DNA from: Parcubacteria group bacterium
GTDB taxonomy: Bacteria; Patescibacteriota; Minisyncoccia; Moranbacterales; UBA2206
Reading direction: 5' to 3'
Assembly: GCA_041664225.1 (NCBI GenBank)
Contig: JBAYLE010000003.1
Coordinates: forward strand, 15,608 to 79,607
Length of the DNA: 64,000 nucleotides
In this document: positions 1 through 64,000 of the stretch, piece by piece
Position numbering within the stretch: the stretch's first letter is position 1
How the letters are laid out: each line of letters starts with the position of its first letter
Translations under genes and position numbers: made by a program
The notes under the pieces: generated by a model
Databases searched by the model: none
What the model saw: the letters and a program-made list of their open reading frames with translations, nothing else
What the model was told of the DNA's origin: nothing

Positions 1-1752
1 GAAGTTCCTACTTCGCTTTACCGCAAAAAAATAATGAGCCTCGATGTCGCCCAACTCATCGCCGGCACCAGTTTTCGCGGAGAGTTTGAATCGCGCCTCA
101 AGGAAATAATCAAAGAAGCCAAGAATAATAACGACGTTATTTTATTCATCGATGAAATCCATAATATTGTCGGGGCCGGCAATGTGGCCGGCAGTTTGGA
201 TTTGGCCAATATCATCAAGCCCGCACTGGCGCGCGGCGAAATGCAGCTCATCGGCGCGACAACGCTCGCGGAGTATAAAAAATATATTGAGAAGGACGCA
301 GCACTGGAGCGGAGATTCCAGCCGGTGCAAGTCCAGGAACCAACCGAAGAAGAAGCCAGAAAAATCCTTTTCGGAATAAAAAGCAATTATGAGGCCTTTC
401 ATAACGTCTCGATTTCTCCAGATGCTGTGGATTTGACTGTGGCTCTCTGCGTCCGTTATATCCAAAACCGCCATCTGCCGGATAAAGCTATTGATGTAAT
501 CGATGAAACCGCTTCCAACATCCGTTCAAAAAACAATCCGCCGGGGCGGACAGATCTTATCCGCGCTATCAAAAAAGCCGAGGACGAGAAATTAGCCCTC
601 CTCACTGAGAAAGAAACGCTAGTTTCTGAAGAAAATTTTGAAAAAGCCATCAGTTTGCGCTCTCAGGAAAAAGAATTGGATGAAAAAATAAACTCTCTGC
701 GGCAAAAGCAAGCGCAGATAGAAATGGAAAACAAGATCAGTATTCGCGCAGAAGATATCATTGAGACTATTTCCAGGATATCCGGAATCCCCGTCGAAAA
801 ACTTGCGCAAGAAAAAAACAATAAATTGAAAAATATCAAAAAGACCTTGGCCGCGCAAATCATCGGGCAGAAAGAAGTCATCGAAAAACTTTCCGATACC
901 CTCATCCGTTCGCAAGCCGGCATCGGCAACCCTGATCGCCCGCTCGGTTCCTTTCTGTTTTTGGGCCCGACCGGAGTCGGCAAAACACTGACAGCCAAAA
1001 TTCTTGCGAAAGATTTTTTTGGCTCGAAAAAAAGTTTGGTCCGCATCGACATGAGCGAGCTCATGGAACGCCATAGTGTTTCTTCGCTTATCGGTTCGCC
1101 GGCAGGTTATATCGGCTATGGCGAAGGCGGCAACCTGACTGAAAAGGTACGGCAAAATCCATATTCCGTCGTCCTTTTTGACGAAATTGAAAAAGCCCAT
1201 CCGGATGTTTTCAATATCCTCCTGCAGATCCTGGAAGACGGCATTCTGACTGATGCGCAAGGCTTGCAAGTAAGTTTTAAAAATACCATCATTATTCTCA
1301 CATCGAATGTCGGCACGGATGAATTCACCAATGCTTCGCGGGTCGGTTTTGCCTCCGAACAATCAAGAGACGTTGTTTCCAAATTTAACGAAATCAAAGA
1401 TCAGGCCATCAAGGAATTAGAAAGAAATATGCGCCCCGAGCTGCTCAATCGCCTGGATTATATCCTCGTCTTCAACTCTTTGGGGAAATATGAAATCCAA
1501 AAAATTTCTGTGGTGGAAATGAATAAATTGAAAGCGCGCGTCAAAAAACAAGGCATCCTCTTGAGCTTCAATAAAGCGGTTTCCGATTTTGTCGCCGAAA
1601 AAAGTCTGGCCCTGAGCCAGGGCGCCCGGCTGGTCAGAAAAAACGTCCAGGAAATGATCGAAAATCCGATCGCGGAAATGATAATCTATAACAAAGTGCG
1701 CGATAAAAAGATTACCGTAAAAGTGGAGAAAGGAGAGATAAAATTAATCTAG
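1..1752 (+). CDS. clpC: ATP-dependent Clp protease ATP-binding subunit ClpC/ClpB-type AAA+ chaperone, 5'-truncated at the window edge. The reading frame is open from base 1.
   Basis: AAA+ D1 sensor region LIAGTSFRGEFESRL...ILFIDEIHNIVGAG; UVR-like linker; D2 Walker A GPTGVGKT and Walker B VVLFDEIEKAH; C-terminal ClpB_D2-small region. Confidence 0.85.
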   Translation, partial: EVPTSLYRKKIMSLDVAQLIAGTSFRGEFESRLKEIIKEAKNNNDVILFIDEIHNIVGAGNVAGSLDLANIIKPALARGEMQLIGATTLAEYKKYIEKDAALERRFQPVQVQEPTEEEARKILFGIKSNYEAFHNVSISPDAVDLTVALCVRYIQNRHLPDKAIDVIDETASNIRSKNNPPGRTDLIRAIKKAEDEKLALLTEKETLVSEENFEKAISLRSQEKELDEKINSLRQKQAQIEMENKISIRAEDIIETISRISGIPVEKLAQEKNNKLKNIKKTLAAQIIGQKEVIEKLSDTLIRSQAGIGNPDRPLGSFLFLGPTGVGKTLTAKILAKDFFGSKKSLVRIDMSELMERHSVSSLIGSPAGYIGYGEGGNLTEKVRQNPYSVVLFDEIEKAHPDVFNILLQILEDGILTDAQGLQVSFKNTIIILTSNVGTDEFTNASRVGFASEQSRDVVSKFNEIKDQAIKELERNMRPELLNRLDYILVFNSLGKYEIQKISVVEMNKLKARVKKQGILLSFNKAVSDFVAEKSLALSQGARLVRKNVQEMIENPIAEMIIYNKVRDKKITVKVEKGEIKLI

Positions 1753-1871
1753 AAAATAATTTACAATTTTCAATTTTCAATTTACAATCAATTTTCAATT
1801 ATTTAATTATCAATAACTTAAAATTTGAAAATTGGTTCATTGGAAATTCAATGAAAATTGATTACTGAGCA

Positions 1872-2624
1872 TTGAAAATTTCAAATTCTCTTCAAAACAT
1901 AAAAGTCTTTGTGTTGGACACTCTCTTCCCAATCTCCTGCATTTCCTGCGGCCTTGATGATGTTTGGCTTTGTGAAGCCTGTTTTCAAAAAATCGAACTG
2001 CTTCCCTTTCAGGTTTGTCCGCGCTGCGAAAAACTGATTGCTGAAAAAGGTCGGCTGTGCGACCATTGCAAAAAAGACAGATCGACGCTCGATAGTTTAC
2101 TAGCAGCTACAAAATACAATAAAAACAACCTGGCCAAAATGGTCCACCTGTACAAATATAATTTTGTGGAAGACTTGCATGTTCCGTTCGCCAGATTGCT
2201 GGTCAAAATTATTTTGAAAAATAACTTGCCGTTGCCGGATCTGATTATCCCCGTCCCCCTGCACCAGCGCCGCCTGCGCTGGCGCGGCTTTAACCAGTCA
2301 GAACTCTTGGCAAATTACATGAGCCAAAACCTGACCCCGGGTTTTTCCATCCCGGTCGCTCCCGATCTGATCAAGCGCCAAAAATACACTCCCCCGCAGA
2401 TGCAGATCGGCAATTATTCCGAGAGAAGAAAAAATATGCGGGATGCGTTCGTCTTAAATTCAAACCAAGATATCCAAAATAAAAAGATTCTTCTAATTGA
2501 TGACATCGCCACTACCGGTGCCACGCTCTTTGAGTGTGCTAAGGTTTTGAAAACAAACGGCGCCAAAAAAGTCTTCGCCGCCGTCATTGCGAGACAGGAA
2601 TTTAACAATGAAAAAATTACGTAA
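1872..2624 (+). CDS. comF: ComF family phosphoribosyltransferase-domain competence protein
   Basis: N-terminal CxxC...CxxC zinc-finger, C-terminal PRTase motif LLIDDIATTGATL. Confidence 0.75.
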   Translation: MKISNSLQNIKVFVLDTLFPISCISCGLDDVWLCEACFQKIELLPFQVCPRCEKLIAEKGRLCDHCKKDRSTLDSLLAATKYNKNNLAKMVHLYKYNFVEDLHVPFARLLVKIILKNNLPLPDLIIPVPLHQRRLRWRGFNQSELLANYMSQNLTPGFSIPVAPDLIKRQKYTPPQMQIGNYSERRKNMRDAFVLNSNQDIQNKKILLIDDIATTGATLFECAKVLKTNGAKKVFAAVIARQEFNNEKIT

Positions 2625-2694
2625 TTTATATTTATTGTTAGCTTGATGTTTGATAATATATTTGTTATCCTTCTTATTGTATAAATGTGAATAT

Positions 2695-2782
2695 GGAAAG
2701 GTGGCTGAGTGGCCGAAAGCGGCTCCGTGCTAAGGAGTTGTCCTCGAAAGGGGACCGTGAGTTCGAATCTCACCCTTTCCGC
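2695..2782 (+). tRNA. tRNA-Ser (anticodon GCT), long variable arm
   Basis: Acceptor ggaaagg/cctttcc, anticodon loop gtGCTaa, extra arm, T-arm gtgagttcgaatctcac. Confidence 0.85.
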
Positions 2783-2842
2783 AAAGAATAAAAATGGCTT
2801 TTCTAGGCTGTTTTTATTTACAAAGATTGCAATCCAGCGCTT

Positions 2843-2871
2843 GACTTTTCCCTTCCGCCATGCTATTATCT
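2843..2871 (+). promoter_or_regulatory. Sigma70-like promoter (TTGACT-N17-TATTAT) upstream of the small zinc-ribbon gene
   Basis: Hexamers ttgact and tattat with 17-nt spacing, ~120 nt upstream of the ATG at 2990. Confidence 0.5.
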
Positions 2872-2989
2872 TCCCAGGTGAATGTATCGCATTAGTTATC
2901 CAAGTTTTATATTAGGTAAGCTATAAGAGTAAGTCACCAATTAATCCCTCATTTTGGGAATAACTAGAAAGGCAGGTGACTATACTTTA

Positions 2990-3235
2990 ATGGCTTATCA
3001 AGACAACGGTCAAAGACCTCAAAGGCAAATGTTCGACATTACCGCGCTAAACATAACTTGCGCTGAATGTGGAGCTGCAATAACTCAATTGCCTTTCGAA
3101 CCAACCCTGAAAGACGATGGTACATATGGCAAACTTTATTGTTACGACTGTAACAAAAAAAGAATGGCAGACAAACCAAAGAGAAGTTTCGGAGGTAATG
3201 GCGGATTCGGCGGAGGAAGAAGAGATAGATACTAA
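2990..3235 (+). CDS. Small zinc-ribbon protein with a Gly/Arg-rich (RGG-like) C-terminal tail; possible nucleic-acid binding. Start taken at MAYQDNG.
   Basis: CxxC-x25-CxxC (CAECG...CYDCNKK) followed by FGGNGGFGGGRRDRY; own promoter and downstream terminator. Confidence 0.5.
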   Translation: MAYQDNGQRPQRQMFDITALNITCAECGAAITQLPFEPTLKDDGTYGKLYCYDCNKKRMADKPKRSFGGNGGFGGGRRDRY

Positions 3236-3255
3236 TCTACTTTTCAATAAAAGAA

Positions 3256-3285
3256 AAATCCCGATTAATCGGGATTTTTCTTTTG
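3256..3285. terminator. Bidirectional rho-independent terminator
   Basis: Hairpin aaatcccgattaatcgggattt flanked by an A-run and a T-run, between convergent genes. Confidence 0.7.
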
Positions 3286-3315
3286 TATCTTTTGCGACCA
3301 AAAAAAGTAAGCGAG

Positions 3316-3867
3316 CTAGATTCCCAAAAACCTTTCGAAAGTATCCACAATGCTAGGCTCTTGCTTTATTTCTGGCACATATTCCAAAAGTATCCGTCTG
3401 ATTTCCAGCGGGTCTTCATCATGTATCGGAATATGCACAAATGGCATAATTTTATTTTTCATATGCAGGCTTATCACTTTCACTTGCCCCGGTTCATAGA
3501 ATATCCAGAAAGCTATCATGTTGTCGAATTCATAAAGATCCCTGCCAGCGATAATTCCGTCATGCGTGATCAAGAAATCCAAAATCCGCGGTGTTCTGTT
3601 AACAAAAATGTAGCCAACCACCCCGATTAAAATAAAAGTTATCGCCATGACCGGGCTTTCTGTATAAACCGCGAAGGCTACAATGACAGCCAGCAAAAGT
3701 AAGGCATAAAGATACCATTTTCTGCTTTTCTCATAAATTTCGTATTCCGGCGCCTGCCAGTGCAACAGGACGTTTTTTGCGGATTGATCCTGCGGGTCAT
3801 CATCCGAATAATCTTCTTGATTGTCGAAGTTTTCTTCTTTTTTATTTTTAAAATTCTCTACGTACAT
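3316..3867 (-). CDS. Hypothetical membrane protein with an acidic N-terminus, two TM helices and a bacterial PH-like C-terminal region
   Basis: ORF with hydrophobic segments WYLYALLLLAVIVAFAVY and ITFILIGVVGYIFV; no catalytic motif recognised. Confidence 0.4.
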   Translation of the reverse strand: MYVENFKNKKEENFDNQEDYSDDDPQDQSAKNVLLHWQAPEYEIYEKSRKWYLYALLLLAVIVAFAVYTESPVMAITFILIGVVGYIFVNRTPRILDFLITHDGIIAGRDLYEFDNMIAFWIFYEPGQVKVISLHMKNKIMPFVHIPIHDEDPLEIRRILLEYVPEIKQEPSIVDTFERFLGI

Positions 3868-3960
3868 ATTTCATTAATTTATCTCCGTTTACCAATTAAT
3901 ACTACCATGTTTACAAATCTATTTCTAGTTGCTATCATTTTATGGTATTTTCAACATATA

Positions 3961-3978
3961 GGAAGAGTGCCCGAGTGG
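3961..3978 (+). pseudogene. 5' fragment of tRNA-Ser (first 18 nt of the downstream tRNA-Ser gene) in a ~24-bp direct repeat; not a complete tRNA
   Basis: atataggaagagtgcccgagtgg occurs at 3955-3978 and again at 4048-4071. The first copy is followed by unrelated hairpins with no T-arm or 3' acceptor strand. Confidence 0.5.
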
Positions 3979-4053
3979 GCTGAATGCGGATGAGCATTCA
4001 GCGGGTTGCAAAAGCAACCCGGGAACCACGAGGCAAACAATTTTTTAAATATA

Positions 4054-4140
4054 GGAAGAGTGCCCGAGTGGTTTAAGGGAACAGTCTTGAAAACTGTCGT
4101 GGGTGAAAGTCCACCGTGAGTTCGAATCTCACCTCTTCCG
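4054..4140 (+). tRNA. tRNA-Ser (anticodon TGA)
   Basis: Acceptor ggaagag/ctcttcc, anticodon loop ctTGAaa, long variable arm, T-arm gtgagttcgaatctcac. Confidence 0.85.
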
Positions 4141-4164
4141 CCTTCGTGAAGAAGTCCATAAATT

Positions 4165-4237
4165 GCGCTTATAGCTCAGTGGATAGAGCGTCTGGTTGCG
4201 GTCCAGAAGGTCGCAGGTTCGATTCCTGCTAAGCGCA
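4165..4237 (+). tRNA. tRNA-Arg (anticodon read as GCG; assignment moderately certain)
   Basis: Cloverleaf gcgctta/taagcgc, D-arm gctcagtggatagagc, anticodon stem tctgg/ccaga with loop ttGCGgt, T-arm gcaggttcgattcctgc. Confidence 0.7.
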
Positions 4238-4320
4238 CTAAAGTGTTCCTGCTCGCTTCGATTCGACAAAATGTCTCATCGAGTCGAAGCTAGCTAAGCG
4301 CATAAATTACACTTATCACT

Positions 4321-5439
4321 ATGCAAAAAAACGGCTTAAGAACTTGGGTTGAGATTGATAAAAAAGCTATTCGCCATAATTATCAAATTTTCCGCTCTCA
4401 AATCGGCAAAAAATGCCAACTCATGTCGGTCGTAAAATCAAACGCTTATGGCCACTCCCTTTTGAACTTTTCGAAAGAAATGGAAAAGCTTGGTGTTGAT
4501 TGGTTGGGCGTTGATTCGATCGTTGAAGGCGAAGCTTTGCGAAAAGAAAAAATATCTCCCAAAATTCTTGTGCTGGGGCATACTCTTCCGGAAAAAATTA
4601 CGAGTGCGATTGAAAACCGCTTGAGCCTCACCGTTTCCACTCTTGAAAATCTCAAAAATATTCTCCGCCATAAAACGGCAAAGAAAATCAAGATTCATTT
4701 AAAAATTGATACCGGCATGCACCGCCAGGGTTTTTTTATTCAGGATCTTAAAAAAGCCATCCATCTTCTCAAAAAAAATAAGGACTTTATTGAAGTCGAA
4801 GGCATATACACGCATTTCGCCGCCGCCAAAAATCCATCCTTCCCAAAAGACACGCAAACCCAACTGGCAGAATTTGAAGAAGCGGTGACGCTAGTAAGAT
4901 CAGCTGGCTTCAATCCCATCCGTCACGCTGCCGCCACTTCCGGTACTTTGCTTTTTCCGAAGTCTCATTTTGACATGGTACGGGTCGGCATTGGCCTTTA
5001 CGGTCTGTGGCCATCCAAAGAAACTGAAGCTTCTGTGAAAAATAAAATTAAACTTGAACCGGTTCTGTTCTGGAAAACCAGAGTGAGTGAAATAAAGAAT
5101 CTGAAAAAGGGAGATCGATTGGGTTATGATTTTACCGAAAGAGTCTTGAGAAATTCAAAAATTGCCATTTTGCCCGTCGGTTATTGGCATGGCTATCCTC
5201 GCTCCCTGTCTTCTGTGGGCCATGTCATTATCCAGAACAAAGCCTGCAAGATACTAGGAAGAGTCGCTATGGATATGACGGTAGCGGATGTGACAGAAAT
5301 TAGAAATATCAAGTCGGGAGAAGATGTTATTCTTATGGGCAAAAATATCTCGGCGGATTACTTGGCGGATTTGGCCGGAACGGTCAATTATGAGATAGTT
5401 ACTCGGATTAATCCCCTGATCAGAAGGATTCTTGTATAG
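4321..5439 (+). CDS. alr: Alanine racemase
   Basis: PLP-lysine motif VVKSNAYGHS near the N-terminus; length and C-terminal beta-domain are typical. Confidence 0.85.
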   Translation: MQKNGLRTWVEIDKKAIRHNYQIFRSQIGKKCQLMSVVKSNAYGHSLLNFSKEMEKLGVDWLGVDSIVEGEALRKEKISPKILVLGHTLPEKITSAIENRLSLTVSTLENLKNILRHKTAKKIKIHLKIDTGMHRQGFFIQDLKKAIHLLKKNKDFIEVEGIYTHFAAAKNPSFPKDTQTQLAEFEEAVTLVRSAGFNPIRHAAATSGTLLFPKSHFDMVRVGIGLYGLWPSKETEASVKNKIKLEPVLFWKTRVSEIKNLKKGDRLGYDFTERVLRNSKIAILPVGYWHGYPRSLSSVGHVIIQNKACKILGRVAMDMTVADVTEIRNIKSGEDVILMGKNISADYLADLAGTVNYEIVTRINPLIRRILV

Positions 5440-5451
5440 TTTTAATGACGC

Positions 5452-5481
5452 CTCTTGACAAATTAACTTTTTTTAGTTATA
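5452..5481 (+). promoter_or_regulatory. Near-consensus sigma70 promoter (TTGACA-N17-TATACT) driving a ~500-nt unit with no convincing ORF
   Basis: cTTGACAaattaactttttttagtTATACTcat directly after the alr stop; the unit ends at the terminator at 5954-5987. Confidence 0.6.
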
Positions 5482-5953
5482 CTCATTTGAAAGTTGGAGG
5501 AGGTTCTATCTTCGATAGAGCTCATAGTTCTTTATAAAAGGAAAGGTAGGTGATGCTTTGTAATATTTTTTATAAGAGCGGGGGAATTTTCGGGGGGAAA
5601 TTTCCATGGAAAGGATCTACATGACACAGAATCAGATATTAAAAATCCCTGAAACACTTGTTTTGTCGTCCGGAGGAACGCACATCGCTAATGGATTTCG
5701 ACTTTCCAACAAAACCAGTGAATCCGGTCTGGAACAAAAAGAAGTGCGGTTAAAAACTCCGAAGGGACACAGGTGGGTACCAATTTGGACTTTGTACACT
5801 GGCTCCCAGGACTCTGTTCTGAGAGCTGCCGGCCTTTCGAATTAGCTTCTTTTTCTTGGGGGTGTGGCCTTAATACTATAGCTATAGTGCACACCCAGGG
5901 AAAGAAACAAGCAAATGAGTTTTATGCCAAATATTTCTCATTTGCTGATCCTC

Positions 5954-5987
5954 AGAGACGGTGCCCTCGACCGTCTCTTTTTTATTT
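5954..5987 (+). terminator. Rho-independent terminator
   Basis: agagacggtgccctcgaccgtctct hairpin followed by ttttttatttg. Confidence 0.8.
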
Positions 5988-6023
5988 GCCAAAAAATTAA
6001 GCGGGCTAGATACCAAATACCAG

Positions 6024-8126
6024 ATGCGATATACTATACTTATGATTACTCCTGAAACTTTATTGGCCAAAATCCCACGCGTCACCCCAAAATATCTGGG
6101 ACTTTTGGAAAAAGTCGGGATTATTTCCGTCCGTGATTTTTTGTTGTACTTCCCCTTCCGCTATGACGATTTTTCTCAGATCGTCCAAATTTCCGAAGAA
6201 TATATCGGCCAGACGGTTACTATTAAAGGAATTGTTAAAAAAACAAAATTGGCCAGAATTTTCCGCCGCAAAATGACCATTACCGAAGTTGTTATCCAAG
6301 ATGAATTTAACACTCCCCTCAAAGCCATCTGGTTCAACCAGCATTTCATTTTGGATACTTTGAAAGAAGGTGTTTTAGTAAGGCTCTCTGGCAAATTGGA
6401 ACTCAAGGGAAAATTTTTTACTATGACCAATCCGGCCTGGGAAAAATCTTCGCGCGAAGCAACTAATACCGGCATTCTAGTCCCGGTTTACAATGAAACC
6501 AGAGGACTCACTTCCAAGTGGATTCGCTGGCAATTGAAACCCCTTTTGCCGCTCGCCAAACAAGTTGAAGATCCGATCCCCTTTGAGATTCGCAAGAGAT
6601 TAAATCTTTATGATATCCAAACTGCGCTCCAACAAATTCATTTTCCGCAAAATCCGGAAGAGCTTTTGCGCGCCCAAAAAAGATTCGCTTTCGAGGAAAT
6701 GTTTCTGGTCCAGCTCAAGACTTTGCAGGTCAAGCATGCTTGGGAGAAAAATAATTCGCTTGAGATACTCTTTGACGAAAAGCTGATCAAAAAATTTGTC
6801 AGTGTCCTACCGTTCAAACTTACTGACGCACAAAGAAAATCAACTTTTGAAATTTTGAAAGATTTGGAGAAGCCCAAACCGATGAACCGCTTACTAAACG
6901 GCGATGTCGGATCTGGAAAAACTGTCGTAGCCGCGATCGCTTCTTTACAAGCGATATCCGCCGATTTTCAAGTCGCCATCATGGCGCCCACCGAAGTTCT
7001 GGCCAAACAACATTTTGAAAGTTTTTGTAAATTATTTGAAAATTATCAAATCAATATCGCACTGCTAACTAATTCGTATAAATTACTGGATGATAATAGG
7101 GTATCGCGTACTAATTTATTAGACAAGATCGAAACTGGTAAAATTGATTTAGTCATCGGTACCCATGCCTTGATTCAAAGGGACGTCAGATTTAAAAATC
7201 TGGCTTTGGTCATAATTGATGAACAGCATCGCTTCGGAGTTGCCCAACGCGCAGCTTTGCAGCAAGAAACTATGTCGATTAAGGACGGGGTACAAAAAAC
7301 GATCCCGCACCTGCTAACAATGACTGCCACACCTATCCCCCGCACTCTTGCCATTGCGCTTTTCGGCAGTCTGGAGCTGTCCATTCTGGATGAAATGCCA
7401 AAAAATAGAAAGCCTATTATTACCAAGATTATTCCGTCAACAGGACGCAAAGAAATTTATAATTTCATACGCAAAGAGATATCTGACGGCCGGCAAGTTT
7501 TTGTCATCTTCCCCCTGATTGAAGAATCCAAAGCTCTCACTGAAATCAAGGCAGCTACTGTGGAGCACGAAAAACTATCTAAAATATTCCCTGAATTCAA
7601 TATTGGGCTTTTGCATGGACGGCTTAAGCCGACTGAAAAAGAAAAAGTAATGCAGGAATTCAAGGAAAAGGAACTAGATATTTTGGTTTCCACTTCCGTA
7701 GTCGAAGTTGGCATCGACATTCCCAACGCAACCGTAATGATCATCGAAGACGCTGACCGTTTCGGTTTGTCGCAATTGCATCAATTCCGCGGCCGCGTCG
7801 GCCGGGGTGAGCATCAATCATATTGTTTTCTATTCACCGGTTCCGATTCGAGCAAAACCGCCGGCCGCCTAACCGCCCTTACTGAAAGCAATGACGGTTT
7901 CAGAATCGCCGAAAAAGATTTGGCTTTGCGCGGACCGGGACAATTCTTCGGAACCCTACAGTCCGGTATCCCTGACATCGCTATGGAAAATCTGAGCAAT
8001 ATCAAACTGATAAAATACTCCCGCGCCGAAGCGCAAAATCTTTTGAGCCTAGACCCTGAATTAAAAAAACATCCCGCTACGCAAGATGCTCTCCTGAAAT
8101 TTTCAGAAAAAATCCACTTGGAATAA
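6024..8126 (+). CDS. recG: ATP-dependent DNA helicase RecG. Start placed at MRYTIL, downstream of the terminator that overlaps the ORF-track start at 5961.
   Basis: Wedge domain, helicase motif I GDVGSGKT, motif II DEQHRFGV, motif VI QLHQFRGRVGRG. Confidence 0.85.
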   Translation: MRYTILMITPETLLAKIPRVTPKYLGLLEKVGIISVRDFLLYFPFRYDDFSQIVQISEEYIGQTVTIKGIVKKTKLARIFRRKMTITEVVIQDEFNTPLKAIWFNQHFILDTLKEGVLVRLSGKLELKGKFFTMTNPAWEKSSREATNTGILVPVYNETRGLTSKWIRWQLKPLLPLAKQVEDPIPFEIRKRLNLYDIQTALQQIHFPQNPEELLRAQKRFAFEEMFLVQLKTLQVKHAWEKNNSLEILFDEKLIKKFVSVLPFKLTDAQRKSTFEILKDLEKPKPMNRLLNGDVGSGKTVVAAIASLQAISADFQVAIMAPTEVLAKQHFESFCKLFENYQINIALLTNSYKLLDDNRVSRTNLLDKIETGKIDLVIGTHALIQRDVRFKNLALVIIDEQHRFGVAQRAALQQETMSIKDGVQKTIPHLLTMTATPIPRTLAIALFGSLELSILDEMPKNRKPIITKIIPSTGRKEIYNFIRKEISDGRQVFVIFPLIEESKALTEIKAATVEHEKLSKIFPEFNIGLLHGRLKPTEKEKVMQEFKEKELDILVSTSVVEVGIDIPNATVMIIEDADRFGLSQLHQFRGRVGRGEHQSYCFLFTGSDSSKTAGRLTALTESNDGFRIAEKDLALRGPGQFFGTLQSGIPDIAMENLSNIKLIKYSRAEAQNLLSLDPELKKHPATQDALLKFSEKIHLE

Positions 8127-8146
8127 ATTATACATAAAACAAAAAT

Positions 8147-8169
8147 CCCACCTTACGGTGGGGTTTTTT
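8147..8169. terminator. Bidirectional terminator between recG and csp
   Basis: cccaccttacggtggg hairpin flanked by an A-run and a T-run. Confidence 0.75.
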
Positions 8170-8180
8170 GTTATTCAAGA

Positions 8181-8384
8181 TTATGAAATTCTTGATACGT
8201 TGACTGCATTCGGTCCCTTAGGACTTTCAGCAACCTCGAATTGAACCTTGTCGCCTTCCTTCAAATCATTGTACTCCACTCCTTGGAGTTCTTTTGAGTG
8301 AAAGAAAAGATCCTTGTCACTACCTTCAACGGTAATGAATCCGAATCCGCGGTCGGTCAATCTTTTGATTGTTCCTGTTTGCAT
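8181..8384 (-). CDS. csp: Cold-shock domain protein (CspA family). Start at MQTGTIK.
   Basis: MQTGTIKRLTDRGFGFI...FFH with RNP1/RNP2-like motifs; ~67 aa. Confidence 0.85.
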   Translation of the reverse strand: MQTGTIKRLTDRGFGFITVEGSDKDLFFHSKELQGVEYNDLKEGDKVQFEVAESPKGPNAVNVSRIS

Positions 8385-8548
8385 TTTCTTTTGCTTGTGT
8401 TGGTTAAATATCATTCGTCGCGATGCAAAAGGAAGTTCGACTACACTATTGTTGCATGCTTCTGTGATGTATTGATAATAGCATGGCTAAAGGGTTTTGT
8501 CAACCAAGATTCTCCCCGGTTTTTAATTTTGGCTTATCTTGGCTTATT

Positions 8549-9706
8549 TTAAACAAATTTACTCTGGATTGCCTCTTTATAGGTATCCAGAAGTATCTGA
8601 GTACAGATTTTATCGGTATATTTTTCACGCGCGATTTTTGCTGACATTTCGCCGAATTTTTTACGCAAATCAGCATCACTGATCAATTTATTTACTGCAC
8701 TGGCAAACTCATCTTCTTTTTCAGAAACCAAAAATCCATTTATATTGTTTTCAACCAGGTCGCAAATTCCGGTAGCATTGACCGCCACTACCGGCAACCC
8801 CATATACATCGCTTCCGTGATAATCATCCCCTGCGTTTCTGATTTGGAAGCATAGACAAAAATATCGCTAGCGGCATAATAATCTTTTACTTCTTCTTTT
8901 GGCACCTCGCCCGCAAAAACAACTTGCACCCCAACTCCTGCGTTCTCGGCCATTTTTTGCAGAGTGTTTTTCAAATATCCACCACCGATCGAAAGTATTT
9001 TTATGCCTTTATTTTTTTTGAGAAGCGGAATGATCGAACGGAATAAAAATTCAGTGTTTTTTTCACTGGTCAGCCGGCAATTGAGAAACAAGACTATTTC
9101 ATCATCTTTTATTCCAAACTTTTCTCTGATTTTTCCGCCATCAGCGTTTTTAAAGAGATCCTCCTCCACTCCGGTAGCGATAGCTTTTATTTTCGGATTA
9201 GTTACCCCCCATTTTTGAATAATCGGGATCACAGACTGTGTCGGTGTTATGACATAATCAGCCTTGTTGGCATAATTTCTCGCGTTTCTAATCGCCCACC
9301 ACGCCGCCAGCTTTTCCGGAATGATTGGAAAAAAATGAGCGTATTGATCATAGAGCGTATGCCAAGTGAAAACCAACGGGATTTTCTTTTTGCGCGCCCA
9401 CTTAGCCGCCGCCGCGCCCAAAAGATTGGGATGCTGAGAATGAATAATGTCCAGATCCAAATTAGCGATAATTTTATCTATTTTCCGCGAATACGGAACT
9501 GCCAGCGGAAATCTGAATTTAAATTCAATATCCATTGAGGGATAACGAAAAACATGCGGATTATTGTCCGCATAGCCTTTCCATTTTGAAGCAAAAACAA
9601 AAACCTCGTGCCCCATCTTTTCAAATTGAGCGCGAAAACTTTCAATGGAGCAAGTTACTCCATAAGGATTAGGAAGATAATTATTAGTAAAAATTCCTAT
9701 TTTCAT
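8549..9706 (-). CDS. Glycosyltransferase family 4 (GT-B)
   Basis: C-terminal EAMYMGLPVVA...GFLV motif typical of GT4/RfaG-like enzymes. Confidence 0.75.
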   Translation of the reverse strand: MKIGIFTNNYLPNPYGVTCSIESFRAQFEKMGHEVFVFASKWKGYADNNPHVFRYPSMDIEFKFRFPLAVPYSRKIDKIIANLDLDIIHSQHPNLLGAAAAKWARKKKIPLVFTWHTLYDQYAHFFPIIPEKLAAWWAIRNARNYANKADYVITPTQSVIPIIQKWGVTNPKIKAIATGVEEDLFKNADGGKIREKFGIKDDEIVLFLNCRLTSEKNTEFLFRSIIPLLKKNKGIKILSIGGGYLKNTLQKMAENAGVGVQVVFAGEVPKEEVKDYYAASDIFVYASKSETQGMIITEAMYMGLPVVAVNATGICDLVENNINGFLVSEKEDEFASAVNKLISDADLRKKFGEMSAKIAREKYTDKICTQILLDTYKEAIQSKFV

Positions 9707-10524
9707 AAGGAATTAATAAATTTGAGGATATCCTCAAATACATGTTCATTTTTAATATCAGAAATAAAAGTATGATAAGCCTGCTTAACATATTTTTTCT
9801 GTTTTCTTTCCGATCTCACGTCGGCATACATACACTCCAGGTTATCCTTGGTCGCTATATGATCGTGGGTAGACTGGATCATCAGGCAAGGCTGGATTAT
9901 TGTGGGTAAAGTTTCTCTGGTTTTTTTGATCAAATCAAAAGTTTCCAGGGCGCTATCAATCGGATATTTTTGATAGGAAATTAGGCGTGTAATGGTGGTT
10001 GAGAGCCCAAAAGTCGGCGGATAAAATTTTCGGTGATATTTTCCGAAAAGTTTCATTATTTTTGCCACTGCCACTGACGCCGTTTCATATTTTATTTTAT
10101 ACGGCATCGCCATCAGAACTAGACCGGCTACGTCATTGCTTCCAACCGAAAAATGCACCGCCAAGTTAGCGCCAATCGATGTCCCTCCGATAAAAACTTC
10201 TTCGCAATTTTTTTTCAATTCTTGATGGGCTGCCTTCACATCATCAAGCCAGTCTGCCCACTTCACGCCTTCCAGGTCTTCTGGTTTCATACCATGGCCT
10301 TTCAACATCGGACCATAAACTGTGTATCCGTTTTCATTCAGATACTTTCCTAGGCGCCTAACTTCATACGCCGTTGAAGTCCAGCCGTGCAACAAAAGCA
10401 CGCCTTTGCCGTTCGTGCCCTTGAAGTAGAAAGGCTGGTTGATCAGCGACCTTTCTTCCGCGTAAAGCAGATTTGGATCGGCGAATAATATGCTTTTTAC
10501 TGATTTTAAAAGTCTTTTTACCAT
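9703..10524 (-). CDS. Alpha/beta-hydrolase (carboxylesterase / monoacylglycerol-lipase-like)
   Basis: HGWTST...GHG N-terminal motif, GxSxG nucleophile elbow GTSIGA, acid/His region HDHIA. The start codon overlaps the stop of the GT4 gene by 4 nt. Confidence 0.65.
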   Translation of the reverse strand: MVKRLLKSVKSILFADPNLLYAEERSLINQPFYFKGTNGKGVLLLHGWTSTAYEVRRLGKYLNENGYTVYGPMLKGHGMKPEDLEGVKWADWLDDVKAAHQELKKNCEEVFIGGTSIGANLAVHFSVGSNDVAGLVLMAMPYKIKYETASVAVAKIMKLFGKYHRKFYPPTFGLSTTITRLISYQKYPIDSALETFDLIKKTRETLPTIIQPCLMIQSTHDHIATKDNLECMYADVRSERKQKKYVKQAYHTFISDIKNEHVFEDILKFINSL

Positions 10525-10677
10525 AGTTAAAATCTTATCACTTATTGCCGTATTTGCATAGATTCACACAAAAAGCGTATCCATTACAAAACAGCAAACT
10601 CGGATCTGGCTATTGATTTATTTTGAGTTTATGTTATGCTTTCTACTGTTATTCGGAAATTGAAAATTACTGCAAAT

Positions 10678-10752
10678 GGCGCCATCGTCTAGTGGTTAGG
10701 ACACCAGGTTTTCATCCTGGTAACAGGGGTCCGATTCCCCTTGGCGCTACCA
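10678..10752 (+). tRNA. tRNA-Glu (anticodon TTC), CCA encoded
   Basis: Acceptor ggcgcca/tggcgct, anticodon loop ttTTCat. T-loop is tccgatt, an atypical form also seen in the tRNA-Arg(TCT) of this window. Confidence 0.8.
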
Positions 10753-10953
10753 AAGAAAAAATTCAGGCCTAAGCCTGGATTTTTTGTTTGTTATGGCGCC
10801 GGGGAATCGGACGGGCAGAAGCGAGACCAGTCGTCTCGACGCAGGCGAACGCCGACAAATTCGAGCGAGCGAGCCTGCCTGCCGGTAGGCAGGGATTTGG
10901 CGCTGCCCAGGACAAGGAGTCCGCCGCGAACTACGCGGAATTCCCCTTGGCGC
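10753..10953. other. GC-rich ~190-bp segment bounded by a direct repeat of the tRNA-Glu 3' end; putative relic of a tRNA-targeted integration
   Basis: ttccccttggcgctac at the tRNA 3' end (10735-10750) recurs at 10936-10951. An inverted partial copy ggcgccggggaatcggac lies at 10797-10814. Local GC is far above the surroundings. The ORF-track ORFs here look spurious. Confidence 0.45.
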
Positions 10954-11052
10954 TACAAATTTTATTGAGAGAATCAGCGCAGTTTTTTCAGCTAGAGACT
11001 AAACTGTGCTATAATTAAAAAAGACAAACTCCTAAAAAATTATCAAAAAAAT

Positions 11053-11361
11053 ATGGCAAAACAAAATTGCTGGGAATTTAAAAAATGTGGACGCTACCCT
11101 GGCGGAGAAAACGAAAAAGAGCTGGGTGTTTGCCCGGTAAGCACAGAGCCCAGAACTGATGGAATACATGGCGGCATGAACGCTGGGCGGGTATGCTGGC
11201 TGATTGCTGGGACATTGTGCAAGGGCAATATTCAAGGTACATTCGCGCAGAAACTTGGCAACTGTATGACTGATTGTGAGTTCTACAAAAAAGTAAAAAC
11301 GGATGAGGGCGAAAATTTCGAATTCAGTGGTAATGTACTAAGGAAATTGCAGCCAAAATAA
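11053..11361 (+). CDS. Small stand-alone four-Cys 'two-CW'-type domain protein (putative metal/redox-binding), 102 aa
   Basis: Two CW motifs with partner cysteines: NCWEFKKCG and RVCWLIAGTLC, plus CMTDCEFY. Extended -10 promoter tgcTATAAT upstream; terminator downstream. Confidence 0.55.
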   Translation: MAKQNCWEFKKCGRYPGGENEKELGVCPVSTEPRTDGIHGGMNAGRVCWLIAGTLCKGNIQGTFAQKLGNCMTDCEFYKKVKTDEGENFEFSGNVLRKLQPK

Positions 11362-11383
11362 ACATCCTGATATCAACAACTTA

Positions 11384-11410
11384 AAAAAACTCCCGATCGG
11401 GAGTTTTTTG
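11384..11410 (+). terminator. Rho-independent terminator
   Basis: aaactcccgatcgggagttttttg. Confidence 0.75.
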
Positions 11411-11428
11411 ATTCAGCGAAACAAGCTA

Positions 11429-12136
11429 TTATTTTTCTGTACAACAACTTATGTTTTCCGCGTGGAAATAAAGTGAATCATTTGAGTCCTGCTTTCCAAC
11501 TGCCCGTAAAAATTTTCCAACCGCATAATCCGGAACATATGGAAAAACTTTGTCATCGCCTAAGCCAACTTTCACTAATCTTCCATTTTCTTCTTGAATT
11601 ACAACCTCATTATTGGTCACACTCATAATTTCCCCCATCACCGCCATTTCTTCAGGCATGACCCGGTTAGTATAGAGTCCATTTATCAACTGTTCTCCCC
11701 CCATAACCGCGAAAAAGGAGCCCAAAAAGACAATTGCTACCAAAAGAGCCGTGGCCGGAATATTAAAAGAATGTCTAATTCCCAAAGAAAAATTAAGCTT
11801 GTGTACGACATAGCTCCCCAGTATTAAAGTGATCAGAAAAAGTGCCAAGTAATCATAAGGAAAGGAAAGCAAAAAAACCTTGAGACCTGGAACGCCCAGC
11901 TTCAGAAAATTAAGGGCACCCGTTTTTTTGAAAACATACAAAATAACTGACACTGCCAGCGCCCCGCCCAATATAGCCAGCATCAAAATGCTTTCCAACC
12001 CTGCTTTTTCAGCCACAAAAAAAAGCGGGCTTCTCATTTTTATGCGCTTTTTTTTGATCTGATTCATCACCCTGTTCCTCATATCCACTCCGCTCTGCGC
12101 GCTCTGGATCAAATTTTTGTCAAAGCCTCCTTCCAT
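11429..12136 (-). CDS. Membrane protein co-transcribed with the ECF sigma factor (possible anti-sigma factor)
   Basis: Start overlaps the sigma-gene stop (ATGA coupling); 3-4 predicted TM helices; no recognisable zinc-finger anti-sigma motif. Confidence 0.4.
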   Translation of the reverse strand: MEGGFDKNLIQSAQSGVDMRNRVMNQIKKKRIKMRSPLFFVAEKAGLESILMLAILGGALAVSVILYVFKKTGALNFLKLGVPGLKVFLLSFPYDYLALFLITLILGSYVVHKLNFSLGIRHSFNIPATALLVAIVFLGSFFAVMGGEQLINGLYTNRVMPEEMAVMGEIMSVTNNEVVIQEENGRLVKVGLGDDKVFPYVPDYAVGKFLRAVGKQDSNDSLYFHAENISCCTEK

Positions 12137-12771
12137 TATTTTTTCCTCTGAGTATTCTGGATTTTTTTTAGTTTTTCCATTTCCTCAGACAATTTCTTTT
12201 TAGCCCTATTAATTAAAGTGCCGACCGTATTCACTGGTTTGCCCAAAATTTCACCTACTTCTTCATAAGACTTGTCTGAGAAATATCGGAGTAACAGAAC
12301 TTGTTTGTATTTTATTGGCAATCCATTGATGGCCTGGTCAACATCATCGATCGCTTCTTTTCTGATCCAGGCGTCATCTGCCCCGTCCTCTGTGCTGCTG
12401 CTTTCCAGCTTATCTTTGGTTGAACTGATATCTTCCCACGAAATAAAGCGCTTCAGTGATTTACGCTTGATATAATTCACGGCTTCATTGTGGGCAATAC
12501 GATAGATCCACGAAGAAAATTTACGGCTGGAATCGTAGCTGTGCAAATTTTTATATGCCTTGATAAAGACGTCCTGCAACAAATCCTCAGCCTCTTCTCG
12601 GTTTCCAACGAGCCTATATAGATAGGCAAAAAGTTTTCCTTGATATCTCTCAATTATTTCAGCATATCTTTCAGGCTCCGTTTCGCGAACTAAATCAATA
12701 AGCTCATTATCATTCAAGATTTGGCCTTGTTTGGTGGCTTTTTTAATGTCTAGACTTTGTTTTCCAGTCAT
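12136..12771 (-). CDS. RNA polymerase sigma factor, ECF (sigma-70 family group 4)
   Basis: Region 2 LLQDVFIKAYKNL...WIYRIAHNEAVNYIKR and region 4 HTH SYEEVGEILGKPVNTVGTLINRAKKKL. Confidence 0.8.
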   Translation of the reverse strand: MTGKQSLDIKKATKQGQILNDNELIDLVRETEPERYAEIIERYQGKLFAYLYRLVGNREEAEDLLQDVFIKAYKNLHSYDSSRKFSSWIYRIAHNEAVNYIKRKSLKRFISWEDISSTKDKLESSSTEDGADDAWIRKEAIDDVDQAINGLPIKYKQVLLLRYFSDKSYEEVGEILGKPVNTVGTLINRAKKKLSEEMEKLKKIQNTQRKK

Positions 12772-12921
12772 TAGTATTACTTTAAAGATAAACCTTTATT
12801 TCACGCCAGAAACTTTCGGGATAGGCTCTAAATTGCCAAATATCCAATATGTCTATAGTATAATAGTAACACACGATACTAATACATAAGCCCAAGGAAG
12901 TCAAGTCTCTTGTATACTTTT

Positions 12922-14025
12922 ATGATAATTTTAGGAATTGAAACTTCATGCGACGAAACCGCTGCTTCGGTAGTCAAGGCCGGCAAAAATGTCAAAATTT
13001 TGTCAAACATCGTATCGTCTCAAGTCAAACTGCATGCTAAGTGGGGCGGCGTAGTGCCCAATCTGGCAGCCAGAGAACATTTGAAAAATATTTTACCCGT
13101 AATCGAAATAAGCCTCGAAGAAGCTTCTGTAAAAATTAAAGATATTGATCTGATTGCTGTTACCAATGGACCAGGTCTGATTCCAGCCTTGCTCATCGGC
13201 ACCAATACAGCCAAGGCGCTCGCTTATGCCTGGGAAAAACCCTTGATTGGAGTGCATCATATTGAGGGACACATCTACGCTAATTTTATCGGGGATAAAA
13301 TTAGCGCAAGTTCAAAGTTCAAAGTTCAAAGTTCAAGGTTCCCGATTTTATGTTTGGTTGTTTCCGGCGGGCACACGCAATTAGTCCTAATGAAAGATCA
13401 TTTGAAATATAAAATTATCGGACAAACCTTGGATGATGCTGCCGGTGAAGCTTTTGATAAGGTTGCACGAATTCTAGGACTCGGTTATCCTGGAGGACCG
13501 GCCATTGCCGAGGCGGCGATGAAGTCAAAAATTAAAAGTGAAAAACTCAAAGTTCAAGGTTCAGCTTTCTTCCTTCCACGGCCAATGATTAATTCAAAAA
13601 ATCTCGATTTCTCTTTTTCCGGACTGAAAACTGCCGTTCTTTACACGGTCAAAAAAAATCCAGAGATATTGAGAAATAAAAAAATGCTAATTGATTTATG
13701 TTCCGAGTTTCAGCAGGCCGTTATCGATGTTTTGATTCATAAGACCCTGGCCGCCGCTGAAAAATACAATCCCAAAATGATAATGCTGGCGGGCGGCGTT
13801 TCTGCCAATGAAGAATTGCGCGATCAATTAAGCGCTTCTTTGAAAAAACATTTTCCAAATACAAAATACCGCATCCCCGAAACTAGATACAGTCTCGACA
13901 ATGCCGCCATGATAGCCAGCGCCGGATTTTTCCGCTGGCAAAAAATGAACAAGACTGAGCGAGAGAGCACTAGTTCAAATTGGAAAATATTAGAAACGGA
14001 TGCTAATTTAAAATTAAAACAATAA
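12922..14025 (+). CDS. tsaD: tRNA N6-adenosine threonylcarbamoyltransferase TsaD (Kae1/YgjD family). Start at MIILGIE.
   Basis: GIETSCDETA, HHIEGH, VVSGGHTQL, GGVSAN motifs. Two short in-frame insertions carry the repeat tcaaagttcaaggttc. Confidence 0.85.
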   Translation: MIILGIETSCDETAASVVKAGKNVKILSNIVSSQVKLHAKWGGVVPNLAAREHLKNILPVIEISLEEASVKIKDIDLIAVTNGPGLIPALLIGTNTAKALAYAWEKPLIGVHHIEGHIYANFIGDKISASSKFKVQSSRFPILCLVVSGGHTQLVLMKDHLKYKIIGQTLDDAAGEAFDKVARILGLGYPGGPAIAEAAMKSKIKSEKLKVQGSAFFLPRPMINSKNLDFSFSGLKTAVLYTVKKNPEILRNKKMLIDLCSEFQQAVIDVLIHKTLAAAEKYNPKMIMLAGGVSANEELRDQLSASLKKHFPNTKYRIPETRYSLDNAAMIASAGFFRWQKMNKTERESTSSNWKILETDANLKLKQ

Positions 14026-14043
14026 AATCCTGGGTATTCACTA

Positions 14044-14631
14044 ATGAATAACGCGATAAAAATTAAACTGCTGCTCTTCGGCGTCATTGCCGCTTTCGGA
14101 TCACTGTTTTTTGAATTGGCCGTTTCTATTTTTTTCCCGGGGGAAACTGCGTTTTTATTTGATCAGATCACCCTCCTATTGATCTTTTTCGTAATCATTG
14201 AAGAATTAATCAAATTTTTTGTGATTTGGAAATCCGTCTCATTTTTTCAAAACGCGCGTGATTTTTTTCTCGGCGCCTGCCTGATCGGATTTGGTTTTTC
14301 TCTTACCGAGATTATTTTTGCCAGCCTCAATGTCGCTGGCGGACAGCATGCAACCTGGCTTCCGTTTTTAGGAATTTTTGTTGTCCATACTTCTACCTGT
14401 GTCATTTTGGGATACGGAATATATCTGAAAAAAAGAAGTACTATAATTATCCCCCTGGTTTCCATCCTGATTGTTTTTCTTTTGCATCTAATTTACAATA
14501 TTCTGGTCATCTACGGTACGGGTGCCTCCATCATTCTATCTTACCTTTGCATACTTTTTATTTTATCCATTGCTGTTGGAAAAAAACTGCAAAAACAGCA
14601 GGGCCTAAAAAACAATTTGCCAAAAATATAA
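14044..14631 (+). CDS. PrsW-family intramembrane metalloprotease-like membrane protein
   Basis: Multi-TM; EELIKF (EExxK), FxxTE and downstream His motifs in TM segments as in PF13367. Confidence 0.5.
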   Translation: MNNAIKIKLLLFGVIAAFGSLFFELAVSIFFPGETAFLFDQITLLLIFFVIIEELIKFFVIWKSVSFFQNARDFFLGACLIGFGFSLTEIIFASLNVAGGQHATWLPFLGIFVVHTSTCVILGYGIYLKKRSTIIIPLVSILIVFLLHLIYNILVIYGTGASIILSYLCILFILSIAVGKKLQKQQGLKNNLPKI

Positions 14632-14679
14632 ACTTAAATTATACTAAAAACAGCTAAGTCTAACTTTTTTTATAATGCT

Positions 14680-15213
14680 ATGGTTAAAGTAAAAAGGTCT
14701 TTTTTGGAAAAACTGACTGGTTCGCGCAGAATCGAGCCGGGAGAGTACGAAGAAGAAAGGAGAAGCACGCCAATTATGCCAATAACTAATATTTATGAGG
14801 AAGAAGAAACTGAACTGCTAACCACTTCTTCCCCAACAAGAAAAAATATGATAGAAGAAAACTTTTCATCCGGCGATAACAGCGAGGGACAGCTGACAAT
14901 CGACGTGTACCAGACCGACAATGACATCGTCATCAAGTCCACCATTGCCGGCGTAAAACCGGAAGATCTGGATGTCAGTATCAACAATGACATGATCACC
15001 ATCCGCGGCGAAAGAAAAAATGAAGAAAGTGTAGGAGAAGAAAACTATTACTACCAGGAATGTTACTGGGGACCATTTTCCCGTTCTGTGATCCTGCCCG
15101 TTGATGTGTTGGGAGAAAAAGCAGAAGCTTCCATGAAAAATGGTATTTTCACATTAAGATTGCCGAAAGCTGATACGACTAAAACTAAAAAAATCCAGGT
15201 GCGCGGTTTCTAA
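14680..15213 (+). CDS. Hsp20/alpha-crystallin family small heat-shock protein
   Basis: Alpha-crystallin domain TIDVYQTDNDIVIKSTIAGVKPEDLDVSINNDMITIRGER...GIFTLRLPK. Confidence 0.8.
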   Translation: MVKVKRSFLEKLTGSRRIEPGEYEEERRSTPIMPITNIYEEEETELLTTSSPTRKNMIEENFSSGDNSEGQLTIDVYQTDNDIVIKSTIAGVKPEDLDVSINNDMITIRGERKNEESVGEENYYYQECYWGPFSRSVILPVDVLGEKAEASMKNGIFTLRLPKADTTKTKKIQVRGF

Positions 15214-15226
15214 TGCGATATTTCTA

Positions 15227-15252
15227 AAAGCCCCTTCTGAGGGGCTTTTTGT
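15227..15252 (+). terminator. Rho-independent terminator
   Basis: aaaagccccttctgaggggctttttg. Confidence 0.8.
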
Positions 15253-15300
15253 ATTAAAAAATTTGTTGATTTTAAGCTTATTTTGAGTTATTCTTAGTAT

Positions 15301-16614
15301 ATGCGTAAAAACAAGGTTGAAAAAATATTCTATATTTTTGTTTTTAGCCTGCTCTATTTTGTGCCGAGCAATTTCGCTTTGGCTGAAAACATAAACTTAG
15401 GATCTTTTGACCAACAAACCGCCAATGAAAAATTTTTGAAAGACATTTCGCTTAAGGTTGACGATTCTTCCTATAATTTGTCCGCCGAGGAAATAAAGAA
15501 ATTTATCCAAGAAAGTGAAACTCTGACTTATAGCCCCAGCTACCGATCTGAAATTGAAAATACTAATTTTTGCGCCTACCAAAAATCGATTATCTGCAAT
15601 TTACTTTTTAGCGCTACCGATGCGATCCATATCCAAAAAATTTCCAGTGTTTATCTCGATGAAAGCGCTATCTCCCAGTATCTTGATGATTTTGCTCTTG
15701 AGGTCAACAAAGATCCGGAAAATGCCAAACTTCAGGCTGACGACGGTAAGGTATCAGTTTTTGCTTTGAGCCGTGACGGAATTCAATTAGACAAAGAAAA
15801 AAGCCTGCAAATCATCGATGATTATTTCAAAGGACCCAGCAAAACAAATGAGGTTTCTTTGGCCTACAAGGTAATAAAGCCGGAAATTTCTACTGATTCC
15901 ATCGAAAATCTTGGAATTACAGCGCTTATCGGCGAGGGCACTTCCAATTTCGCCGGCTCCCCTAAAAATAGAATCCACAATATCACTGTCGGAACTAAAA
16001 GATTTAATGGGGTGCTGATCAAGCCGGGTGAAGAATTTTCTTTCATAAAAGCACTCGGCCCGGTCGATGAGTCAACGGGATACCTACCTGAGTTGGTTAT
16101 AAAACAAGACAAAACCGAGCCTGATTATGGCGGCGGCATGTGCCAGGTTTCCACCACCGCTTTCCGCGCCGCCATCATGAGCGGACTCAAAATCACCGCC
16201 CGCACTCCGCATGCCTACCCGGTTTCTTATTACAATCCGCAAGGCATGGACGCAACTGTTTTTATTCCTAATCCAGACTTGAAATTCCTCAACAACACGC
16301 CGGGATATATCTTGATGCAAACAAAAATTGAAGGCACTAAATTAATTTTTGATTTTTATGGCACTTCCGACGGACGAAAAATAAATATCACCGGACCGAC
16401 AATTACTGAAAGAAATCCTGATGGTTCGATGAAGGCCACTTTTACGCAAGAAGTTTTAGACAAAGACGGCAATCAAATTTTGCATAACGTTTTTAATAGC
16501 AGCTACGACTCGCCAAGTAAATACCCCCACCCCGGCGAAGAAATCTTCAAAGAAAAGCCCAAGGATTGGTCCAAAAAGCAATGGGAAGCATACAAGAAGC
16601 TGCATAATTTGTGA
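15301..16614 (+). CDS. VanW-like domain protein (secreted)
   Basis: Signal peptide; VanW core GTSNFAGSP...GGGMCQVSTTAFRAA...PHAYPVSYY. Confidence 0.75.
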   Translation: MRKNKVEKIFYIFVFSLLYFVPSNFALAENINLGSFDQQTANEKFLKDISLKVDDSSYNLSAEEIKKFIQESETLTYSPSYRSEIENTNFCAYQKSIICNLLFSATDAIHIQKISSVYLDESAISQYLDDFALEVNKDPENAKLQADDGKVSVFALSRDGIQLDKEKSLQIIDDYFKGPSKTNEVSLAYKVIKPEISTDSIENLGITALIGEGTSNFAGSPKNRIHNITVGTKRFNGVLIKPGEEFSFIKALGPVDESTGYLPELVIKQDKTEPDYGGGMCQVSTTAFRAAIMSGLKITARTPHAYPVSYYNPQGMDATVFIPNPDLKFLNNTPGYILMQTKIEGTKLIFDFYGTSDGRKINITGPTITERNPDGSMKATFTQEVLDKDGNQILHNVFNSSYDSPSKYPHPGEEIFKEKPKDWSKKQWEAYKKLHNL

Positions 16615-16777
16615 TGAGTGATTGACTTTTAGTCTTTTTTAAAATAGAATAGATTTGTTGCCTTTCGGGCAATTTTATATTAATATGCGTAGCGCAGGAA
16701 AGGGGTCGGGAAAACGTGAGTTTTCCCGTAGTGGAAATATAAAACCGCAAGGTTTTAAGGAGGAACGAAGCGACGAC

Positions 16778-16850
16778 GCGCTGGTAGCTCAGTGGATAGA
16801 GCAGTAGCCTTCTAAGCTATTGGTCGCAGGTCCGATTCCTGCCCAGCGCA
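16778..16850 (+). tRNA. tRNA-Arg (anticodon TCT)
   Basis: Acceptor gcgctgg/ccagcgc, anticodon loop ctTCTaa. Confidence 0.8.
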
Positions 16851-16954
16851 CAGGAAAAGTGAAAAGTTCATAAAGTCTATAGAGTTCATAAAGTTGAAAT
16901 TCACTATTGCTTATTCCTTTTAACTTTAAAACTTTACAAACTTGTAACTCGATT

Positions 16955-17027
16955 GCACCCATAGCTCAGTTGGTAGAGCAGATCCCTCTTAAGGATATGG
17001 TCGTAGGTTCAAGTCCTACTGGGTGCA
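16955..17027 (+). tRNA. tRNA-Lys (anticodon CTT)
   Basis: Acceptor gcaccca/tgggtgc, anticodon loop ctCTTaa, T-arm gtaggttcaagtcctac. Confidence 0.8.
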
Positions 17028-17043
17028 CAAAAGTCTCCAGAGT

Positions 17044-17115
17044 GGCGGTCATCGTCTATCGGTAAGACATCGGTTTGTGGTACCGAGAAGCTGGGTTCAA
17101 CTCCCAGTGACCGCC
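17044..17115 (+). tRNA. tRNA-His (anticodon GTG) with the extra 5' G(-1)
   Basis: 8-bp acceptor stem including G-1 paired to discriminator C; anticodon stem tcggt/accga with loop ttGTGgt; T-arm ctgggttcaactcccag. Confidence 0.8.
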
Positions 17116-17141
17116 CCTATGTAGATTTTTACTTAAAAAAC

Positions 17142-17215
17142 GCGCCCTTAGCTCAGTGGATAGAGTGTCTGGCTTCGGACCAGAAGGTCGTAGGTTCGAA
17201 TCCTGCAGGGCGCAC
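17142..17215 (+). tRNA. tRNA-Arg (anticodon TCG)
   Basis: Acceptor gcgccct/agggcgc, anticodon loop ctTCGga. Confidence 0.75.
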
Positions 17216-17220
17216 TAACA

Positions 17221-17252
17221 AAAAAATACTTCTATCTCAGAAGTATTTTTTG
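17221..17252. terminator. Bidirectional terminator
   Basis: aatacttctatctcagaagtatt hairpin flanked by an A-run and a T-run. Confidence 0.75.
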
Positions 17253-17259
17253 TTTGGCT

Positions 17260-17580
17260 CTATTTCAACCTAAAAATATCGGGGACATCACTAATTTTAT
17301 TCTCATATTCTTTCTTTCTTTTTCCGATTTCGTCGATGACCGAATTAAATCCTTTTTGATCGAATGATATAGCGCTCTCTTTGGTACTGATGTATTCTTG
17401 TTTTCGACTTTCGCTCCATTTGGGATTTGCCACATATACATACCACAGATAGCCGAAATAGCCCAATAGCAGAATGGCAATTAAAGTCAATGCCCATCCG
17501 CTTTTTCCAACAAAAAAACTGGCAACTTCACCCCACAGCTCCTTTATCTTTATTCCATTTTTTTTGAAATTCATGTTCAT
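17260..17580 (-). CDS. Small single-TM protein at the distal end of the pilus operon (function unknown)
   Basis: ORF in operon context; one hydrophobic helix. Confidence 0.4.
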   Translation of the reverse strand: MNMNFKKNGIKIKELWGEVASFFVGKSGWALTLIAILLLGYFGYLWYVYVANPKWSESRKQEYISTKESAISFDQKGFNSVIDEIGKRKKEYENKISDVPDIFRLK

Positions 17581-17583
17581 ACT

Positions 17584-18264
17584 TTAATTTTCTAAATACA
17601 CAACCACCCCCAAACTGCTTTTTAAAACATTCTCATTTTTCACTTGAACACTTGCATTGATTGTGTTGCCTTTTACGCCCAGGGAGCTTGCCCCGAAAGG
17701 ACTTGCGTTGCCTCCATTTTTGTTTGTTTGATCCTGAACGCTTCTAATCATATTAAGGGAAATGATATTCACATAGTAGTTCATATTCTCAAGTTTGTGG
17801 ATAAAATTCAATGCTCCATCATAATTACCTTCCAGATTTATCTGGATCGACAAATACTTTGAATATGGCAGGTTGTTTTTTATGTCCGTCTGGTCTTTCG
17901 AGGCTGCGGCGGGTTTTTGATTTTTGCTGGCAGTGTCATCAATTTTTAAATCAATCTTGTTGCCCGTCTCTTCCGCGAGTGATTCTATTTTTTTAATAAA
18001 ATCGACTTCGTTATCGCTATTTAAAATAATGTTGAGGTTATTTTTGTTTTCCGCGAAAGCCTCCTCTACTTTTTCCATCTCTGGAATCTTGGAAATTCGA
18101 GATTTGTTCATATCGCCGTCAATTATATTTCTTTGGATTTCATCCGAATTTTTTTGTATGCTTCTTTGCAAAGAAAAAACCACAAAAAACAAAACTAGAA
18201 ATAAAACCGCCAAAAAACCCGCGATGTTTATCAAAATATTGTATTTTTTCCAAATATTATTCAT
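17584..18264 (-). CDS. pilO: Type IV pilus assembly protein PilO-like
   Basis: N-terminal TM, coiled-coil, C-terminal ferredoxin-like region; directly downstream of pilM and pilN. Confidence 0.55.
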   Translation of the reverse strand: MNNIWKKYNILINIAGFLAVLFLVLFFVVFSLQRSIQKNSDEIQRNIIDGDMNKSRISKIPEMEKVEEAFAENKNNLNIILNSDNEVDFIKKIESLAEETGNKIDLKIDDTASKNQKPAAASKDQTDIKNNLPYSKYLSIQINLEGNYDGALNFIHKLENMNYYVNIISLNMIRSVQDQTNKNGGNASPFGASSLGVKGNTINASVQVKNENVLKSSLGVVVYLEN

Positions 18265-18268
18265 AAAA

Positions 18269-18826
18269 TTATTTCAAACATTCTTTTTTGATTTGAAAAT
18301 CCATTTGGAAAACCATATTTTCCTTGGAAATTAGATTAGACAGAGGTAGATTGACGGCATCAAAACATTCGTCTTTTTCAATTCCGCTCTTAAGAGCCAA
18401 AAGATTATCTCGACTATCTGACTTACCCGTTAGAGAAATTTTGTAATTTTGAGTAGTTAAATTGTCAATTTCAATTCCGGATAAAACCTTGTCATCGAAC
18501 TTCATTAGAAATTTAGACCAATAAAGCTGTCCGCTCTGTATTTTATTTACTTTGGAAACTAAGCTGTTCATATCTTTTATTTCATTATCATATTTCTCAA
18601 TAGCCTTGCTTTGGCTGCTTTCTTTCGTAGCCACATCTGAGCTATAATTGGCTGAAAAAGCATTTATTTTCAATATATAATCCATGCTTAGCAGGCCAGC
18701 GATAAATAAAAATAGAACAAGAAACAATTCTCCCTCCCACTTCAAAAGTACCCTCAGACGGTAGGATTTTTTTATTTCTTCTTTTTTGTACGACGGAATG
18801 AGATTGAGTTTAATTCCCATAATCAA
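18269..18826 (-). CDS. pilN: Type IV pilus assembly protein PilN-like
   Basis: Conserved N-terminal region binding PilM (LNLIP...), single TM; overlaps the pilM stop. Confidence 0.6.
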   Translation of the reverse strand: MIMGIKLNLIPSYKKEEIKKSYRLRVLLKWEGELFLVLFLFIAGLLSMDYILKINAFSANYSSDVATKESSQSKAIEKYDNEIKDMNSLVSKVNKIQSGQLYWSKFLMKFDDKVLSGIEIDNLTTQNYKISLTGKSDSRDNLLALKSGIEKDECFDAVNLPLSNLISKENMVFQMDFQIKKECLK

Positions 18827-19892
18827 GTGCTCGCAGAGCCAGACCGATAACTGTCGAATACCGGGCTGAACTTTCTTTATTAACTATAGGTAACTTATCG
18901 CCCATGCGCAGATTTGTCCATGGATCACCTAATTCTATTTCCCTGTTCAATCTTTTCGTCATATATGGTATCAGCCCCCTCATATTTGATCCGCCTCCGC
19001 ACAAAATAATATTTTTCACTTCAGAATTATCTTTATTGATTTCTCCGTAGAAATCCATGGTTTTTTCAATTTCGTGGATTAAGTTTTCCAAAAGGAACTT
19101 TACGGCCTCAAAAACAGGATTATCAATGCCTGATTCAATGCCATGGGCAATTTTAATCTTTTCCGCCTCTGCTGAAGTGATATTCAGCCTTTTGGAAATC
19201 GTATCATTTATGCCCTCGGATGAAAAAGGAATGCTGGAAGTAAAATAAGGTACCCCGCCATCCACTATAATAAAGCTGGTTCGTTGGGCTCCTAAATCAA
19301 CTATAAGGGTCACGTTCTTCTCGCCCTTGTCATCTTTTTGTTTGACCAGGCTTCTGGCGCTAGCGACTGATTCAACCTCCAGGCCATAGACTTCCAAGCC
19401 CGCCCCTTCTAGAACTTCAATAAAATCATCCACAATATCCTTTGAAACAGCTGCTGTCAAAACGTTCTGCTTGTTTTTATTTTTCGCTTCCAAAAATTGC
19501 CAATCGTAATAAACCTGTTCAATGGGCATGGGAATGTTCGCTTCCATTTCCCATTTGACCGCCTCTGCCGCTTCAGTTTCCTCGATCTTAGGTATGCTGA
19601 TTATGCGCAAAAAGGCCTTGGATTCCGGCAAGGAACAAATAACCTTGTTGGTTTTTATTTTTTGGGGGCCGGCTTTTTTTATTGTTTCCCGTATGATCGC
19701 GCTAACCTGTTCCTTGTTCATGATTTTTCCATCCTCGATGTAGCCCGCTGGAATTTCAGCTATGGCATAGCTTCTAATTTTTTCAATTTTGCCTTGCCTC
19801 TCTAATTGCATCACTTTGATTGAAAGATCGCTCAGATCAACGCCAAAAATTTCCGGGTCAACGCTAAATATTTTTTTATTGAGAAAACTCAT
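18810..19892 (-). CDS. pilM: Type IV pilus assembly protein PilM (actin-like ATPase fold)
   Basis: FGVDLSDLSIKVMQL start, ASKAF/GAQRTSF/CGGGSN actin-fold motifs. Confidence 0.8.
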   Translation of the reverse strand: MSFLNKKIFSVDPEIFGVDLSDLSIKVMQLERQGKIEKIRSYAIAEIPAGYIEDGKIMNKEQVSAIIRETIKKAGPQKIKTNKVICSLPESKAFLRIISIPKIEETEAAEAVKWEMEANIPMPIEQVYYDWQFLEAKNKNKQNVLTAAVSKDIVDDFIEVLEGAGLEVYGLEVESVASARSLVKQKDDKGEKNVTLIVDLGAQRTSFIIVDGGVPYFTSSIPFSSEGINDTISKRLNITSAEAEKIKIAHGIESGIDNPVFEAVKFLLENLIHEIEKTMDFYGEINKDNSEVKNIILCGGGSNMRGLIPYMTKRLNREIELGDPWTNLRMGDKLPIVNKESSARYSTVIGLALRALDYGN

Positions 19893-20009
19893 TTTAAGTT
19901 TATAATGTTATAAAGTTGAAAGTTTATAAAGTATTTTCTTCAATATTAACACACTTTATAAACTTTATGAACTTTAAAAACTTTTTACTTTTAACTTTTA
20001 ACTTTTAAC

Positions 20010-21560
20010 TTATAGCTCTTCCCATTGATCTATGGAATACTCCGTGCCGGTCGGAAAATACGGCGGCGGACAATACAGCAATTGATTGTTGAAATTATAG
20101 ACGCGTCCTTCGAATCCGCTGACGCCGCTTTTGAAATAAGGCTGTAAAAAGGAAGCGATGGCTCCATTAAATGTCAGTGCATATTTTCCGCCCATACCCG
20201 TAACTATGCCAACCTTGCCGGTCTGCGCCAACAAAGCTGCATCCACCGTGAAATCGCTGGGACAATCATTTAAAACTAAGATGTCCTTTTGTGCCACTAA
20301 CCCCAGCATATTGTCGCAATTATAGTCGGCTAAGCGGATATCATAATCGCTAATACCGATATAGATGTCCGCATTGCCGCCCGATAAATCGGCGGCCGCA
20401 ACAGTTACTCTTCGATTATTCAAGCTTCCTTCGAACCAGACGTTGTCTTCGACAAAAATAACTCCGTTATCCACAATATTGTAATTGTTCAAACTTACGC
20501 ATTTTCCCCTGGCGGGCTTACTCCCTTGTATATGTGGACAGTCAGCAAGAGCACAGCATGAGGAAACAGTGCAAGCATCGCCATTGGTTCCACTGTATGA
20601 TCCCGAAGCTCCAGTAATGATTCCTTTATAATTGCTTATGGAATGATTGGGGTTAGCCGAATTAACCGTACAAATATCATAGGTTCCGTCAGTTTTTATA
20701 TTAATCCTTCTACCTACTCCATCACTATTAAAATATTTTCCCGATCCAGCCTCGGCCTCAGCTTTCATGTTGATAAAGTCAGCCGAGATTCCGGCGAAGC
20801 TCACTTCCGGCACCGGAAACTGACGTCCGCCTTCGAAGATGTCCGGACGATTAGGCACGGTTCCATCCGGCCAGGGATAGGAGGGCGCGTCATCTTCCAC
20901 GGCAGCCGCTGATTCATGCGTGTGCACTCCCAAACTTAAATCGCTTCCTCCGTGCGTCGGATCATCAAAGGACGGAAGCAAAGAGCTGACCGTATTGTGC
21001 GCCAATCCGTCAAACCGAATGCCGTTATTGGAATGGACCTTGCCAAAAACCTCCGCTTGATCGCCGAAATTCATAAAGCTGTTCGACAAAAATATGTATT
21101 CACTCCAAGATGGACGCCTGAAACGCACTCTGACTGCTCGTTGGACGTCCGGCGTTTTTACACTCTCTCCCGTGACAGTAATTGTCGCGATAGTTGAATT
21201 AGCGCCAGGTGGATCTAAATGGACCGAATAACTTCCCAGCTTATCCCCGGTCTCTGAATCGTTAAAATCTGCCGTATAATCGCCAGTAACGCCCAGAGTG
21301 GAACTGTCCTGCCAGAAAGTTTTTAGTTGCTGGGCGTCCATGCCATCGGTCGCGTGCGCCAAATACCAGCGATAATAATAAACTCCCGCCTCGGCGACCT
21401 GAAAAGCTTTCTCCCTCTCAACTCGATTAAAACTGAACTTCAATTGCATAACAATATAACTGATCATAGAAACAAGCAGAATCGAAACAACCGCCGTCAT
21501 GACTAGCGCATAAGCTACGGCTGATCCTCTTTTTGAATTTTTGTTTTTATAAATCAACAT
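20010..21560 (-). CDS. PilX-N-terminal-domain pilus-associated protein (large minor pilin/adhesin-like)
   Basis: N-terminal hydrophobic PilX_N-like segment GSAVAYALVMTAVVSILLVSM, large Gly/Ser/Thr-rich beta-rich body. Confidence 0.5.
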   Translation of the reverse strand: MLIYKNKNSKRGSAVAYALVMTAVVSILLVSMISYIVMQLKFSFNRVEREKAFQVAEAGVYYYRWYLAHATDGMDAQQLKTFWQDSSTLGVTGDYTADFNDSETGDKLGSYSVHLDPPGANSTIATITVTGESVKTPDVQRAVRVRFRRPSWSEYIFLSNSFMNFGDQAEVFGKVHSNNGIRFDGLAHNTVSSLLPSFDDPTHGGSDLSLGVHTHESAAAVEDDAPSYPWPDGTVPNRPDIFEGGRQFPVPEVSFAGISADFINMKAEAEAGSGKYFNSDGVGRRINIKTDGTYDICTVNSANPNHSISNYKGIITGASGSYSGTNGDACTVSSCCALADCPHIQGSKPARGKCVSLNNYNIVDNGVIFVEDNVWFEGSLNNRRVTVAAADLSGGNADIYIGISDYDIRLADYNCDNMLGLVAQKDILVLNDCPSDFTVDAALLAQTGKVGIVTGMGGKYALTFNGAIASFLQPYFKSGVSGFEGRVYNFNNQLLYCPPPYFPTGTEYSIDQWEEL

Positions 21561-21577
21561 AATTTTAAAAAAAGTTT

Positions 21578-22213
21578 TTATATTCCAAACCGATCATGAT
21601 CATTTAAATTTCTCATTTCCGCAAAAGATTGGATCTGCACATTGTCCGGCGCGTGGTTTGGATCGATATTCACATGTAAGGTGACTCGTACCAATCTGAC
21701 ATTAGGAACCGTGGCCGGCGTTGCAATCGGATTATTAACACTATCTTCTGGATAACTTGAATCATAATAAGCAAAAATTGGATTTCCCGTAGTATTAACG
21801 ACACGAGAAATAATGACTTGAGTCGTCCCGTCGCCTGACGCGTAAGTGATTGGAAAGCTGGAAGACGGCTCGCGAACTCCCAAAATAACATCTGACCCAC
21901 TGCGATATATATGGATCCTTTCCGTGACGCCGTCCCGATCATAATCGCAATAAACCACTATGTCATTGTCATTAGCAGAAACAACCGGGTAGGAACCATT
22001 GTCGCTTTGCCGCACTTCACGCAAGTAGCGCACAATCTGATTAACTCCCTGAGAAGCAGCCATAGACACTTGCCCCATTTCCAAAGTATATTTATTCTGT
22101 TGCCAAGAATTTTTAAACAGCATGGTAAAACCCAAAATGCCAATGGTAAATATAGCTATCGCCAGTAGCATCTCGATTATAGTCATTCCCTTGTAATTTT
22201 GTTTTTTCATCAT
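21578..22213 (-). CDS. Prepilin-type N-terminal cleavage/methylation domain protein (minor pilin, PilW-like)
   Basis: KG|MTIIEMLLAIAIFTIGILG class III signal. Confidence 0.7.
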   Translation of the reverse strand: MMKKQNYKGMTIIEMLLAIAIFTIGILGFTMLFKNSWQQNKYTLEMGQVSMAASQGVNQIVRYLREVRQSDNGSYPVVSANDNDIVVYCDYDRDGVTERIHIYRSGSDVILGVREPSSSFPITYASGDGTTQVIISRVVNTTGNPIFAYYDSSYPEDSVNNPIATPATVPNVRLVRVTLHVNIDPNHAPDNVQIQSFAEMRNLNDHDRFGI

Positions 22214-23583
22214 GTTTGCAAGTCAAGTTCAACTGTTTTTTCTTTTAACTCATTTTCATTGATAGTCACGCTTTCCGAATAATCAACCAATCCATCCGCC
22301 GTAACTGCAAGAGTATAATCACCATCCGTAAATGATACATCATCAGATCGCGGGAAAAAAGCCAGTCCATCTTTTGAGGTAACTGCGGTTTTATCATAGC
22401 CAGAACCATTAGTTAAACGAACGCTCGCCCCCTCCAACAGGCTGAGATCGTCCGCTCTAGAAATTGTCACTAGGAGAGCAGCCACATCTTTGCGGCTAAC
22501 TTTCACATTCATATCCAATGATCCTCCTGGCGCCAAAACGGCCGGCGAAACCGGATCGTACCCAACAACTTCATAGTCAGAATCATTAAGAGTAAAGGTG
22601 TAATTACCGGGATCGATAGAGCTGAAATTTTTTTCTCCGCTGGAATTAGTAGTATAATCCGCATCAGTGCTGTATTTAGGAACAGCCGGTGCCATCGGAT
22701 CTGCGTTATATTCGGTTCCGATTTGTCTTCCGCCGATAAGATGAAAATCGATATCCGGTACGCTATCTCCCTTGTAATCCTTTGTCTTTATGGATAAATC
22801 AGACAATTCATTCTGATAAATATTAATTGTATTCAAACCACCAGCCACCACAGAGGCATTCTCCGGAATAGGATTGTAACTAGTATCGGGATACGGAGGC
22901 AAGGAGGCAATGGTTTCATATCCGCTTTTTGTAACAGTAATAACGTATTTTTTTATTGATTCAGAAAGTCCAACCATCATCAGTCGCCCATAATTATCAG
23001 TAGAGTGTGTTTCATCGAGACCAGTATCACTATTTTGGATGCGAACCAAGCTCTGAGGAATAATCCCTCCCCCCTTGTCGCTGCTAACATTAATTACCAA
23101 AACGCCCTTGTTAGCTGTCGGCTGTTCGACGCCAGCCGGAACAAAACGAGAATTCATAGAGACTTTATATTGCCCGTTATTCCATGATACCGTTATTTTC
23201 ACATATTTATAATCAATAAAATCAACGTCATTCGGACTGCCACCCAATGTTCCGTCAAATGGATCGTCCTCATTTTTTATTTGCGTTAAAACATTGAAGC
23301 TTGCCCCGTTCCTGACAATATCTTCACTTTCATGCAGATTTCCGGCCGGATCGCCAGTGGTGTGAGCTATATCATCAAAGGCCAAGTTTCGCACAATCTC
23401 CATTTTTTCATTCGCCAAAGCTAACGCTGCCAAACGATTCTTGGAATTGATGATATACTGGGTACCCAAAGAATAAGAGCGATAAAAAGTTACCGTTACA
23501 ATAGAAAAGATAAACAGAAAAATCAAAGCCTCAATTAAAGTAAACGCTGGCCTAATTTTGTTTTTTGTTTTTTGTTTTTTCAT
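22210..23583 (-). CDS. Prepilin-type N-terminal domain protein, large (PilV-like minor pilin / tip-adhesin candidate)
   Basis: A|FTLIEALIFLFIFSIV class III signal followed by ~420 aa of beta-rich domains. Confidence 0.65.
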   Translation of the reverse strand: MKKQKTKNKIRPAFTLIEALIFLFIFSIVTVTFYRSYSLGTQYIINSKNRLAALALANEKMEIVRNLAFDDIAHTTGDPAGNLHESEDIVRNGASFNVLTQIKNEDDPFDGTLGGSPNDVDFIDYKYVKITVSWNNGQYKVSMNSRFVPAGVEQPTANKGVLVINVSSDKGGGIIPQSLVRIQNSDTGLDETHSTDNYGRLMMVGLSESIKKYVITVTKSGYETIASLPPYPDTSYNPIPENASVVAGGLNTINIYQNELSDLSIKTKDYKGDSVPDIDFHLIGGRQIGTEYNADPMAPAVPKYSTDADYTTNSSGEKNFSSIDPGNYTFTLNDSDYEVVGYDPVSPAVLAPGGSLDMNVKVSRKDVAALLVTISRADDLSLLEGASVRLTNGSGYDKTAVTSKDGLAFFPRSDDVSFTDGDYTLAVTADGLVDYSESVTINENELKEKTVELDLQT

Positions 23584-24803
23584 TTGATATTTTCCAACAC
23601 GCTGTACATCGGTTGCAAAATGGAAATCGCGAAAAAACCGACTGCGCTGCCGATAATAATCATCAGGACCGGTTCGATTATGGAGGATAGATTTTTGGTT
23701 TGCTGATCAACTTCAGCTTCATAGAATTCCGCCAGTTTCATCAGCACCATTTCAGTTTTTCCCGTTTCTTCTCCCACTTCGATCATTTGCGGCACCAGGA
23801 TCGGAAATATTTTCTTTTCCTCATAAAAAAGTTTACTTAAATTTACTCCCTTTTGAATGTTTTCCGCCGCGTTTTCCAGCGCCCTTTTATAATAAAAGTT
23901 TGTAAGCGTCCGGGAAAGTATTTTTAGGGCTTCAACTACTGACACGCCGCTTTTCAAAAGCGAACTATAAATTCTGGCGAAACGCGCGCAATTCACCTTA
24001 ATGACGATATTTTTCACCACTGGAATGCGAATAGCCAGAAAACCGAATATTTTTTTACCGATTGGGGTGGTTGTGAGAACCTTCAGACCAAGCGCTAAGG
24101 CAATCATCCCAAAAATCAAGATCAGGTAGTGATATTTCATAAAATCACTGGCGCTGATGATAAACTGGGTCGTTGGCGGTAAGTTGGCATTCAGGTCTTT
24201 GAACACTCCCGTTATTTGCGGCACCACAAAAATCATCATCAGCACTCCGATGCCCATCATTGCCACAAGTATGACTGCGGGATAAGTCATAGCGCCTTTG
24301 ACCTTGCTGATAATTTCATGCTCTTTTTCCAGCTGGCCAGCTAAAATATTAAGCACTTCTTCCAGATTTCCGCTGGCTTCACCGACACGGACCATATTGA
24401 CAAAAAGCTCATTAAAAATTCCGGGATATTTAGTCAGTGAATCAGCAAATGTATTCCCGGATTGCAAGCCTTCTTGGATATCTTCCAAAACCTTTATAAA
24501 TCTTTTATTTTTGGTTTGCGAGGTGATATTTTTTATGGCGCGCGAAAGCGGCAAACCGGAGGAGATCATCACACTCAGATTTCTGGCAAACATCATTTTT
24601 TCGCTGACCGGAATGCTGGAAAAACGATCAAGAAAATTAACTTTTGCCTTGTCGTTTTTTTCTTCCTCTAAAACTTTAAAGGAAGTCAGAATAAAATTTT
24701 CCGATCTCAACTGATTGGCCAGATCTCTTTCGTCTTTGACGTTCATTTCTCCCCCTTTTGTTTCTCCGGAAAAACTTTTCGCTGTATAAACTACTTTGGG
24801 CAT
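23580..24803 (-). CDS. pilC: Type IV pilus platform protein PilC (GspF family)
   Basis: Two T2SSF repeats and three TM segments; ~400 aa. Confidence 0.8.
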   Translation of the reverse strand: MPKVVYTAKSFSGETKGGEMNVKDERDLANQLRSENFILTSFKVLEEEKNDKAKVNFLDRFSSIPVSEKMMFARNLSVMISSGLPLSRAIKNITSQTKNKRFIKVLEDIQEGLQSGNTFADSLTKYPGIFNELFVNMVRVGEASGNLEEVLNILAGQLEKEHEIISKVKGAMTYPAVILVAMMGIGVLMMIFVVPQITGVFKDLNANLPPTTQFIISASDFMKYHYLILIFGMIALALGLKVLTTTPIGKKIFGFLAIRIPVVKNIVIKVNCARFARIYSSLLKSGVSVVEALKILSRTLTNFYYKRALENAAENIQKGVNLSKLFYEEKKIFPILVPQMIEVGEETGKTEMVLMKLAEFYEAEVDQQTKNLSSIIEPVLMIIIGSAVGFFAISILQPMYSVLENIK

Positions 24804-24869
24804 ACTAATTTTTATTTTGTGTATTTATTTTAGTTATAGCCATGAACTCCGTCAACTGTGAACAGCAAA

Positions 24870-26624
24870 TCATTCTTTAGTTACTCTCAAAACTTCTTCT
24901 ACTGAAGTGATGCCCTGGATCGCCTTGGCAAATCCGTCTTCGACCATCGTTAGCATGCCCTTTTCCTTGGCTTTATTTTCCATATCAGTCGCCTCCGCTT
25001 TCTGAGAAATCATTTTTTCAATTTCGTCATCCACTTCCAAAACTTCATAAATTCCCAACCTTCCCTTATATCCGGTGCCGCTGCATTGTTCACAGCCGGC
25101 CGGTTTGAAAAATTTGATATCCATCCATTTAGCCTTTTCATCGAGTTTGCCTTTCAAAATTTCTACTTTTCTTAAATTCTTCAAAATCGCCTCCATATCG
25201 AAAGCTTCTTCAAAATTTTTCAGCATTTTATCATTCAACTTATATTCTTTGCGGCAATCCGGGCAAAGCTTTCGCACCAGCCGCTGAGCGATGACAACAT
25301 TGAGCGTCGACGCGACCAAAAACGGTTCCGCTCCCATGTCGATCAGCCGGGGCAATGTTCCGGCGGCGCTATTGGTATGCAAAGTGGAAAGCACTAAATG
25401 GCCCGTCATAGCGGCTTGGATTGCCATTTCCATGGTTTCTTTATCGCGAATTTCACCTACCATAATGATGTCTGGATCCTGACGCAAAAGAGAACGCAGC
25501 CCTGCCGCGAAAGTCAGACCGACTTTCGGATAAATTTGCGTCTGATTTATCCGCGGCATCCGATATTCCACCGGATCTTCTACTGTACTGATGTTTACAT
25601 CCGGCTGATTTAGAATATCCATGATCGTGTACAGTGTCGTGGTTTTCCCTGATCCGGTCGGGCCAGTGACCAAGATCATGCCGTTTGGCTTTTTTATCTG
25701 CCGATGCATTATTTCCAATCCATATCCGTATAGCCCCATTTTTTCCATAGTCAGGCCCTTGGAAGATTCATCCAGAAGACGCATTACGATTTTTTCTCCG
25801 TCAAATATCGGCAAAATGCTTACCCGGAAAGAAATCCGGGTGCCCTCTTTTTCAATTTTGAATCTGCCGTCTTGCGGAACGCGGTGTTCATCCAGTTTTA
25901 AATTCGAGAGAACTTTGATACGCGCAATAATTCCTTGGGCAACCTGCTTAGGCAGGGTCATGGCGTCATGCAAAATTCCGTCAATCCGATAACGGACGCG
26001 CACTTCTTTTTCATCCGGTTCAATATGAATATCACTGGCTGATTGCAAAATCGCGTGCTTGATCAAGGTATCGACAATTTTAATGATTGGCAATCCCTGC
26101 GCGATTTTTTCCAAATCTTCCTCGGCCTCGTCGAGCCCGGCTTCATCCGCATTTTTGCTGATGATGTCGCCGAACTCAGCCTTAAGGCTTTTTTCGTATT
26201 GCTTCAGAACGACGCTGATGCTTTCTTCTGAAGTTAGACAGGTTACAATCTTGAGTCCGGTTTTTTTGCGGATGAAATCAATCGTTTGGATATCTTCCGG
26301 ATTAAGCATAGCAATTTTCAAGTTTTGCCCTTCTTTGGCAAAAGCAATAATATTGTATTTTTTCGCAATCGGTTCTGGAACAATTTGCAAAATGTCCGCG
26401 GGTATCATTTCCTTAGTAAGATCCACGAAGGGCACGCCTAAAATATATGCATACAACTTGCGCAATTGGACTTCCAGAATTAATTTTTTTTCAACCAAAA
26501 GCTCGCCCAGCCTTTTGTCTCCGTTTTGAGCTTCTTCAAATGCCGCTTCCAACTCCTCATCCTTTACCATGCCGGCATCTTTGATAAAATCTCTTAGTTG
26601 TGTGTTTTCGATCCGCATTAGCAA
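24870..26624 (-). CDS. pilB: Type IV pilus assembly ATPase PilB (GspE family)
   Basis: N-terminal GSPII_E_N domain, Walker A GPTGSGKTTTLY, Asp box, His box, tetracysteine motif CPDC...CEQC. Confidence 0.85.
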   Translation of the reverse strand: MLMRIENTQLRDFIKDAGMVKDEELEAAFEEAQNGDKRLGELLVEKKLILEVQLRKLYAYILGVPFVDLTKEMIPADILQIVPEPIAKKYNIIAFAKEGQNLKIAMLNPEDIQTIDFIRKKTGLKIVTCLTSEESISVVLKQYEKSLKAEFGDIISKNADEAGLDEAEEDLEKIAQGLPIIKIVDTLIKHAILQSASDIHIEPDEKEVRVRYRIDGILHDAMTLPKQVAQGIIARIKVLSNLKLDEHRVPQDGRFKIEKEGTRISFRVSILPIFDGEKIVMRLLDESSKGLTMEKMGLYGYGLEIMHRQIKKPNGMILVTGPTGSGKTTTLYTIMDILNQPDVNISTVEDPVEYRMPRINQTQIYPKVGLTFAAGLRSLLRQDPDIIMVGEIRDKETMEMAIQAAMTGHLVLSTLHTNSAAGTLPRLIDMGAEPFLVASTLNVVIAQRLVRKLCPDCRKEYKLNDKMLKNFEEAFDMEAILKNLRKVEILKGKLDEKAKWMDIKFFKPAGCEQCSGTGYKGRLGIYEVLEVDDEIEKMISQKAEATDMENKAKEKGMLTMVEDGFAKAIQGITSVEEVLRVTKE

Positions 26625-26628
26625 TTTC

Positions 26629-27003
26629 TTACATTTTTAATGTCGATTTTATTTTTTTCACGATATCCTCGAGTTTATAATTTGATTTGACAAGATAAGT
26701 ACTGGCTCCATTTTCAAAAGCCTTTTCTATGTCCTCCGGGCCTTCCAGATTGGTGAGCAATATGACTGGAATTCTTTTGGTCTGTTCGGATTGCTTCAGC
26801 TCCGCCAAAACTTCGTAACCGTCTTTTTTGGGTAAAATTATATCCAGCAAAATCAGATCTGGCTTTTCTTCTTGGGCCATTGCCAGGCCCTTTTCTCCAT
26901 CCAAAGCGCTGATGACTTCGAAATTTTCCTCCTCAAGAAACTCGCTTAAAGATTTTTGCAAAGACACTTCGTCTTCGATCACCAGGATTTTTTTATTATC
27001 CAT
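26629..27003 (-). CDS. Response regulator, receiver domain only (CheY/PilH-like)
   Basis: DD...D...K pattern: LVIEDE, LILLDIILP, TNLEG, K near C-terminus; no output domain. Confidence 0.8.
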   Translation of the reverse strand: MDNKKILVIEDEVSLQKSLSEFLEEENFEVISALDGEKGLAMAQEEKPDLILLDIILPKKDGYEVLAELKQSEQTKRIPVILLTNLEGPEDIEKAFENGASTYLVKSNYKLEDIVKKIKSTLKM

Positions 27004-27036
27004 ACTTTTTTAAAATAAGAATTAATTATTTTTCGA

Positions 27037-27975
27037 TTAGCTGACTGCCGGCAGAGAAAAACTAAAGGTGGTACCGATATTTTCTTTTGATTGAAACCAT
27101 ATTTTGCCTCCCGACTGTTCCACGATGTTTTTCGCTATATATAAACCCAGACCCGTTCCTTCGGTTTGATATTTTACTACATTATCGCTTCTGAAAAATT
27201 TGTTAAAAACCATTTTTTGCTGAGACGCTGGAATTCCCACCCCATTGTCTTGTATGGAAAAAATTAGATCCTTACCATCTTTTTTAATTTTAATTTCAAT
27301 TTTTCCTTTATTATTGCTGTACTTCAAGGCGTTGCTGATCAAGTTTTCTACTGCCAGCCCCAGCTTTTCAGCATCACCCAATATCAAACATTTAGACCGG
27401 CATTTCTTGAAGACAACTTGCAAATTTTTTGATTGAATCAGAGGGCTAAGTGTCTTTGTTATTTCATCCACGATTGCGAATAAATCTATCTTATCTTTTT
27501 TCAGTGTTAGCTTGCCTTGATCAATTCTGGCTACATCCAAAAGATCGCTTACTAGTCTGGCCATGCGACCGCTCAAAAGCGAAATACTGTTCAAGCTCTC
27601 CAGTTGTTTTTCATTCAGGCCTCCCCCACGCTTCTTAATAAGCAACTCAATTTCCCACAGAATCGCCGAGAGCGGAGTGCGCAATTGGTGCGAAGCCACA
27701 AAAACAAATTCGGTTTTCATCTTATTCACCCTGGCCATCTGCTCAATCTCCTGGATCACAGAGTTTCCAATTGAAAAAATAGTTACTACCACCACACATT
27801 CCGCGATCACCAGAATACTGGGATTATCATAATTCCTGGAGATATAAAAAGTAGCGGTCATGGCGATAATCGTGATCAAGCCCATCAGCATAAACAAAAA
27901 ACTCGGGGTCTGCCAGACACTAACGCCTAATTCTTCGGCCTGTTTCTTTATATTTAGATCATTGATAATCCTCAC
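27037..27975 (-). CDS. Sensor histidine kinase (two TM, HisKA + HATPase_c)
   Basis: H-box ASHQLRTPLSAI, N box, G1/G2 boxes DNGVGI...GTGLGLYIAKNIV. Confidence 0.8.
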   Translation of the reverse strand: MRIINDLNIKKQAEELGVSVWQTPSFLFMLMGLITIIAMTATFYISRNYDNPSILVIAECVVVVTIFSIGNSVIQEIEQMARVNKMKTEFVFVASHQLRTPLSAILWEIELLIKKRGGGLNEKQLESLNSISLLSGRMARLVSDLLDVARIDQGKLTLKKDKIDLFAIVDEITKTLSPLIQSKNLQVVFKKCRSKCLILGDAEKLGLAVENLISNALKYSNNKGKIEIKIKKDGKDLIFSIQDNGVGIPASQQKMVFNKFFRSDNVVKYQTEGTGLGLYIAKNIVEQSGGKIWFQSKENIGTTFSFSLPAVS

Positions 27976-28055
27976 TCTTTTTTGATGTTTATCTTTATTT
28001 TACTAATACAATTATACCATAAAAAAGGAAGTTGGGTAAGCGAACCCTATAGTTA

Positions 28056-28235
28056 ATCGAGCATGTGAAATATTCTATTCAAATTCAAGAGAGTGAACGT
28101 TAAAAAAGTTGCTGGTCCGCCTCGGGGCAACCAGCAACTTTTAGTGAACGAGCGCGGAATTTGTTAGAATATTTCACCTGCTCGGACTTTTCTTTGGTTG
28201 CTTTTCTTTTCCTAGAAAAGAAAAGCAAGAAGCGG
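28056..28235 (+). repeat. Copy A of a ~150-200 nt structured repeat family (conserved loops, covarying stems)
   Basis: Shares atcgagcatgt(g/a)aaatat, gcgttaagaaa, the ggtccgcctcggggcaacc loop, acttttagtgaa, aatttgttag, cctgctcggacttttcttt and the ttttcctagaaaagaaaag hairpin with copies at 53323 and 52135. Confidence 0.7.
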
Positions 28236-28298
28236 TAATTTCCAAATTCTTCGACGTTTTTGCGTGGCTTATATTAGCCAAAAATAGCAATATTATCC

Positions 28299-29282
28299 TT
28301 AAACAAGGCTCCCCAGCCTTTTTTTGAATTTCTCAAATACTTGCGGGCCCTGCGGCTCCGGCAAGAAAACCAGCATTTCTTCGTTAGCGACAACCATACT
28401 CCCAGTTTTGTGCGTCCGCGGGTCCCTGGCAATTCTTTCGGTCTGCCATTTTTTCAAAAATTCTTCGATAAAGTTGAAGCTCAAAAACGCTTCTCCGACC
28501 AGACGCGAGCGGTAAGTTAAAAATGCTTCCTTCAAAAATCTTAGATTGGAAATTTCGTCAGGGTGAAAATTTGGCTTATATTTTTTCATCCACTCATTCG
28601 CCTTCTGAAATTTTTGAAAATTATGCCAGCCAAAAATCGGGAAAATAAAGGAATATTCTGAAGCAGAAAACAAATCTTTTAGATTGATCTCTAAAGATTC
28701 AGTGGTAATGAAATAATTCAAACAAATCCGGTTGGCGATTTTGTCTCCATGCCGTCGGCGGCCCAGTAGATGGACCATTCCAGTTACCAGAGTCCGGCCT
28801 GTAAAAATTTTCCCGTGCTTGAGAACAATCAGCAGATCCAGATCGCTCAAACTTTCAGTATTTTTCATTGCCAGGCTCCCCGTTACCGCGATCATCCGCA
28901 CAAACGGCACAAAACGCAACCATTTGGCGACTCCCAGCGCAATTTTCAGCTTGTTGTTCGCGATTTTGTTTTTTTCAAGCCTTTTTTCGACCAAATAATT
29001 TCTGCCTTTCAAAAAATAAAATCCGCGATATTCTTCAACAAATCTTTTGATCCGATCGCTTCCCAGTTCAATTATGACGTCAGACAAAGAAAATATATTA
29101 TCTTCCTTGTCGACTCCATTGGCAACTCGCGTCAAATATTTCCAAACCTCGAAGCTCGTCATAGGATAATCCATGGCGTCATAATAAGCAACCGTCGAGA
29201 GAATATTTTTTTGGAGTTCAGCGCTTGACCCCGCGCCAACTTGACGTTTTTCAAGTATTGAATTTTTTTCTATGAATTTCAT
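28299..29282 (-). CDS. Nucleotidyltransferase-domain protein (Pol-beta NTase superfamily), function unknown
   Basis: GSLAMKNTESLSDLDLLIV matches the G[GS]-x9-13-DxD NTase motif. ~125-aa N-terminal and ~100-aa C-terminal extensions not recognised. Confidence 0.45.
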   Translation of the reverse strand: MKFIEKNSILEKRQVGAGSSAELQKNILSTVAYYDAMDYPMTSFEVWKYLTRVANGVDKEDNIFSLSDVIIELGSDRIKRFVEEYRGFYFLKGRNYLVEKRLEKNKIANNKLKIALGVAKWLRFVPFVRMIAVTGSLAMKNTESLSDLDLLIVLKHGKIFTGRTLVTGMVHLLGRRRHGDKIANRICLNYFITTESLEINLKDLFSASEYSFIFPIFGWHNFQKFQKANEWMKKYKPNFHPDEISNLRFLKEAFLTYRSRLVGEAFLSFNFIEEFLKKWQTERIARDPRTHKTGSMVVANEEMLVFLPEPQGPQVFEKFKKRLGSLV

Positions 29283-29302
29283 AATCAGTTTGAGCCGGTT
29301 TT

Positions 29303-30499
29303 TTAAGACAACTTATTTTTAAAATCAGCGTAGCCAAATTTTTTTACGAGACGAAATTTACCTGATGATTTTCTAAGAAAAATCGACGGCAACCGAATTC
29401 CATTGAAAGTATTAGTTTTAACCATAGTATAAATCGCCATATTTAAAAATATCATTTTATCGCCAATCGCCAATTTCTTTTTAAAGGTATAGTTGCCGAT
29501 TACGTCCCCCGCCAAGCAACTCGGTCCGCCCAAACGATAAACGTGGGGGTATTTTTTGCCTGTATCCGCGCCTATAATTGTCGGCTTATACGGCATTTCA
29601 AGGATATCCGGCACATGTGTGGCTGGAGAAACGTCCAGAATAGCAATGTCCATGCCATTATTTATAATATCCGCAACCGACCCCACTAAAACTCCGGCAT
29701 TAAGCGCCACTGCTTCACCCGGTTCCAAATAGACTTTCAAATGAGGGTGCCGCTTTTTAAAATCCTTGATTGTTTTAATCAGCAAATTAATCTTATAATC
29801 CTTGCGCACAATATGGTGACCGCCGCCAAAGTTTACCCATTTCATTTTCGGTAAAAATTTTCCAAACTTTTCCTCGAACACTTTGAGAGTCCGCACCATC
29901 GCATCAGCGTTCAGCTGGCAAAGATTGTGATAATGCAAGCCGTCCAAGCCATCCAGTTCTCCCTCCTCGAATTTTTTTCTGACTACTCCCAACCGAGAAT
30001 TCGGTCCGCAAGGATCATACATTGGTGTCTTGGTTTCGCAATGTTCAGGATTGATACGCAAGCCGCAGGACACCATCTTCTTGCTTTTTAAAATTAGCGG
30101 TCGGATTCTTTTCCACTGAGAAAAAGAATTGAAAATCAGATGGTCCGAATATTTTATGTATCCGGCAATATTTTTTTCCGTATAAGCCGGTGAAAAAGTA
30201 TGCGTTTCGCCGCCGAATTCTTCGTGGCCTAATCGCGCTTCGTCAATAGAGCTGGCTTCTGTTCCAGGTAAATATTTTTTTATCAGCGGAAAAACACTAA
30301 ACATGGAAAATCCTTTCAGGGCCAGTAAAACTTTACAGCCAGCTTGCTTCTGGACTCTGCCTAATATTTTCAAATTGCGCTCTAAAACTTTTTCATCCAC
30401 CACAAAACATGGTGTTTCTAGATTTGCGAAATCTTCCGCTTTCCATCCAACTTCAGTGCTCCAAGATTCGATTGACGGCTCTCCGTTTGGGTTGGACAT
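29303..30499 (-). CDS. nspC: Carboxy(nor)spermidine decarboxylase
   Basis: Collinear similarity with NspC recalled from memory (KVLLALKGF, YLEPGEA, GGPSCLAGDV, TMVKTNTFNGIRLP); PLP-dependent fold-III decarboxylase. Confidence 0.8.
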   Translation of the reverse strand: MSNPNGEPSIESWSTEVGWKAEDFANLETPCFVVDEKVLERNLKILGRVQKQAGCKVLLALKGFSMFSVFPLIKKYLPGTEASSIDEARLGHEEFGGETHTFSPAYTEKNIAGYIKYSDHLIFNSFSQWKRIRPLILKSKKMVSCGLRINPEHCETKTPMYDPCGPNSRLGVVRKKFEEGELDGLDGLHYHNLCQLNADAMVRTLKVFEEKFGKFLPKMKWVNFGGGHHIVRKDYKINLLIKTIKDFKKRHPHLKVYLEPGEAVALNAGVLVGSVADIINNGMDIAILDVSPATHVPDILEMPYKPTIIGADTGKKYPHVYRLGGPSCLAGDVIGNYTFKKKLAIGDKMIFLNMAIYTMVKTNTFNGIRLPSIFLRKSSGKFRLVKKFGYADFKNKLS

Positions 30500-30513
30500 A
30501 TATGATTAAATTA

Positions 30514-31764
30514 TTAATAATTTTTCTTCAGAGCAGCCGGCAAATCCGGAAGCTCTTTTATTGTCCAATTCAAACCGACTTTGGCCATTTCTTCTAAAAA
30601 TATTTTTGAATCCAAAGATTTATCTTCGGGAACTTTCACGCCACTGCCTGCCCATTTGCCCTCCAACACCAACTTGGCGCAAGCAACCGTTGGAATGGCA
30701 GTGGTATAACCGATAGCGTTGCCGCCGGTTTCTAAAAAGGCCTGATGATGATCGCAGACATTGTATATATAAACCACCTTTTTCTTTCCATTCTTGATCC
30801 CAGAAATAATATTGCCAATGTTGGTTTTGCCTTTATAACCCTTATTAAAATCTTCGCCGGTAGGCAAAATCGCCTTCAAAAATTTCACCGGAATAACCGA
30901 GTGGCCATTGTATTTGACCGGATCAATTCTAGTCATGCCAACATCAAACAATACCCTTAAATAGGTAAGATAAGCCGGTGAAAAGGTCATCCAAAATCTA
31001 ATTCTTTTGAGGCCGGGAATACGATGGATTAAGGTTTGTAGTTCTTCATGAGACATCAGATACGGAGTAAACTTACCGGTCTGGGGAAAATCAAACTCAA
31101 AGAAAGCCGCATTTTCATCGATCAATTGTCCGCGTTTCTGCCACTTGCCGTTTTGCCAAAATTCAATCGGCAAAATTAGTTCGCGCAAATTGATTTCCGG
31201 GTTGAAATTGGGAGCAAATTTTATTTTTTTATCTTTTGACCCGCCATTGCAGTCAATAATGTCAATGGTTTCAATTTTGTCAAAAATATAATCGCGCGCG
31301 TAAGCAGAGAAAATGTTGGTAACTCCCGGGTCAAATCCCATGCCCGCGATCGCCAACAGTCCTTTTTTCTTGAAATCTTTATTTTTGGCAAATTGCAATT
31401 TATATGATAAGCCATACTTTTTCGGATCTTCATAACAACAGGTGTCAATATATTTTACGCCCAATTTCAAACAAGCATCCATAATAACTAGATTGTCGTA
31501 AGACAACCCCCAGTGTATCAACATCTTAGGCTTCACCTTTTTCAGAAGATCAAATATAAATTTTTTATTGCCAACGTCTCCCGTGTGCACAGTTAACTTT
31601 ACTTTGCCACGCGTTTTTTTAAAAACTGAAGCTTTAACCGCTTCGCATTTTTTAGCGGTCCGGCTGACCACATGGATGTCGGAAAAAACTTTAGGATATT
31701 GAGCCATTTTATGCAAGCCGACAATGCCCACATTGCCACAGCCAATCACTAAAACTCTTGACAT
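30514..31764 (-). CDS. Carboxy(nor)spermidine dehydrogenase/synthase (saccharopine-dehydrogenase-like)
   Basis: N-terminal Rossmann VLVIGCGNVG, AGMGFDPGVTNIF, central and C-terminal blocks as in CANSDH; adjacent to nspC. Confidence 0.75.
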   Translation of the reverse strand: MSRVLVIGCGNVGIVGLHKMAQYPKVFSDIHVVSRTAKKCEAVKASVFKKTRGKVKLTVHTGDVGNKKFIFDLLKKVKPKMLIHWGLSYDNLVIMDACLKLGVKYIDTCCYEDPKKYGLSYKLQFAKNKDFKKKGLLAIAGMGFDPGVTNIFSAYARDYIFDKIETIDIIDCNGGSKDKKIKFAPNFNPEINLRELILPIEFWQNGKWQKRGQLIDENAAFFEFDFPQTGKFTPYLMSHEELQTLIHRIPGLKRIRFWMTFSPAYLTYLRVLFDVGMTRIDPVKYNGHSVIPVKFLKAILPTGEDFNKGYKGKTNIGNIISGIKNGKKKVVYIYNVCDHHQAFLETGGNAIGYTTAIPTVACAKLVLEGKWAGSGVKVPEDKSLDSKIFLEEMAKVGLNWTIKELPDLPAALKKNY

Positions 31765-31872
31765 AATTGTTTATTAAAATAATTGATTAGAAAAACTATT
31801 AAAAGTAATAAAATTTTACTATCCACTTAACCACCTGTCAATCAACTGTGCGACAAAAGACTTTTTTATTGT

Positions 31873-31930
31873 CAGACGAAGCGAGAGAAATAAAAATTTA
31901 TTTTTATTTTCAAACGAGTGCTGACAACAT
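31873..31930. repeat. Hairpin-bounded ~60-80 nt element, copy 1 (ttgtcag...agcgagagaaata...cgagtgctgacaaca)
   Basis: Near-identical ends shared with 55470-55548; termini ttgtcag/ctgacaa are inverted. Confidence 0.55.
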
Positions 31931-31942
31931 AATTTTCAAAAA

Positions 31943-34816
31943 TCAAAGATACTTCCCCGTCCAACTCCTTTTGCATTTTTTCAATTTGTCCGGTGTGCCG
32001 GCATAAACCACTTCGCCGCCCTTGTCCCCGCCTTCCGGCCCCAAATCAACCACCCAATCGGAATTGCGGATAACATCGACATTGTGTTCGACAACTAAAA
32101 CCGAATTGCCTTTTTCCACTAGTGCGTCCAAAACTTTCAGAAGTCTTTTCACATCGTCAAAATGCAAACCGATGGTTGGTTCGTCCAGAATATATAGGGT
32201 CTTGCCTGTGGATTTACGAGCCAGTTCCGTCGCCAACTTTATCCGCTGTGCCTCACCGCCAGAAAGATTGGTGGCGCTTTGGCCCAAACGCAGATATCCT
32301 AAGCCCACGTCTTCCAGAGTTTGCAATTTTTCCACGATTAGCGCGGATTTTTTGAAAAACCGTAAGGCGTAGGACACGCTCATATCCAAAACTTCAGCGA
32401 TATTCACGCCCTGATATTCAATGTCCAAAGTTTTTTGATTGTATCTGGTTCCATTACAGGCCTCACATTTAACATACATGTCCGGCAAAAGATGCATTTC
32501 GATTTTTTTGGTGCCATCGCCCTGGCAGACTTCGCAGCGCCCGCCCTTCATGTTGAAACTAAAGCGACTCGGAGCATAGCCCCGGCTTTTGGATTCTTCC
32601 GTATTCGCAAAAATATCCCGAATCAGTGAGAAAACCCCGGTATACGTAGCTGCGTTTGAACGCGGCGTTCTGCCGATCGGCGCCTGATCGATATTGATAA
32701 CTTTGTCGACATTATCCAGCCCCCTGACTCTTTTATGCAAGCCTGGCATTGCCTTGGCGCCAAAAAAGTACTTAGATAAAACTTTAGCCAGAATATCAGA
32801 AACCAGGGTCGATTTGCCCGATCCGGAAACACCAGTCATCGCCACAAATTTACCCAGTGGAATTTCTACATCGATATTTTTCAAGTTATGTTCCTGGGCT
32901 CCTATAATTTCGATAGACTTTTTATTGCCTTTGCGGAAACTTTTTTTCTCCGCCACTTTCTTCTTGCCAGTCAGATATTCCGCCGTGGACGTTTTTGATT
33001 TTAAGAGTTTTGCGAAATCGCCCTGAAAAATGACTTGACCGCCTTCCTCACCAGCTCCGGGACCCATATCAATGATCCAGTCAGCTTGGCGGATAATGTC
33101 CGCATCATGTTCAACCACAATCATTGAATTTCCTGCGTCTTTCAAGGCCTGCATAGTATTTATCAGCTTTTCGGTGTCGCGGTTATGGAGTCCGATCGAT
33201 GGCTCGTCCAAAACATAAGTGATGCCCATCAGTTCCGATCCGATCTGAGTAGCCAAACGGATCCGCTGTGCTTCACCGCCGGAAATCGAATTAGCGCCTC
33301 TGCTCAAAGATAAGTATTCCAAGCCTACATTGCAAAGAGCATCGGCTTTAAGCGCCATATCCTTGATCAATGGTTCAATTATTTTTTTCCGTCCGGGGTT
33401 CAATTCGATTTTTTTCAACTCTTCAAAGAATCCTTTCAATTTAACCAGATCCAGATGCACGACATCGTCGATGGATTTGTCAGCCACCAGCACCGATAAA
33501 TATTCTTTTTTTAATCTTTTGCCCTCACAGGCCGGACAGATTTTTTCCAGCATATACTTTTCCATATCGCCACGCACATAATCGGAAGTCGCCTCTTCAT
33601 ATTTTCGCTTGATCATAGGCAAAACACCCTCGAAAATCATTCGCACTTCCTTGACGCCCCCCATAGCATCCCGCTGCTGGATCGTAATTTCTTTCTGTTC
33701 CGGACCGTATAAAACAATCTCCAGCGCCTCTTTGGATAATTTTTTTATCGGTACATCCAAAGAAAAATCGTGTTTCCCTGCCAAGGCCCGTAAAATATTC
33801 AGATAATTTCCTTGTCCGCCTACCCGACCGTTGGATTTGCTCCATGGCAAAATCGCGCCTTCCGCCAAAGAAAGGTTTTTATTAGGCATAACCAAGTCGG
33901 CATCGACTTCTTTGGTGATACCCAAGCCGGAACAATGCGAGCAAGCACCTTCCGGATTATTAAAGGAGAAGTGTCTCGGCGTAATTTCGTTTACTCTGGT
34001 TTGACACCCATTGCAGACAAAGTCCCTATTGTACGTCCGATCCGCCTCTCCTTCTACTGAAATAATCAAAGATCCTCCGCCAACACGCAAGGCCGTCTCG
34101 ATCGAGTCCAATATTCTCTCTGTGTCCGGACTTTTAGCTTTGACTGAGAGGCGGTCAACCACTACTTCGATCTCACTTTCGATCTTGTCGCTAGCGACCA
34201 GGCTGGCTTCCGTCACCAGCATTATCTTTCCATTGAAACGGACGCGCGCGAATCCCAGCTGAGAGATACCGCGCAAATGATCCTTGTCGGTCGTCCGCCA
34301 GCTGGCGGAGCCGCTTTTTGCGGATTCTTTCGGTTTGGCCAATACGGCTATCTGCGTGTTGTCAGGCAAAGCAAAAATCTCATCTAGTATTTCCTGGTTG
34401 GTTTTTCTGAGCATCGGCGCCCCGCATTGCGGACAGTGCGGCGCTCCGATCTTGGCGAACAAAACACGGAGGTAGTCGTAGATCTCTGTCAAGGTTCCCA
34501 CGGTTGAACGCGGGCTCCTGCTTAAGCTTTTCTGGTCAATGGAAATAGTCGGACTTAGGTTTTCAATTTTGTCCACATCCGGCTTGGCACCGACATCCAA
34601 AAACTGCCGCGCGTATGATGACATACCCTCCAGATATCGGCGGTTGCCTTCCGCGTGCACCACATCAAAAGCCAATGAAGATTTACCCGATCCGGACAGC
34701 CCGGTGATCACCACTAGTTTGTCGCGCGGGATATCAATATCGATATTTTTTAAGTTATTGACCCTCGCTCCCCGGATAATAATTTTGTCCCTTTTGCAAT
34801 AAGTACCGTTCGCCAT
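31943..34816 (-). CDS. uvrA: Excinuclease ABC subunit A (full-length class I UvrA)
   Basis: Two ABC ATPase modules ([20 protein letters not shown]), zinc-finger cysteine clusters, LSGGEAQR signatures. Confidence 0.85.
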
Positions 34817-34882
34817 GCTTATAAACTAAGAAGTTAAATGCTAGTTATAAATTGTAAAGTACTTTTGGGGGTTTGTAAAGGG

Positions 34883-36235
34883 CTAGCTAAGCAGGTTCTT
34901 TCTGCGAAGTTTTTTGTGATATGTTATCGCAAACCGATGCGCTTCATCCATAATCCGCTTGATCAAATTTTTGTCATTGATAATGTTTTTTAAATTTGAA
35001 AATTTAGGAATTGAAAATTGATTGAAAATTGAAAATTGAAAATTGAGATTTTTGCGAGACTTTCCTTTGGCAATGGTAACCATTGGCATCTCTAAATTTA
35101 ATTCCTGCAATAATCTTTCAGCCATAAAAAGGTGCCCTTTCCCTCCATCCAACAAAATTAAATCTGGTTGCGGCCAATCATTTTGAAAACGGCGCAACAA
35201 AACTTCGCGCATCATACCCACATCATCTGTGCCTTCAACTGTTTTGATTTTAAATTTACGATACTGCGACTTGTCCGGTTCATTATTTTTGAAAACTACC
35301 ATCGAACCCACCGCATGAGCACCGGAAATGTTGGAAATATCATAAGCTTCAATTCTTATTGTTTCGGATTTTTGATTTATGATTTCTAATTTCTCATCGC
35401 TCGCGATGAGCGCCACATCACGGATGTGCTTCAGCGCAAAAACTTTATTCCTAGCGTCCGCTGCTTTTTCAAATTCATTATTTTTCGCGTAATTTTTCAT
35501 TTCTGTCTCTAGTTTTTTTATTAATCCTTTTTTTCGGCCTTCCAAAATCATTCTGATTCCACGAATATTTTTCATGTAATCCGCTTTAGAAATGGCGCCG
35601 GCATACGGCCCCGGACATCTGCCAATTTGAAAATCCAAACAGCCCCTCTCTGTTTTTTGATTATTGCTATGGAATGGAAAAATTTTTCGCAAAATTTTCA
35701 GCGCAATTTCCATTTGCTTTTTGGAAGTATAAGGACCAAAGGTCTTTGCAACCCTGACCCCCCTCTCCCTTTTTAGGGAGAGGGGCTGGGGGTGAGGGGG
35801 CAGATCCGTCGCTCTCAAAATCAGTACCCTCGGAAAATCTTCCTTAGTTATAACGAAATATGAAAATGACTTATCATCTTTCCCCATCGCGTTATACTTC
35901 GGCTGGAGTTTTTTGATCAGTTGCGCTTCCAAAATCAACGCCTCCAAAACCGAATCAGTTTCTCTCACTTCGATATCCGCAATCTGATCAATTGCATACT
36001 CGATCGGCCGATCCAAATTCCGCGCCGTAGCGTGTCGAAGCTTGGTGTCTTTTGGTCGTTTTGGTCGAGAGACACCGAGCTTCTTATCCGTAAGCGGCGT
36101 AGAAAAATACGACCCGACCCGGCTCCGCAAATTAGTCGCCTTCCCCACATACAAAACATCCCCGGCTTTATCCTTGAAAATATACACGCCAGGATTTTTG
36201 GGCAGCTTTAATATCTTAATTTTTAGGCTTGACAT
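34883..36235 (-). CDS. uvrC: Excinuclease ABC subunit C, short form (450 aa), carrying several in-frame repeat insertions
   Basis: N-terminal GIY-YIG (GVYIFKDKAGDVLYVGKATNLRSR), UVR domain, C-terminal endonuclease domain (AYDISN). Confidence 0.75.
   Translation of the reverse strand: MSSLKIKILKLPKNPGVYIFKDKAGDVLYVGKATNLRSRVGSYFSTPLTDKKLGVSRPKRPKDTKLRHATARNLDRPIEYAIDQIADIEVRETDSVLEALILEAQLIKKLQPKYNAMGKDDKSFSYFVITKEDFPRVLILRATDLPPHPQPLSLKRERGVRVAKTFGPYTSKKQMEIALKILRKIFPFHSNNQKTERGCLDFQIGRCPGPYAGAISKADYMKNIRGIRMILEGRKKGLIKKLETEMKNYAKNNEFEKAADARNKVFALKHIRDVALIASDEKLEIINQKSETIRIEAYDISNISGAHAVGSMVVFKNNEPDKSQYRKFKIKTVEGTDDVGMMREVLLRRFQNDWPQPDLILLDGGKGHLFMAERLLQELNLEMPMVTIAKGKSRKNLNFQFSIFNQFSIPKFSNLKNIINDKNLIKRIMDEAHRFAITYHKKLRRKNLLS
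34985..35050. repeat. GAAAATT heptamer tandem array inside the uvrC coding frame
   Basis: ggaattgaaaattgattgaaaattgaaaattgaaaattgag is nearly identical to the reverse complement of the array at 1760-1800; translated as NLNFQFSIFNQFSIPKF. Confidence 0.7.
35745..35791. repeat. Palindromic G/C-rich mini-insertion inside uvrC (in-frame)
   Basis: ccctctccctttttagggagagggg hairpin plus ctgggggtgagggggc; locally GC-rich; encodes LPPHPQPLSLKRERG. Confidence 0.55.
36038..36083. repeat. Palindromic mini-insertion with core cttttggtcgttttggtcgaga inside uvrC (in-frame)
   Basis: gaagcttggtgtc [ttttggtcgttttggtcgaga] gacaccgagcttc; same core as the element in uvrA2 at 38890-38944. Confidence 0.65.
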
Positions 36236-36275
36236 CGGCTAAATTATATGCTAAAAGATATTATACACAAATAAA

Positions 36276-36710
36276 TTGTTAAAACAGGAGGTTATAATGA
36301 TAGGTTTAGCTATAGCTCTTTTTATTTTCGTTTGGTTGGATATGAAGTATATTTACGAGGACGGTAATAATACTATTACCGCTGCACATGTAGCAGCCAA
36401 GTTTCTGTTTGTATGGTATTTGGTTCTTGGCCCGATTATGTTTGCCGGTACATTTCTCGTTACCGGGCTAGACTCCGCCAAGGTCAGCCACGTGGCTACT
36501 TATTATCCCATGCCTTCACTGATTGACAAAAATGTTCTATTGACTTTGTTTTTTGCTTATGTCGTCAGATCGGCACTCGGTATTTTTGGTGCCTATCTGA
36601 TAAAAACTGCAACGTTTCCTCCAAAAACAACCCTCGAGGGATTGGACGCTAAGAAGATTATCACCGGCTTGGTTTTAATTTTCGGAGGAATCTTCGTAGG
36701 ATTATTCTAA
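36276..36710 (+). CDS. Hypothetical 4-TM membrane protein
   Basis: ORF with four hydrophobic helices between uvrC and uvrA2. Confidence 0.4.
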   Translation: MLKQEVIMIGLAIALFIFVWLDMKYIYEDGNNTITAAHVAAKFLFVWYLVLGPIMFAGTFLVTGLDSAKVSHVATYYPMPSLIDKNVLLTLFFAYVVRSALGIFGAYLIKTATFPPKTTLEGLDAKKIITGLVLIFGGIFVGLF

Positions 36711-36754
36711 AGTTTGATACCAATTAACGTCAGAATAGAAGATATTCTGACGTC

Positions 36755-39667
36755 TTATTTTTTCAAAACCTCCCTCAAAAACTTTCCTGTATAACTCTCT
36801 TTATGATACTTTGCCACTTCTTCCGGTTCGCCGGTGACGACCACTCGGCCTCCCTCATCCCCGCCTTCAGGGCCAAGATCGATAATCCAATCAGCGGTTT
36901 TGATGACGTCCATATTATGTTCAATGACCACCACGCTGTTGCCTGCATCCACCAGGCGATTCAGAACTCCCAACAATTTTTTGATATCATCAAAATGCAA
37001 GCCTGTCGTCGGTTCGTCCAAGATGTATAAAGTATTACCGGTCGCCCGCCGGGAAAGTTCCGTCGCGAGTTTGATTCGTTGCGCCTCCCCGCCAGAAAGC
37101 GTAGTGGCCGCCTGCCCGAGCTGGATATACCCGAGTCCCACATCTTCCAAAACAGACAGCTTGTCATTGAGGTCATGATAATTCCCAAAAAATTCGCGCG
37201 CTTCCATAACGTTCATTTCCAAAACTTCAGCGATATTTTTCCCTTTATATTTTACATGCAGAGTTTCACTATTATATCTTTTGCCATGGCAAACATCGCA
37301 AGAGATAAAAACATCCGGCATAAACTGCATCTCAATTTTGAGCAGGCCTTGCCCCTGGCAATTGTCGCATCTTCCTCCGCTGACATTAAAAGAAAACCGG
37401 CCCGGCAGATAGCCCTTAGCTTTGGCATCTTTGGTCGCGGCAAAAATTTCTCGAATCTCGGAAAACATTCCAGTGTAAGTTGCCGGATTTGACCGCGGAG
37501 TGCGCCCGATCGGCGACTGGTCGATCATAATGACTTTGTCCACATGTTGCGTCCCCACAATTTCCGCGTGTTTCCCCGGCCGTTCCAGAGAATGCATCAG
37601 TTTGCTCGACAAAGATTTATATAAAATATCTTCCACCAGCGATGATTTGCCCGAACCGGAAACGCCCGTCACCACCGTCATGACTTTGAGCGGAAATTCC
37701 ACAGTAATATTTTTCAAATTATTCTCCCGCGCTCCCCGCACCACCAGCCATTTTTTGTTTTTGACCGGCCGGCGGAATTTCGGCACCTCGATTTTCAATT
37801 CTCCGCGCAAATATTTAGCCGTGATGGATTTGGGATGACCCATCACTTCCTGCGGACTACCTTGCGCCACTATTTCCCCGCCCAATTTTCCCGCACCCGG
37901 ACCGATGTCTACCAAATGATCTGCCTCGCGCATCGTCTCTTCATCATGTTCAATCACGATTAAGGTGTTTCCGATATCGCGCAATTGCAAAAGTGTGTTC
38001 AAAAGTTTCGAATTGTCACGCGCGTGCAGACCGATCGATGGCTCATCCAAAATATACAAAACCCCCACTAATTGCGATCCGATCTGGGACGCCAATCTGA
38101 TCCTTTGGGTTTCTCCACCCGCTAAAGTGTTAGCGGAACGCGCCAAAGTCAGATAATTCAATCCGACATTGTCCAAAAAACCCAGCCGCGCCACAATTTC
38201 TTTGCAAATTTTGCCGGCAATCTGTTTCTCTCGATCATTTAATTCCAACTCTTTAAAAAATTTCAACGAATCGCTTACGCTTACAGACGAAACTTCATGA
38301 ATATTTTTCCCACCTACTGTAACTAACAAAGTTTCAGGCTTGTAGCGCATTCCATGACAGGCCGAACATGGATTTTGCGACATATATTTTTCAATCCCCT
38401 CGCGCACCGCGTCTGAATCGGTTTTAAAATATCGTTCCTGCATAAAACCAACCACGCCCCGCCAGGACATATAAAATTTCCAGTTGGTTCCGGTCTTGGC
38501 GCGAATTGTAATCGGCACTTCCTCGGCATCTTTTTCTGAGATCATATCTTCGGCATCCCGCGCACCATATAATAATATATTTACTTTTTCTTTTGGTAAA
38601 TCACGCAGTCTGACATTATCCGAAATATGAAAATATTTCGCCACCGACAAAATCACCCCGCCATAATAATTATTCCTCTTGAAATTCCACGGCGCCAATC
38701 CGCCTTCGGAAATCGTTTTGGTCATATCCGGCATCACTAAATCCGGATCAATTTCTTTTTTGGTGCCCAAGCCTTCGCAGGTCGGGCAAGCTCCGTACGG
38801 AGAGTTGAAAGAAAAAAGCCGCGGCTCCAATTCTGGAAACTCGACATCATGATCCGGACAAGCTAATTTTTGATTATAAATTATTGAATCGGAGAGGTTC
38901 GACCTCTTTTGGTCGTTTCGGTCGAGAGAGGTCGAACCTCTTTTTATAATTTTGATTTTCACTAAACCATTGGAAAGTTTCAGCGCTTTTTCCACATCTT
39001 CAAAAATACGGGAAATATTTTGATCGTTTATTCCAATCGCGTCGATCACGATATCAATCTTGTGCATCTTGTAGCGCGCCAACGGAATTTTGGTTTTGGG
39101 ATTAAGCTCATATTTTTTACCATTGACATAAGCTTTGGAAAAGCCACGTTTATACATTTCTAAAAGCAAAGTTGAATATTCGCCTTTACGTCCGCGCACC
39201 ACCGGCGACAAAATCTCGATTGTTGCCCCCTCACCAATTTCCAGAATCTTGCTGACAATTTCATCCGTGGAAAGCTTGGAAATTTCTTGCCCATCAACCG
39301 GACAATGTGGGATGCCGATTTTGGCATACAGCAAACGCAAGTAATCGTGAATTTCCGTTACAGTTCCCACTGTAGAACGCGGATTTTGCGAAGCAGATTT
39401 TTGCGAAATAGAAATGGCCGGCGAAAGCCCTTCGATATAATCGACATCCGGTTTTTCCATCTGCCCCAAAAACTGTCGGGCATAGGCCGACAAGCTTTCC
39501 AAATATCTTCTCTGTCCTTCGGCAAAAATAGTATCAAAAGCCAGAGTCGATTTCCCCGACCCGGAAATACCGGTAAAAACAATAAATTTATCCCGCGGCA
39601 ACTCGAGATCGATATTTTTCAGATTATGTTCACGCGCGCCTTTTATAATAATTTTGTTCATAAACAC
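36755..39667 (-). CDS. uvrA: Second full-length UvrA paralogue (excinuclease ABC subunit A)
   Basis: Two ABC modules ([20 protein letters not shown]), [16 protein letters not shown] signatures, zinc-finger cysteines; contains an in-frame palindromic insertion. Confidence 0.85.
38890..38944. repeat. Palindromic mini-insertion with core cttttggtcgtttcggtcgaga inside uvrA2 (in-frame)
   Basis: gagaggttcgacctc [ttttggtcgtttcggtcgaga] gaggtcgaacctc; encodes [18 protein letters not shown]. Confidence 0.65.
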
Positions 39668-39745
39668 AAAAAACTTCCCCTTTTATGGGTACTTAATATT
39701 AACTTTTAACTAATACACTTTAGCACGACTTCGTATTGCAATCAA

Positions 39746-39955
39746 TCATTGGATATTCCCGTCCTGATTTCGAAACCAGATATAAATAACCAGCACAAAG
39801 GCCACTGTGACTGAGAATATAAGTATCGCAAAGGGTTCTGTATCACTCAGTTTTTCCGTCAGCCATTGGTAATAGGCCGGCCAGTAGCCGTTGATTAATT
39901 TTTGATAGACCTGGGTAACAAGTTCCATAGATTTTACCCCTTTATTATACCACAA
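39746..39955 (-). CDS. Small 2-TM membrane protein (hypothetical)
   Basis: 69-aa ORF with two hydrophobic helices. Confidence 0.35.
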   Translation of the reverse strand: MWYNKGVKSMELVTQVYQKLINGYWPAYYQWLTEKLSDTEPFAILIFSVTVAFVLVIYIWFRNQDGNIQ

Positions 39956-39984
39956 AAAAAACTACGCCTTTTTATGGGCGTAGT
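39954..39984 (-). terminator. Rho-independent terminator for the upstream minus-strand gene
   Basis: ctacgcctttttatgggcgtag hairpin followed by a T-run on the minus strand. Confidence 0.65.
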
Positions 39985-40006
39985 TCTGATTTGCATAATT
40001 TAAAGT

Positions 40007-41098
40007 TTAGCTTCCGCAGGAAGCGTTTGGATCTGTTGCTGATCCACTAGCCGCTGGAGTAGCCGCAGCCGCTCCTTCTCCAAATCCCGCAGCCGGAGCG
40101 ATTGTGGAAAGTTTAGTTTGGCATTCTTTCGGTGCAGTATTAAAGGCATCACAGATCGTTTTCAAAATACTAGCTGAATCCCGGCCGGCCGATTGAGCCT
40201 CAACGCCATTGATGACTAAAGCTGGCGAGCCTTGCACACCGTATTTTGTATTGTCATCTTTATTCACATTAAATGGAGGGAATTGCCCATTGTTCCATTT
40301 GCTTTTGTCAGCCGCATCTTTGGTAATGTTAAATTGAGCATCAGTCTGGGCTACGCAGCTCGCAACTTGTGAAACGCTTACTCCGGTCGAGGCCATACAA
40401 CTGGCTTCAGTACCTTCTCCTTTTTTCAAGAAGCAAGTCAGATAAGCTGACAATTTCGCCGGCTGATTCTTTTGAATGCAGTATTGGCGCAAATTCTCCG
40501 CGATTTCCTTATCACCATGCATCGCGTAATCTACGAATTCCAAAGTATACTTGATCTTATTTCCCAAAGCGGCCACTACCGGCAAGATTCCTTTTTCTAT
40601 CTGCGTTCCAAACGGACAATAACTCATGACAAACAATTTCACTTCCGGAACATCACTCTTTGTTACCGGCGTGTTAGCTTTTTCCTCTTGTTTTTTAGCT
40701 GCCTCTTTTTGTTTCTCTATTTCATCAAAGGTTATAGCCTGCTGGATAAACTTTGTTCCATCTTTGGTCACATATACCGGCTGGTCCTGCCCATTTACAC
40801 TCACCGTGATCTTATACAAATCTCCATCCTCCATAACATCTTTGACTGTCGCGGTTCCACCGCTGTCTTTTACCAGCGCCTCTATTTTTGCCCTAGCTTC
40901 TTCTTTAGTTATGCCTTTTGAAAATAATTTTTTAAAATTAAAATTGTTTGGATCTTTTGCATAAATCGCATAACCGACAATAAGAAGCAAAATAACTACC
41001 CCCAAAACAGCTTTTACGTTAAAGCTCCGAGGGGACCACTTGGATTTTGCCGTTTCCTTCGGCTGATCTTCAGTTTTGTTTTCAGGAATATTTCCCAT
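40007..41098 (-). CDS. Membrane-anchored secreted thioredoxin-fold (DsbA-like) protein with a monothiol CPFG motif
   Basis: N-terminal TM anchor; FVMSYCPFGTQ at the expected CxxC position; Ala/Gly-rich C-terminal tail. Confidence 0.45.
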   Translation of the reverse strand: MGNIPENKTEDQPKETAKSKWSPRSFNVKAVLGVVILLLIVGYAIYAKDPNNFNFKKLFSKGITKEEARAKIEALVKDSGGTATVKDVMEDGDLYKITVSVNGQDQPVYVTKDGTKFIQQAITFDEIEKQKEAAKKQEEKANTPVTKSDVPEVKLFVMSYCPFGTQIEKGILPVVAALGNKIKYTLEFVDYAMHGDKEIAENLRQYCIQKNQPAKLSAYLTCFLKKGEGTEASCMASTGVSVSQVASCVAQTDAQFNITKDAADKSKWNNGQFPPFNVNKDDNTKYGVQGSPALVINGVEAQSAGRDSASILKTICDAFNTAPKECQTKLSTIAPAAGFGEGAAAATPAASGSATDPNASCGS

Positions 41099-41209
41099 AC
41101 TTTATTTGTTAAAATTTAAATTACTTGTTCATTTTACACCTCTTAGTAAAATCAGACAACTCCCCTAGTTGCCATACTCAAAAAAGGACCTCTTAAAGCC
41201 ACTTTTTGC

Positions 41210-41635
41210 TTAAGTTAAGTTTTGATTTTCATTTTTATGTATCTCGTCCAGAAACTCCCTAATTTCTTTGACCAAATCCGATGGCGTCCTTTCCGGCTTC
41301 ACAAAAAAACGGTCAGCGCCCAACTCTTTGGCTCTTTCCCTATCTTCAGGAGAGCTCAAGCTGGTTAACATGATAATCGGTATCTTTTTGTATTTACCCC
41401 AAGAGGATCTGATTTTTTCCAACACATCATATCCATCCATTTTTGGCATCACCACGTCCAAAAGCACCAGATCCAGAATCTCAAAGTTTTCTTTAATCTT
41501 GCGTATCGCTTCTTCTCCATCGCTAGCCGTAATGACCACGAAGCCCTCGCTCGTCAATTTTTGCGAGTATATCTCTATTAAATTTTCGTCATCATCCACG
41601 ATCAGGACTGTTATTTTTTTTTCTGCCTGTTCCAT
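41210..41635 (-). CDS. Response regulator, receiver domain only
   Basis: VLIVDDDENL, LVLLDVVMPKMDG, TSLSSPED, K at C-terminus. Confidence 0.75.
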   Translation of the reverse strand: MEQAEKKITVLIVDDDENLIEIYSQKLTSEGFVVITASDGEEAIRKIKENFEILDLVLLDVVMPKMDGYDVLEKIRSSWGKYKKIPIIMLTSLSSPEDRERAKELGADRFFVKPERTPSDLVKEIREFLDEIHKNENQNLT

Positions 41636-41685
41636 ATTTTTTGTTTTTTACAATCCGTAAGTGTTTGTCCGGATTGCATTTTTGT

Positions 41686-42039
41686 TTATTTAAAATAATT
41701 TATAATGGTCGCAAAGATAGTATGCAGACGAAAAGGATTATTTTCGATGCCTAACATGGAAAACAGCATATTTAAAGCAAACGTAATAACAATAAAGGCA
41801 ATAAAAATAATCAAAATAGAAAGAGGGATCAGGCTTATGAAAAATTCTTTTATTCTTTTGTGGCGCTTTTTAAGCGCGGCGTAAGATTGATAGTGCTGAT
41901 CCAACCGGGTATTTTCAATCTCTCTTCCTTCCCGCTGGAGCTTTTGAATCCTGATTTCCGTATCTGAAGGATACTTAAAAATCACGTAATACGCATCCTT
42001 GAGATAGATTTTTATTTTTCGCAGTGCTTCGTTCATCAA
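41686..42039 (-). CDS. Hypothetical membrane protein
   Basis: ORF with two hydrophobic helices. Confidence 0.35.
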   Translation of the reverse strand: MMNEALRKIKIYLKDAYYVIFKYPSDTEIRIQKLQREGREIENTRLDQHYQSYAALKKRHKRIKEFFISLIPLSILIIFIAFIVITFALNMLFSMLGIENNPFRLHTIFATIINYFK

Positions 42040-42212
42040 GTAATATAAGTAATTCTAATTTAATTATACTACAAACCTACTTTTGCATCAACCCCGTCAG
42101 AAGTTTCAGAAAGTGCTTGTTGATACCAAAATACAAAGGCGAAGCCGCTTCGCTCGAGCATATTCCTAAAAAACAAAACCTATGATGAACTTCATACGGG
42201 GTCAACCTCGTC

Positions 42213-44174
42213 TCATCCCGCCTGCAATTTCCGCAATTCTCCGATTTCATCTCTTATTATGGCGGCTTTTTCAAACTCCAGCGCCCGAGAGGCTTCCTTC
42301 ATCTCGCGCTCGCGCTGTTTGATGTAGCCTTGCAAATCTTCCAGAGATTCCAATTCGGTGAAATCGCGCGTAACTTCAGGCTTCAATTCATGATCCACAA
42401 TGGACTGGATTTTCTTTTTGATGGTGGTCGGGGTGATACGATGCTTTTTATTATGGGCCACTTGAATTTTGCGCCGGCGGTCGGTTTCACCAATCGCCCG
42501 TTTCATGGAGCCGGTAATCTGGTCAGCGTATAAAATAACTCTGCCGGAAACATTCCTGGCCGCTCGGCCGATGGTTTGAATAAGCGAAGTTTCACTCCGC
42601 AAAAATCCTTCCTTGTCCGCGTCCAGAATTGCTACCAAAGACACTTCCGGCAGATCCAATCCTTCGCGCAAAAGATTCACGCCCACCAAAACATCAAATT
42701 TGCCGCGCCGTAAATTTTCCAAAATTCGCACACGATCCAATGTTTCCACTCCGCTGTGGAGATATTCAGCTTTCACTTTTGATTCTTTTAAAAAGTCCGA
42801 GAGGTCTTCTGCCATTTTTTTGGTCAGCGTCGTCACTAAAACTCTTTCTTTTTTGGCTACTATTTTTTTAATTTCGGAAATAACATCCTTCACTTGCCCT
42901 TTGGCGGGCTTGATGGTTAGTTCCGGATCAATAAGCCCGGTCGGACGAATAATTTGCTCGGCAATTTGAGTAGAATTTTTTCTTTCGTAATCTGCCGGCG
43001 TGGCTGAAGTAAAAATCAGCTGATTAATTTTTTTCTCAAATTCACTAAATTTAAGCGGTCGATTATCAAAAGCGCTCGGCAGGCGAAAACCGTTGTCCAC
43101 CAAAGATTTTTTCCGCGAATAATCGCCGTTATACATCCCGTTTAATTGGGGTATAGTTACGTGCGATTCATCAACGACCATTAAAAAATCTTCTGGAAAA
43201 TAATCTATCAGAGTATATGGCGCCTCGCCGGGCTGTCTTCCAGTGAGAAAGCGTGAATAATTTTCGATCCCGTTGCAATAACCGATTTCGCGCATCATTT
43301 CGATGTCCTGTTTGGTGCGCCGCTCCAGCCTTTCGGCTTCCAGCAACTTATTATGATCCCGTAAATATTTCACTCTGTTTTTGGCTTCGGTTTCTATTTT
43401 TTCAAGCGCCCTTTCCATCAGCGGCTCCGGCACCACAAAATGCTTAGCCGGATAAATTAAGATTTTGTCTAGTCTTCCCAATTCATCACCAGTTAGAAAA
43501 TCGTATTCACTAATTTTAGTAATCTTATCCTGCTCAAGACTGATCCTAGTTACAATTTCCCGCGCCGGTGACATAATCTCAATCGTCGGACCCGTCACCC
43601 GGAATTTTCCGCGGCTCAAAAGATCGGTGCGCCCATAATGCATCTCCACTAATTTATTGATCAATTCGCTTCTATCAACTTTTTCTCCCTTTTTTATTTC
43701 CAAAGAAATATCGCGGTAAAATTCCGGCGAGCCCAAGCCATAGATACAGGAAACGGAAGCGACGATAATGACATCCTGACGACTCATGAGCGCAACCGTA
43801 GCCGCGTGGCGAAGACGGTCGATCTCATCATTGATCTGCGCTTCTTTTTCAATATAGGTGTCCGACGAAGCAATGTAGGCTTCCGGCTGATAGTAATCAT
43901 AATAGGAAACAAAATATTCCACCGCGTTCTTGGGAAAAAAGGTGCGAAATTCCTGCGCTAACTGCGCCGCCAAAGTTTTATTAGGCGCGATTACCAGCGT
44001 CGGCTTCTGAACTTTTTCAATCACATTAGCAATCGTAAAAGTTTTGCCAGATCCCGTCACGCCCAAAAGCGTCTGGAATTTTTGTCCAGCCTTGAGGCCC
44101 TGAACCAGCTTCTCAATCGCCTGCGGTTGATCGCCGTCCGGTTTGTATTTTGAATTGATCTTAAATTTCTGCAT
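42213..44174 (-). CDS. uvrB: Excinuclease ABC subunit B
   Basis: Helicase motif I GVTGSGKT, beta-hairpin region, DESH box, C-terminal UVR domain. Confidence 0.9.
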
Positions 44175-44235
44175 ATTTATATAATACTACAATCTTTTAT
44201 TCATTTGTCCATAAAAACTATGCTATAATTACTCC

Positions 44236-44352
44236 ATGAAAACCAAAAAAACCAAAGCCGAAAAACGCGAAGTCAAGAAGAAGCCCAAAATGCCGGTTTC
44301 CGGTAAAAAAGTTTTCGCGCTGAAGGAAATTATTGTGAAAAAGGCTAACTAA
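44236..44352 (+). CDS. Lysine-rich 38-aa small ORF upstream of secG
   Basis: MKTKKTKAEKREVKKKPKMPVSGKKVFALKEIIVKKAN, preceded by a tatgctataat -10-like element; too short for the ORF track. Confidence 0.25.
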   Translation: MKTKKTKAEKREVKKKPKMPVSGKKVFALKEIIVKKAN

Positions 44353-44428
44353 AGCCCAGGATTGACTATTAGTATTGACGAGTAAATTGCCCAGTGATAA
44401 GCTGATATAAGTTTTAATAAACACCAAA

Positions 44429-44659
44429 ATGCTACGAATTATAAATATTGCCGAAATAATCGTTTCCATAACGTTGGTCGTTTCCATCCTGCTCCAAAAT
44501 CGGGGCGCCGGACTTTCTTCAACTTTTGGAGGAGACTTTGGCGGTTACTACAGCAAAAGAGGTTTTGAAAAATTTTTGACGCGCTTTTCTATTTTCTTAG
44601 CGATAATCTTTATCGCGCTGGCAATCACCAATCTGTTTCTGACCAATAAGCCAGTATAA
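44429..44659 (+). CDS. secG: Preprotein translocase subunit SecG
   Basis: Two TM helices with the LLQ..G.G....FGG loop pattern. Confidence 0.75.
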   Translation: MLRIINIAEIIVSITLVVSILLQNRGAGLSSTFGGDFGGYYSKRGFEKFLTRFSIFLAIIFIALAITNLFLTNKPV

Positions 44660-44713
44660 CCAACTAGCTCTAAACCTATACGTAACTATCCTAACAATCC
44701 GCAGAATTTTTCC

Positions 44714-46387
44714 TTGAAAAAATGGCTTCAGGCCACAAAATTTTTTAATATCAAAGAAAGGATATTTTTTAATCTTCTTATCATCTTGCTCTTGGGCTCA
44801 GTTATTGGCTGGGGCTTGATGTTTTATTATTCCAAAACCAAAGCAGTCGCCGATTATGGCGGAGAATATATTGAGGGCATTGTCGGCCAGCCACAACATA
44901 TCAACCCGGTGATTTCCCAATCAAACAACGCGGACGAAGATTTGACGCAACTTGTCTATAGCGGTTTGCTCAAATACGACAGCAGGGGCGATTTAATCCC
45001 TGACTTAGCTGAAAGCTATGACATCTCGGATGACAAAACCACCTACACCTTTCACCTGAAAAAGGACGTTGAGTGGCACGACGGGCAGCCTTTTGCGGCA
45101 GCCGACGTGCTGTATACCACGAACATACTTTCGGATCCTGCCTATAAAAGTCCGCTCAGAACCAACTGGCAAGGCATTACCACAAACATTGTTGATGACC
45201 ACACATTGACTTTTCAGATCCAATCCTCTTTTGTCGGCTTTCTAAACAACCTAACTTTCGGCATCCTGCCAAAACACATCTGGGAAACGGTCACTGCCGA
45301 TAAATTTTCTCTGACTGACCTCAATTTGGAACCGATCGGAACCGGCCCCTACAAATACAATGCCTTCCAAAAAGATTCCAGAGGCAATATTATTTCTTAT
45401 AAACTAGTGGCCAATCCAAATTATTTCGAGGGCAAGCCGTATATTTCAAAAATGACTTTCGATTTTTATGATTCGGATGATTCCATCCTGAAGGCTTTTA
45501 ATTCAAAAGAGATTATGGGTATTAATAGTCTCACCCCGCAGCGTATGGCCGATATCAAGCTATTGCAAAGCACTTTTATACACAAGTTTGACATTTCGCG
45601 ATATTTCGCCGTTTTTATCAATCAAACAAGAAGTTTGCCCTTAGCCGACGATAATGTGCGCCAAGCTTTGACTTATGCCACCAATCGCCAAGAAATAATC
45701 GACAACATCCTCAGTGGAAACGGTAATCCTGTTTATTCGCCAATCCTGGATGCCATGGTCGGTTATTCGACCGACATTGATTCGCGGACTTTTGATCTCG
45801 AAAAGGCCAATTCCGTCTTGGACAGCAATGGCTGGAACCGTGGTGAAGATGGAATGCGAGCTAAGAATGGTACGCCGTTGCAATTTACTTTGACCACGAC
45901 TGATTGGCCTGAACTGGCTCAGACTGCTGAAATCCTCAAATCGGAGTGGGCAAAAGCCGGTGCTAAAGTCGACGTCCAAACTTATTCAATATCTGATATC
46001 CAACAAAATTACATTCGTCCCCGGGAATACGAGGCGCTTCTATTCGGACAAGTTTTGGGCGCGGACCCGGATCCATATTCATTCTGGCACTCTTCACAAA
46101 AAAGAGATCCTGGTCTCAATCTTTCTCTCTTCGGCGATTCCGATACCGACAAGTTGATCGAGGCCGGCCGTATCGAGTTTGATTACGACAAACGAGCATC
46201 CATATACCAGGATTTTCAGAAAAAATTAATAGCAGAAACTCCGGCTATCTTTCTCTACAGCCCGGATTATATTTATCCAGTCAACAAAAAAGTACAAGGC
46301 ATTAATATGGAAGACCTGATATCTCCCTCCAAGCGGTTTTCCGACGCAAATCATTGGTACATCAACACCAAGAGAGTTAAAAAATAA
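44714..46387 (+). CDS. ABC transporter substrate-binding protein, family 5 (Opp/Dpp-like). Uses a TTG start.
   Basis: N-terminal anchor, SBP_bac_5 architecture (~550 aa) with conserved W/Y-rich blocks. Confidence 0.7.
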   Translation: MKKWLQATKFFNIKERIFFNLLIILLLGSVIGWGLMFYYSKTKAVADYGGEYIEGIVGQPQHINPVISQSNNADEDLTQLVYSGLLKYDSRGDLIPDLAESYDISDDKTTYTFHLKKDVEWHDGQPFAAADVLYTTNILSDPAYKSPLRTNWQGITTNIVDDHTLTFQIQSSFVGFLNNLTFGILPKHIWETVTADKFSLTDLNLEPIGTGPYKYNAFQKDSRGNIISYKLVANPNYFEGKPYISKMTFDFYDSDDSILKAFNSKEIMGINSLTPQRMADIKLLQSTFIHKFDISRYFAVFINQTRSLPLADDNVRQALTYATNRQEIIDNILSGNGNPVYSPILDAMVGYSTDIDSRTFDLEKANSVLDSNGWNRGEDGMRAKNGTPLQFTLTTTDWPELAQTAEILKSEWAKAGAKVDVQTYSISDIQQNYIRPREYEALLFGQVLGADPDPYSFWHSSQKRDPGLNLSLFGDSDTDKLIEAGRIEFDYDKRASIYQDFQKKLIAETPAIFLYSPDYIYPVNKKVQGINMEDLISPSKRFSDANHWYINTKRVKK

Positions 46388-46405
46388 AAAAAATATATAA
46401 ACACT

Positions 46406-47014
46406 ATGGATATAAATTTTACGAATGTTCCCAAACATTACGCGTCACGGACTCATGAAAAAATGAAGGAAGTTCTTATGGATCCGGAAGGTGTCGGACC
46501 GGCTATCCATTATTACATGATCCGAGGTGGCAAAGAACAAAAAAATATAACCGTTTGGGAGCCAGGCACCGTATCCGGAGAATATATCAAAACCTATGGG
46601 CATTATCACGTTGGTAACCTGAGTGAAACTTACCAAATTATTTACGGCCAAGGTGTGGCCCTTTTGCAAAAATTGGCTGAAGATGAAAATGGAAATATGA
46701 TCCCTGATGTCGTGGAAGAATTTAAGGCCATTCCGGTCAAAACCGGCGATGAAATTTTTATGCCGGCTAAATTCGGTCATCTTTTAGTTAACACAGGCAT
46801 TACTTATTTTGCGACCACTGACGACAGCCCTGTGGACTTTGAGGACCGTGACCCTTCCAGTTTTCCCGGGCATGCTGATTATGAACCGGTGAAAAAAATG
46901 AAAGGGTTTGCCTATTATGTCGTGGAGAAAGATGGCCAGCCCGCTCTCAAAAAAAATCCGCTTTACAAAACTATCCAGAAAGAAGATCTGGGCGGTTTGC
47001 TGGTAATCGATTAA
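46406..47014 (+). CDS. Cupin-type (archaeal-type) glucose-6-phosphate isomerase-like protein
   Basis: TYGHYH..., ETYQIIYGQGVALLQ and IPVKTGDEIFMPAKFGHLLVNTG correspond to the TxGHFH / E...G.G / PPxWAHR blocks of cupin PGIs. Confidence 0.6.
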   Translation: MDINFTNVPKHYASRTHEKMKEVLMDPEGVGPAIHYYMIRGGKEQKNITVWEPGTVSGEYIKTYGHYHVGNLSETYQIIYGQGVALLQKLAEDENGNMIPDVVEEFKAIPVKTGDEIFMPAKFGHLLVNTGITYFATTDDSPVDFEDRDPSSFPGHADYEPVKKMKGFAYYVVEKDGQPALKKNPLYKTIQKEDLGGLLVID

Positions 47015-47024
47015 CATTAAATTT

Positions 47025-47876
47025 ATGAAGAGCAAGAAAAAAAAGAAAAAAATTGTAGTGGCCGTTAGCGGCGGTTTTGATCCGATCCATGCCGGACATG
47101 TAAGAATGTTTAAAGAAGCTAAGGCTTTGGGTGATGAACTGGTAGTAATATTGAATAACGACAACTGGTTCAGCATAAAAGGACGGACGCTTTTCATGCC
47201 TGGAAAAGAACGAAAAGAAATAATTGAAGCGCTCAAGCCGGTGGATCGTGTTATTTTAAGTAAACACAAGCCTTCCAAGAAAAAATACGACAGAACTACG
47301 ATCGAATATAGCGTATGCCGCGAGCTAGAAGAATTAAAACCGGATATTTTTGCTAATGGGGGCGACCGCTTTAAAGATGATGTTCCAGAAGTTGCTACTT
47401 GTAAAAAAATTGGCTGTAAAACAGTTTTCAATATTGGCAAAGGAGGGAAGGTGCAATCTAGCTCTTGGCTTCTGGAAAAATATCTGAAAAAGGCAAGTGA
47501 TAAATCTGAAAATCGGCCTTGGGGAAAGTTTGAAGTATATGTAGACGACACAAATCACAAGGTAAAAAAACTCACTGTTTCCCCGGGCGCTAAATTAAGC
47601 TTGCAATCTCACAAAAAGCGCGCGGAACACTGGGTGGTTGTCAAGGGAACTGCCAAAGTAGTCAACGGTGAAAATATGCTGACAATCCATGAAAACGAAA
47701 GTACCTACATTCCTGCCGGCACCAAGCATCAACTTACAAACCCGGGAAAGGCATCCTTGGAGGTAATCGAGGTTCAAACCGGAAGTTATTTTGGCGAGGA
47801 TGATATAATCCGTTACCATGATGAGTATGGACGTATGAGTGGCATGTCTTCTACAGAAAAAGTTGACAAAAAATAG
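47025..47876 (+). CDS. Fusion of a cytidylyltransferase-like nucleotidyltransferase domain and a cupin (mannose-6-phosphate-isomerase type II C-terminal-like) domain
   Basis: N-terminal VSGGFDPIHAGHVRMF (HxGH NTase motif); C-terminal cupin RPWGKFEVY...QSHKKRAEHWVVVKGTAKV...IPAGTKHQLTN. Confidence 0.6.
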   Translation: MKSKKKKKKIVVAVSGGFDPIHAGHVRMFKEAKALGDELVVILNNDNWFSIKGRTLFMPGKERKEIIEALKPVDRVILSKHKPSKKKYDRTTIEYSVCRELEELKPDIFANGGDRFKDDVPEVATCKKIGCKTVFNIGKGGKVQSSSWLLEKYLKKASDKSENRPWGKFEVYVDDTNHKVKKLTVSPGAKLSLQSHKKRAEHWVVVKGTAKVVNGENMLTIHENESTYIPAGTKHQLTNPGKASLEVIEVQTGSYFGEDDIIRYHDEYGRMSGMSSTEKVDKK

Positions 47877-48076
47877 TTTTGGGTGTATAATTAAAGGTAA
47901 TAAAGTCACTTCTTAATATTTTCCTTTATTTAAGGCTTTCTTCTTCTCAATATCTCTAAGAAATTTTCTTTTCTATTGTTTTTCATCTTTTTTATTATTT
48001 TATCGTCTTTTAATTTACTTTAATCAGCCTGCTATCTTTCGCGATATACATTCGCGTTAATTAGCGAACCTAATTT

Positions 48077-49900
48077 ATGTTTAAAAAAACTACGGCTTCT
48101 TCGCCTTTGGTTCGTCCAAGCGAAGCCGCCAAACCACAACCAAGCGCGCCTATGGGACATAGGATCAGCAGCTATCCTAAGGCGTCCCCCCTAAGAAACA
48201 GTTCTCCGTCTACTAATAGGCAGGCGTCTTTTGGCGGCAATTTACGCGTCATCCCTTTGGGGGGCCTCGAAGAAGTCGGCCGCAATATGACTATCTTTGA
48301 ATATGGACAAGACATTATCATTGTCGACATGGGTCTCCAATTCCCGGATGAAGACATGCCAGGGATCGACTATATCATTCCTGACATCAGCTATCTCAAA
48401 GGCAAAGAAAAAAATATCCGCGGCGTTTTGATCACGCACGGACATTATGATCACATCGGCGCTATCCCTCATCTGATGGAGGCTTTGGGCAATCCGCCGA
48501 TTTATATGACTGAACTGACCCGCGGCATTGTTATGAAAAGACAGGATGACTATAAAGACAAGTCTCCACTTAATATCCATACCGTTAAAAAAATTGATCG
48601 CATGCGATTGGGGAGTTTCAACATCGAATTTTTCCATGTTAACCATACCATCCCCGATGCGGTCGGCATCGCCATCACCACGCCAGTTGGAACAATCATT
48701 CATACCGGCGATTTCAAATTTGATCATTCTCCAATTTCAGATGCGCCAGCCGACATCGCCAAGATTGCCCGCCTCGGCAGTGAGAATGTTCTGGCCTTGA
48801 TGTCAGACTCAACCGACTCACAGACCCCCGGCTATTCTTTGTCTGAATCAAAAATCGCCAAAACCCTGGATGATATTTTTGAACAAACTCAGGGACGTTT
48901 GATTTTTGCAACTTTTTCATCGCTCATTAGCCGTATTCAATCAGTCGTGGCCGCCGCTGAAAAACACGGCCGTAAAGTAGCCGTCGATGGCTATTCCATG
49001 CGGACTAACGTGGAAATTGCCAGAAACTTAGGTTACCTTCAGACGAAAAAAAGCACTTTCATTCCGATCAACAAGGTTAATGATTATCCGGATAATAAAG
49101 TAGCGATTCTTTGCACTGGTTCACAGGGCGAAGCCAATGCCGTGCTCATGCGCATCGTGAACGGCGAGCACCGCTTTGTAAAAGTTCATAAAGATGACAC
49201 CTTCGTTCTTTCTTCCTCGGTTATCCCCGGCAATGAAAGAACAGTACAGTCCATCATGGATACAATTTACAGAAAAGATGCCAAGGTTATTAATTACAAA
49301 ATGATGGACGTGCATGCCGGAGGGCACGCGCGCCAAGAAGACCTAAAGATGATGATCAATCTGATCCGACCGAAATATCTGATTCCGATCCATGGCAATT
49401 ATTATATGTTGAAACTGCATGGACAACTGGGGGTATCCGTCGGTATGGATCCAAAAAATATTCTGATCGGCGAAAACGGAAAGGTTATCGAATTTGATTA
49501 CCGCCAAAACGGCAAAATTACCGACGAAAAAGTTCCGACCAGTCATATCATGGTGGACGGGCTTGGCGTCGGCGACATCGGGCAAGTGGTGCTCCGCGAC
49601 CGCCAGCTTTTGGCGCAAGACGGCATGTTTGTCATTACTGTTATTATTGATAGCGATACCAAGAAAATTCTCGGTAAACCACAAGTCACTTCCCGCGGGT
49701 TCATCTTTGTCAAAGAAAATTTTGATTTGGTAAACGCCACCAAGAAAAAAGTGGAAGAGATCATCGCCCAAAAAGTTACGACCGAAACGGCCGTCAACTG
49801 GGATTATGTTAAAAACAACATCCGCGAAGCCGTCGGGTCATTCCTCTATCAAAAAACACAAAGACGGCCGATGGTGCTCCCGGTGGTGATAGAGGTGTAA
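48077..49900 (+). CDS. rnj: Ribonuclease J (metallo-beta-lactamase / beta-CASP) with an S/P-rich N-terminal extension
   Basis: LRVIPLGGLEEVGRN, HGHYDHIG, beta-CASP and C-terminal domain; first ~50 aa are low complexity. Confidence 0.85.
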   Translation: MFKKTTASSPLVRPSEAAKPQPSAPMGHRISSYPKASPLRNSSPSTNRQASFGGNLRVIPLGGLEEVGRNMTIFEYGQDIIIVDMGLQFPDEDMPGIDYIIPDISYLKGKEKNIRGVLITHGHYDHIGAIPHLMEALGNPPIYMTELTRGIVMKRQDDYKDKSPLNIHTVKKIDRMRLGSFNIEFFHVNHTIPDAVGIAITTPVGTIIHTGDFKFDHSPISDAPADIAKIARLGSENVLALMSDSTDSQTPGYSLSESKIAKTLDDIFEQTQGRLIFATFSSLISRIQSVVAAAEKHGRKVAVDGYSMRTNVEIARNLGYLQTKKSTFIPINKVNDYPDNKVAILCTGSQGEANAVLMRIVNGEHRFVKVHKDDTFVLSSSVIPGNERTVQSIMDTIYRKDAKVINYKMMDVHAGGHARQEDLKMMINLIRPKYLIPIHGNYYMLKLHGQLGVSVGMDPKNILIGENGKVIEFDYRQNGKITDEKVPTSHIMVDGLGVGDIGQVVLRDRQLLAQDGMFVITVIIDSDTKKILGKPQVTSRGFIFVKENFDLVNATKKKVEEIIAQKVTTETAVNWDYVKNNIREAVGSFLYQKTQRRPMVLPVVIEV

Positions 49901-49950
49901 TTATATTACTTTGTCATTCCGGACTTGATCCGGAATCTAATAAAATTAAA

Positions 49951-49988
49951 GGCGGACTGTGAGATTTACTCAAGCAGTCCGCTTTTTG
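49951..49988 (+). terminator. Rho-independent terminator after rnj
   Basis: ggcggactgtgagatttactcaagcagtccgc followed by ttttt. Confidence 0.7.
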
Positions 49989-50013
49989 TTTCTATCGGCC
50001 TAAGTGTGTCTTT

Positions 50014-51153
50014 TTATTTTTTCTTTTTGAACGCTTCGGCGATCTTCCGAAAAGTTTCTTCGGAAATTTTTTTTCCAAGTTGCTTATGAGCTTCGATAAC
50101 GGGGCCGATGTCACCATCGCATTTCGAGACCGAGGTTTCCAAAAGTTCATTGGCTTCGTCTTCGCGCAGCGGTCGGGAAATTACGGCGAGCAGATCAGAA
50201 ACATTATATGTTTCCTTTTGCTGTAGATAGACTTTAATCATTTTTTCAGAGTCTTTTTTCCCGAGTTTTTTCTTCAATTCTTCACAAAGATATTTTACGT
50301 TATGCATAGAACCTTCCCCAACACTAATCTTCCGGATTTTATAGAGATATCTCCTTGAAGCTCTAAGTGCAATCGCAACTCTTGACAGTCCATACAGAAT
50401 ACTTGAATCAACTATTGAGATGTATCCCCGCATCAACTGGTTGGCAACTTTTTGAGGAATCGGAATTATCTTATTAAAGTCAACCGGGTTTTGGGGGCTG
50501 TCTTTTTTAAGGCATGCCCCAAACAGAATGTCAACAAGTTTTTTATTTGATAACTTTACACCAGTTAATTGAAGGGCTGTTTGCAAACAATGTACATCGG
50601 CACGACCATCAATATATAGCTGGGCACAGTACCTCGCAACTTCTCTCTTCATCTTTTTTGTTGATTTTTTCACCAGCAATTCCATCTCGTCATCAAAAAA
50701 ATATCTCGGATGACGCGCAGATGCTTTTAGGCATAAAATCGGATCGACAATTAAAGGCGAGGGATTAAAATCTAAATACCATTCGAGATAATTGGTTTCT
50801 TTCCCTACAACATAAATACTTTTTCCGATTCTATTTATAAATCTTTTGGATATGTTTTGACCCATCTTTTTCATAGCCTTGAGCAGCTCCATGGCGGAAA
50901 AGATATACTTCCCAACCAGTATTTGTCCGCGAAGTTCGCGCCATTCTTTTTTTGTGGGAACAACCTTGGTCAGCTCTACAATATAAAAAAAGGTATCAAC
51001 CGAAGCTTTCCGCAAAGCCACTTTTTTGGCCATTCTTATTTCGCTTGTTGTGAGTCCCCTTCCTTCCGTTTCGGCTACTTCCAGGGCCTTTCTTATTTCG
51101 CCCTGACCTAAATATAAGTCGACTAATTCCTTGGCTGCCGTCTTTTTTTTCAC
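50014..51153 (-). CDS. Hypothetical protein, 379 aa, no recognisable domain
   Basis: Long ORF, lysine-rich termini, predicted mostly helical. Confidence 0.4.
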   Translation of the reverse strand: MKKKTAAKELVDLYLGQGEIRKALEVAETEGRGLTTSEIRMAKKVALRKASVDTFFYIVELTKVVPTKKEWRELRGQILVGKYIFSAMELLKAMKKMGQNISKRFINRIGKSIYVVGKETNYLEWYLDFNPSPLIVDPILCLKASARHPRYFFDDEMELLVKKSTKKMKREVARYCAQLYIDGRADVHCLQTALQLTGVKLSNKKLVDILFGACLKKDSPQNPVDFNKIIPIPQKVANQLMRGYISIVDSSILYGLSRVAIALRASRRYLYKIRKISVGEGSMHNVKYLCEELKKKLGKKDSEKMIKVYLQQKETYNVSDLLAVISRPLREDEANELLETSVSKCDGDIGPVIEAHKQLGKKISEETFRKIAEAFKKKK

Positions 51154-51351
51154 CTTGTTCCTCCTTGTTTATAGATTTTAAAGAACTTCTTGCCTATTTT
51201 TTGATTTTTGTTTTAACAAGGAATTATATTATAAAGTAGAATACTAGTCAATGATTAGGTCGTTTTTATTAAGATTAATTTATTATTTGACTTATTTTAG
51301 GCACTATACTATACTTATTTTGTTGACCCTTTTGTCGACAATTATAAAAAT

Positions 51352-52083
51352 ATGCTCGAAAGAGACCTGGAAAAATTGGGGCTAGACGACAAAGAAGCTA
51401 AAATATATTTAGCGCTTTTAGAGTTAGGGGAAGCTAATATCCAACAAATTGCCAAAAAATCAGGAGTCAAAAGAACGACTGTTTATGACATTATTGAGTC
51501 CTTGAAAGAAAAGGGGCTTTTGAGTTCAGCGACACGGCACAAAAAAATTACCTATTCCGCCGAAGATCCGAGAACGCTGGAGGAAAAATTAGACGAAAGA
51601 AAAAATACCCTAAAAAGGATTATGCCAGAACTGCTTTCCATCGCCAATGCGATGGATAAAAAACCAAAAATAAGATTCTTTGAAGGATCAGAGGGGATAA
51701 AAGAGGTTTATAAAGATACGTTAAAATACCCCTCTAGCGAACTTTTGGCTTGGGTTTCCGATGAAGCAGTAACTGTTTTTGATAAGGATTTTTTGGAGGG
51801 ATATTACTTACCAAAAAGAATTGAAAAAAAGATATGGGTCAGAGCGATTGGCACAGAGAGCACGGAGATGAAAAACTATAAAAATTTAGATGAGAAGTCT
51901 TTACGCAAAACTAAGATCATCTCTGCCAATCAATTTCCCATCCATGTTGAAATCAATCTTTATGGAAAAAATAAAATCGCCGTCATGTCTTTTTCCGAAA
52001 AAATCGGCCTCATCGTCGAAAGTCAAAAGATTTTCACCACCCTCAAAAGCATATTCGAAATGAACTGGAATTCAATTGCCTAA
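51352..52083 (+). CDS. TrmB-family transcriptional regulator
   Basis: N-terminal wHTH LGLDDKEAKIYLALLELGEANIQQIAKKSGVKRTTVYDIIESLKEKGLL. Confidence 0.7.
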   Translation: MLERDLEKLGLDDKEAKIYLALLELGEANIQQIAKKSGVKRTTVYDIIESLKEKGLLSSATRHKKITYSAEDPRTLEEKLDERKNTLKRIMPELLSIANAMDKKPKIRFFEGSEGIKEVYKDTLKYPSSELLAWVSDEAVTVFDKDFLEGYYLPKRIEKKIWVRAIGTESTEMKNYKNLDEKSLRKTKIISANQFPIHVEINLYGKNKIAVMSFSEKIGLIVESQKIFTTLKSIFEMNWNSIA

Positions 52084-52134
52084 ATTTTAAAAATATAAAA
52101 TAATAGATCCTTCAGCCTACAAAATTTCCACAAA

Positions 52135-52284
52135 ATTCAAGCGAGCGAGCGTTAAGAAAGTTCCTTGATTCCGCCTCGGAAGCAGCCGGAACTTTTAGCT
52201 CGCAAGTGCATAATTTTGTCGGAAATTTTGTCTGGCTGAGAGTTCTTTTTGTTACTTTTTCTTGCGGAAAGAAAAAGTAAGGGG
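52135..52284 (+). repeat. Copy C of the structured repeat family (lacks the 5' arm), immediately upstream of trpS
   Basis: attcaagcgagcgagcgttaagaaa, ttccgcctcggaagcagcc loop flanked by agttcc/ggaact, cttgcggaaagaaaaagtaagg 3' end. Confidence 0.65.
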
Positions 52285-52325
52285 CTGTAATTGCCTAAAA
52301 CACTCCTTTACGCTAGAATAAATTT

Positions 52326-53306
52326 ATGAACAAGAGAATCTTTTCCGGCGTGCAGCCGAGCGGAAACCTGCATATTGGCAACTATTTGGGAGCCATCAAA
52401 AACTGGGTCAAACTCCAAGAGGAATATGATTCGATTTTTTGCGTGGTAGACCTGCATGCCATCACCGTTCCGCAAAATCCAGAGGAACTGCGAAAAAAGA
52501 CCCTTGAAGTTGCTAAAGTTTATCTGGCCGCCGGCATTGATCCGGAAAAATGTTCGATTTTCATCCAATCGCATGTTCCGGAGCACGCGGAGCTGGCTTG
52601 GATTTTGAATACGATTACCAAGGTTGCGGAACTGGAAAGAATGACTCAATTCAAAGACAAAACTCAAAAGAATATCGAAGGCACAGCTGTCGGACTTTTT
52701 GATTATCCTGTTCTCATGGCTTCCGACATCTTGCTTTACGACACCGACCTGGTACCAGTAGGCAAAGACCAGGTCCAGCATATTGAACTGACCAGGACTT
52801 TAGCCAACAGATTCAACAAAAAATTCGGCGAGACTTTCATAATTCCCAAGCCATACACCACAGAAGTGAGCCAGAGTATTATGGGGCTCGACGACCCTTC
52901 TAAAAAAATGTCGAAATCAGCGAGCTCTGAATACAATTACATTTCCCTTACCGACAACGCTGAAACCGTCCGCCGGAAAATAAAAAAGGCGGTGACTGAC
53001 AGTGGAACGGAAATAGTTTACCGAGATGATAAGCCGGCTTTGAAAAATTTGATCAATATTTATTCCCTCCTTTCCGAAAAATCCACCAAAGATATTGAAA
53101 AGCTGTACACAGGCAAGGGCTATGCAGATTTTAAGCAAGATTTGGCAGAGGTTATTATTGCCTTTTTAAAGCCTTTCCAAGAAAGGTTGGGGGATCTGTC
53201 TGATGAAAAAGTTCTGGAAATCTTGAAAGCTGGCGCGGAAAAAGTCCGCCCGTTAGCAAAGAAGAAGCTAGAGGAAGTGAAAAAAAAGGTGGGTTTTATA
53301 TTGTAA
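52326..53306 (+). CDS. trpS: Tryptophan--tRNA ligase
   Basis: HIGH-type motif PSGNLHIGNY and KMSKS. Confidence 0.9.
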   Translation: MNKRIFSGVQPSGNLHIGNYLGAIKNWVKLQEEYDSIFCVVDLHAITVPQNPEELRKKTLEVAKVYLAAGIDPEKCSIFIQSHVPEHAELAWILNTITKVAELERMTQFKDKTQKNIEGTAVGLFDYPVLMASDILLYDTDLVPVGKDQVQHIELTRTLANRFNKKFGETFIIPKPYTTEVSQSIMGLDDPSKKMSKSASSEYNYISLTDNAETVRRKIKKAVTDSGTEIVYRDDKPALKNLINIYSLLSEKSTKDIEKLYTGKGYADFKQDLAEVIIAFLKPFQERLGDLSDEKVLEILKAGAEKVRPLAKKKLEEVKKKVGFIL

Positions 53307-53322
53307 AAATTTTTAAACTACC

Positions 53323-53522
53323 ATCGAGCATGTAAAATATGCTACTACAAATTGAAGCTTTTGAGCGTTAAGAAATTTTTAGGTCCGCCTCGGGGCAACC
53401 AAAAATTTTAGTGAAAAAGCTGAAAATTTGTTAGCATGTTTTGCCTGCTCGGACTTTTCTTTGTAACTTTCTTTTCCTAGAAAAGAAAGTTAGATCAGTA
53501 CTTGCGGAAAGAAAAAGTAAGG
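53323..53522 (+). repeat. Copy B of the structured repeat family, between trpS and the GT39 gene; its 3' end supplies the AAGGA RBS
   Basis: atcgagcatgtaaaatat, gcgttaagaaa, ggtccgcctcggggcaacc, cctgctcggacttttcttt, ttttcctagaaaagaaag, cttgcggaaagaaaaagtaagg. Confidence 0.7.
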
Positions 53523-53529
53523 AAAAGTT

Positions 53530-55062
53530 ATGCTAAAAGAAAAATTTAAAAAACTTAATTCCAAGTTTGAGCCCTATTATCTTTGGCTCATTTTAATTTT
53601 AGCTGCCGTCCTGCGCTTGCGCAATCTGGCCTATCGAGATTTTTGGTATGACGAAGCCTTCACTGGCGTCGCCGTCAAGGAAAAATTTAGCGATATGATC
53701 CAAATGATCATTAATGACGTCCACCCGCCACTCTATTACGCGTCTTTAAAATTGTTCGCTTCTTTTTTCGATTATAGCGTTTATGGTATCCGCTTATTTT
53801 CAGCTATTTTCGGCATTCTAGCTGTCTGGGCAGCCTATCTCTTCGCCAAAGAACTATGTGGCAAGCGAGCTGGGCTCTTCGCCGGATTTATAACCGCCAT
53901 CGCGCCTTTTGCTATTCAGTATTCCCAAGAAGCACGCATGTACACCATGCTTTCATTCTTTCTTTTGATTTCTGCCTATTTTTTTCTAAGAGCGCTTAAA
54001 AATAACTCGACCAAAAACTATGTCTTTTGGGGAATTTTTCTGGGCCTAGCTTGCCTTACCCATTATATGGGCGTAGTTTTTTCCGCGACTTTCTATTTAG
54101 CCTATTTGGTTTGGAATATTTTTGAAGAAGAAGAAACGAACAAAAAGTTTGATTTGAGGTCCCTGAAAAAATTTATACCTAACAAGAGCGTACTCATTGG
54201 ATATTTTTTTGCTTTTTTAGTATTTTCATTTTGGGTAAAAAGATTTTATTATCACATGATGGACTTGGGTGACAATTTACATTGGGTGCGTCCGGCCAAT
54301 CTGGGCGATGTTTTCTGGAGCGTGCAGATGTTTCTTTTCGGAACACCAGTCGGGGAAATGTCTTCCGGTATGCCAAACCCTAACACTTTTTATATAATTT
54401 CTCAGACCTCAGTTTTGAGCGGGCTGACAATTTTGTTTACCGCGATTATAATCTTTTTATTTTTCAGAGATCGTAAAAAAACCGCCACATTGCTTGTCTT
54501 TTCTTTCGGCTTCATCGGCATCGTCTATATAATGTCCTTATTTAACGAGCAATATTTTGTCGCCCGCTATCTGATGCCAGCCGCGTATTTTATTTATATT
54601 TTGTTAGGCGTTTGGCTTTCTCAAGTTCACTGGCGCTATGTGGCTTCAGCGCTGGCTCTTTATGGAATCTTACTGGCCTTTGTCACTCATCTCGGTTTTT
54701 CCACTGGCTGGAATATTTTGCAAAAAAATACCGCTAAATACAAAGATAGTGATTTTTATATCACGACCTCTTTTGACTATGTGATTGCTAAATATTATTT
54801 GGGCGCGGATAGACTGACTTTGTATAATCTTGATTGGCCAGCATATAACCCCAGTTATTGGGCAGCTATCGGCCCCAGCCTCAAACGCGCCGAAAGTTTT
54901 AATACGATTTTGAATGATCCCAACGCTTTGATAATTTCCAATATGCCGCTCAACAAAAAAACCAGCACCGATCCAACTTTCGATGCCAAAAAGTTTAAGC
55001 TGGTTGATTATTACAATAATATTTTTGTTTACAAAATAGACCCGGGATCTTCCAACCCTTGA
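53530..55062 (+). CDS. Glycosyltransferase family 39 / ArnT-PMT-like polyprenyl-phosphate-sugar-dependent transferase
   Basis: First-loop DE motif RDFWYDEAF, HPPLYY, ~10 TM helices. Confidence 0.7.
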   Translation: MLKEKFKKLNSKFEPYYLWLILILAAVLRLRNLAYRDFWYDEAFTGVAVKEKFSDMIQMIINDVHPPLYYASLKLFASFFDYSVYGIRLFSAIFGILAVWAAYLFAKELCGKRAGLFAGFITAIAPFAIQYSQEARMYTMLSFFLLISAYFFLRALKNNSTKNYVFWGIFLGLACLTHYMGVVFSATFYLAYLVWNIFEEEETNKKFDLRSLKKFIPNKSVLIGYFFAFLVFSFWVKRFYYHMMDLGDNLHWVRPANLGDVFWSVQMFLFGTPVGEMSSGMPNPNTFYIISQTSVLSGLTILFTAIIIFLFFRDRKKTATLLVFSFGFIGIVYIMSLFNEQYFVARYLMPAAYFIYILLGVWLSQVHWRYVASALALYGILLAFVTHLGFSTGWNILQKNTAKYKDSDFYITTSFDYVIAKYYLGADRLTLYNLDWPAYNPSYWAAIGPSLKRAESFNTILNDPNALIISNMPLNKKTSTDPTFDAKKFKLVDYYNNIFVYKIDPGSSNP

Positions 55063-55086
55063 CAATTTGGTTTTTATTGACCATAG

Positions 55087-55437
55087 TTGGTACAAAGAAG
55101 AGACTTACTTATCAATTTTTCAAAAGGCTTTCCAAGAAAGCCGGAAAGGAGGCAGTTCTTGAACAATAACGAGAAGTATATAGGAGAAAAGATTGAGTAT
55201 AAAAAGATCTTTGAAAGAGGTCGGCCAGTTTTGAATAAGAACGGCGTATCATACCTAAAACCAAAACGCTTGAAAGCAAGTACCCCCAGACACACCAGCT
55301 ATAAGGATAACTCCGTGAGTATGGTGCAGGAAGCAAGGGCTTCATCCATCCAGACTGAGCCTGAAATAGTTTCAAAGCCCATCGGAATGATTAAATCTTT
55401 TTTTGCTCAAATTAAATTGCTTCTATGGGGATTTTAA
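55087..55437 (+). CDS. Hypothetical basic protein (doubtful gene)
   Basis: 116-aa ORF in an otherwise empty 500-bp interval; no motifs. Confidence 0.2.
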   Translation: MVQRRDLLINFSKGFPRKPERRQFLNNNEKYIGEKIEYKKIFERGRPVLNKNGVSYLKPKRLKASTPRHTSYKDNSVSMVQEARASSIQTEPEIVSKPIGMIKSFFAQIKLLLWGF

Positions 55438-55469
55438 AACGAGGCTATCCAGCGTATTGTGGATGCCTC

Positions 55470-55548
55470 GTTATTTATTGTCGAACAAAGCGAGAGAAAT
55501 AGACGCCACTGACGGACATTTCCGAGCGAGTGCTGACAACAAATTTTG
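55470..55548. repeat. Hairpin-bounded ~80-nt element, copy 2
   Basis: tattgtcgaacaaagcgagagaaata...cgagtgctgacaacaaatttt matches 31873-31930. Confidence 0.55.
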
Positions 55549-55564
55549 TTTTATAATTCCACTA

Positions 55565-56986
55565 TTAATCTAAACTTTCAACATTTACCCCAAAGCTCCA
55601 ATCAACATCTGAATGGGCATGCAGTAATTGGCTGAGATATTTTTTGAGTTCATCATATTTTTCTTGTGTTTGCGCTTCGAATTTTATAGTCAGATAGGGA
55701 CCATTTTGGGAATAGCGCACTACAAACATTGAGTCAGGTAGGTCAAGACGCACACCATCACCAGCTCTCTCGTCATCAATTATTTCGGCCTGCGGATAGT
55801 CTTTTTTTAGAATCTCACTAATTTTTGCGATAAAATGAGCTTTTTTATCATCCGCACATCCAATTTTTATCTCCGGGCTGGAAATATATTTCGGAAGATA
55901 ATCAACAACTTCTGACAGCGATTTGCCTGATTTGGCCAAATAGCTTAATAAACGAAATGTCGAATAAACTCCATCATCATGATTATAGAAGTCCGCTGAA
56001 AAAAAGAAGTGACCTGAAAGCTCACCAATAAAGGCGGCTTTCACTTCCTGGTTTTTCTTTTTCAAAAAGGAATGCCCGGTTCGCCACATAAACGGTACAC
56101 CGCCGCTTTTTTTAATCGTGTCTTCGACCACTTTTGAGCAAAGCGTGTTATACATTATTTTTTCTCCAGGATGATCGGCCAAAACATCAGCCGCGAATAT
56201 GGCCACTAATACATCATTCCAGATTATTCCCCCTTTGTCATCGACAATACCGACTCGATCTCCGTCTGCATCGTAAGAAAAACCGACGTCCGCCCTCTCT
56301 TCCAGAACTTTTGCTCGCAATCTTTCTGCCACGAATACTTCTGTCGGATCAGGCGTACCCAAAGGAAAAGCGGGGTCAATTTTGCAATTGCTTTCCACAA
56401 CCTCGCAACCAGCCTGACGCAAAAATTCCGGCACAATGGCTCCAGCTGTCGAATTTCCCGGGTCAACAACTACCTTAAATTTTTTGCCCAGCGGAATGCG
56501 CTTAGATATGTCGTTAAAATAATCTTGTGAAATATTTTTCTTTTCAATAATTCCTTCTTTTTCACCCTGTTCATAATCTTCATTTTCTACCATTTTGCGT
56601 AATTCCTGAATTCCATCACTCACCATAGTTTCCGAAAAATCATTGGCAAATTTGAACCCATTATATTCCGCCGGATTATGTGAAGCAGTGACATACGCTC
56701 CCCCCTTTGCATTTAAAAAATATTGCGCCCAATAAAAAGTTCCGACTAAAGTCATGCCGATATCAACAACATCGATTCCTGCCCAAGATAAGCCTCTGAT
56801 TAAAAATTGACTGTATTCCTCGCTAGTTGACCGACAATCCCTGCCAACAATGGCCCTGGAAATGCCATGCCGCTTCAAATAAGTTCCGTGTGCTTTCCCT
56901 AAATGTTCAACTATTTCGGGATTTAAATCTTTATCGACTACACCCCTAAGATCATAGCCCCGAAACATATTTGGATTTACTTGCAT
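55565..56986 (-). CDS. Phosphomannomutase/phosphoglucomutase (alpha-D-phosphohexomutase)
   Basis: Active-site TASHNP, metal-binding DADGDR, sugar-binding GELSGH. Confidence 0.85.
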   Translation of the reverse strand: MQVNPNMFRGYDLRGVVDKDLNPEIVEHLGKAHGTYLKRHGISRAIVGRDCRSTSEEYSQFLIRGLSWAGIDVVDIGMTLVGTFYWAQYFLNAKGGAYVTASHNPAEYNGFKFANDFSETMVSDGIQELRKMVENEDYEQGEKEGIIEKKNISQDYFNDISKRIPLGKKFKVVVDPGNSTAGAIVPEFLRQAGCEVVESNCKIDPAFPLGTPDPTEVFVAERLRAKVLEERADVGFSYDADGDRVGIVDDKGGIIWNDVLVAIFAADVLADHPGEKIMYNTLCSKVVEDTIKKSGGVPFMWRTGHSFLKKKNQEVKAAFIGELSGHFFFSADFYNHDDGVYSTFRLLSYLAKSGKSLSEVVDYLPKYISSPEIKIGCADDKKAHFIAKISEILKKDYPQAEIIDDERAGDGVRLDLPDSMFVVRYSQNGPYLTIKFEAQTQEKYDELKKYLSQLLHAHSDVDWSFGVNVESLD

Positions 56987-57101
56987 AATATTTCTTTAAT
57001 TTTTACTTCTCTATTTTACCATCCTGGCCAAAAGCCTTCAAGCTATTGATAAAAGCCTTTAGATGCTATAAACTTCAAATATTGTTTAAGTAAAAAAACT
57101 C

Positions 57102-58148
57102 ATGAAAATTGGTATTGTAGGTCTGCCAAATGTTGGAAAATCCACATTATTCAAGGCTCTGACCAAAACTCAAGTGGATATTAGCAATTATCCCTTTTGC
57201 ACCATCGAACCCAACGTTGGCATTGTTAAAGTTCCCGACGAGCGGCTGGAAAAGTTAGCGGCTATGTCGCACTCGGCTAAAATTATTCCAGCCATTGTGG
57301 AATTTGTGGACATTGCTGGCATCGTGAAAGGCGCGTCCGTTGGCGAAGGCTTGGGCAATAAATTTCTGGCCAACATTCGCGAGGTCGATGCTATCGCCCA
57401 AGTGGTGCGGGTTTTTGAAAATACCAATATCACTCACGTGCATAACAAAATTGATCCGGAACATGATATTGAAATTATCAACACTGAATTGATTCTGGCC
57501 GATCTCGAAACAGTGCAAAAAGTAAAAGTGCGTTTGGAAAAAGACGCACGCGGCAACAAAAAGGGCGCGACCGAACAATTGGTTGTTACGGAAAAAATAA
57601 AAACAGCCCTGGAAGCTGGAAATTTGGCGAACACCGTGAAACTGGATCTGGAAGACGAAAACACTAAAACAATTGTGCGTGAACTTTCACTTCTGACTAT
57701 GAAACCATTTTTATTCATTTACAACGTAGCTGACACTAAAGAAAAACTACCCGATAATTTAGAGAAGTTGCCACATATCAAGCTAGACATCAAAATTGAA
57801 GAGGAATTGCTCGAAATGTCGCCAGAAGAAGCCGCCGAACTGGGAATCGAATCAAGCATTGATCAACTGATTATTGAAGCTTACAAGTTGCTCGGCCTCA
57901 TTACATTTCTTACCACTGGCGAAGACGAAACCCGCGCCTGGACCATCCAAAAAGGCTGGACCGCTCCCTTGGCCGGCACCGCCATTCACAATGACTTCAA
58001 AGACAAATTCATCCGCGCCGAAGTCATCCAATGGAACAAACTTCTCGAAGCTGGATCTTGGGGCAAAGCCCGCGAACTCGGCACGCTCCGCACCGAAGGC
58101 AAAGATTATATCGTTCAGGACGGCGACGTTATAGAATTTAAAATTTGA
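57102..58148 (+). CDS. ychF: Ribosome-binding ATPase YchF (Obg-like)
   Basis: G1 [10 protein letters not shown]4 NxxD, C-terminal TGS domain. Confidence 0.9.
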
Positions 58149-58168
58149 TAATTGATTAAAAAACTTAG

Positions 58169-59275
58169 ATGGATCGTAGGCTCGTCTATATTTTTCTAGC
58201 CTGGCTTGCTGGGCTTTTGATTATCGGATTTTTCAGTTTGTCTTTGTCTTCTTTTTCCCCTGATTCCGAACGTTACGTCAAAGACCCGCCATTCTATCGT
58301 TGGGATTCAAATTGGTATATTTCCATTGCAGACAGCGGGTATTCTTTTTCGCCTGAAACAAACTCGAATATTGCTTTTTTTCCTTTGTACCCAGCGCTTA
58401 TACGCATTAGCCATGAACTGACTGGCCTTCGTATGAGCTGGGTCGGGTTTTATCTGAGCATCACATTCGCGCTGGGCGCATTTCTTATGCTCTATCGTTT
58501 GCTATTATTGGATTATGCAAAAAGCCAGAGCCGAAAGATCGTCATTTTTTGGATCTTGTTTCCTTTTTCATATTTTCTGATTTCCGTCTATACCGAATCG
58601 CTCTTTATTTTTTTGGCTGTGGCGAGCTTATATTTCGCGCGGGAGAAAAGATGGCTAGCCGCTTCAATTATGGCGGCACTGGCTGTCCTCTCGCGCCCCT
58701 ATGGAATTTTTTTATTGCCCGTCCTGATTTGGGAATATTTTTCAGATGAAAAATTTTCTTTTGCCGCTCTGCGCCAAAAAAGTTTTTGGCTGGTTAGCCT
58801 GATCCCCTTGGCCGCTTTTCTGCTGTTCATCATTTATAATAAATTGCGCTTCAATGAACCCTTCGCGTTTTTACTGGCCCAGCAAAATTGGGGAAGGATA
58901 ACCGCTTCTCCCCTGCCCGTATTTTTCTCTTATGCGCGCGAAGTATTAAAATCGTCCACTTACACTATTCAGAATTTGCATTTCGCCGTCGATTTTGGGG
59001 CAATTTTGTTTGCGCTGACGGCCCTATATCTTTCCTTGAAGAGATCGATCCGCCCCTCTTATATTTTACTAAGCGTCCTGTTGATCGCACCAGCCCTGTT
59101 GAGCGGAACATTCACAAGTATCCACCGTTATGTTCTGGCCGCATTCCCCCTTTTCATCGCGCCAGCTCTGGCGTTGGAAAAAAATAGTTGGCTTTTCGGC
59201 GGGTATTGCTTTCTATCTTTTTTATTGCTTCTTTATTTTGCCAGTCTTTTTGTCCGCTGGGCACCTATTTTTTAA
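58169..59275 (+). CDS. Polytopic membrane protein, possible GT-C-type glycosyltransferase (function unknown)
   Basis: ~10 TM helices, FFPLYP motif in an early loop. Confidence 0.3.
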   Translation: MDRRLVYIFLAWLAGLLIIGFFSLSLSSFSPDSERYVKDPPFYRWDSNWYISIADSGYSFSPETNSNIAFFPLYPALIRISHELTGLRMSWVGFYLSITFALGAFLMLYRLLLLDYAKSQSRKIVIFWILFPFSYFLISVYTESLFIFLAVASLYFAREKRWLAASIMAALAVLSRPYGIFLLPVLIWEYFSDEKFSFAALRQKSFWLVSLIPLAAFLLFIIYNKLRFNEPFAFLLAQQNWGRITASPLPVFFSYAREVLKSSTYTIQNLHFAVDFGAILFALTALYLSLKRSIRPSYILLSVLLIAPALLSGTFTSIHRYVLAAFPLFIAPALALEKNSWLFGGYCFLSFLLLLYFASLFVRWAPIF

Positions 59276-59444
59276 AGTATTGGCCATCGCTTGACTCTTT
59301 TCTCATGGCTTGCTAAACTAACTTTACAACTTAGAAAGCCCAATGATTCTGTCGCCCTGATCTCAATAGGGATAGCAGGATACAAATCCGCAAGGAAAGG
59401 CTTTCTTTAGCGGTTTTAAATTTATTAACTAATTAAACAATTGC

Positions 59445-59969
59445 ATGCAATACGAACTATTTTATCTGGTCGGCGCTTCAAAAGAGGCAGATCTTCCCAA
59501 AATTAAAGCTGAGATAGCGGAATTTGTCACTTCTTCCGGCGCTGTTTTCGAGGAAAAACAAGTGGTCGAAAAAAGAAAAATGGCATATGAAATCCAGCGT
59601 GAAAATCGCGGTTTTTATGTCGCACAAAGATTCAATCTGGAAGATGCGGAGAAAATTCAATCAATCACCCGCAAACTTAACCTTTATGCCGGCATCCTGA
59701 GATCACTGATTGTCCGCACTGACGAACTGCCAGAACTAACTTCCCGAGAAGAAAGAGAGACAAAAAGTAAGGCCGAACCAAAATTTGAAGCTAAAAAACC
59801 CCTGACCGGGCAGGCTATCCGTCCTGAAAGCGAGGATAAACCCAAAGAAATTGTTCCGACTAAAGTGAAAAAAGAAGAAAAAGCAGAAACCATAGACAAA
59901 ACACCCGAAGAAAAGAAATTGGATGAAGCAGACATTGATAAAAAACTTGAAGAAATTTTAAACATTTAA
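59445..59969 (+). CDS. rpsF: 30S ribosomal protein S6 with a K/E-rich C-terminal extension
   Basis: YELFYLV start, S6 fold pattern; rpsF-ssb-rpsR synteny. Confidence 0.8.
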   Translation: MQYELFYLVGASKEADLPKIKAEIAEFVTSSGAVFEEKQVVEKRKMAYEIQRENRGFYVAQRFNLEDAEKIQSITRKLNLYAGILRSLIVRTDELPELTSREERETKSKAEPKFEAKKPLTGQAIRPESEDKPKEIVPTKVKKEEKAETIDKTPEEKKLDEADIDKKLEEILNI

Positions 59970-60038
59970 TCATAAAACATGAAACATATAACATGAAACG
60001 AGATTGTTGCATGTTGTATGCTATATGTTACATGAACT

Positions 60039-60518
60039 ATGAACGTAAACAAGGTGCTCTTAGTCGGACGCTTAACCCGCGATCCGGAAATAAGAAACAC
60101 TCCTTCCGGGCAAACCGTCGCTTCAATCAGTATGGCCACTAATCGTTTTTGGAAAGACAAAAACGGACAAAGGCAGGACAAGACCGAATTTCATAATGTC
60201 GTTCTTTGGGGAAGATTGGCTGAGATTGCCGGCCAATATTTGACTAAGGGGCAAGAAGCCTATATCGAAGGCCGCATGGAAACACGGAAATACACCGCCA
60301 AAGACGGTACTGAAAGGCGTACAACCGAGGTTATCGCGGAAAATATGCAGCTTGGCAGCCGGCCTCAAGGCTCAGCTCCAAGGCCAACCGGAACATATAA
60401 TGCCCCTCAGGCTCCATCAACTCAGCAAACATCCCAAAGACCAGCCGAGGAAGAAATTCCTACTATCAATCTTGATGAGGAACAAGATGAAGTAAAAATT
60501 GAAGACGTCCCCTTTTAA
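60039..60518 (+). CDS. ssb: Single-stranded DNA-binding protein
   Basis: OB fold NKVLLVGRLTRDPE, acidic C-terminal tip DVPF. Confidence 0.9.
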   Translation: MNVNKVLLVGRLTRDPEIRNTPSGQTVASISMATNRFWKDKNGQRQDKTEFHNVVLWGRLAEIAGQYLTKGQEAYIEGRMETRKYTAKDGTERRTTEVIAENMQLGSRPQGSAPRPTGTYNAPQAPSTQQTSQRPAEEEIPTINLDEEQDEVKIEDVPF

Positions 60519-60540
60519 ACCCTAAAAAAACTAAATTCAT

Positions 60541-60774
60541 ATGTATAACACTAACGATACGGCCAAAACAGAAAAGAAAACTTGTTTCTTTTGCGAAGCC
60601 AAAATGGACAAACTTGATTATAAAGACGCTTATCTTTTGCGCCGCTTTATGAATTCTCAGGGCAAGATTTATCCCCCAAAAAGACATGGGACTTGCACTC
60701 GGCATCAAAGAACGCTGGCCAACGCGATAAAAAAAGCCCGCGTTATGGCATTGGTGCCCTTCGTCGTCAAATAA
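60541..60774 (+). CDS. rpsR: 30S ribosomal protein S18
   Basis: CFFCE...LLRRF...RHGTCTRHQRTLANAIKKAR. Confidence 0.9.
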   Translation: MYNTNDTAKTEKKTCFFCEAKMDKLDYKDAYLLRRFMNSQGKIYPPKRHGTCTRHQRTLANAIKKARVMALVPFVVK

Positions 60775-61332
60775 ATGTTGAATCTAAGTGATATAAAATC
60801 AGGCAAAAATATTGTTCTGGATGAGCTTCCTTATGCAGTCCTTTACCATGAACATTCAAAAACTGGCCGCGCCGGTTCGGTTTTGCGTACCCGCATTAAA
60901 AATCTGGCCACGGGCGCAGTTCTGGAAAAAACCTTCCAGGGAGCTGATCAAGTAGAGGAGGCGGACGTCACTAAAGGCAAGGCGCAATTTCTCTACAAGG
61001 AGGGAACCGCTTACGCATTCATGGATAACGAGTCCTACGAACAATTTACGCTTCCAGCGGAGGCCCTGGGAAACGCCGTAAGCTATCTGATCGAAGGTAC
61101 AGAAATAGTTGTTCTCTACTTCAATAGCAATCCGATCAACATTGAACTGCCGATCAAAATGAAACTTCGGGTTACTGAAGCTCCTCCCGGAATAAAAGGC
61201 AACACAGTTTCCACGGGCGGTAAAATGGTAACCTTGGAAACCGGATTAAAAATCTCCACTCCGCTCTTTGTGAATGAGGGCGATGAAATTATTATCAATA
61301 CCGAAAAAGGAGAATATGTAAGCCGAGCATAG
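60775..61332 (+). CDS. efp: Elongation factor P
   Basis: KOW-like N-domain and two OB domains; conserved KAQFLYKEG block. Confidence 0.85.
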   Translation: MLNLSDIKSGKNIVLDELPYAVLYHEHSKTGRAGSVLRTRIKNLATGAVLEKTFQGADQVEEADVTKGKAQFLYKEGTAYAFMDNESYEQFTLPAEALGNAVSYLIEGTEIVVLYFNSNPINIELPIKMKLRVTEAPPGIKGNTVSTGGKMVTLETGLKISTPLFVNEGDEIIINTEKGEYVSRA

Positions 61333-61384
61333 TTCATAAAACATGCAACAAGCCCAGAAAAAAATATTTTTGAGATAAAAAAAT

Positions 61385-61410
61385 AAAAATCCCCCAAGGG
61401 ATTTTTATTT
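61385..61410 (+). terminator. Rho-independent terminator after efp
   Basis: aaaatcccccaagggatttttattttg. Confidence 0.7.
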
Positions 61411-61448
61411 TGTTTCATGTTACATGCTTCATGCTACATGTTCTATGA

Positions 61449-61604
61449 CTAGAACAAACCCATATTGCCGAACAAAGTGATCGTCAGCATGGGTGTCAGC
61501 GCGATCAGGAATGCGAAAGCTATTTCTTCCGCTTCCTTGATCTCTAGCTCCCTTCGCTCGCAGTCCGGGCAACCCGGCTCTCCGCATTTTTGTACTTCTT
61601 CCAT
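61449..61604 (-). CDS. 51-aa small protein with an N-terminal Cys cluster and a C-terminal TM helix (unannotated candidate)
   Basis: MEEVQKCGEPGCPDCERRELEIKEAEEIAFAFLIALTPMLTITLFGNMGLF; GGGG RBS 14 nt upstream; below the ORF-track length cutoff. Confidence 0.3.
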   Translation of the reverse strand: MEEVQKCGEPGCPDCERRELEIKEAEEIAFAFLIALTPMLTITLFGNMGLF

Positions 61605-61659
61605 ATTTTTGTTTTTCCCCCAAGTTAAAGGGTTTTTTAATAATTATTAGCGAATAAAA

Positions 61660-61690
61660 AGAAAAAACGGGGTAAAATCACCCGTTTTTT
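61660..61690. terminator. Bidirectional terminator downstream of recA
   Basis: aaaaaacggggtaaaatcacccgtttttt. Confidence 0.75.
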
Positions 61691-61733
61691 ACTACACATC
61701 TATTATACACCCAAAATAGGCTTTTGTCAAATG

Positions 61734-62750
61734 CTAAGCCCCAGAATCTCTGGATTTGTCTTTAATGCCTTTCGTGATCGCCGCGGCTACTTTGGGATTA
61801 TCTTTGACAAAAGCTTTGGCGGTCTCGCGTCCGACGCCCAATTTAGTGTCTTCAAAAAGATATGAATTTCCGGATTTTTTGACTACCTCATATTTCACGC
61901 CTGTATCCAATAAATCTCCTGCTTGAGAAATTCCTTCATTATACATAATATCGAATTCGGTGGTTTTGAATGGCGGAGCCACTTTGTTTTTGACTATTTT
62001 CGCTTTGACTCGGTTGCCGACCACGTCTTCGCCTTTTTTGATCTGCGCCGCTCTCCTCACTTCAATGCGCACCGATGAATAAAACTTAAGGGCTTGCCCG
62101 CCAGTTGTCGTTTCCGGATTGCCAAACATCACTCCGATTTTCATCCTGAGCTGATTGATAAAAATGACCACTGTATTGGATCTGGCAATGATCGCTGTGA
62201 GCTTTCTGAGAGCTTGCGACATAAGCCTGGCTTGACGGCCCATATGCGAATCTCCCATTTCTCCTTCGATTTCCGCTTTCGGCACCAAGGCCGCTACGGA
62301 ATCAATCACAATCACATCAATTGCGTTCGAGCGCACCAGGGTTTCTACGATATCCAAGGCCTGTTCTCCATTGTCCGGCTGAGATATCAGAAGGTCATTG
62401 ATTTTTACTCCGATTTTTTTGGCGTATTCCGGATCCAACGCGTGTTCAGCATCAATAAAAGCTGCTGTGCCGCCAACTTTTTGAGCGTTGGCGATAATAT
62501 GTAGAGTCAAAGTGGTCTTTCCAGATGACTCAGGGCCGTAAACTTCGATTACTCTGCCACGCGGCACTCCGCCTATACCCAAAGCTAGATCTAAAGAAAT
62601 TGATCCGGTCGGGATCGCTTCCACGTCGACCTTTTTTATATCCCCCAGCTTCATCAGCATGCCTTCGCCGAATTTCTCCTTAATTTCGTCAACGACATGA
62701 TCGACGCTGGTCTGCTTGGTTGTCGCCGCTTCTTTTTTTTCATCAGTCAT
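61734..62750 (-). CDS. recA: Recombinase RecA
   Basis: Walker [11 protein letters not shown]1/L2 loops, no intein. Confidence 0.95.
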
Positions 62751-62839
62751 AAGTTTTCACTAAAATAAATTAATATCTCCTTAACAGTGATAGTATATCA
62801 CCACTTCTCAACCTCCACAATCCTAAGTTATCCACAGGC

Positions 62840-63835
62840 CTAATACTTCGTATCTGAAGTGAAAGTTACCCCGCGAACAGCGCCGGCGCTGTCTCCCAGG
62901 GCCCCAATATCTTTACTATTAAACTTGACGAAAGTGGCATTCGCCTTGCCCGAATTTATCATTATCTTGCTGTCTGCCTGGAAGGATTGGATAGCCCCTG
63001 TTAGCATCGTACCGCTAAAAACCAAATTGCCGTCAACCTCCACGCTTACCCAGACAGGACCCGGGTCGACTCGCACTTCCATTCCCAATCCTTTTTGAGC
63101 TGAGGCTTCTTGGTTTTGCGCGGCATCCGGCGCCGGCTGATTATCGTCTTTATTTTCTTGTTGGTCTGATTGCACCGTCAATGTTTCAATGGCTTCCTTG
63201 TTAAATTTGTTGACGGCTTTGATGTTTATAATATTTGTGCCGGACTGCACCGTAACACTTTCTCTGAATTTTCCGTCGTCCGCGACCAAAATCGGCTGGC
63301 CATTCAAAAAGAGTCCGGCGTCCCTGTCTGTTATGCCTTCCACTGTCACCGAATTTCCGCTAGTCGCGTAATTTTTGTCGGGGCTAAGAATTACCAGTCT
63401 CGGCGTGCTCGCGAAAGCGCCGATCTCTTTGTATAAATAAAAAAATCCCCCGATAACCAAGAGCGCGACCAAGCTGATTGCTATAACCCTGGGAGTGAAT
63501 ACAAACGAGGAAACATTGATTGTTTCTCTGCTGGCTAGTTGATTTTTTTTCCCATTGTCCTTGCGCTTGTCTAGATTCTTTTTTATTTCATTCTCTTTTT
63601 CATATAACCGAACCAGTATTCTTTCATCGACACCCAAAAATTCAGCGTAACTGCGTAGAAAACCGCGTACATAAACATCCACCGGCAACTTGTCGTAGGT
63701 TCCTTCCTCCAAATATTCCAGATATTTAACCTGAATTCTGGTATTGCGAGAAACTTCCCCCAAACTCATCCTGCGTTCACTTCTGAGTTTTTTGAGCTTT
63801 TCCCCTAAGGTAAGAGTACCGACACTTTTTTTTGT
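62840..63835 (-). CDS. rodZ: RodZ-like cytoskeleton protein (XRE-type HTH, TM, C-terminal beta domain). Start at MMKSF.
   Basis: HTH LGEKLKKLRSERRMSLGEVSRNTRIQVKYLEYLE, single TM, C-terminal DUF4115-like region. Confidence 0.7.
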   Translation of the reverse strand, partial: TKKSVGTLTLGEKLKKLRSERRMSLGEVSRNTRIQVKYLEYLEEGTYDKLPVDVYVRGFLRSYAEFLGVDERILVRLYEKENEIKKNLDKRKDNGKKNQLASRETINVSSFVFTPRVIAISLVALLVIGGFFYLYKEIGAFASTPRLVILSPDKNYATSGNSVTVEGITDRDAGLFLNGQPILVADDGKFRESVTVQSGTNIINIKAVNKFNKEAIETLTVQSDQQENKDDNQPAPDAAQNQEASAQKGLGMEVRVDPGPVWVSVEVDGNLVFSGTMLTGAIQSFQADSKIMINSGKANATFVKFNSKDIGALGDSAGAVRGVTFTSDTKY

Positions 63836-64000
63836 GAAACTTTTCATCATAACGCGGACAAAATAAAAAAACCAATTACAAAAATACAATGACGCTGACT
63901 ATGTGTTTTTTATTTTTGTTTCGGTTTCGGTTTTGGTTTTTTACATCTGCCATTTGTCTCTGACTGTCTGATCAGTTATGACATGGTCATAATTGATGGC

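Follow-up and report, generated by a model that had tools for sequence, protein, structure and literature searches.

The palindromic elements of Rickettsia (RPE), described by Ogata et al. (2000, Science 290:347) and summarized in PMC10969869, are among the closest described systems. RPEs are palindromic families that lie in frame in unrelated conserved genes of a bacterium with a small genome; their translation adds surface segments that the protein fold can accommodate, and no transposase is associated with them. The element analyzed here, which occurs in two DNA-repair genes of a 64-kb stretch of DNA (the window) of an uncultured Parcubacteria/Moranbacteria bacterium, resembles RPEs in all these respects. 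RPEs are ~100–150 bp long, number tens of copies per genome, and encode one conserved peptide per family, whereas the element is ~49 nt long, occurs two to three times per genome, and uses all three reading frames, with an occasional reversed copy. It is also unlike RPEs in its modular stem and core, its self-palindromic arms, and its bias to repair genes. The two also belong to different phyla, and the likeness noted here is one of organization.

Other hairpin repeats share some of these features. The Neisseria dRS3/NTS repeats (Ssn nuclease, PMC11893778) and Correia elements are, like the element, hairpin repeats with a conserved oriented motif near particular genes. A trans-acting protein reads the single-stranded form of NTS and affects transformation and genome dynamics, but NTS are intergenic, number in the hundreds, and have a cognate GIY-YIG nuclease, Ssn (PMC11893778). 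The core of the element is unrelated in sequence to NTS, and no partner protein was found for it. REP/BIME sequences with their RAYT (TnpA-REP) transposases are likewise short imperfect palindromes (20–40 nt), with one conserved part and stems that vary in a compensatory manner, and are presumed to be handled in folded single-stranded form, as we propose for the element. One stem type of the element (type C) starts with GTAG as REPs do, although GTAG is confined to that type. REPs are extragenic and abundant and have a RAYT gene alongside, whereas the element is mostly intragenic and low-copy, and the window showed no Y1 transposase. The uptake sequences of Neisseriaceae and Pasteurellaceae (DUS/USS) are also short conserved words that lie within genes, in various frames and frequently as inverted pairs, and are reportedly enriched in genome-maintenance genes, as the element is in repair genes; the original paper on this bias in Neisseria dates from 2004. 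They occur about once per kb, and the element is at least 30-fold rarer. Hairpin repeats are also found in organelles, including the GC clusters of yeast mitochondria. In-frame inverted or hairpin repeats with both arms translated, as in the element, exist in conserved genes of Nematomorpha mitochondria (PMC6649704) and as repetitive hairpin-forming elements of sponges (PMC2800124). Unlike the element, these differ in size and sequence and have no common apical module on interchangeable stems.

Two hairpin copies in uvrC and uvrA

A sequence-only reading had described two uvr genes with in-frame elements that share a core between inverted repeats. Both points were confirmed: each copy consists of a 14–15-nt inverted repeat framing the same 19-nt core, and both are in frame within long minus-strand ORFs (Table 1). 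The window contains no further core. A search with the 21-nt core allowing up to 3 mismatches gave exactly two matches in 64 kb, whereas 0 of 100 shuffles gave any. The covariance model, run on the window with filters off, detected just the two copies (80.7 bits for uvrA, 72.9 bits for uvrC), and the next-best match scored ~15 bits.

Table 1. Positions of the two hairpin copies, their host genes, and associated repeats in the window. Copies are listed on the + strand, on which they fold best; the host genes are on the minus strand.
Feature	Position	Strand	Description
uvrA paralogue	31943–34816		
uvrC	34883–36235	-	450 aa; hosts copy 1 and two other repeat-derived in-frame insertions
AAAATTG 7-nt array	34992–35046	.	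8.1 copies; C-terminal uvrC hot spot
G/C-rich nested palindrome	35752–35798	.	uvrC hot spot 2
Hairpin copy 1 in uvrC	36037–36083	+	hot spot 1, GIY-YIG domain; GAAGCTTGGTGTCT + TTTGGTCGTTTTGGTCGAG + AGACACCGAGCTTC (arm, core, arm)
Copy 1 arms	36037–36050 and 36070–36083		type B stem, one T.G pair
Copy 1 core	36051–36069		TTTGGTCGTTTTGGTCGAG
Canonical uvrA	36755–39667	-	970 aa; hosts copy 2
Hairpin copy 2 in uvrA	38893–38941	+	end of UvrB-binding domain; AGAGGTTCGACCTCT + TTTGGTCGTTTCGGTCGAG + AGAGGTCGAACCTCT (arm, core, arm)
Copy 2 arms	38893–38907 and 38927–38941		type A stem, 15/15 pairs, perfect
Copy 2 core	38908–38926		TTTGGTCGTTTCGGTCGAG

The uvrA host gene had been labeled a second uvrA, but its product is the canonical UvrA (1182 bits against G. 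stearothermophilus UvrA), and the paralogue is the other gene. UvrC is the short CPR form with GIY-YIG, UvrC_M, UVR, and RNase-H-like domains. Copy 1 is read by uvrC as KKLGVSRPKRPKDTKL. Copy 2 is read by uvrA as 16 residues and sits ~10 residues ahead of the ACP..C zinc-module motif; the uvrA peptide first proposed contained RFDL, which comes from a different frame, and the correct segment has 18 residues. The two genes translate the core in different frames, as SRPKRPK in uvrC and as LDRNDQK in uvrA, and thus the common feature is DNA and not peptide.

Frames and folding of the family

Database scans and a covariance model revealed ~30 copies in Moranbacteria-like genomes, at 16 coding sites, of which the host-gene identities were confirmed with Pfam, and 4 intergenic sites. 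Patescibacteria accounted for 7 of 11 matches in species-representative genomes and for ~17 of 20 metagenome loci. The refuting test set with the sequence-only reading did not overturn it, as the core recurs elsewhere with palindromic arms: these were present and paired in every Patescibacteria match, whereas chance matches in other phyla were armless. A six-frame peptide query gave word matches in only 87 of 5.8 billion proteins, and the viral contigs searched contained no copies. Since ~4 of 20 sites are intergenic, near the non-coding share of the window (~13%), genes are not avoided. The family is low-copy and miniature and resides largely inside protein-coding genes, mostly repair genes of related genomes.

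The family makes use of all three sense frames. Its core gives the basic SRPKRPK in UvrC at two sites (frame 1), LDxNDQK in UvrA, PolA, MPG, and ArgS, STKTTK in Fpg, LigA, and AtpA, and FGRFGRE in two reversed copies. One nucleotide core in three frames, twice reversed, bears out the proposal of a structured nucleic-acid element and not a protein motif. Third codon positions of UvrA are 48% identical between the window and L005, yet the element is identical at 51 of 57 positions, and its own third codon positions are conserved at 17 of 19. Similarly, the MPG genes of L007 and L028 are 59% identical, with cores one base apart. It is scarcely credible that the inserted peptides themselves are selected, for instance as basic DNA-contacting loops. 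Such selection would suit SRPKRPK and hosts that are DNA-repair proteins, but the same DNA yields the acidic or polar LDRNDQK or STKTTK elsewhere, the peptide is absent from close relatives, and the region is modeled as disordered. Six-frame openness was seen in 13 of 27 copies, both consensus types among them, compared with 3–9% of composition-matched controls.

The stems had been thought copy-specific, but they fall into a few recurrent types, each in several genes: type A (AGAGGTTCGACCTCT) in UvrA, Fpg, LigA, GltX, and others, and type B (..CTTGGTGTCT) in UvrC, ArgS, MPG, and RecG. The 14–15-nt arms surround a conserved 19-nt apical module of two TTTGGTCG units, and in most copies each arm is itself palindromic, so that the arms are inverted and direct repeats simultaneously. 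Over 27 copies, 95.8% of cells were paired, 12 of 22 pairs changed on both sides, and 60 cells were compensated; 0 of 500 shuffles reached the observed values, and slid controls paired at 34–53%.

The proposed conserved loop is open, as a 19-nt loop on a strong stem, on the mRNA-sense strand only, and the same stem can bear an unrelated loop. On the antisense strand the core gains 7 pairs, including 4 G.U, and only a 3–5-nt apical loop stays open, at the very positions where the core varies. The relevant form of the hairpin may be a cruciform, single-stranded DNA, or RNA. The predicted energies were −19.9 and −26.6 kcal/mol for the sense strand and −31.4 and −37.5 kcal/mol for the opposite strand. 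The latter fold, a continuous 22–25-bp stem (z = −5.9 and −6.5) with 4 invariant G.U pairs typical of RNA, raises the idea of a functional RNA hairpin antisense to the host genes, either an intragenic antisense terminator or a small antisense RNA. Stem wobbles favor the antisense strand (16 cells vs 7, a count inflated by the shared ancestry of type B stems). The uvrA copy, terminator-like on the + strand, and several others (Fpg, UvrA orthologues, AtpA) precede a T-run and are scored as terminators. However, the uvrC copy and about half of the copies have no T-run, flanking Lys codons can explain the T-runs, and the inner pairs of the core show no covariation. Promoter-like sites numbered 16 vs 10.6 ± 3.4 in shuffles, and no antisense promoter stands out. 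An antisense role is thus quite improbable.

Insertion and turnover at hypervariable loops

The segments had been proposed to be insertions, and comparisons with orthologues support this. The alignment of UvrA with PDB 2r6f has a 16-residue gap exactly at the segment encoded by copy 2. The closest relative found, L038 (UvrA 88% identical), lacks the 16 codons, which correspond to 15+19+14 nt of the hairpin, i.e. the whole element; the insertion thus comprises both arms and core. No target-site duplication was definable, and the syntenic uvrB-uvrA-uvrC region of L038 has no copy anywhere.

All three UvrC segments coincide with alignment hot spots, are modeled as low-confidence coil (pLDDT <50, including loop 47–75, which holds copy 1), and are absent from many orthologues. 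The site of copy 1 is variable or empty in UvrC orthologues. The two additional insertions claimed for uvrC are indeed repeat-derived, but their coordinates required correction (Table 1). The G/C-rich palindrome, CCCTGACCCCC / CCTCTCCC-TTTTTA-GGGAGAGG / GGGGGTGAGGG, is translated as PPHPQPLSLKRERGVRV (residues 143–170, pLDDT <50) and represents a separate repeat family (CCCTCTCCC...GGGAGAGGG) that is also present in related loci and in UvrA and UvrC relatives. The C-terminal array, first described as GAAAATT, is an AAAATTG array translated as NLNFQFSIFNQFSIPKF. In relatives, no other occupant fills the UvrA hot spot as often as this AT-rich repeat type. The same type lies intergenically at 1758–1837 and near 10655.

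Of 120 UvrA relatives, some have nothing at the site and the others carry repeats of at least 5 unrelated families there; the core is present in only 3. The 120 UvrC relatives have 5 hot spots and lengths of 401–499 aa, with the core in 8. At the UvrA site, the core sits on stem A in the window and on other stems in L039 and L032; stem A bears an unrelated 21-nt loop in L040, stem A' bears an 8-nt loop in L034, and the site is empty in L038. UvrC site 1 of the window and site 2 of P0004 both carry stem B with the core, and MetG of L018 and AtpA of L021 share one stem with unrelated loops. Stems are similar within a genome (three copies each in L034 and L032) but differ between genomes despite 88% identical UvrA. 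Stem and core thus assort independently, and the host loops are hypervariable hot spots accepting many repeat families.

Repair genes account for 9–10 of the 16 coding sites (UvrA, UvrC (two), Fpg, LigA, PolA (two), MPG, RecG), or 6–7 of 13 without the window's own three sites. The binomial estimate is ~1e-3 to 2e-5 if repair genes make up an assumed 5–10% of coding length. A host-selected cis-acting signal marking excision-repair genes would account for this: a conserved CGACC-N4-CGACC loop in the mRNA could be read by a protein or small RNA that co-regulates repair transcripts, much like an iron-responsive element but within coding sequence. The sense orientation of 14 of 16 sites fits such a signal, as do the open sense-strand loop and the conservation of the core regardless of frame and between genomes whose synonymous sites are saturated, with stems that drift and compensate. 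We nevertheless consider it rather unlikely. The element is sporadic and missing from the closest relative, the same host loops accept repeats of other families, or the same stem with a loop unrelated to the core, and the element's position within genes is arbitrary (~codon 35 to ~codon 850). Some hosts are not repair genes (AtpA, TsaE, GltX, ArgS, FemAB), the bias is inflated because copies lie 2.8–3.8 kb apart and repair genes are clustered, and the variable core positions match the apical loop of the opposite strand's fold.

Proposed propagation as nucleic acid

Within-genome concerted evolution of stems together with a conserved core would fit a drive by repeated cleavage and repair, in which the element would be recognized at the DNA level by a trans-acting single-strand nuclease, by a recombinase, or by DNA-uptake machinery, would affect transformation or recombination of the carrier genes, and would undergo conversion between copies. 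A site-specific GIY-YIG ssDNA nuclease that binds hairpin repeats and modulates transformation is documented (PMC11893778). Type IV pilus/competence-type genes adjoin the uvr cluster, NTS-like hairpins (CGGGAATCCAG) were found in related loci, and Neisseria uptake sequences are reportedly biased to genome-maintenance genes. On the other hand, no candidate enzyme was found, the element, at a density of ~1 per 30 kb or less, is sparser than uptake sequences by orders of magnitude, and strand asymmetry is small with DNA energy parameters (−13.8 vs −9.8 and −17.8 vs −15.9 kcal/mol). A recognition site of this kind is unlikely.

The best explanation, which we regard as probable, is an RPE-like, frame-tolerant palindromic repeat that is turned over by conversion and is native to Moranbacteria-like Patescibacteria. 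In its favor are the nucleotide identity across frames, the insertion of the whole hairpin, recurrence, covarying arms, modularity with turnover at orthologous sites, the hot spots, the six-frame openness and orientation bias, and the absence of gene avoidance. Several observations count against it. For a selfish repeat, the copy number (2 in 64 kb, at most 2–3 per representative genome) is very low. The 38 window ORFs scanned included no transposase, RAYT-like, or nuclease gene, no target-site duplication was definable, and viral contigs held no copies. The share of repair genes exceeds what a purely random insert-and-filter model predicts, and a core far better conserved than neutral sites requires continuing conversion or real sequence selection.

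Under an RPE-like repeat, the element would be propagated as nucleic acid and not as peptide. New or replacement copies would come from insertion at surface loops that permit it, from gene conversion between the short, partly homologous elements of a genome, or from both, and conversion would reshuffle stems and loops and homogenize stems within a genome. Complementarity of the arms may be kept by selection for the hairpin or by arm-to-arm template switching, although template switching alone would be expected to correct the four conserved G.U pairs of the core, which counts against it. Purifying selection on the host protein would act as a filter, the survivors being in frame, stop-free, and translated into a hydrophilic disordered peptide that we assume to be tolerated rather than useful; this would explain the orientation bias, the prevailing orientation being the one with hydrophilic peptides and the weaker mRNA hairpin, and the six-frame openness of the consensus element. 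The conserved core is most likely the part recognized by a mobilizing or converting enzyme acting in trans, probably as a folded single strand. In miniature, the element parallels the 'selfish' palindromic elements of Rickettsia.

The two copies in uvrC and uvrA

The 64-kb window contains the core twice, its shuffled versions contain none, and a covariance model of the element (R1) run over the window found the same two copies and no others. One lies in uvrC and the other in the canonical uvrA. The sequences of both segments agree with those described in the sequence-only reading, except that RFDL, which had been assigned to the UvrA peptide, belongs to another frame. The element encodes the stretches KLGVSRPKRPKDTK and a second one of 14 residues. 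The core is translated in different frames, as ...KKLGVSRPKRPKDTKL... in UvrC versus a 16-residue stretch in UvrA, indicating that DNA, not peptide, is shared.

Alignment with orthologues bore out the claim that both segments are in-frame insertions; they lie in conserved ORFs, which stay intact. UvrA could be aligned with solved UvrA structures over its full length, the sole exception being a 16-residue gap exactly at the element, in a loop before the zinc module of 2r6f. The nearest of 120 close UvrA relatives (P0122, encoded in the related locus L038; 88% identity) has KIKQLRKEFVYNQ where the window has KIKIIK-(16 residues)-SDSIIYNQ, and the 16 additional codons of the window gene correspond to 15 + 19 + 14 nt of hairpin. 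No element copy was detected in the syntenic uvrB-uvrA-uvrC-uvrA' region of L038. In an alignment of 36 UvrC orthologues of 401-499 aa, the uvrC copy occupies the first of five hot spots, which are short or empty in many species. The AlphaFold model of UvrC has pLDDT <50 exactly in the variable segments 47-75, 143-170, 276-290 and 393-405; segments 47-75 and 143-170 are modelled as coil, a low confidence that is no proof of surface exposure. When the window was compared with L038, where the site is empty, no target-site duplication could be discerned, the junction being ambiguous at 88% amino-acid identity. An origin of the stems as a duplicated palindromic target was rejected for UvrA, since the empty site has no such palindrome.

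The two further uvrC insertions of the sequence-only reading are also real and belong to other repeat families, a nested G/C palindrome and an AAAATTG array. The AT-rich AAAATTG/CAATTTT repeat, translated in uvrC, is intergenic elsewhere in the window, as an inverted pair after a ClpB-like gene and once more. The UvrC protein is 100% identical to that of a 'Parcubacteria group bacterium' MAG, with relatives in Moranbacteria and Parcubacteria. The gene order uvrB, canonical uvrA, small ORFs, uvrC, second full-length UvrA paralogue, histidine kinase/response regulator and PilB/PilC-type genes is kept in the window, L032, L034/L035, L038 and L041. The small ORFs between uvrC and uvrA differ among relatives; that of the window encodes a hydrophobic protein without Pfam match, lies opposite to its neighbours and is followed by a canonical terminator. 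The UvrA paralogue contains none of the hairpins.

Positions of the element copies and of other features (window coordinates unless a related locus, L0xx, is named)
Feature	Position	Strand	Remarks
Syntenic region	31943-44174
UvrA paralogue	31943-34816	minus
uvrC	34883-36235	minus
AAAATTG array in uvrC	34992-35046
Nested G/C palindrome in uvrC	35752-35798
Element copy in uvrC	36037-36083		GAAGCTTGGTGTCT-TTTGGTCGTTTTGGTCGAG-AGACACCGAGCTTC
Small ORF	36276-36710	plus	144 aa, unannotated
Canonical terminator	36727-36753
Canonical uvrA	36755-39667	minus
Element copy in uvrA	38893-38941		AGAGGTTCGACCTCT-TTTGGTCGTTTCGGTCGAG-AGAGGTCGAACCTCT
Hypervariable UvrA loop	38890-38960		residue ~240
Terminator- and promoter-like segment	38896-38950	plus	antisense to uvrA
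AT-rich repeat, inverted pair	1758-1837
AT-rich repeat	~10655
ComF-like ORF	1872-2624
NTS-like hairpin	2583		C-terminus of ComF-like ORF
NTS-like hairpins	L015 2844-2888, 6260-6304; L031 9495-9537
Perfect palindrome, 36 nt, no spacer	3249-3284		AAAAGAAAAATCCCGATT/AATCGGGATTTTTCTTTT
MPG glycosylase genes	L007 6855-7457; L028 10168-10824
Unrelated in-frame palindrome, RecG	L007 3801-3834
Unrelated in-frame palindrome, UvrA	L005 4873-4909
Unrelated in-frame palindrome, PolA	L002 247-304
Unrelated in-frame palindrome, Fpg	L020 7817-7862
Unrelated in-frame palindrome, ArgS	L029 3178-3224
Unrelated in-frame palindrome, MetG	L018 10804-10846
Unrelated in-frame palindrome, Mur ligase	L024 13542-13589

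A helix with interchangeable stems

Among 27 copies, 95.8% of cells were paired, both sides had changed in 12 of the 22 pairs, and 60 cells were compensated. No shuffle equalled these values, and slid controls were 34-53% paired. The pairing and covariation indicate that the 15 outer pairs form a real, maintained helix. The stems had been thought copy-specific, which they are not, since they fall into a few recurrent types: A (AGAGGTTCGACCTCT), A' (stem A with one pair changed), B (..CTTGGTGTCT), C (AGCGGTCCGACCCCT), D (AGAAGCTAAGCTTCT) and E (GACATCCGATGTCT). A single arm is itself palindromic in most copies (6-7 of 7 self-pairs), so that the two arms are also direct repeats with 12-14 of 15 bases identical.

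The conserved loop described between the stems is open on the mRNA-sense strand only; on the opposite strand seven further pairs, four of them G.U, take its place. RNA folding gave -31.4 and -37.5 kcal/mol for the non-sense strand versus -19.9 and -26.6 kcal/mol for the sense strand, a difference that was small with DNA parameters. The core varies only at its central 4 nt, the apical loop of the non-sense-strand fold. Since the inner pairs show zero covariation, this seven-pair extension of the helix is suggested rather than proven. Wobble pairs of the outer stem also favour the non-sense strand (16 cells vs 7), a count that overstates the independent events because several were inherited together. 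Two likenesses suggested by individual copies were rejected: a frameshift stimulator, as A-runs abut the stem in some copies at a wrong spacing and are not general, and a tRNA T-arm, as GGTTCGA of stem A is absent from the other stem types.

Distribution, hosts and turnover of the family

The core was scanned for in one genome per species and in a metagenome collection, and all fetched loci were then examined by a hairpin scan and R1. Together these scans gave some 30 copies, occupying 16 sites in coding sequence and 4 between genes, all on Patescibacteria contigs; the element is a palindrome repeated at several unrelated genomic sites, with at most two exact cores per representative genome. 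Complementary arms flank every copy but are missing from the few chance matches, which fall in Proteobacteria and Planctomycetes. Viral contigs contained no core and thus gave no sign of a phage vector. A six-frame peptide query against 5.8 billion proteins returned 87 word-sharing candidates, none at E <= 10.

The host genes were confirmed by Pfam. The core is in sense orientation at one site each in UvrA, Fpg/MutM, LigA, FemAB-like, AtpA, TsaE, GltX, ArgS and an unknown ORF (L014), and at two sites each in UvrC and PolA (5'-exonuclease and palm domains). It is reversed at the one RecG site, and the one MPG site is filled in two genomes, in sense in L028 and reversed in L007. One orientation thus prevails at 14 of the 16 coding sites (binomial estimate p ~0.002), and both reversed copies lie in one genome, 3.8 kb apart. 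The sense copies are spread over all three frames (3 sites in frame 1, 8 in frame 2, 3 in frame 3), and a protein-level function is excluded because the reading frames differ between hosts. Repair genes hold 9-10 of the 16 sites, or 6-7 of 13 when the window's own three sites are set aside, an excess with p ~1e-3 to 2e-5 for an assumed background of 5-10%. This bias is partly confounded, both by copies lying 2.8-3.8 kb apart within clustered repair genes and by the same loops being hot for every repeat family.

GC skew is negative window-wide, ~-0.14 at minus-strand genes and ~0 at plus-strand genes; as its sign does not change, no origin or terminus lies within the window. Replication-strand orientation was set aside: the skew is negative throughout, but two copies are too few to use.

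Comparison of a single UvrA site showed the modularity of the element. The window carries stem A with the core, L040 (81% amino-acid identity) stem A with an unrelated 21-nt loop, and L034 stem A' with an 8-nt loop; in L039 and L032 the core sits on other stems, and L038 is empty. On stem D, AtpA of L021 has the core and MetG of L018 another loop. The combination of stem B and core, which encodes KKLGVSRPKRPKDTK, fills UvrC site 1 in the window and site 2 in P0004, a related protein, where it is known from the peptide alone. Copies within one genome resemble each other, with stem A' in all three of L034 and a C-like stem in all three of L032; the UvrA proteins of these two loci are 88% identical, whereas the elements at the same site are just 46% identical. 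Between the UvrA genes of the window and L005, third codon positions show 48% identity, but the element matches at 51 of 57 positions. With 59% identity between them, the MPG genes of L007 and L028 have cores that differ by one base. In both, the element takes up the same 17 codons, with different stems and opposite core orientation. In human AAG this position is filled by an ordinary segment of comparable length, so the element in MPG may replace native sequence instead of being added to it.

The UvrA loop is hypervariable among the 120 relatives (P0121-P0240; 72-100% identical, 935 to 1073 aa). It is unoccupied in a few of them and elsewhere holds various repeat families, among them AT-rich 'SNPKSQI/NFQF' arrays, G/C 'SPLKRGRG' palindromes, 'HPVKS..EFNGV' and 'QELSS..QELSS' hairpins, and stem-A hairpins with other loops, the hairpin kinds including CCCGTTAAAT-type and GGAGCTGAGCTCC hairpins. 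The core is sporadic, in 3 of 120 UvrA and 8 of 120 UvrC relatives. Conserved enzymes of related genomes contain further in-frame perfect palindromes, unrelated to the element and with stems of 13-22 nt (see the table); in Fpg, the site that holds the core element in L002 is also used by a different hairpin.

Relation to known repeats and possible roles

In-frame palindromic repeats were first seen in Rickettsia (RPEs; PMC10969869). No account of such in-frame insertions in Patescibacteria turned up in full-text literature searches. The element belongs to the known kind that includes RPEs, in-frame MITEs and organelle coding palindromes, and is a distinct variant in its ~49-nt size, interchangeable self-palindromic stems, conserved G.U-rich apical module, all-frame use, low copy number and bias to repair genes. 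From the RPE families proper (Rickettsia RPE-1 to RPE-10, ~100-150 bp) it is set apart on the grounds of its length of 47-49 nt and the lack of an Rfam match. Its arms are inverted repeats. A MITE has terminal inverted repeats with a target-site duplication and relies on a related autonomous insertion sequence for its transposase; here Pfam assigned no transposase or nuclease domain in the 38 window ORFs, and the gene lists of related loci contain no transposase. In contrast to REP/RAYT elements, which are extragenic and high in copy number, 16 of its ~20 sites are intragenic, and its 2 copies in 64 kb also differ from the ~1 copy per kb of DNA uptake sequences. Rfam 15 gave no family match in the region; Ysr49 scored at chance level (21.8 bits vs a gathering score of 95), elsewhere in uvrA.

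Most economically, the element can be read as a frame-tolerant palindromic repeat of the Rickettsia RPE kind. It would propagate as nucleic acid, and selection on the host protein would filter the copies afterwards. Such a filter would account for their in-frame state, for openness in all six frames (13 of 27 copies vs 3-9% of controls) and for the orientation bias. The sense frames encode SRPKRPK, LDRNDQK and STKTTK, and the reverse frames FWSFWSR, FGRFGRE and LVVLVE; the hairpin is also weaker on the sense mRNA. The turnover seen at fixed loops, the reshuffling of stems and loops, and homogenisation within genomes suggest that short elements of partial homology undergo gene conversion, that permissive loops receive insertions repeatedly, or both.

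Four points are not explained by an RPE-like repeat: copies are very few, a mobilising gene is absent, the core is conserved well past neutral expectation, and repair-gene hosts are in excess. Three rivals are therefore retained. The first is a signal on repair transcripts selected by the host. By analogy with NTS/Ssn and uptake sequences, the element could instead be DNA that a single-strand nuclease or an uptake system recognises. The third is an RNA hairpin or terminator on the antisense strand. The uvrA copy with the downstream TTTTTATAATTTTG scores as an intrinsic terminator with a 20-bp stem; this applies to the uvrA copy only, on the antisense strand, and the uvrC copy has no T-run, so that the element as a class is not an intrinsic terminator. 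The same segment is also promoter-like, with TCGAGA of the core as -35 and a perfect TATAAT.

We consider it unlikely, though worth stating, that the TTTGGTCG-N-TTTGGTCG apical module with its covarying, interchangeable stems serves, under host or drive selection, as a nucleotide-level signal with a preference for Moranbacteria excision-repair genes (uvrA, uvrC, fpg, mpg, polA, ligA, recG). Such a signal could constitute a post-transcriptional regulon embedded in coding sequences, or a nuclease/uptake recognition site that renews repair genes by recombination; to our knowledge, neither has been described in Patescibacteria.

Other palindromes were seen as well. In the window, L015 and L031, GTCATTGCGAG and CGGGAATCCAG...CTAGATTCCCG hairpins look like the two ends, head and tail, of the NTS/Ssn-related motif of Neisseria (CGTCATTCCCGCG...GCGGGAATCYRG), and related 'VIPSLSR/VIASEAKQS' peptides are in-frame inserts in UvrC relatives. 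The 36-nt palindrome lies between convergent ORFs and is probably a bidirectional terminator.

Patescibacteria (CPR) genomes are small, gene-dense and known mainly from metagenomes, and lineage-specific insertions that lack an explanation are frequent in their conserved proteins. Some such insertions are, in one clade, hairpins, G/C palindromes or AT-rich arrays, copies of short repeats of the genome that land in, swap at and vanish from a small set of hypervariable loops in housekeeping enzymes. They are a concrete source of protein length variation and a natural marker of strain-level turnover, and such segments should not be taken for functional protein motifs. Among in-frame repeats the hairpin family is unusual in its small size, its modular stem/core build, a core conserved past neutral expectation in three frames and an apparent preference for repair genes. 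If this preference is real, it would point to a so far unrecognised connection of genome maintenance with a structured DNA/RNA signal, in organisms believed to rely strongly on taking up DNA.

What the first reader, a model, noticed from the sequence alone, without database searches (positions are those of the whole stretch)
46406..47876. Cupin-type phosphoglucose isomerase next to a cytidylyltransferase-cupin fusion: non-canonical hexose-phosphate module
Gene 1 has the cupin PGI blocks (TYGHYH, YGQG..LLQ, PAKFGHLLVN) typical of archaeal cPGI. Gene 2 fuses an HxGH nucleotidyltransferase domain of the RfaE domain II / glycerol-3-phosphate cytidylyltransferase type to a type II mannose-6-phosphate isomerase cupin. 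A phosphomannomutase (55565-56986), a GT39 mannosyltransferase and a further polytopic membrane protein lie downstream. Together these could form a compact fructose-6-P -> mannose-6-P -> mannose-1-P -> NDP-mannose -> polyprenyl-P-mannose -> surface mannosylation route built from unusual parts.
Basis: inference. Interest (0 to 1): 0.5.

Follow-up and report, generated by a model that had tools for sequence, protein, structure and literature searches.

The report
Mannose-activation enzyme with a swapped nucleotidyltransferase domain
Two adjacent genes in a tiny-genome (Patescibacteria) bacterium encode an archaeal-style sugar-phosphate isomerase and a fusion protein that looks like the standard two-in-one mannose-activating enzyme, except that its nucleotide-attaching half has been replaced by an unrelated enzyme type, which probably does the same job in a new way.

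Summary
Gene 1 (46406-47014) is a cupin-type phosphoglucose isomerase with all four metal ligands. Gene 2 (47025-47876) fuses an HxGH cytidylyltransferase-like nucleotidyltransferase (NTase) to a type II phosphomannose isomerase (PMI) cupin.

Cupin PGI in the Candidate Phyla Radiation (CPR) is already published (Jaffe 2020). I found no paper on the fusion.

Evidence that the HxGH NTase probably activates mannose-1-phosphate:
- **Same slot, different NTase.** In sister Moranbacteria-like contigs with the same gene order (solute-binding protein, cPGI, X, RNase J, TrpRS, PMM), X is either the canonical ManC::PMI enzyme or this NTase::PMI fusion. The PMI domains are 62-72% identical. No fetched locus carried both NTase types.
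- **Recurrent fusions.** The NTase family is fused to PMI cupins and to HAD-type phosphomannomutase, in both domain orders. One protein carries all three domains.
- **Mannose-phosphate neighbours.** It lies next to bifunctional PGI/PMI in some loci. In others it lies in clusters with GH130 mannoside phosphorylases, which yield mannose-1-P.
- **Fold.** The closest solved structure is HldC, a manno-heptose-1-P adenylyltransferase.

Substrate and nucleotide are inferred, not shown. Rivals are a heptose-1-P NTase, a TagD-like enzyme and a RibL-like FAD synthetase.

The proposed link to the downstream GT-C mannosyltransferases is not conserved in the relatives examined.

Verdict: a new variant of a known kind, of moderate interest.

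The parts
46406..47014 (+). Gene 1: cupin-type phosphoglucose isomerase (cPGI), 202 aa. Candidate metal ligands are His66, His68, Glu74 and His125. His156 corresponds to PfPGI His158.
   Evidence: PF06560 at 66.5 bits. The alignment to the cupin PGI chains 1j3p and 4lul places these residues on PfPGI His88, His90, Glu97, His136 and His158, whose roles are given in PMC6627849. The 120 best database relatives are 79-89% identical and nearly all 202 aa long.
47025..47876 (+). Gene 2: bifunctional fusion protein, 283 aa, with an HxGH nucleotidyltransferase followed by a type II PMI cupin.
   Evidence: Pfam and NCBIfam. AlphaFold2 model with an alignment: pLDDT 88.2, two domains joined by a helix at aa 146-158. 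The same architecture occurs in many independent clusters.
47025..47498 (+). N-terminal domain (aa 1-158): HIGH-motif, cytidylyltransferase-like nucleotidyltransferase. Motifs are GGFDPIHAGH and GGKVQSSS. Predicted to be a mannose-1-phosphate nucleotidylyltransferase.
47505..47822 (+). C-terminal domain (aa 161-266): type II phosphomannose isomerase cupin. Motifs are RPWG, SLQSHKKRAEHW, KHQLTN and EVQTGSYFGEDDIIRY.
44714..46387 (+). Upstream co-directional gene: a family-5 solute-binding protein, ending 18 nt before gene 1. It is a conserved neighbour and possibly part of the same transcript. Its ligand is unknown.
   Evidence: PF00496 at 254.8 bits. The SBP-then-isomerase order is conserved in L001, L003, L009, L093, L116, L159 and others.
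55565..56986 (-). PGM/PMM-superfamily hexose-phosphate mutase. It is the candidate for the mannose-6-P to mannose-1-P step. It is loosely linked and not in the same operon.
   Evidence: All four PGM_PMM domains are present. NCBIfam PgmG scores 366 bits and Arch_GlmM 319 bits, both below their cut-offs. A mutase recurs within about 10 kb of cPGI in many relatives.
47863..47891 (+). Perfect sigma-70 consensus (TTGACA, 17 nt, TATAAT) overlapping the end of gene 2. It probably drives RNase J and marks the 3' boundary of the SBP-cPGI-fusion unit.
   Evidence: 12 of 12 matches in the promoter scan; sequence read. This is a consensus match only, and function is not shown.

Best explanation
The two genes form a hexose-phosphate interconversion and activation unit of a Moranbacteria-like Patescibacterium.

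Proposed steps:
1. Gene 1 is a metal-dependent cupin phosphoglucose isomerase (glucose-6-P <-> fructose-6-P).
2. The C-terminal cupin of gene 2 is a type II phosphomannose isomerase (fructose-6-P <-> mannose-6-P).
3. A separately encoded mutase makes mannose-1-P. The PGM/PMM gene at 55565-56986 is the candidate.
4. The N-terminal HxGH domain of gene 2 condenses mannose-1-P with an NTP to give NDP-mannose for glycan synthesis.

Gene 2 is thus the functional analogue of the classical bifunctional ManC/AlgA-type enzyme (mannose-1-P guanylyltransferase plus PMI). The difference is that the GT-A-fold NTP_transferase domain has been displaced by a non-homologous Rossmann-fold HIGH-motif nucleotidyltransferase related to HldC, TagD and RibL.

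Status of each step:
- Shown: domain identities, conserved catalytic motifs, the synteny patterns and the fusion patterns.
- Inferred: that mannose-1-P is the NTase substrate, which nucleotide is used, and that the nearby mutase supplies mannose-1-P.
For: 1. **In-situ replacement.**
   - In the conserved frame SBP-cPGI-X-RNaseJ-TrpRS-PMM, X is ManC::PMI (about 460 aa) in L097, L116 and L159.
   - X is HxGH-NTase::PMI in the window, L093, L001 and L009.
2. **Same PMI domain.** The window's PMI domain is 62-72% identical to the PMI domains of those ManC::PMI proteins. That is as close as it is to other NTase-fused copies such as L009 (70%).
3. **Complementary distribution.**
   - No fetched locus carries both ManC and the HxGH NTase.
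   - The six loci in the SBP...RNase J frame that also have at least 6 kb on both sides each carry exactly one of the two: five ManC, one NTase.
   - The in-frame loci listed show the same pattern.
   - The window has no ManC-like gene.
4. **Alternative isomerase.** In L003, L004, L011 and L171 a stand-alone copy of the NTase (86-91% identical) lies next to a TIGR02128 bifunctional PGI/PMI (236.9 bits, cut-off 213.9). The gene order occurs both ways round.
5. **Rosetta-stone fusions across the family.**
   - Among the best 150 representatives at 50% identity, 20 are NTase->PMI, 2 are PMI->NTase and about 7 are fused to a HAD-IIB domain whose best Pfam match is PMM. Both orders occur.
   - At least 63 clusters at 90% identity are NTase::HAD-PMM.
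   - P0316 carries HAD-PMM, NTase and PMI in one chain.
   - The HAD domain is itself fused to GH130 (P0339, P0342, P0353, P0355) and to a PMI cupin (P0329).
6. **GH130 operons.** In L018, L034 and L044 the PMI cupin and NTase genes lie directly beside two GH130 genes (PF04041, 139-355 bits). In L018 and L034 the NTase is fused to HAD-PMM. That GH130 phosphorylases release alpha-mannose-1-P is established knowledge; see PMC4264767.
8. **Glycan context.** 31 of 65 stand-alone family members analysed have a glycan-assembly gene within four genes. These are an SDR epimerase/dehydratase, Bac_transf, Wzx, GT2, GT4 or Wzy.
Against: - No biochemical data exist for any member of this NTase family. All functional evidence is contextual.
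- The known substrates of HIGH-motif NTases are mostly non-anomeric phosphates or beta-heptose-1-P. The mutases and GH130 make alpha-mannose-1-P.
- Only 7 of 80 species-representative loci have a mannose-phosphate gene within 10 kb.
- 15 of those 80 loci also carry a short NTP_transferase, whose best though sub-threshold NCBIfam match is a mannose-1-P guanylyltransferase. In L173 and L174 a close NTase copy lies beside such a gene and NusA. The two NTase types can therefore coexist and may do different jobs.
- The ManC versus NTase exclusivity is not statistically significant in the raw 80-locus sample: 0 loci with both observed, about 1.6 expected. It could not be tested genome-wide.
- The family is unusually conserved for a surface-glycan enzyme (55-89% identity across CPR phyla).
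- Some cPGI+NTase loci (L012, L134, L138) show no PMI within reach.
Confidence: 0.55

Rival explanations
1. The NTase domain is a cytidylyltransferase for a non-sugar phosphate: TagD-like glycerol-3-P, or another alditol or amino-alcohol phosphate. Its product goes into the same mannose-containing surface polymer. It would be fused to PMI or PMM only because the two products are needed together.
For: - NCBIfam g3p_cytidyltrns scores 49.5 bits.
- Stand-alone members lie in glycan clusters and are often near a second, NTP_transferase-type enzyme. This resembles the pairing of TarI and TagD in teichoic-acid loci (my own knowledge).
Against: - The g3p_cytidyltrns score is far below its cut-off of 165.4.
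- The RTEGISTT motif is replaced by GGKVQSSS.
- This reading does not explain why the domain occupies exactly the ManC position in the ManC::PMI architecture.
- It does not explain the repeated fusions to PMM and PMI in both orders, or the GH130 operons.
Confidence: 0.13
2. The NTase domain is a heptose-1-phosphate nucleotidyltransferase of the HldC / RfaE domain II type. Under this reading the associated isomerases act on sedoheptulose-7-P, as GmhA does.
For: - The best NCBIfam hit is rfaE_dom_II (67.6 bits) and the best fold match is HldC.
- Several sources annotate homologues as heptose-1-P adenylyltransferase.
- Isomerase/kinase/NTase fusions exist in heptose pathways, and NDP-heptose enzymes are widespread (PMC11573728).
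Against: - The rfaE_dom_II score is far below its cut-off of 181.5.
- The (F/L)XXGRSTT / GxSTT motif is absent.
- No PfkB-type heptose kinase, GmhA or GmhB family appeared among the ten recurrent neighbour families that were annotated.
- The cupin is orthologous to the PMI domain of ManC::PMI.
- GH130 and PMM-type HAD partners point to mannose, not heptose.
Confidence: 0.1
3. The NTase domain is an archaeal-type FAD synthetase (RibL-like FMN adenylyltransferase). This would supply the FAD-forming enzyme that Parcubacteria genomes appear to lack. Its links to mannose genes would be incidental.
For: - Nelson & Stegen 2015 (PMC4508563) found no ribF, ribK or ribL in Parcubacteria although the FAD-dependent MurB and TrxB are kept.
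- The family is widespread (at least 554 species genomes) and highly conserved.
- The best sequence match in the PDB is 3glv, a small archaeal protein of this class (E 1e-11, 35% identity).
- Cys98, Cys126 and Cys131 are conserved. RibL has two functionally important cysteines (PMC11423594).
Against: - There is no rationale for an FAD synthetase to be fused repeatedly, in both orders, to PMI and PMM, or to sit in GH130 operons.
- There is no rationale for it to take the ManC slot in front of the same PMI domain.
- 3glv has no assigned function, and it shows no cysteine in the aligned stretch.
- No riboflavin kinase or flavin gene was seen nearby.
Confidence: 0.1
4. The NTase is a broader or different hexose-1-phosphate nucleotidyltransferase, for example for glucose-1-P. 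It would be linked primarily to the PGI step rather than to mannose.
For: - In Moranbacteria-like loci the NTase always lies next to a PGI-type gene (cPGI or PGI/PMI).
- Some loci have cPGI plus NTase with no PMI cupin in view (L012, L105, L134, L138).
- The nearby mutase family handles both glucose and mannose phosphates.
Against: All fusion partners and operon partners outside Moranbacteria are mannose-specific families: PF01050 PMI, PF03332 PMM and GH130.
Confidence: 0.08

Closest known systems
Bifunctional mannose-1-phosphate guanylyltransferase / mannose-6-phosphate isomerase (type II PMI; ManC, AlgA, XanB, WbpW; NCBIfam TIGR01479)
   Same: - The two-domain logic is the same: a nucleotidyltransferase at the N-terminus and a PMI cupin at the C-terminus.
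- The C-terminal domain is homologous over TIGR01479 positions 355-467.
- That domain is 62-72% identical to genuine ManC::PMI proteins occupying the same chromosomal slot in sister genomes.
   Different: - The N-terminal domain is not the GT-A-fold NTP_transferase (PF00483) but an unrelated HxGH Rossmann-type NTase (PF01467).
- The whole-protein score of 156.5 bits is far below the cut-off of 372.95.
- The nucleotide used is unknown and need not be GTP.
[quoted passage not shown]
   Same: - To my knowledge it is the only characterised branch of this superfamily that activates a manno-configured sugar-1-phosphate.
   Different: - The score is well below the equivalog cut-off (67.6 against 181.5 bits).
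- The C-terminal motif is GGKVQSSS rather than GxSTT / (F/L)XXGRSTT.
- No heptose-pathway partners were seen.
- The predicted substrate is a hexose-1-P, probably the alpha anomer.
Cupin-type phosphoglucose isomerase of Thermococcales (PfPGI, TlPGI; Pfam PF06560)
   Same: - Gene 1 has the cupin fold family and all four metal ligands, plus the equivalent of His158.
- It is similar in size (202 aa against about 189 aa).
   Different: - It is only remotely similar to the solved archaeal cPGIs (best E 2.7e-6).
- It has a shorter N-terminus and two insertions (aa 89-106 and about aa 131-150).
- It is bacterial (CPR), a distribution already reported by Jaffe et al. 2020.
Bifunctional PGI/PMI of the PGI superfamily (TIGR02128; Aeropyrum, Thermoplasma, Pyrobaculum type)
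   Same: It provides the same two isomerase activities. In sister genomes it occupies the same locus next to the same NTase (L003, L011, L171).
   Different: It has a SIS fold and is a single protein. In the window its two activities are apparently split between two unrelated cupins.
Stand-alone archaeal cupin PMIs (Thermococcus kodakarensis 7zvy, T. barophilus 7zvm)
   Different: About 15% sequence identity, and not fused to any NTase.

Membership tests
Cupin-type PGI (PF06560) | Score above the Pfam gathering threshold over the cupin core | tested here: met
   66.5 bits against a cut-off of 20.7, covering aa 43-182.
Cupin-type PGI (PF06560) | Metal ligands equivalent to PfPGI His88, His90, Glu97 and His136 | tested here: met
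   His66, His68, Glu74 and His125 align to them (alignment; ligand list from PMC6627849).
Cupin-type PGI (PF06560) | Glucose-6-P / fructose-6-P isomerase activity | not testable with these tools
   An enzyme assay is needed.
GMP-PMI bifunctional enzyme (TIGR01479) | C-terminal type II PMI cupin (PF01050) with the conserved RPWG and QxHxxRxEHW...H motifs | tested here: met
   143 bits over profile positions 11-116 of 116. The motifs are read directly from the sequence and the alignment. The motif definition is from my own knowledge.
GMP-PMI bifunctional enzyme (TIGR01479) | N-terminal NTP_transferase (PF00483) guanylyltransferase domain | tested here: not met
   There is no PF00483 hit. The N-terminus is PF01467. 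TIGR01479 matches only positions 355-467, and the total of 156.5 bits is below the cut-off of 372.95.
RfaE domain II / HldC (TIGR02199) | Equivalog-level score | tested here: not met
   67.6 bits against a cut-off of 181.5.
RfaE domain II / HldC (TIGR02199) | HxGH motif and HldC-like fold | tested here: met
   [not shown]
RfaE domain II / HldC (TIGR02199) | C-terminal GxSTT / (F/L)XXGRSTT motif (PMC11573728) | tested here: not met
   The sequence has GGKVQSSSWLL, with S145-S147 invariant.
RfaE domain II / HldC (TIGR02199) | Genomic association with GmhA, a heptose kinase and GmhB | tested here: inconclusive
   None appeared among the ten recurrent neighbour families that were annotated in 65 loci. 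Whole genomes could not be searched.
Glycerol-3-phosphate cytidylyltransferase TagD (TIGR01518) | Equivalog-level score | tested here: not met
   49.5 bits against a cut-off of 165.4.
Archaeal FAD synthetase RibL | Orthology to MJ1179 and its two conserved cysteines | tested here: inconclusive
   No RibL model or sequence was available in the tools. The domain is 35% identical to 3glv, which has no assigned function. Conserved cysteines are present, but their correspondence to those of RibL was not established.
   All such models score 22 bits or less, against cut-offs of 112-341.

The most novel reading that the evidence does not exclude
The HxGH domain makes a mannose nucleotide other than GDP-mannose. 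ADP- or CDP-mannose are the candidates, because characterised relatives use ATP or CTP. Many CPR bacteria would then run their mannose glycobiology on a non-canonical donor. In lineages with the GH130-PMI-NTase::PMM operon, this might include a mannogen-like beta-mannan synthesis and phosphorolysis cycle.
Probability: 0.25. Interest if true: 0.75.

Novelty: new variant of a known kind. Interest (0 to 1): 0.55.

Why it matters
- **Enzymology.** If the inference holds, a second, non-homologous enzyme class can activate mannose-1-phosphate. It would be a clear case of analogous domain displacement inside an otherwise conserved bifunctional enzyme at a conserved locus.
- **Metabolic reconstruction.** CPR/Patescibacteria genomes that lack ManC would currently be scored as unable to make activated mannose. 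Their copies of this gene are labelled "adenylyltransferase/cytidyltransferase family protein", "glycerol-3-phosphate cytidylyltransferase" or "heptose adenylyltransferase".
- **New donor substrate.** The nucleotide specificity is open, so a new sugar-nucleotide donor in a very large bacterial radiation is possible.
- **Applied use.** A compact, roughly 160-aa pyrophosphorylase could be useful for chemoenzymatic synthesis of sugar nucleotides.
- **The RibL alternative.** The rival RibL reading bears on an acknowledged gap: how Parcubacteria obtain FAD.

Tried and rejected
- **Single-sequence AlphaFold2 model of gene 2.** Unusable (pLDDT 36.4). Redone with a 75-sequence alignment.
- **The afdb50 library.** Not installed. 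Comparison with annotated RibL models was therefore not possible.
- **Hansen et al. 2005, the defining cPGI paper (PMC1063998).** Not held. Its signature patterns are quoted from memory only.
- **Raw ManC versus NTase co-occurrence in the 80 metagenome loci.** Suggestive but not significant (7 NTase only, 18 ManC only, 0 both, 55 neither). Restricting to loci with 6 kb or more on both sides left only 6 loci in the conserved frame.
- **Asking whether ManC-type genomes also carry the NTase elsewhere.** Contig look-ups and cluster membership could not link contigs to genomes.
- **Thermococcales glycolytic motif** (TATCAC-N5-GTGATA, prompted by the nearby TrmB-like regulator). No match with up to 2 mismatches.
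- **Rfam scan of 44000-52500.** No match.
- **Literature searches.** I looked for the fusion, for ADP-mannose synthesis and for cupin PGI in Patescibacteria. Nothing specific turned up beyond Jaffe 2020.
- **Frameshift artefact.** Rejected, because the architecture recurs widely.
- **NaMN/NMN adenylyltransferase.** Rejected on scores.
Full report
**1. What is there**

The window carries two tightly spaced co-directional ORFs at 46406-47014 (202 aa) and 47025-47876 (283 aa). They follow a family-5 solute-binding protein gene (44714-46387) after an 18-nt gap. A 200-nt gap separates them from RNase J (48077-49900).

A perfect sigma-70 consensus (TTGACA, 17 nt, TATAAT) lies at 47863-47891, overlapping the end of gene 2. 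RNase J therefore probably has its own promoter, and the SBP-gene 1-gene 2 stretch is the likely transcription unit. This is a consensus match only.

The neighbourhood is housekeeping: UvrB, SecG, RNase J, TrpRS, YchF, S6, SSB and EF-P. The closest relatives of both proteins come from Candidatus Moranbacteria and other Patescibacteria metagenome-assembled genomes.

**2. Gene 1**

- It matches Pfam PF06560 (cupin glucose-6-phosphate isomerase) at 66.5 bits.
- Among solved structures it matches only the Thermococcus litoralis and Pyrococcus furiosus cupin PGIs.
- In that alignment His66, His68, Glu74 and His125 fall on PfPGI His88, His90, Glu97 and His136. These are the Mn ligands listed in PMC6627849. 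His156 falls on His158.
- Compared with the archaeal enzymes it has a shorter N-terminus and two insertions.
- The family has 3027 database hits, and the 120 best listed are 79-89% identical and nearly all 202 aa long.
- Jaffe et al. 2020 (PMC7304191) already reported that CPR bacteria use three alternative PGI forms: PF00342, the TIGR02128 PGI/PMI and the PF06560 cupin. They found more than one form per genome only rarely. This half of the finding is correct but known.

**3. Gene 2**

- Residues 15-129 match PF01467 (cytidylyltransferase-like), with the HxGH motif as GGFDPIHAGH.
- Residues 161-266 match PF01050 (the C-terminal PMI domain of type II PMIs) at 143 bits.
- NCBIfam TIGR01479 (GMP_PMI) matches only its positions 355-467.
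- The N-terminal half is nearest rfaE_dom_II (67.6 bits) and g3p_cytidyltrns (49.5 bits). Both are far below their cut-offs. NaMN/NMN adenylyltransferase models score 22 bits or less.
- An AlphaFold2 model built on a 75-sequence alignment is confident (pLDDT 88.2). It shows two domains joined by a helix.

**4. Comparative genomics of the locus**

I fetched related loci in three ways:
- by exact-protein look-up;
- by a scan of species-representative genomes with an NTase alignment;
- by a metagenome scan with gene 1.

I classified their ORFs with phmmer and HMMs.

In Moranbacteria-like contigs the frame SBP-cPGI-X-RNaseJ-TrpRS-PMM(-) is conserved, and X varies:

| Gene(s) at position X | Loci |
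|---|---|
| Canonical ManC::PMI, about 460 aa | L097, L116, L159 (also next to cPGI in L092, L096, L108) |
| HxGH-NTase::PMI | window, L001, L002, L009, L010, L093 |
| Stand-alone HxGH NTase | L012, L134, L138 |
| NTase followed by a SIS-type PGI/PMI | L111, L112, L146 |
| Stand-alone PMI cupin, with a separate ManC beside the mutase | L006-L008, L095, L100, L110, L153 |

- In L003, L004, L011 and L171 the cPGI is replaced by a TIGR02128 bifunctional PGI/PMI (236.9 bits, above its cut-off). It is adjacent to the stand-alone NTase, in either order.
- The PMI domain of the window fusion is 62-72% identical to the PMI domains of the ManC::PMI proteins. That is as close as it is to other NTase-fused copies.
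- The NTase domain is 85-94% identical to stand-alone NTases.
- The same PMI domain, at the same chromosomal position, therefore carries one of two unrelated N-terminal nucleotidyltransferases.
- No fetched locus carries both NTase types. The six in-frame loci with at least 6 kb on both sides each carry exactly one of the two.
- The window has no ManC-like gene.

**5. Evidence from the wider NTase family**

- The family occurs in at least 554 species genomes, all of the Patescibacteria type by record title or by their relatives. Identity to the window domain is 55-89%.
- Among the best 150 representatives at 50% identity:
  - 102 are stand-alone;
  - 20 are NTase->PMI cupin;
  - 2 are PMI cupin->NTase;
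  - about 7 are fused, in both orders, to a HAD-IIB domain whose best Pfam match is eukaryotic-type phosphomannomutase PF03332.
- At least 63 clusters at 90% identity have the NTase::HAD-PMM architecture.
- P0316 carries HAD-PMM, NTase and PMI cupin in one chain.
- The HAD domain is itself fused to GH130 (P0339, P0342, P0353, P0355) or to a PMI cupin (P0329).
- In L018, L034 and L044, which come from three different lineages, the PMI cupin and NTase genes lie directly beside two GH130 genes. In L018 and L034 the NTase is fused to HAD-PMM. L072 also has GH130 genes within 10 kb.
- GH130 enzymes are beta-mannoside phosphorylases that interconvert mannosides and alpha-mannose-1-P. This is established knowledge; see PMC4264767 and PMC4599007 listed.
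- Stand-alone NTases often lie among glycan-assembly genes (SDR epimerase/dehydratase, Bac_transf, Wzx, GT2, GT4, Wzy). 31 of 65 loci had at least one such gene within four genes.

**6. Interpretation**

The most economical reading has two parts:
- cPGI plus the PMI cupin together replace a bifunctional PGI/PMI.
- The HxGH domain replaces ManC's nucleotidyltransferase, making NDP-mannose from mannose-1-P. A PGM/PMM-type or HAD-type mutase supplies the mannose-1-P.

The substrate, the anomer and the nucleotide are inferred. Characterised relatives use ATP or CTP, so the product may not be GDP-mannose.

**7. Caveats and rivals**

- Only 7 of 80 species-representative loci have a mannose-phosphate gene within 10 kb.
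- 15 of those 80 loci also hold a short NTP_transferase of unknown specificity. A close NTase copy lies next to such a gene and NusA in L173 and L174.
- The exclusivity with ManC could not be tested genome-wide.
- A TagD-like enzyme and a heptose-1-P NTase remain possible. Neither explains the fusion and operon pattern.
- A RibL-like FAD synthetase is an intriguing alternative:
  - Parcubacteria were reported to lack recognisable FAD synthetases while keeping MurB and TrxB (PMC4508563).
  - The family is unusually conserved.
  - However, this reading gives no reason for the mannose-gene linkage.

**8.

- The mutase gene (55565-56986, minus strand) is a recurrent but loosely linked neighbour. 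Its specificity is unresolved.
- The PMT_2 (53530-55062) and PIG-V-like (58169-59275) GT-C genes are real. They are absent from the syntenic relatives L001 and L003.
- No polyprenyl-phosphate-mannose synthase candidate was found in the window.
- The compact end-to-end route is therefore not supported beyond the NDP-mannose step.

**9. Verdict**

- The cPGI is a known feature of CPR genomes.
- The HxGH-NTase::PMI fusion is widespread in public data but functionally unannotated. I found no paper on it.
- It is best described as a new variant of the GMP-PMI type of enzyme, with an analogous NTase domain.
- Confidence in the mannose-1-P assignment is about 0.55. Interest is moderate (0.55).

Noticed in passing
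window 47863-48076: A perfect sigma-70 consensus promoter (12 of 12 matches) overlaps the stop region of gene 2. It is followed by a T-rich leader of about 185 nt before the RNase J start codon. This could be a regulatory 5' UTR for RNase J. There was no Rfam match.
   Followed up: partly
window 50014-52083: Two genes lie between RNase J and TrpRS: a 378-aa ORF on the minus strand with no Pfam match, and a TrmB-family (archaeal-type sugar-specific) regulator at 51352-52083. Neither is present at this position in the syntenic relatives L001 and L003. No Thermococcales glycolytic motif occurs in the window.
   Followed up: partly
window 53530-55062 and 58169-59275: Two GT-C-type polytopic glycosyltransferase-like genes (PMT_2/PMT, and weakly PIG-V-like). 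They interrupt the TrpRS-PMM-YchF frame relative to L001 and L003, so they look like variable surface-glycosylation genes rather than part of a conserved module.
   Followed up: partly
L018 6610-11245; L034 6562-11206; L044 7750-11623; L072: Other CPR lineages carry a cluster of GH130 (372 aa), a double GH130 (about 640 aa), a PMI cupin and the NTase (fused to HAD-PMM in L018 and L034). This could be a beta-mannoside phosphorolysis or salvage system, or a mannogen-like cycle.
   Followed up: partly
L111, L112, L146 (about 9998-12123): Cupin PGI and the SIS-type bifunctional PGI/PMI are encoded in the same operon-like stretch, with the NTase between them. Jaffe et al. 2020 reported more than one PGI form in only about 2% of CPR genomes.
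   Followed up: no
L127, L129, L133, L135, L137, L143, L145, L149, L150, L157, L170 (gene directly upstream of cPGI): A second, divergent class of small cupins lies immediately upstream of cPGI in other lineages, sometimes preceded by a PGM/PMM gene. They are only 25-33% identical to the window PMI domain, with a KPWGYE...LSLQYH motif and a weak TIGR01479 hit of 29 bits. Their activity is unknown.
   Followed up: partly
proteins P0401, P0444, P0422, P0463, P0501: Sporadic fusions of the same NTase to a Shedu SduA_C nuclease domain, an HNH endonuclease, a NUMOD3 motif, a CapR domain, or a GFO/IDH/MocA oxidoreductase. The nuclease fusions may reflect homing-endonuclease-like insertions.
   Followed up: no
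L173 and L174, 9145-11053: A stand-alone NTase 85% identical to the window domain lies in a different context: a short NTP_transferase (220-233 aa), then the NTase, then a 149-aa unknown, then NusA. The two NTase classes can therefore be neighbours.
   Followed up: partly
window 44714-46387: The family-5 solute-binding protein gene is a constant upstream partner of the isomerase genes across Moranbacteria-like loci. No ABC permease or ATPase genes were noticed beside it in those loci. Its ligand is unknown.
   Followed up: no

What the first reader, a model, noticed from the sequence alone, without database searches (positions are those of the whole stretch)
59970..61450. ACATG-rich inverted repeats flanking ssb-rpsR-efp
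The spacer after rpsF (cataaaacatgaaacatataacatgaaac ... atgttacatgaac) and the region after efp (gtttcatgttacatgcttcatgctacatgttctatg) are imperfect reverse complements of each other. Both share the 15-mer cataaaacatg(a/c)aaca just after the rpsF and efp stops, and both are built from ACATG/CATGT units. The ssb start codon lies inside the left array. These could be operator sites for a damage-responsive or growth-rate regulator of ssb. They could also be attenuator or processing structures, or a pair of inverted repeats bracketing the ssb-rpsR-efp segment.
Basis: seen in the sequence. Interest (0 to 1): 0.5.

Follow-up and report, generated by a model that had tools for sequence, protein, structure and literature searches.

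The report
Heptad-repeat palindromes between Moranbacteria genes
The two ACATG-rich stretches are real and are two copies of a widespread, largely undescribed kind of intergenic palindrome built from 7-base tandem repeats in Moranbacteria (candidate-phyla-radiation bacteria); they are not a DNA-damage operator, and most likely act as RNA stem-loops between genes.

Summary
Both stretches are arrays of 7-nt units (YATR every 7 nt). Each locus is itself a palindrome. The left copy (59970-60044) fills the rpsF-ssb spacer from stop codon to start codon. The right copy (61328-61348 and 61416-61450) wraps the bidirectional terminator between efp and a convergent 51-aa ORF. Such period-7 arrays occur nowhere else in the 64 kb.

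The window is a Ca. Moranbacteria contig. In 459 kb of related loci, tandem arrays of period 7-8 are strongly over-represented, mostly intergenic and mostly two-armed. They fall into recurring unit families (ACATG, ATTCGTA, AGCTAAA, CAATTTT, GTWAC and others) that swap between orthologous spacers.

The ACATG spacer is conserved at a coding-like level in five genomes. The motif is absent from the recA, uvrA and uvrC promoters. recA has its own conserved palindrome (GTGATATAATATCAC). The SOS-operator reading is therefore not supported.

My best mechanism is inferred, not shown. In this nearly Shine-Dalgarno-less organism the left copy would fold into an intercistronic stem-loop that gates ssb translation and mRNA stability. 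No G·U excess or compensatory change supports RNA pairing, so protein-binding arrays and selfish or slippage-derived repeats remain serious rivals. The closest known relatives are the intergenic heptamer repeats of cyanobacteria and Beggiatoaceae, and REP elements.

The parts
59291..59319 (+). Predicted sigma-70-type promoter of the rpsF-ssb-rpsR-efp operon (TTGACT-17-TAAACT, with TG before the -10). No promoter is predicted in the rpsF-ssb spacer.
59445..59969 (+). rpsF (ribosomal protein S6). Its TAA stop is at 59967-59969, 1 nt before the left array.
59970..59999 (+). Left element, 5' arm: T CATAAAA CATGAAA CATATAA CATGAAA C (4 heptads, A-rich spacers).
   Evidence: (D1, I2)
60000..60009 (+). 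Left element, centre (GAGATTGTTG). The MFE fold places a 4-nt apical loop (GAGA) here; the rest pairs.
60010..60044 (+). Left element, 3' arm: CATGTTG TATGCTA TATGTTA CATGAAC TATGAAC (5 heptads). The last unit holds the ssb ATG (60039-60041).
60039..60518 (+). ssb (single-strand DNA-binding protein).
60541..60774 (+). rpsR (ribosomal protein S18).
60775..61332 (+). efp (elongation factor P). Its TAG stop is at 61330-61332, inside the first heptad of the right element.
61328..61348 (+). Right element, 5' arm: CATAGTT CATAAAA CATGCAA (3 heptads). 61334-61350 matches 59970-59986 at 16 of 17 positions.
   Evidence: (D1)
61377..61414 (.). Bidirectional intrinsic terminator (AAAAATCCCCCAAGGGATTTTT with A and T tracts) lying between the two right arms.
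   Evidence: (I7)
61416..61450 (+). Right element, 3' arm: CATGTTA CATGCTT CATGCTA CATGTTC TATGACT (5 heptads). It overlaps by 2 nt the stop (61449-61451) of the convergent ORF. Read on the minus strand it is CATAGAA CATGTAG CATGAAG CATGTAA CATGAAA, the same polarity as the arrays after the rpsF and efp stops.
61449..61604 (-). Convergent 51-aa ORF with a C-terminal hydrophobic tail and no Pfam hit. tblastn finds relatives in 24 of 59 loci.

Best explanation
The two ACATG-rich regions are two copies of one unit family (F1, AACATGA/TCATGTT). They belong to a clade-wide class of intergenic palindromes in Ca. Moranbacteria whose arms are short tandem arrays of 7-8-nt units.

Shown: the class exists. 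It is intergenic and predominantly two-armed. It has a limited set of recurring unit families that change place between orthologous spacers. The F1 copy in the rpsF-ssb spacer is conserved at a coding-like level in five genomes.

Inferred mechanism: the left copy is transcribed inside the rpsF-ssb-rpsR-efp mRNA and folds into an imperfect stem-loop spanning about 27 positions per arm, 23 of them paired. Its foot starts right after the rpsF stop codon and ends 3-6 nt before the ssb AUG. This organism has almost no Shine-Dalgarno sequences, so initiation depends on an unstructured A/U-rich leader. A stem-loop in that position would gate ribosome access to ssb. It would damp ssb relative to the two ribosomal protein genes and make ssb initiation depend on ribosomes terminating on rpsF, which melt the foot. 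It could also serve as a processing or stability barrier between mRNA segments.

The right copy looks like a younger duplicate placed around the operon's bidirectional terminator. There each terminated transcript carries only one arm in its 3' UTR. Any role for it is weaker and unclear.
For: Identity and class:
- The window is a Moranbacteria contig.
- TRF on 459 kb (the window plus 67 loci) finds arrays of at least 3 copies with period 7 (51), period 8 (30) and period 9 (9). Shuffled sequence gives about 1 each.
- 72 of 90 arrays are intergenic, although 78% of the DNA is coding.
- 48 of 73 arrays are clearly two-armed and 6 clearly one-armed. In same-strand spacers the counts are 30 two-armed of 39, with 1 one-armed.
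- One genome reuses a unit at several spacers. The L057 copies upstream of ssb and rpmI, and the L050 copies upstream of ssb and rpsR, are nearly identical over about 100 nt.
- The window itself has other families at 1758-1860, 16854-16943 and 19893-20010.

Constraint:
- Among the five F1 genomes the rpsF-ssb spacer is 0.68 identical. rpsF CDS is 0.64 and ssb CDS 0.74. Other non-coding flanks are 0.53-0.57, and shuffles are 0.50-0.54 (alignment).

Hairpin and geometry:
- The left copy folds at -21.2 kcal/mol, z = -3.6.
- In 89 hairpin-bearing spacers of this operon, the distance from the stop codon to the hairpin foot has median 6 nt (IQR 3-12). The distance from the foot to the ATG has median 10 nt (IQR 8-12).
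- No promoter is predicted in the spacer; the operon promoter is at 59291-59319.
- Only 4 of 52 genes have an SD-like 4-mer, and positions -8 to -3 are A-rich.
- Spacer lengths are bimodal (about 0-40 or about 45-200 nt). Long forms occur in 50 of 59 rpsF-ssb, 33 of 56 ssb-rpsR and 30 of 56 rpsR-efp spacers.

Precedent: TAACTGA heptamer repeats lie directly upstream of start codons, internal to ribosomal-protein operons, in SD-poor Beggiatoaceae. A translational role was proposed for them (PMC4679880).
Against: - No RNA-specific signature. Sense-strand folds are not more stable than antisense folds: sense is the better in 22 of 57 spacers, and the mean difference is +1.9 kcal/mol in favour of antisense.
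- 1x1 mismatches in 100 intercistronic hairpins are G·U 20 against A·C 29, p = 0.25.
- None of 14 consensus pairs shows a compensatory change among the five F1 genomes.
- At the right copy, and at its L004 counterpart, the arms are complementary even though a terminator separates them, so terminated transcripts cannot pair them. The minus strand folds better there (z = -6.85 against -4.54).
- One-armed arrays exist, such as ATTCGTA x4 in the ychF 5' UTR of at least 9 genomes.
- The stop/start geometry would also result from any insertion into an ancestral 9-17-nt spacer that spares the roughly 10-nt initiation region.
- Long spacers and hairpins are no more frequent in this operon than in other same-strand gene pairs: 66% and 44% against 63% and 41%.
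- There are no expression data.
Confidence: 0.42

Rival explanations
1. The heptad arrays are multi-site DNA or RNA binding platforms for sequence-specific, cooperatively binding proteins. One example would be ribbon-helix-helix proteins of the omega, ParG or MetJ type, which read 7-8-bp units in direct and inverted orientation. Another would be an RNA-binding protein acting at the start codon. Each unit family would be read by its own factor and would define a set of co-regulated genes.
For: - The dominant period is 7-8 nt, with contiguous units in convergent orientation. This matches the architecture of omega heptad operators and ParG tetramer-box arrays (PMC3074150, PMC9499535, PMC3130281).
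- The sequence, not just the structure, is conserved. F1 is conserved across five genomes with no covariation.
- ATTCGTA x4 in the ychF 5' UTR is conserved in sequence, number and spacing in at least 9 genomes, and it is one-armed.
- The same few families recur across the clade at different genes.
- There is no strand-specific (G·U) signature.
- The complementary arms around a terminator are better explained at the DNA level.
Against: - No candidate reader was identified.
- Dozens of distinct units across the clade would need many factors in about 1-Mb genomes (list of units).
- The period is not fixed: 7, 8 and 9 all occur.
- No promoter is predicted next to the left array.
- Arrays also occur between tRNA genes and inside ORFs.
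- ATTCGTA occurs in both orientations relative to the downstream start, which argues against an RNA reader for that family.
- The idea that units have palindromic tetramer cores (dimer sites) was tested and rejected: 21 of 87 against 18 ± 3.4 in shuffles.
Confidence: 0.2
2. The arrays are selfish or mutational by-products with no role for the cell. They would be REP/MITE/STRR-like palindromes that grow by replication slippage (heptamers being the favoured unit in bacteria). Their arms would be kept complementary by template switching, and they would spread between spacers by recombination or an unidentified transposase. They would be tolerated only where they spare the roughly 10-nt initiation region.
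For: - Presence/absence polymorphism at orthologous spacers: 9 of 59 rpsF-ssb spacers are only 9-38 nt.
- Close relatives (L050 and L051, 87-94% identical in coding DNA) have unrelated elements in two of three spacers.
- F1 and F2 alternate among neighbours in the tree.
- Copies within one genome are near-identical.
- There is no G·U excess.
- Arrays occur inside the tsaD and uvrC ORFs, like Rickettsia palindromic elements (from memory).
- There is no enrichment in this operon over other gene pairs.
- Heptamer SSR over-representation in bacterial intergenic DNA has been attributed to polymerase slippage (PMC4692102).
Against: - The F1 spacer is conserved at a coding-like level, while neighbouring non-coding DNA is at the random baseline.
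- The L024/L059 spacer is 91% identical against 58-87% for the coding sequences.
- The ychF array is conserved in at least 9 genomes.
- The foot-to-ATG distance is narrow, IQR 8-12 nt.
- The element is abundant in streamlined genomes.
- Three independent assemblies show no copy-number variation. They are identical throughout, however, so this has little power.
Confidence: 0.25
3. One reading: the ACATG units are operator sites of a damage-responsive (SOS-like) or growth-rate regulator controlling ssb.
For: - ssb belongs to the SOS regulon in some bacteria (general knowledge).
- recA lies 300 nt from the right array.
- The arrays are non-random.
Against: - The motif is absent from the recA, uvrA and uvrC upstream regions in the window.
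- The right array is downstream of both neighbouring genes, so it does not sit in a promoter.
- Most relatives have other unit sequences, or no insert at all, upstream of ssb.
- recA has its own conserved palindrome over the -10 box, and ssb lacks it.
- The same kind of array sits between pilus genes, between tRNAs, and between clpB and comFC.
Confidence: 0.03
4. The left and right arrays are terminal inverted repeats of a mobile or invertible segment that carries ssb-rpsR-efp.
For: 59971-60004 and 61407-61440 are 79% complementary (I1). A 17-mer is shared after the rpsF and efp stops (D1).
Against: - Each locus is a complete palindrome on its own (I2).
- The gene order rpsF-ssb-rpsR-efp is conserved across 56 genomes with or without arrays.
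- L004 has different units at the two ends.
- The other F1 genomes lack the right copy.
- No recombinase gene is adjacent.
Confidence: 0.02

Closest known systems
Intergenic heptamer tandem repeats. Examples: TAACTGA repeats of marine Beggiatoaceae, cyanobacteria and Bacteroidetes (MacGregor 2015, PMC4679880); heptanucleotide repeats of Calothrix/Nostoc (STRR) and GGGAATC repeats of Xanthomonas (PMC4692102).
   Same: - 7-nt units in tandem, with 2 to about 10 copies.
- Strongly intergenic.
- Often within a few nt upstream of start codons.
- Found inside ribosomal-protein operons.
- The host genes largely lack Shine-Dalgarno sites.
- Occasional copies inside ORFs.
- Some inverted pairs in Xanthomonas.
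- Function unproven; a translational role has been proposed.
   Different: - Here the norm is a two-armed palindrome (48 of 73 arrays). BOGUAY has 169 direct sets and one indirect.
- Many unit families coexist per genome and swap between orthologous spacers.
- The units are A/T-rich and not G4-forming.
- The host is a CPR/Patescibacteria lineage. A full-text search of the held library for such repeats in Patescibacteria found nothing.
REP/BIME (REPIN) elements of Enterobacteria and Pseudomonas (from memory; not tested against a model).
   Same: - Short extragenic palindromes.
- Multi-copy, with genome-specific sequence families.
- Located after stop codons, between genes of one operon and between convergent genes.
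- Form stem-loops in mRNA that affect the stability of the upstream segment and, when close to a stop codon, its translation.
   Different: - REP arms are not tandem arrays of a 7-nt unit.
- REPs have a conserved GTAG-type head and a cognate RAYT transposase. Neither was looked for successfully here.
- Copy number per family could not be measured with 64 kb.
Heptad and tetramer-box operators of ribbon-helix-helix proteins: omega of pSM19035, ParG/parH, MetJ metboxes (PMC3074150, PMC9499535, PMC3130281).
   Same: Contiguous 7-8-bp units, 4-10 per site, in direct and convergent orientation. Several sites per replicon share one unit.
   Different: - Those sites overlap promoters or act as plasmid centromeres, and lie next to the gene of their binding protein.
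- Here no promoter is predicted, and the arrays sit between cistrons or after terminators on a chromosome.
- No RHH gene was linked to the arrays.
- Units differ widely between genomes.
Mycobacterial interspersed repetitive units (MIRU) and Rickettsia palindromic elements (RPE) (from memory).
   Same: - MIRU: repeats that fill intercistronic spacers of operons and abut the flanking stop and start codons.
- RPE: palindromic repeats that also occur in-frame inside genes.
   Different: - MIRU units are 40-100 bp and encode small coupling ORFs.
- RPEs are about 100-150 bp and are not built from heptads.

Membership tests
Intergenic heptanucleotide tandem repeats (STRR / TAACTGA-type) | Tandem head-to-tail copies of a 7-nt unit, at least 3 copies | tested here: met
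   TRF gives period 7 with 4.1 copies at 59971-59999 and 4.6 copies at 61411-61442. Four YATR at period 7 are found only at these loci.
Intergenic heptanucleotide tandem repeats (STRR / TAACTGA-type) | Non-coding location, interspersed at many loci of the genome | tested here: met
   72 of 90 arrays are intergenic against 22% non-coding DNA. There are at least 7 array loci in this 64-kb window.
Intergenic heptanucleotide tandem repeats (STRR / TAACTGA-type) | One or a few fixed unit sequences per lineage, mostly as direct repeats | tested here: not met
   There are dozens of units in several recurring families. Most arrays have an inverted partner (48 of 73).
REP/REPIN elements | Extragenic imperfect palindrome that can form a stem-loop | tested here: met
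   Left copy -21.2 kcal/mol, z = -3.6. Right copy z = -4.5 on the plus strand and -6.9 on the minus strand.
REP/REPIN elements | High-copy family with a conserved head sequence and a cognate RAYT (Y1 transposase) in the genome | not tested
   Only 64 kb of the genome is held. No transposase was seen among the 17 window proteins scanned with Pfam. The rest were not scanned.
RHH (omega-type) heptad operator | Contiguous 7-bp units in direct and convergent orientation | tested here: met
RHH (omega-type) heptad operator | Overlaps or adjoins a promoter that it controls | tested here: not met
   No sigma-70-like promoter lies in or next to either array. The right array lies downstream of both neighbouring genes.
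RHH (omega-type) heptad operator | Binding by a cognate RHH dimer | not testable with these tools
   Needs EMSA or DAP-seq. No adjacent RHH gene was found.
SOS (LexA-type) operator | The same motif upstream of recA and other repair genes of the genome | tested here: not met
   No match upstream of recA, uvrA or uvrC. recA has a different conserved palindrome.
SOS (LexA-type) operator | Conserved upstream of ssb in relatives | tested here: not met
   Only 4 of about 58 related genomes share ACATG units there. The others carry different units or no insert.
Intrinsic terminator / attenuator | G+C-rich stem followed by a U tract | tested here: not met
   The left element has an A/T-rich stem and no T tract after it. 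The canonical terminator at 61380-61411 is a separate feature nested between the right arms.
Known RNA families (for example ribosomal-protein leaders) | Match to an Rfam covariance model | tested here: not met
   No hit reaches gathering score in the region. Only chance-level hits (E of at least 0.6) appear with permissive filters.

The most novel reading that the evidence does not exclude
The heptad arrays would be the cis-elements of a clade-wide regulatory code in Moranbacteria, organisms with few classical transcription factors and almost no Shine-Dalgarno sites. Each unit family (ACATG, ATTCGTA, AGCTAAA, CAATTTT, GTWAC and others) would be read by its own cooperatively binding protein, on DNA or on the mRNA leader. 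Swapping a cassette in a spacer would re-assign a gene (ssb, rpsR, efp, ychF, rpmI, recA) from one co-regulated set to another.
Probability: 0.12. Interest if true: 0.8.

Novelty: new variant of a known kind. Interest (0 to 1): 0.42.

Why it matters
Gene expression control in candidate-phyla-radiation bacteria is almost unknown. They cannot be grown alone, they have tiny genomes and few recognisable regulators, and in this lineage almost no Shine-Dalgarno sites.

A pervasive, structured and partly conserved class of intergenic element sits exactly between stop and start codons of core genes (ribosomal proteins, SSB, EF-P, YchF, tRNAs, pilus genes). It is therefore a candidate for how these organisms set protein ratios within operons. 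The alternative is a new family of selfish palindromic repeats thriving in streamlined genomes.

The result also adds a two-armed, multi-family variant to the unexplained phenomenon of heptamer repeat over-representation in bacterial intergenic DNA. For this particular finding it removes a tempting but wrong annotation (an SOS operator of ssb). It points instead to a different, conserved candidate operator at recA.

Tried and rejected
1. **SOS or repair operator.** I searched the 16-mer, the 9-mer and AACATG/CATGTT across the window. Nothing lies upstream of recA, uvrA or uvrC.
2. **Replication origin.** There is no GC-skew switch in the window.
3. **Known RNA family.** There are no Rfam hits.
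4. **Internal promoter for ssb.** The consensus scan finds none in the spacer. By inspection, the TAAAAT-like hexamers in relatives lie too close to the ATG for leaderless starts.
5. **Palindromic tetramer cores** (dimer-binding or methylation sites: CATG, AGCT, ACGT and so on). They are not enriched: 21 of 87 units against 18 ± 3.4 in shuffles.
6. **Sense-RNA signature.** I compared sense and antisense MFE and counted G·U against A·C mismatches. Neither favours sense RNA. Covariation in the five F1 spacers gave 0 compensatory pairs.
7. **Enrichment in the ribosomal-protein operon.** Long or hairpin spacers are as common in other same-strand gene pairs.
8. **Hypervariable contingency locus.** Three assemblies from different samples are identical over the arrays. 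They are identical everywhere, so power is low.
9. **Metagenome scan for CATG-N3 x4.** It returned mostly unrelated heptamer microsatellites from many organisms, plus a handful of low-GC two-armed ACATG elements (L081, L088, L108, L180, L188).
10. **Composite-transposon reading.** Rejected on comparative grounds.
Full report
**What is there**

The region holds an operon and two convergent genes.
- The operon is rpsF (59445-59969), ssb (60039-60518), rpsR (60541-60774) and efp (60775-61332), all on the + strand.
- It is followed by a convergent 51-aa ORF (61604-61449) and recA (62750-61734).
- The window is identical to a 124-kb JGI metagenome contig. Its SSB is 65-87% identical to those of about 60 Ca. 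Moranbacteria / Parcubacteria MAGs.

- The 16-mer CATAAAACATG(A/C)AACA follows the rpsF stop and the efp stop.
- 59971-60004 and 61407-61440 are 79% complementary.
- The ssb ATG lies in the last repeat unit.

**Anatomy**

Both stretches are arrays of 7-nt units.
- Left copy: TAA-T-[CATAAAA CATGAAA CATATAA CATGAAA]-C-GAGATTGTTG-[CATGTTG TATGCTA TATGTTA CATGAAC T**ATG**AAC].
- Right copy: [CA**TAG**TT CATAAAA CATGCAA] - 28 nt - bidirectional terminator (61380-61411) - [CATGTTA CATGCTT CATGCTA CATGTTC TATGACT]. The 3' arm overlaps by 2 nt the stop of the convergent ORF.

Four YATR at a 7-nt period occur only at these two loci in 64 kb (5 hits against 0.04 in shuffles). The 16-mer with up to 3 mismatches has 13 hits against 1.5 expected. 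Each locus is a palindrome by itself (I2). The left/right complementarity is therefore a by-product of a shared unit.

As RNA the left copy folds into a stem-loop from 59970 to 60035 (-21.2 kcal/mol, z = -3.6). The right region folds at z = -4.5 on the + strand and z = -6.9 on the - strand. Transcripts that stop at the terminator contain only one arm.

**The element belongs to a class**

In the 74 related loci the rpsF-ssb spacer is either very short or long.
- It is 9-38 nt in 9 of 59 genomes and 50-146 nt in 50 of 59.
- The long forms almost always fold into a hairpin. Many are inverted arrays of a tandem 7-8-nt unit.
- The unit differs between genomes:
  - ACATG (window, L012, L017, L023, L052)
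  - ATTCGTA (L004, L019, L050, L057 and others)
  - AGCTAAA (L008, L016, L041)
  - CAGTAAC (L030)
  - CACGATT (L006)
  - TTAAATTG (L022, L038)
  - AAAGT (L055)

TRF on 459 kb gives arrays of at least 3 copies with period 7 (51), period 8 (30) and period 9 (9), against about 1 each in shuffles. Of these, 72 of 90 are intergenic and 48 of 73 have an inverted partner nearby.

One genome reuses a unit at several spacers, with copies nearly identical over about 100 nt: L057 upstream of ssb and rpmI, L050 upstream of ssb and rpsR, and L041 upstream of rpsF, ssb and rpmI.

The window itself has further arrays of other families:
- 1758-1860, between clpB and comFC
- 16854-16943, between two tRNA genes
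- 19893-20010, filling the pilX-like to pilM spacer
- inside the tsaD and uvrC ORFs

The closest relative, L004, has the same architecture around its efp terminator but with CGCGTAT units.

**Constraint and turnover**

There are signs of constraint.
- Among the five ACATG genomes the spacer is 0.68 identical. rpsF CDS is 0.64 and ssb CDS 0.74. Neighbouring non-coding DNA is at the shuffle baseline (0.53-0.57 against 0.50-0.54).
- The ATTCGTA x4 array in the ychF 5' UTR, downstream of a TTGATT-N17-TAnnnT promoter, is conserved in at least 9 genomes.

There are also signs of turnover.
- L050 and L051 are 87-94% identical in coding DNA. They share a 100% identical rpsF-ssb spacer but have unrelated elements in the next two spacers.
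- ACATG and ATTCGTA alternate among neighbours in a protein tree.

The families are therefore old, sequence-conserved, multi-copy and mobile between spacers.

**Mechanism**

Several observations fit an intercistronic RNA stem-loop.
- The spacer has no predicted promoter, so it should be transcribed within the operon mRNA.
- The genome is nearly SD-less: 4 of 52 genes have an SD-like 4-mer, and the leaders are A-rich.
- In 89 hairpin spacers of this operon the hairpin foot lies a median 6 nt after the upstream stop and a median 10 nt (IQR 8-12) before the ATG.

This geometry is what a stem-loop needs in order to gate SD-independent initiation, couple it to upstream termination, and act as a segment boundary for mRNA decay. 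That is my preferred model.

The model is not proven, and three tests fail to support RNA pairing.
- Sense folds are not better than antisense folds.
- G·U does not exceed A·C at single mismatches (20 against 29).
- There are no compensatory changes.

Two further facts argue against it. The arms remain complementary around a terminator, where they cannot pair in terminated transcripts. One-armed arrays also exist.

Two rivals therefore stay open.
- Protein-binding arrays. The 7-8-bp contiguous units in convergent orientation resemble omega/ParG/MetJ-type RHH operators.
- Selfish or slippage- and template-switch-derived repeats, REP/STRR-like.

My idea that the units have palindromic tetramer cores was tested and rejected. 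Long or hairpin spacers are not enriched in this operon relative to other gene pairs.

The SOS or growth-rate operator idea is not supported.
- The motif is absent from the recA, uvrA and uvrC upstream regions and is not conserved upstream of ssb.
- recA carries a different palindrome over its -10 box, GTGATA(T/G)(A/T)ATATCAC. It is conserved in at least 6 genomes and absent near ssb.

The bracketing inverted-repeat idea is also not supported. The 'processing/attenuator structure' option is compatible with my best model.

**Comparison with known systems**

The nearest described phenomena are intergenic heptamer repeats.
- TAACTGA repeats lie immediately upstream of start codons, internal to ribosomal-protein operons, in SD-poor Beggiatoaceae. 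They also occur in cyanobacteria and Bacteroidetes (PMC4679880).
- Heptanucleotide repeats occur in Calothrix and Nostoc, and GGGAATC repeats in Xanthomonas, some of them in inverted pairs. Heptamer SSRs are known to be over-represented in bacterial intergenic DNA (PMC4692102).
- REP/BIME, MIRU and RPE elements (from memory) share the extragenic-palindrome or intercistronic placement.

This case differs in three ways. It is predominantly two-armed. It has many unit families that swap between orthologous spacers. It occurs in a CPR lineage, for which a full-text search found no description. I rate it a new variant of a known, functionally unresolved kind.

**Verdict**

Interest is moderate. The finding opens a clade-wide feature worth a systematic census and a simple reporter test, but no function is shown.

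Noticed in passing
window 62787-62801 (recA promoter, minus-strand gene); also L004 5929-5943, L008 5664-5678, L014 5686-5700, L017 3443-3457: A palindrome, GTGATATACTATCAC, overlaps a TATAAT-like -10 box upstream of recA. The exact GTGATATAATATCAC sits at the same place in four relatives, and a one-mismatch version in L011. It is a candidate SOS-type operator for this lineage. The only other dyad-symmetric near-match in the window is 34916-34930, about 100 nt upstream of uvrA.
   Followed up: partly
window 62829-62838; same position in L004, L008, L011: A DnaA-box-like GTTATCCACA is conserved about 30-60 nt upstream of the recA palindrome.
   Followed up: no
window 61730-61702 (minus strand): A perfect consensus promoter (TTGACA-17-TATAAT) lies between the recA stop (61734) and the recA terminator hairpin (about 61690-61660). 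It points toward the 51-aa ORF. Transcripts from it would meet the terminator almost at once, which suggests a tiny RNA or an attenuated leader.
   Followed up: no
window 1758-1860; 16854-16943; 19893-20010: Further two-armed tandem arrays of other unit families (CAATTTT/AAAATTG and AAAGT/ACTTTATAA). They lie between clpB and comFC, between two tRNA genes, and filling the spacer from the stop of a PilX-like gene to the start of pilM.
   Followed up: partly
window 13308-13341 and 13522-13563 (tsaD ORF); 34992-35046 (uvrC ORF): Heptad arrays (AAGTTCA x5; AAAATTG x8) lie inside open reading frames without breaking them. This suggests in-frame insertions of the same repeat class into proteins.
   Followed up: no
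window 52084-52325 and 53307-53529: Two long, related palindromes (z = -6.6 and -8.9) share a GCGTTAAGAAA...CCGCCTCGG core. They appear to be another interspersed structured repeat or non-coding RNA family.
   Followed up: no
L004, L007, L010, L015, L016, L018, L036, L041, L057: 5-45 nt upstream of ychF: A conserved one-armed array, ATTCGTAY-ATTCGTA-N3-4-ATTCGTA-ATTCGTA, lies between a TTGATT-17-TAnnnT promoter and the ychF start codon. The window's own ychF (57102) lacks it.
   Followed up: partly
whole window: The genome is almost free of Shine-Dalgarno sites: 4 of 52 genes have one. Start contexts are A-rich at -8 to -3, with T at -2 and -1. CATG is under-represented (168 against 234 expected).
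   Followed up: partly
L029 6319-6360: A perfect (GTTACAG)x6 array lies 10 nt upstream of recA in one relative. A related GGTTACG x4 array lies upstream of its rpsF. Arrays can therefore precede repair genes too, but with lineage-specific units.
   Followed up: no
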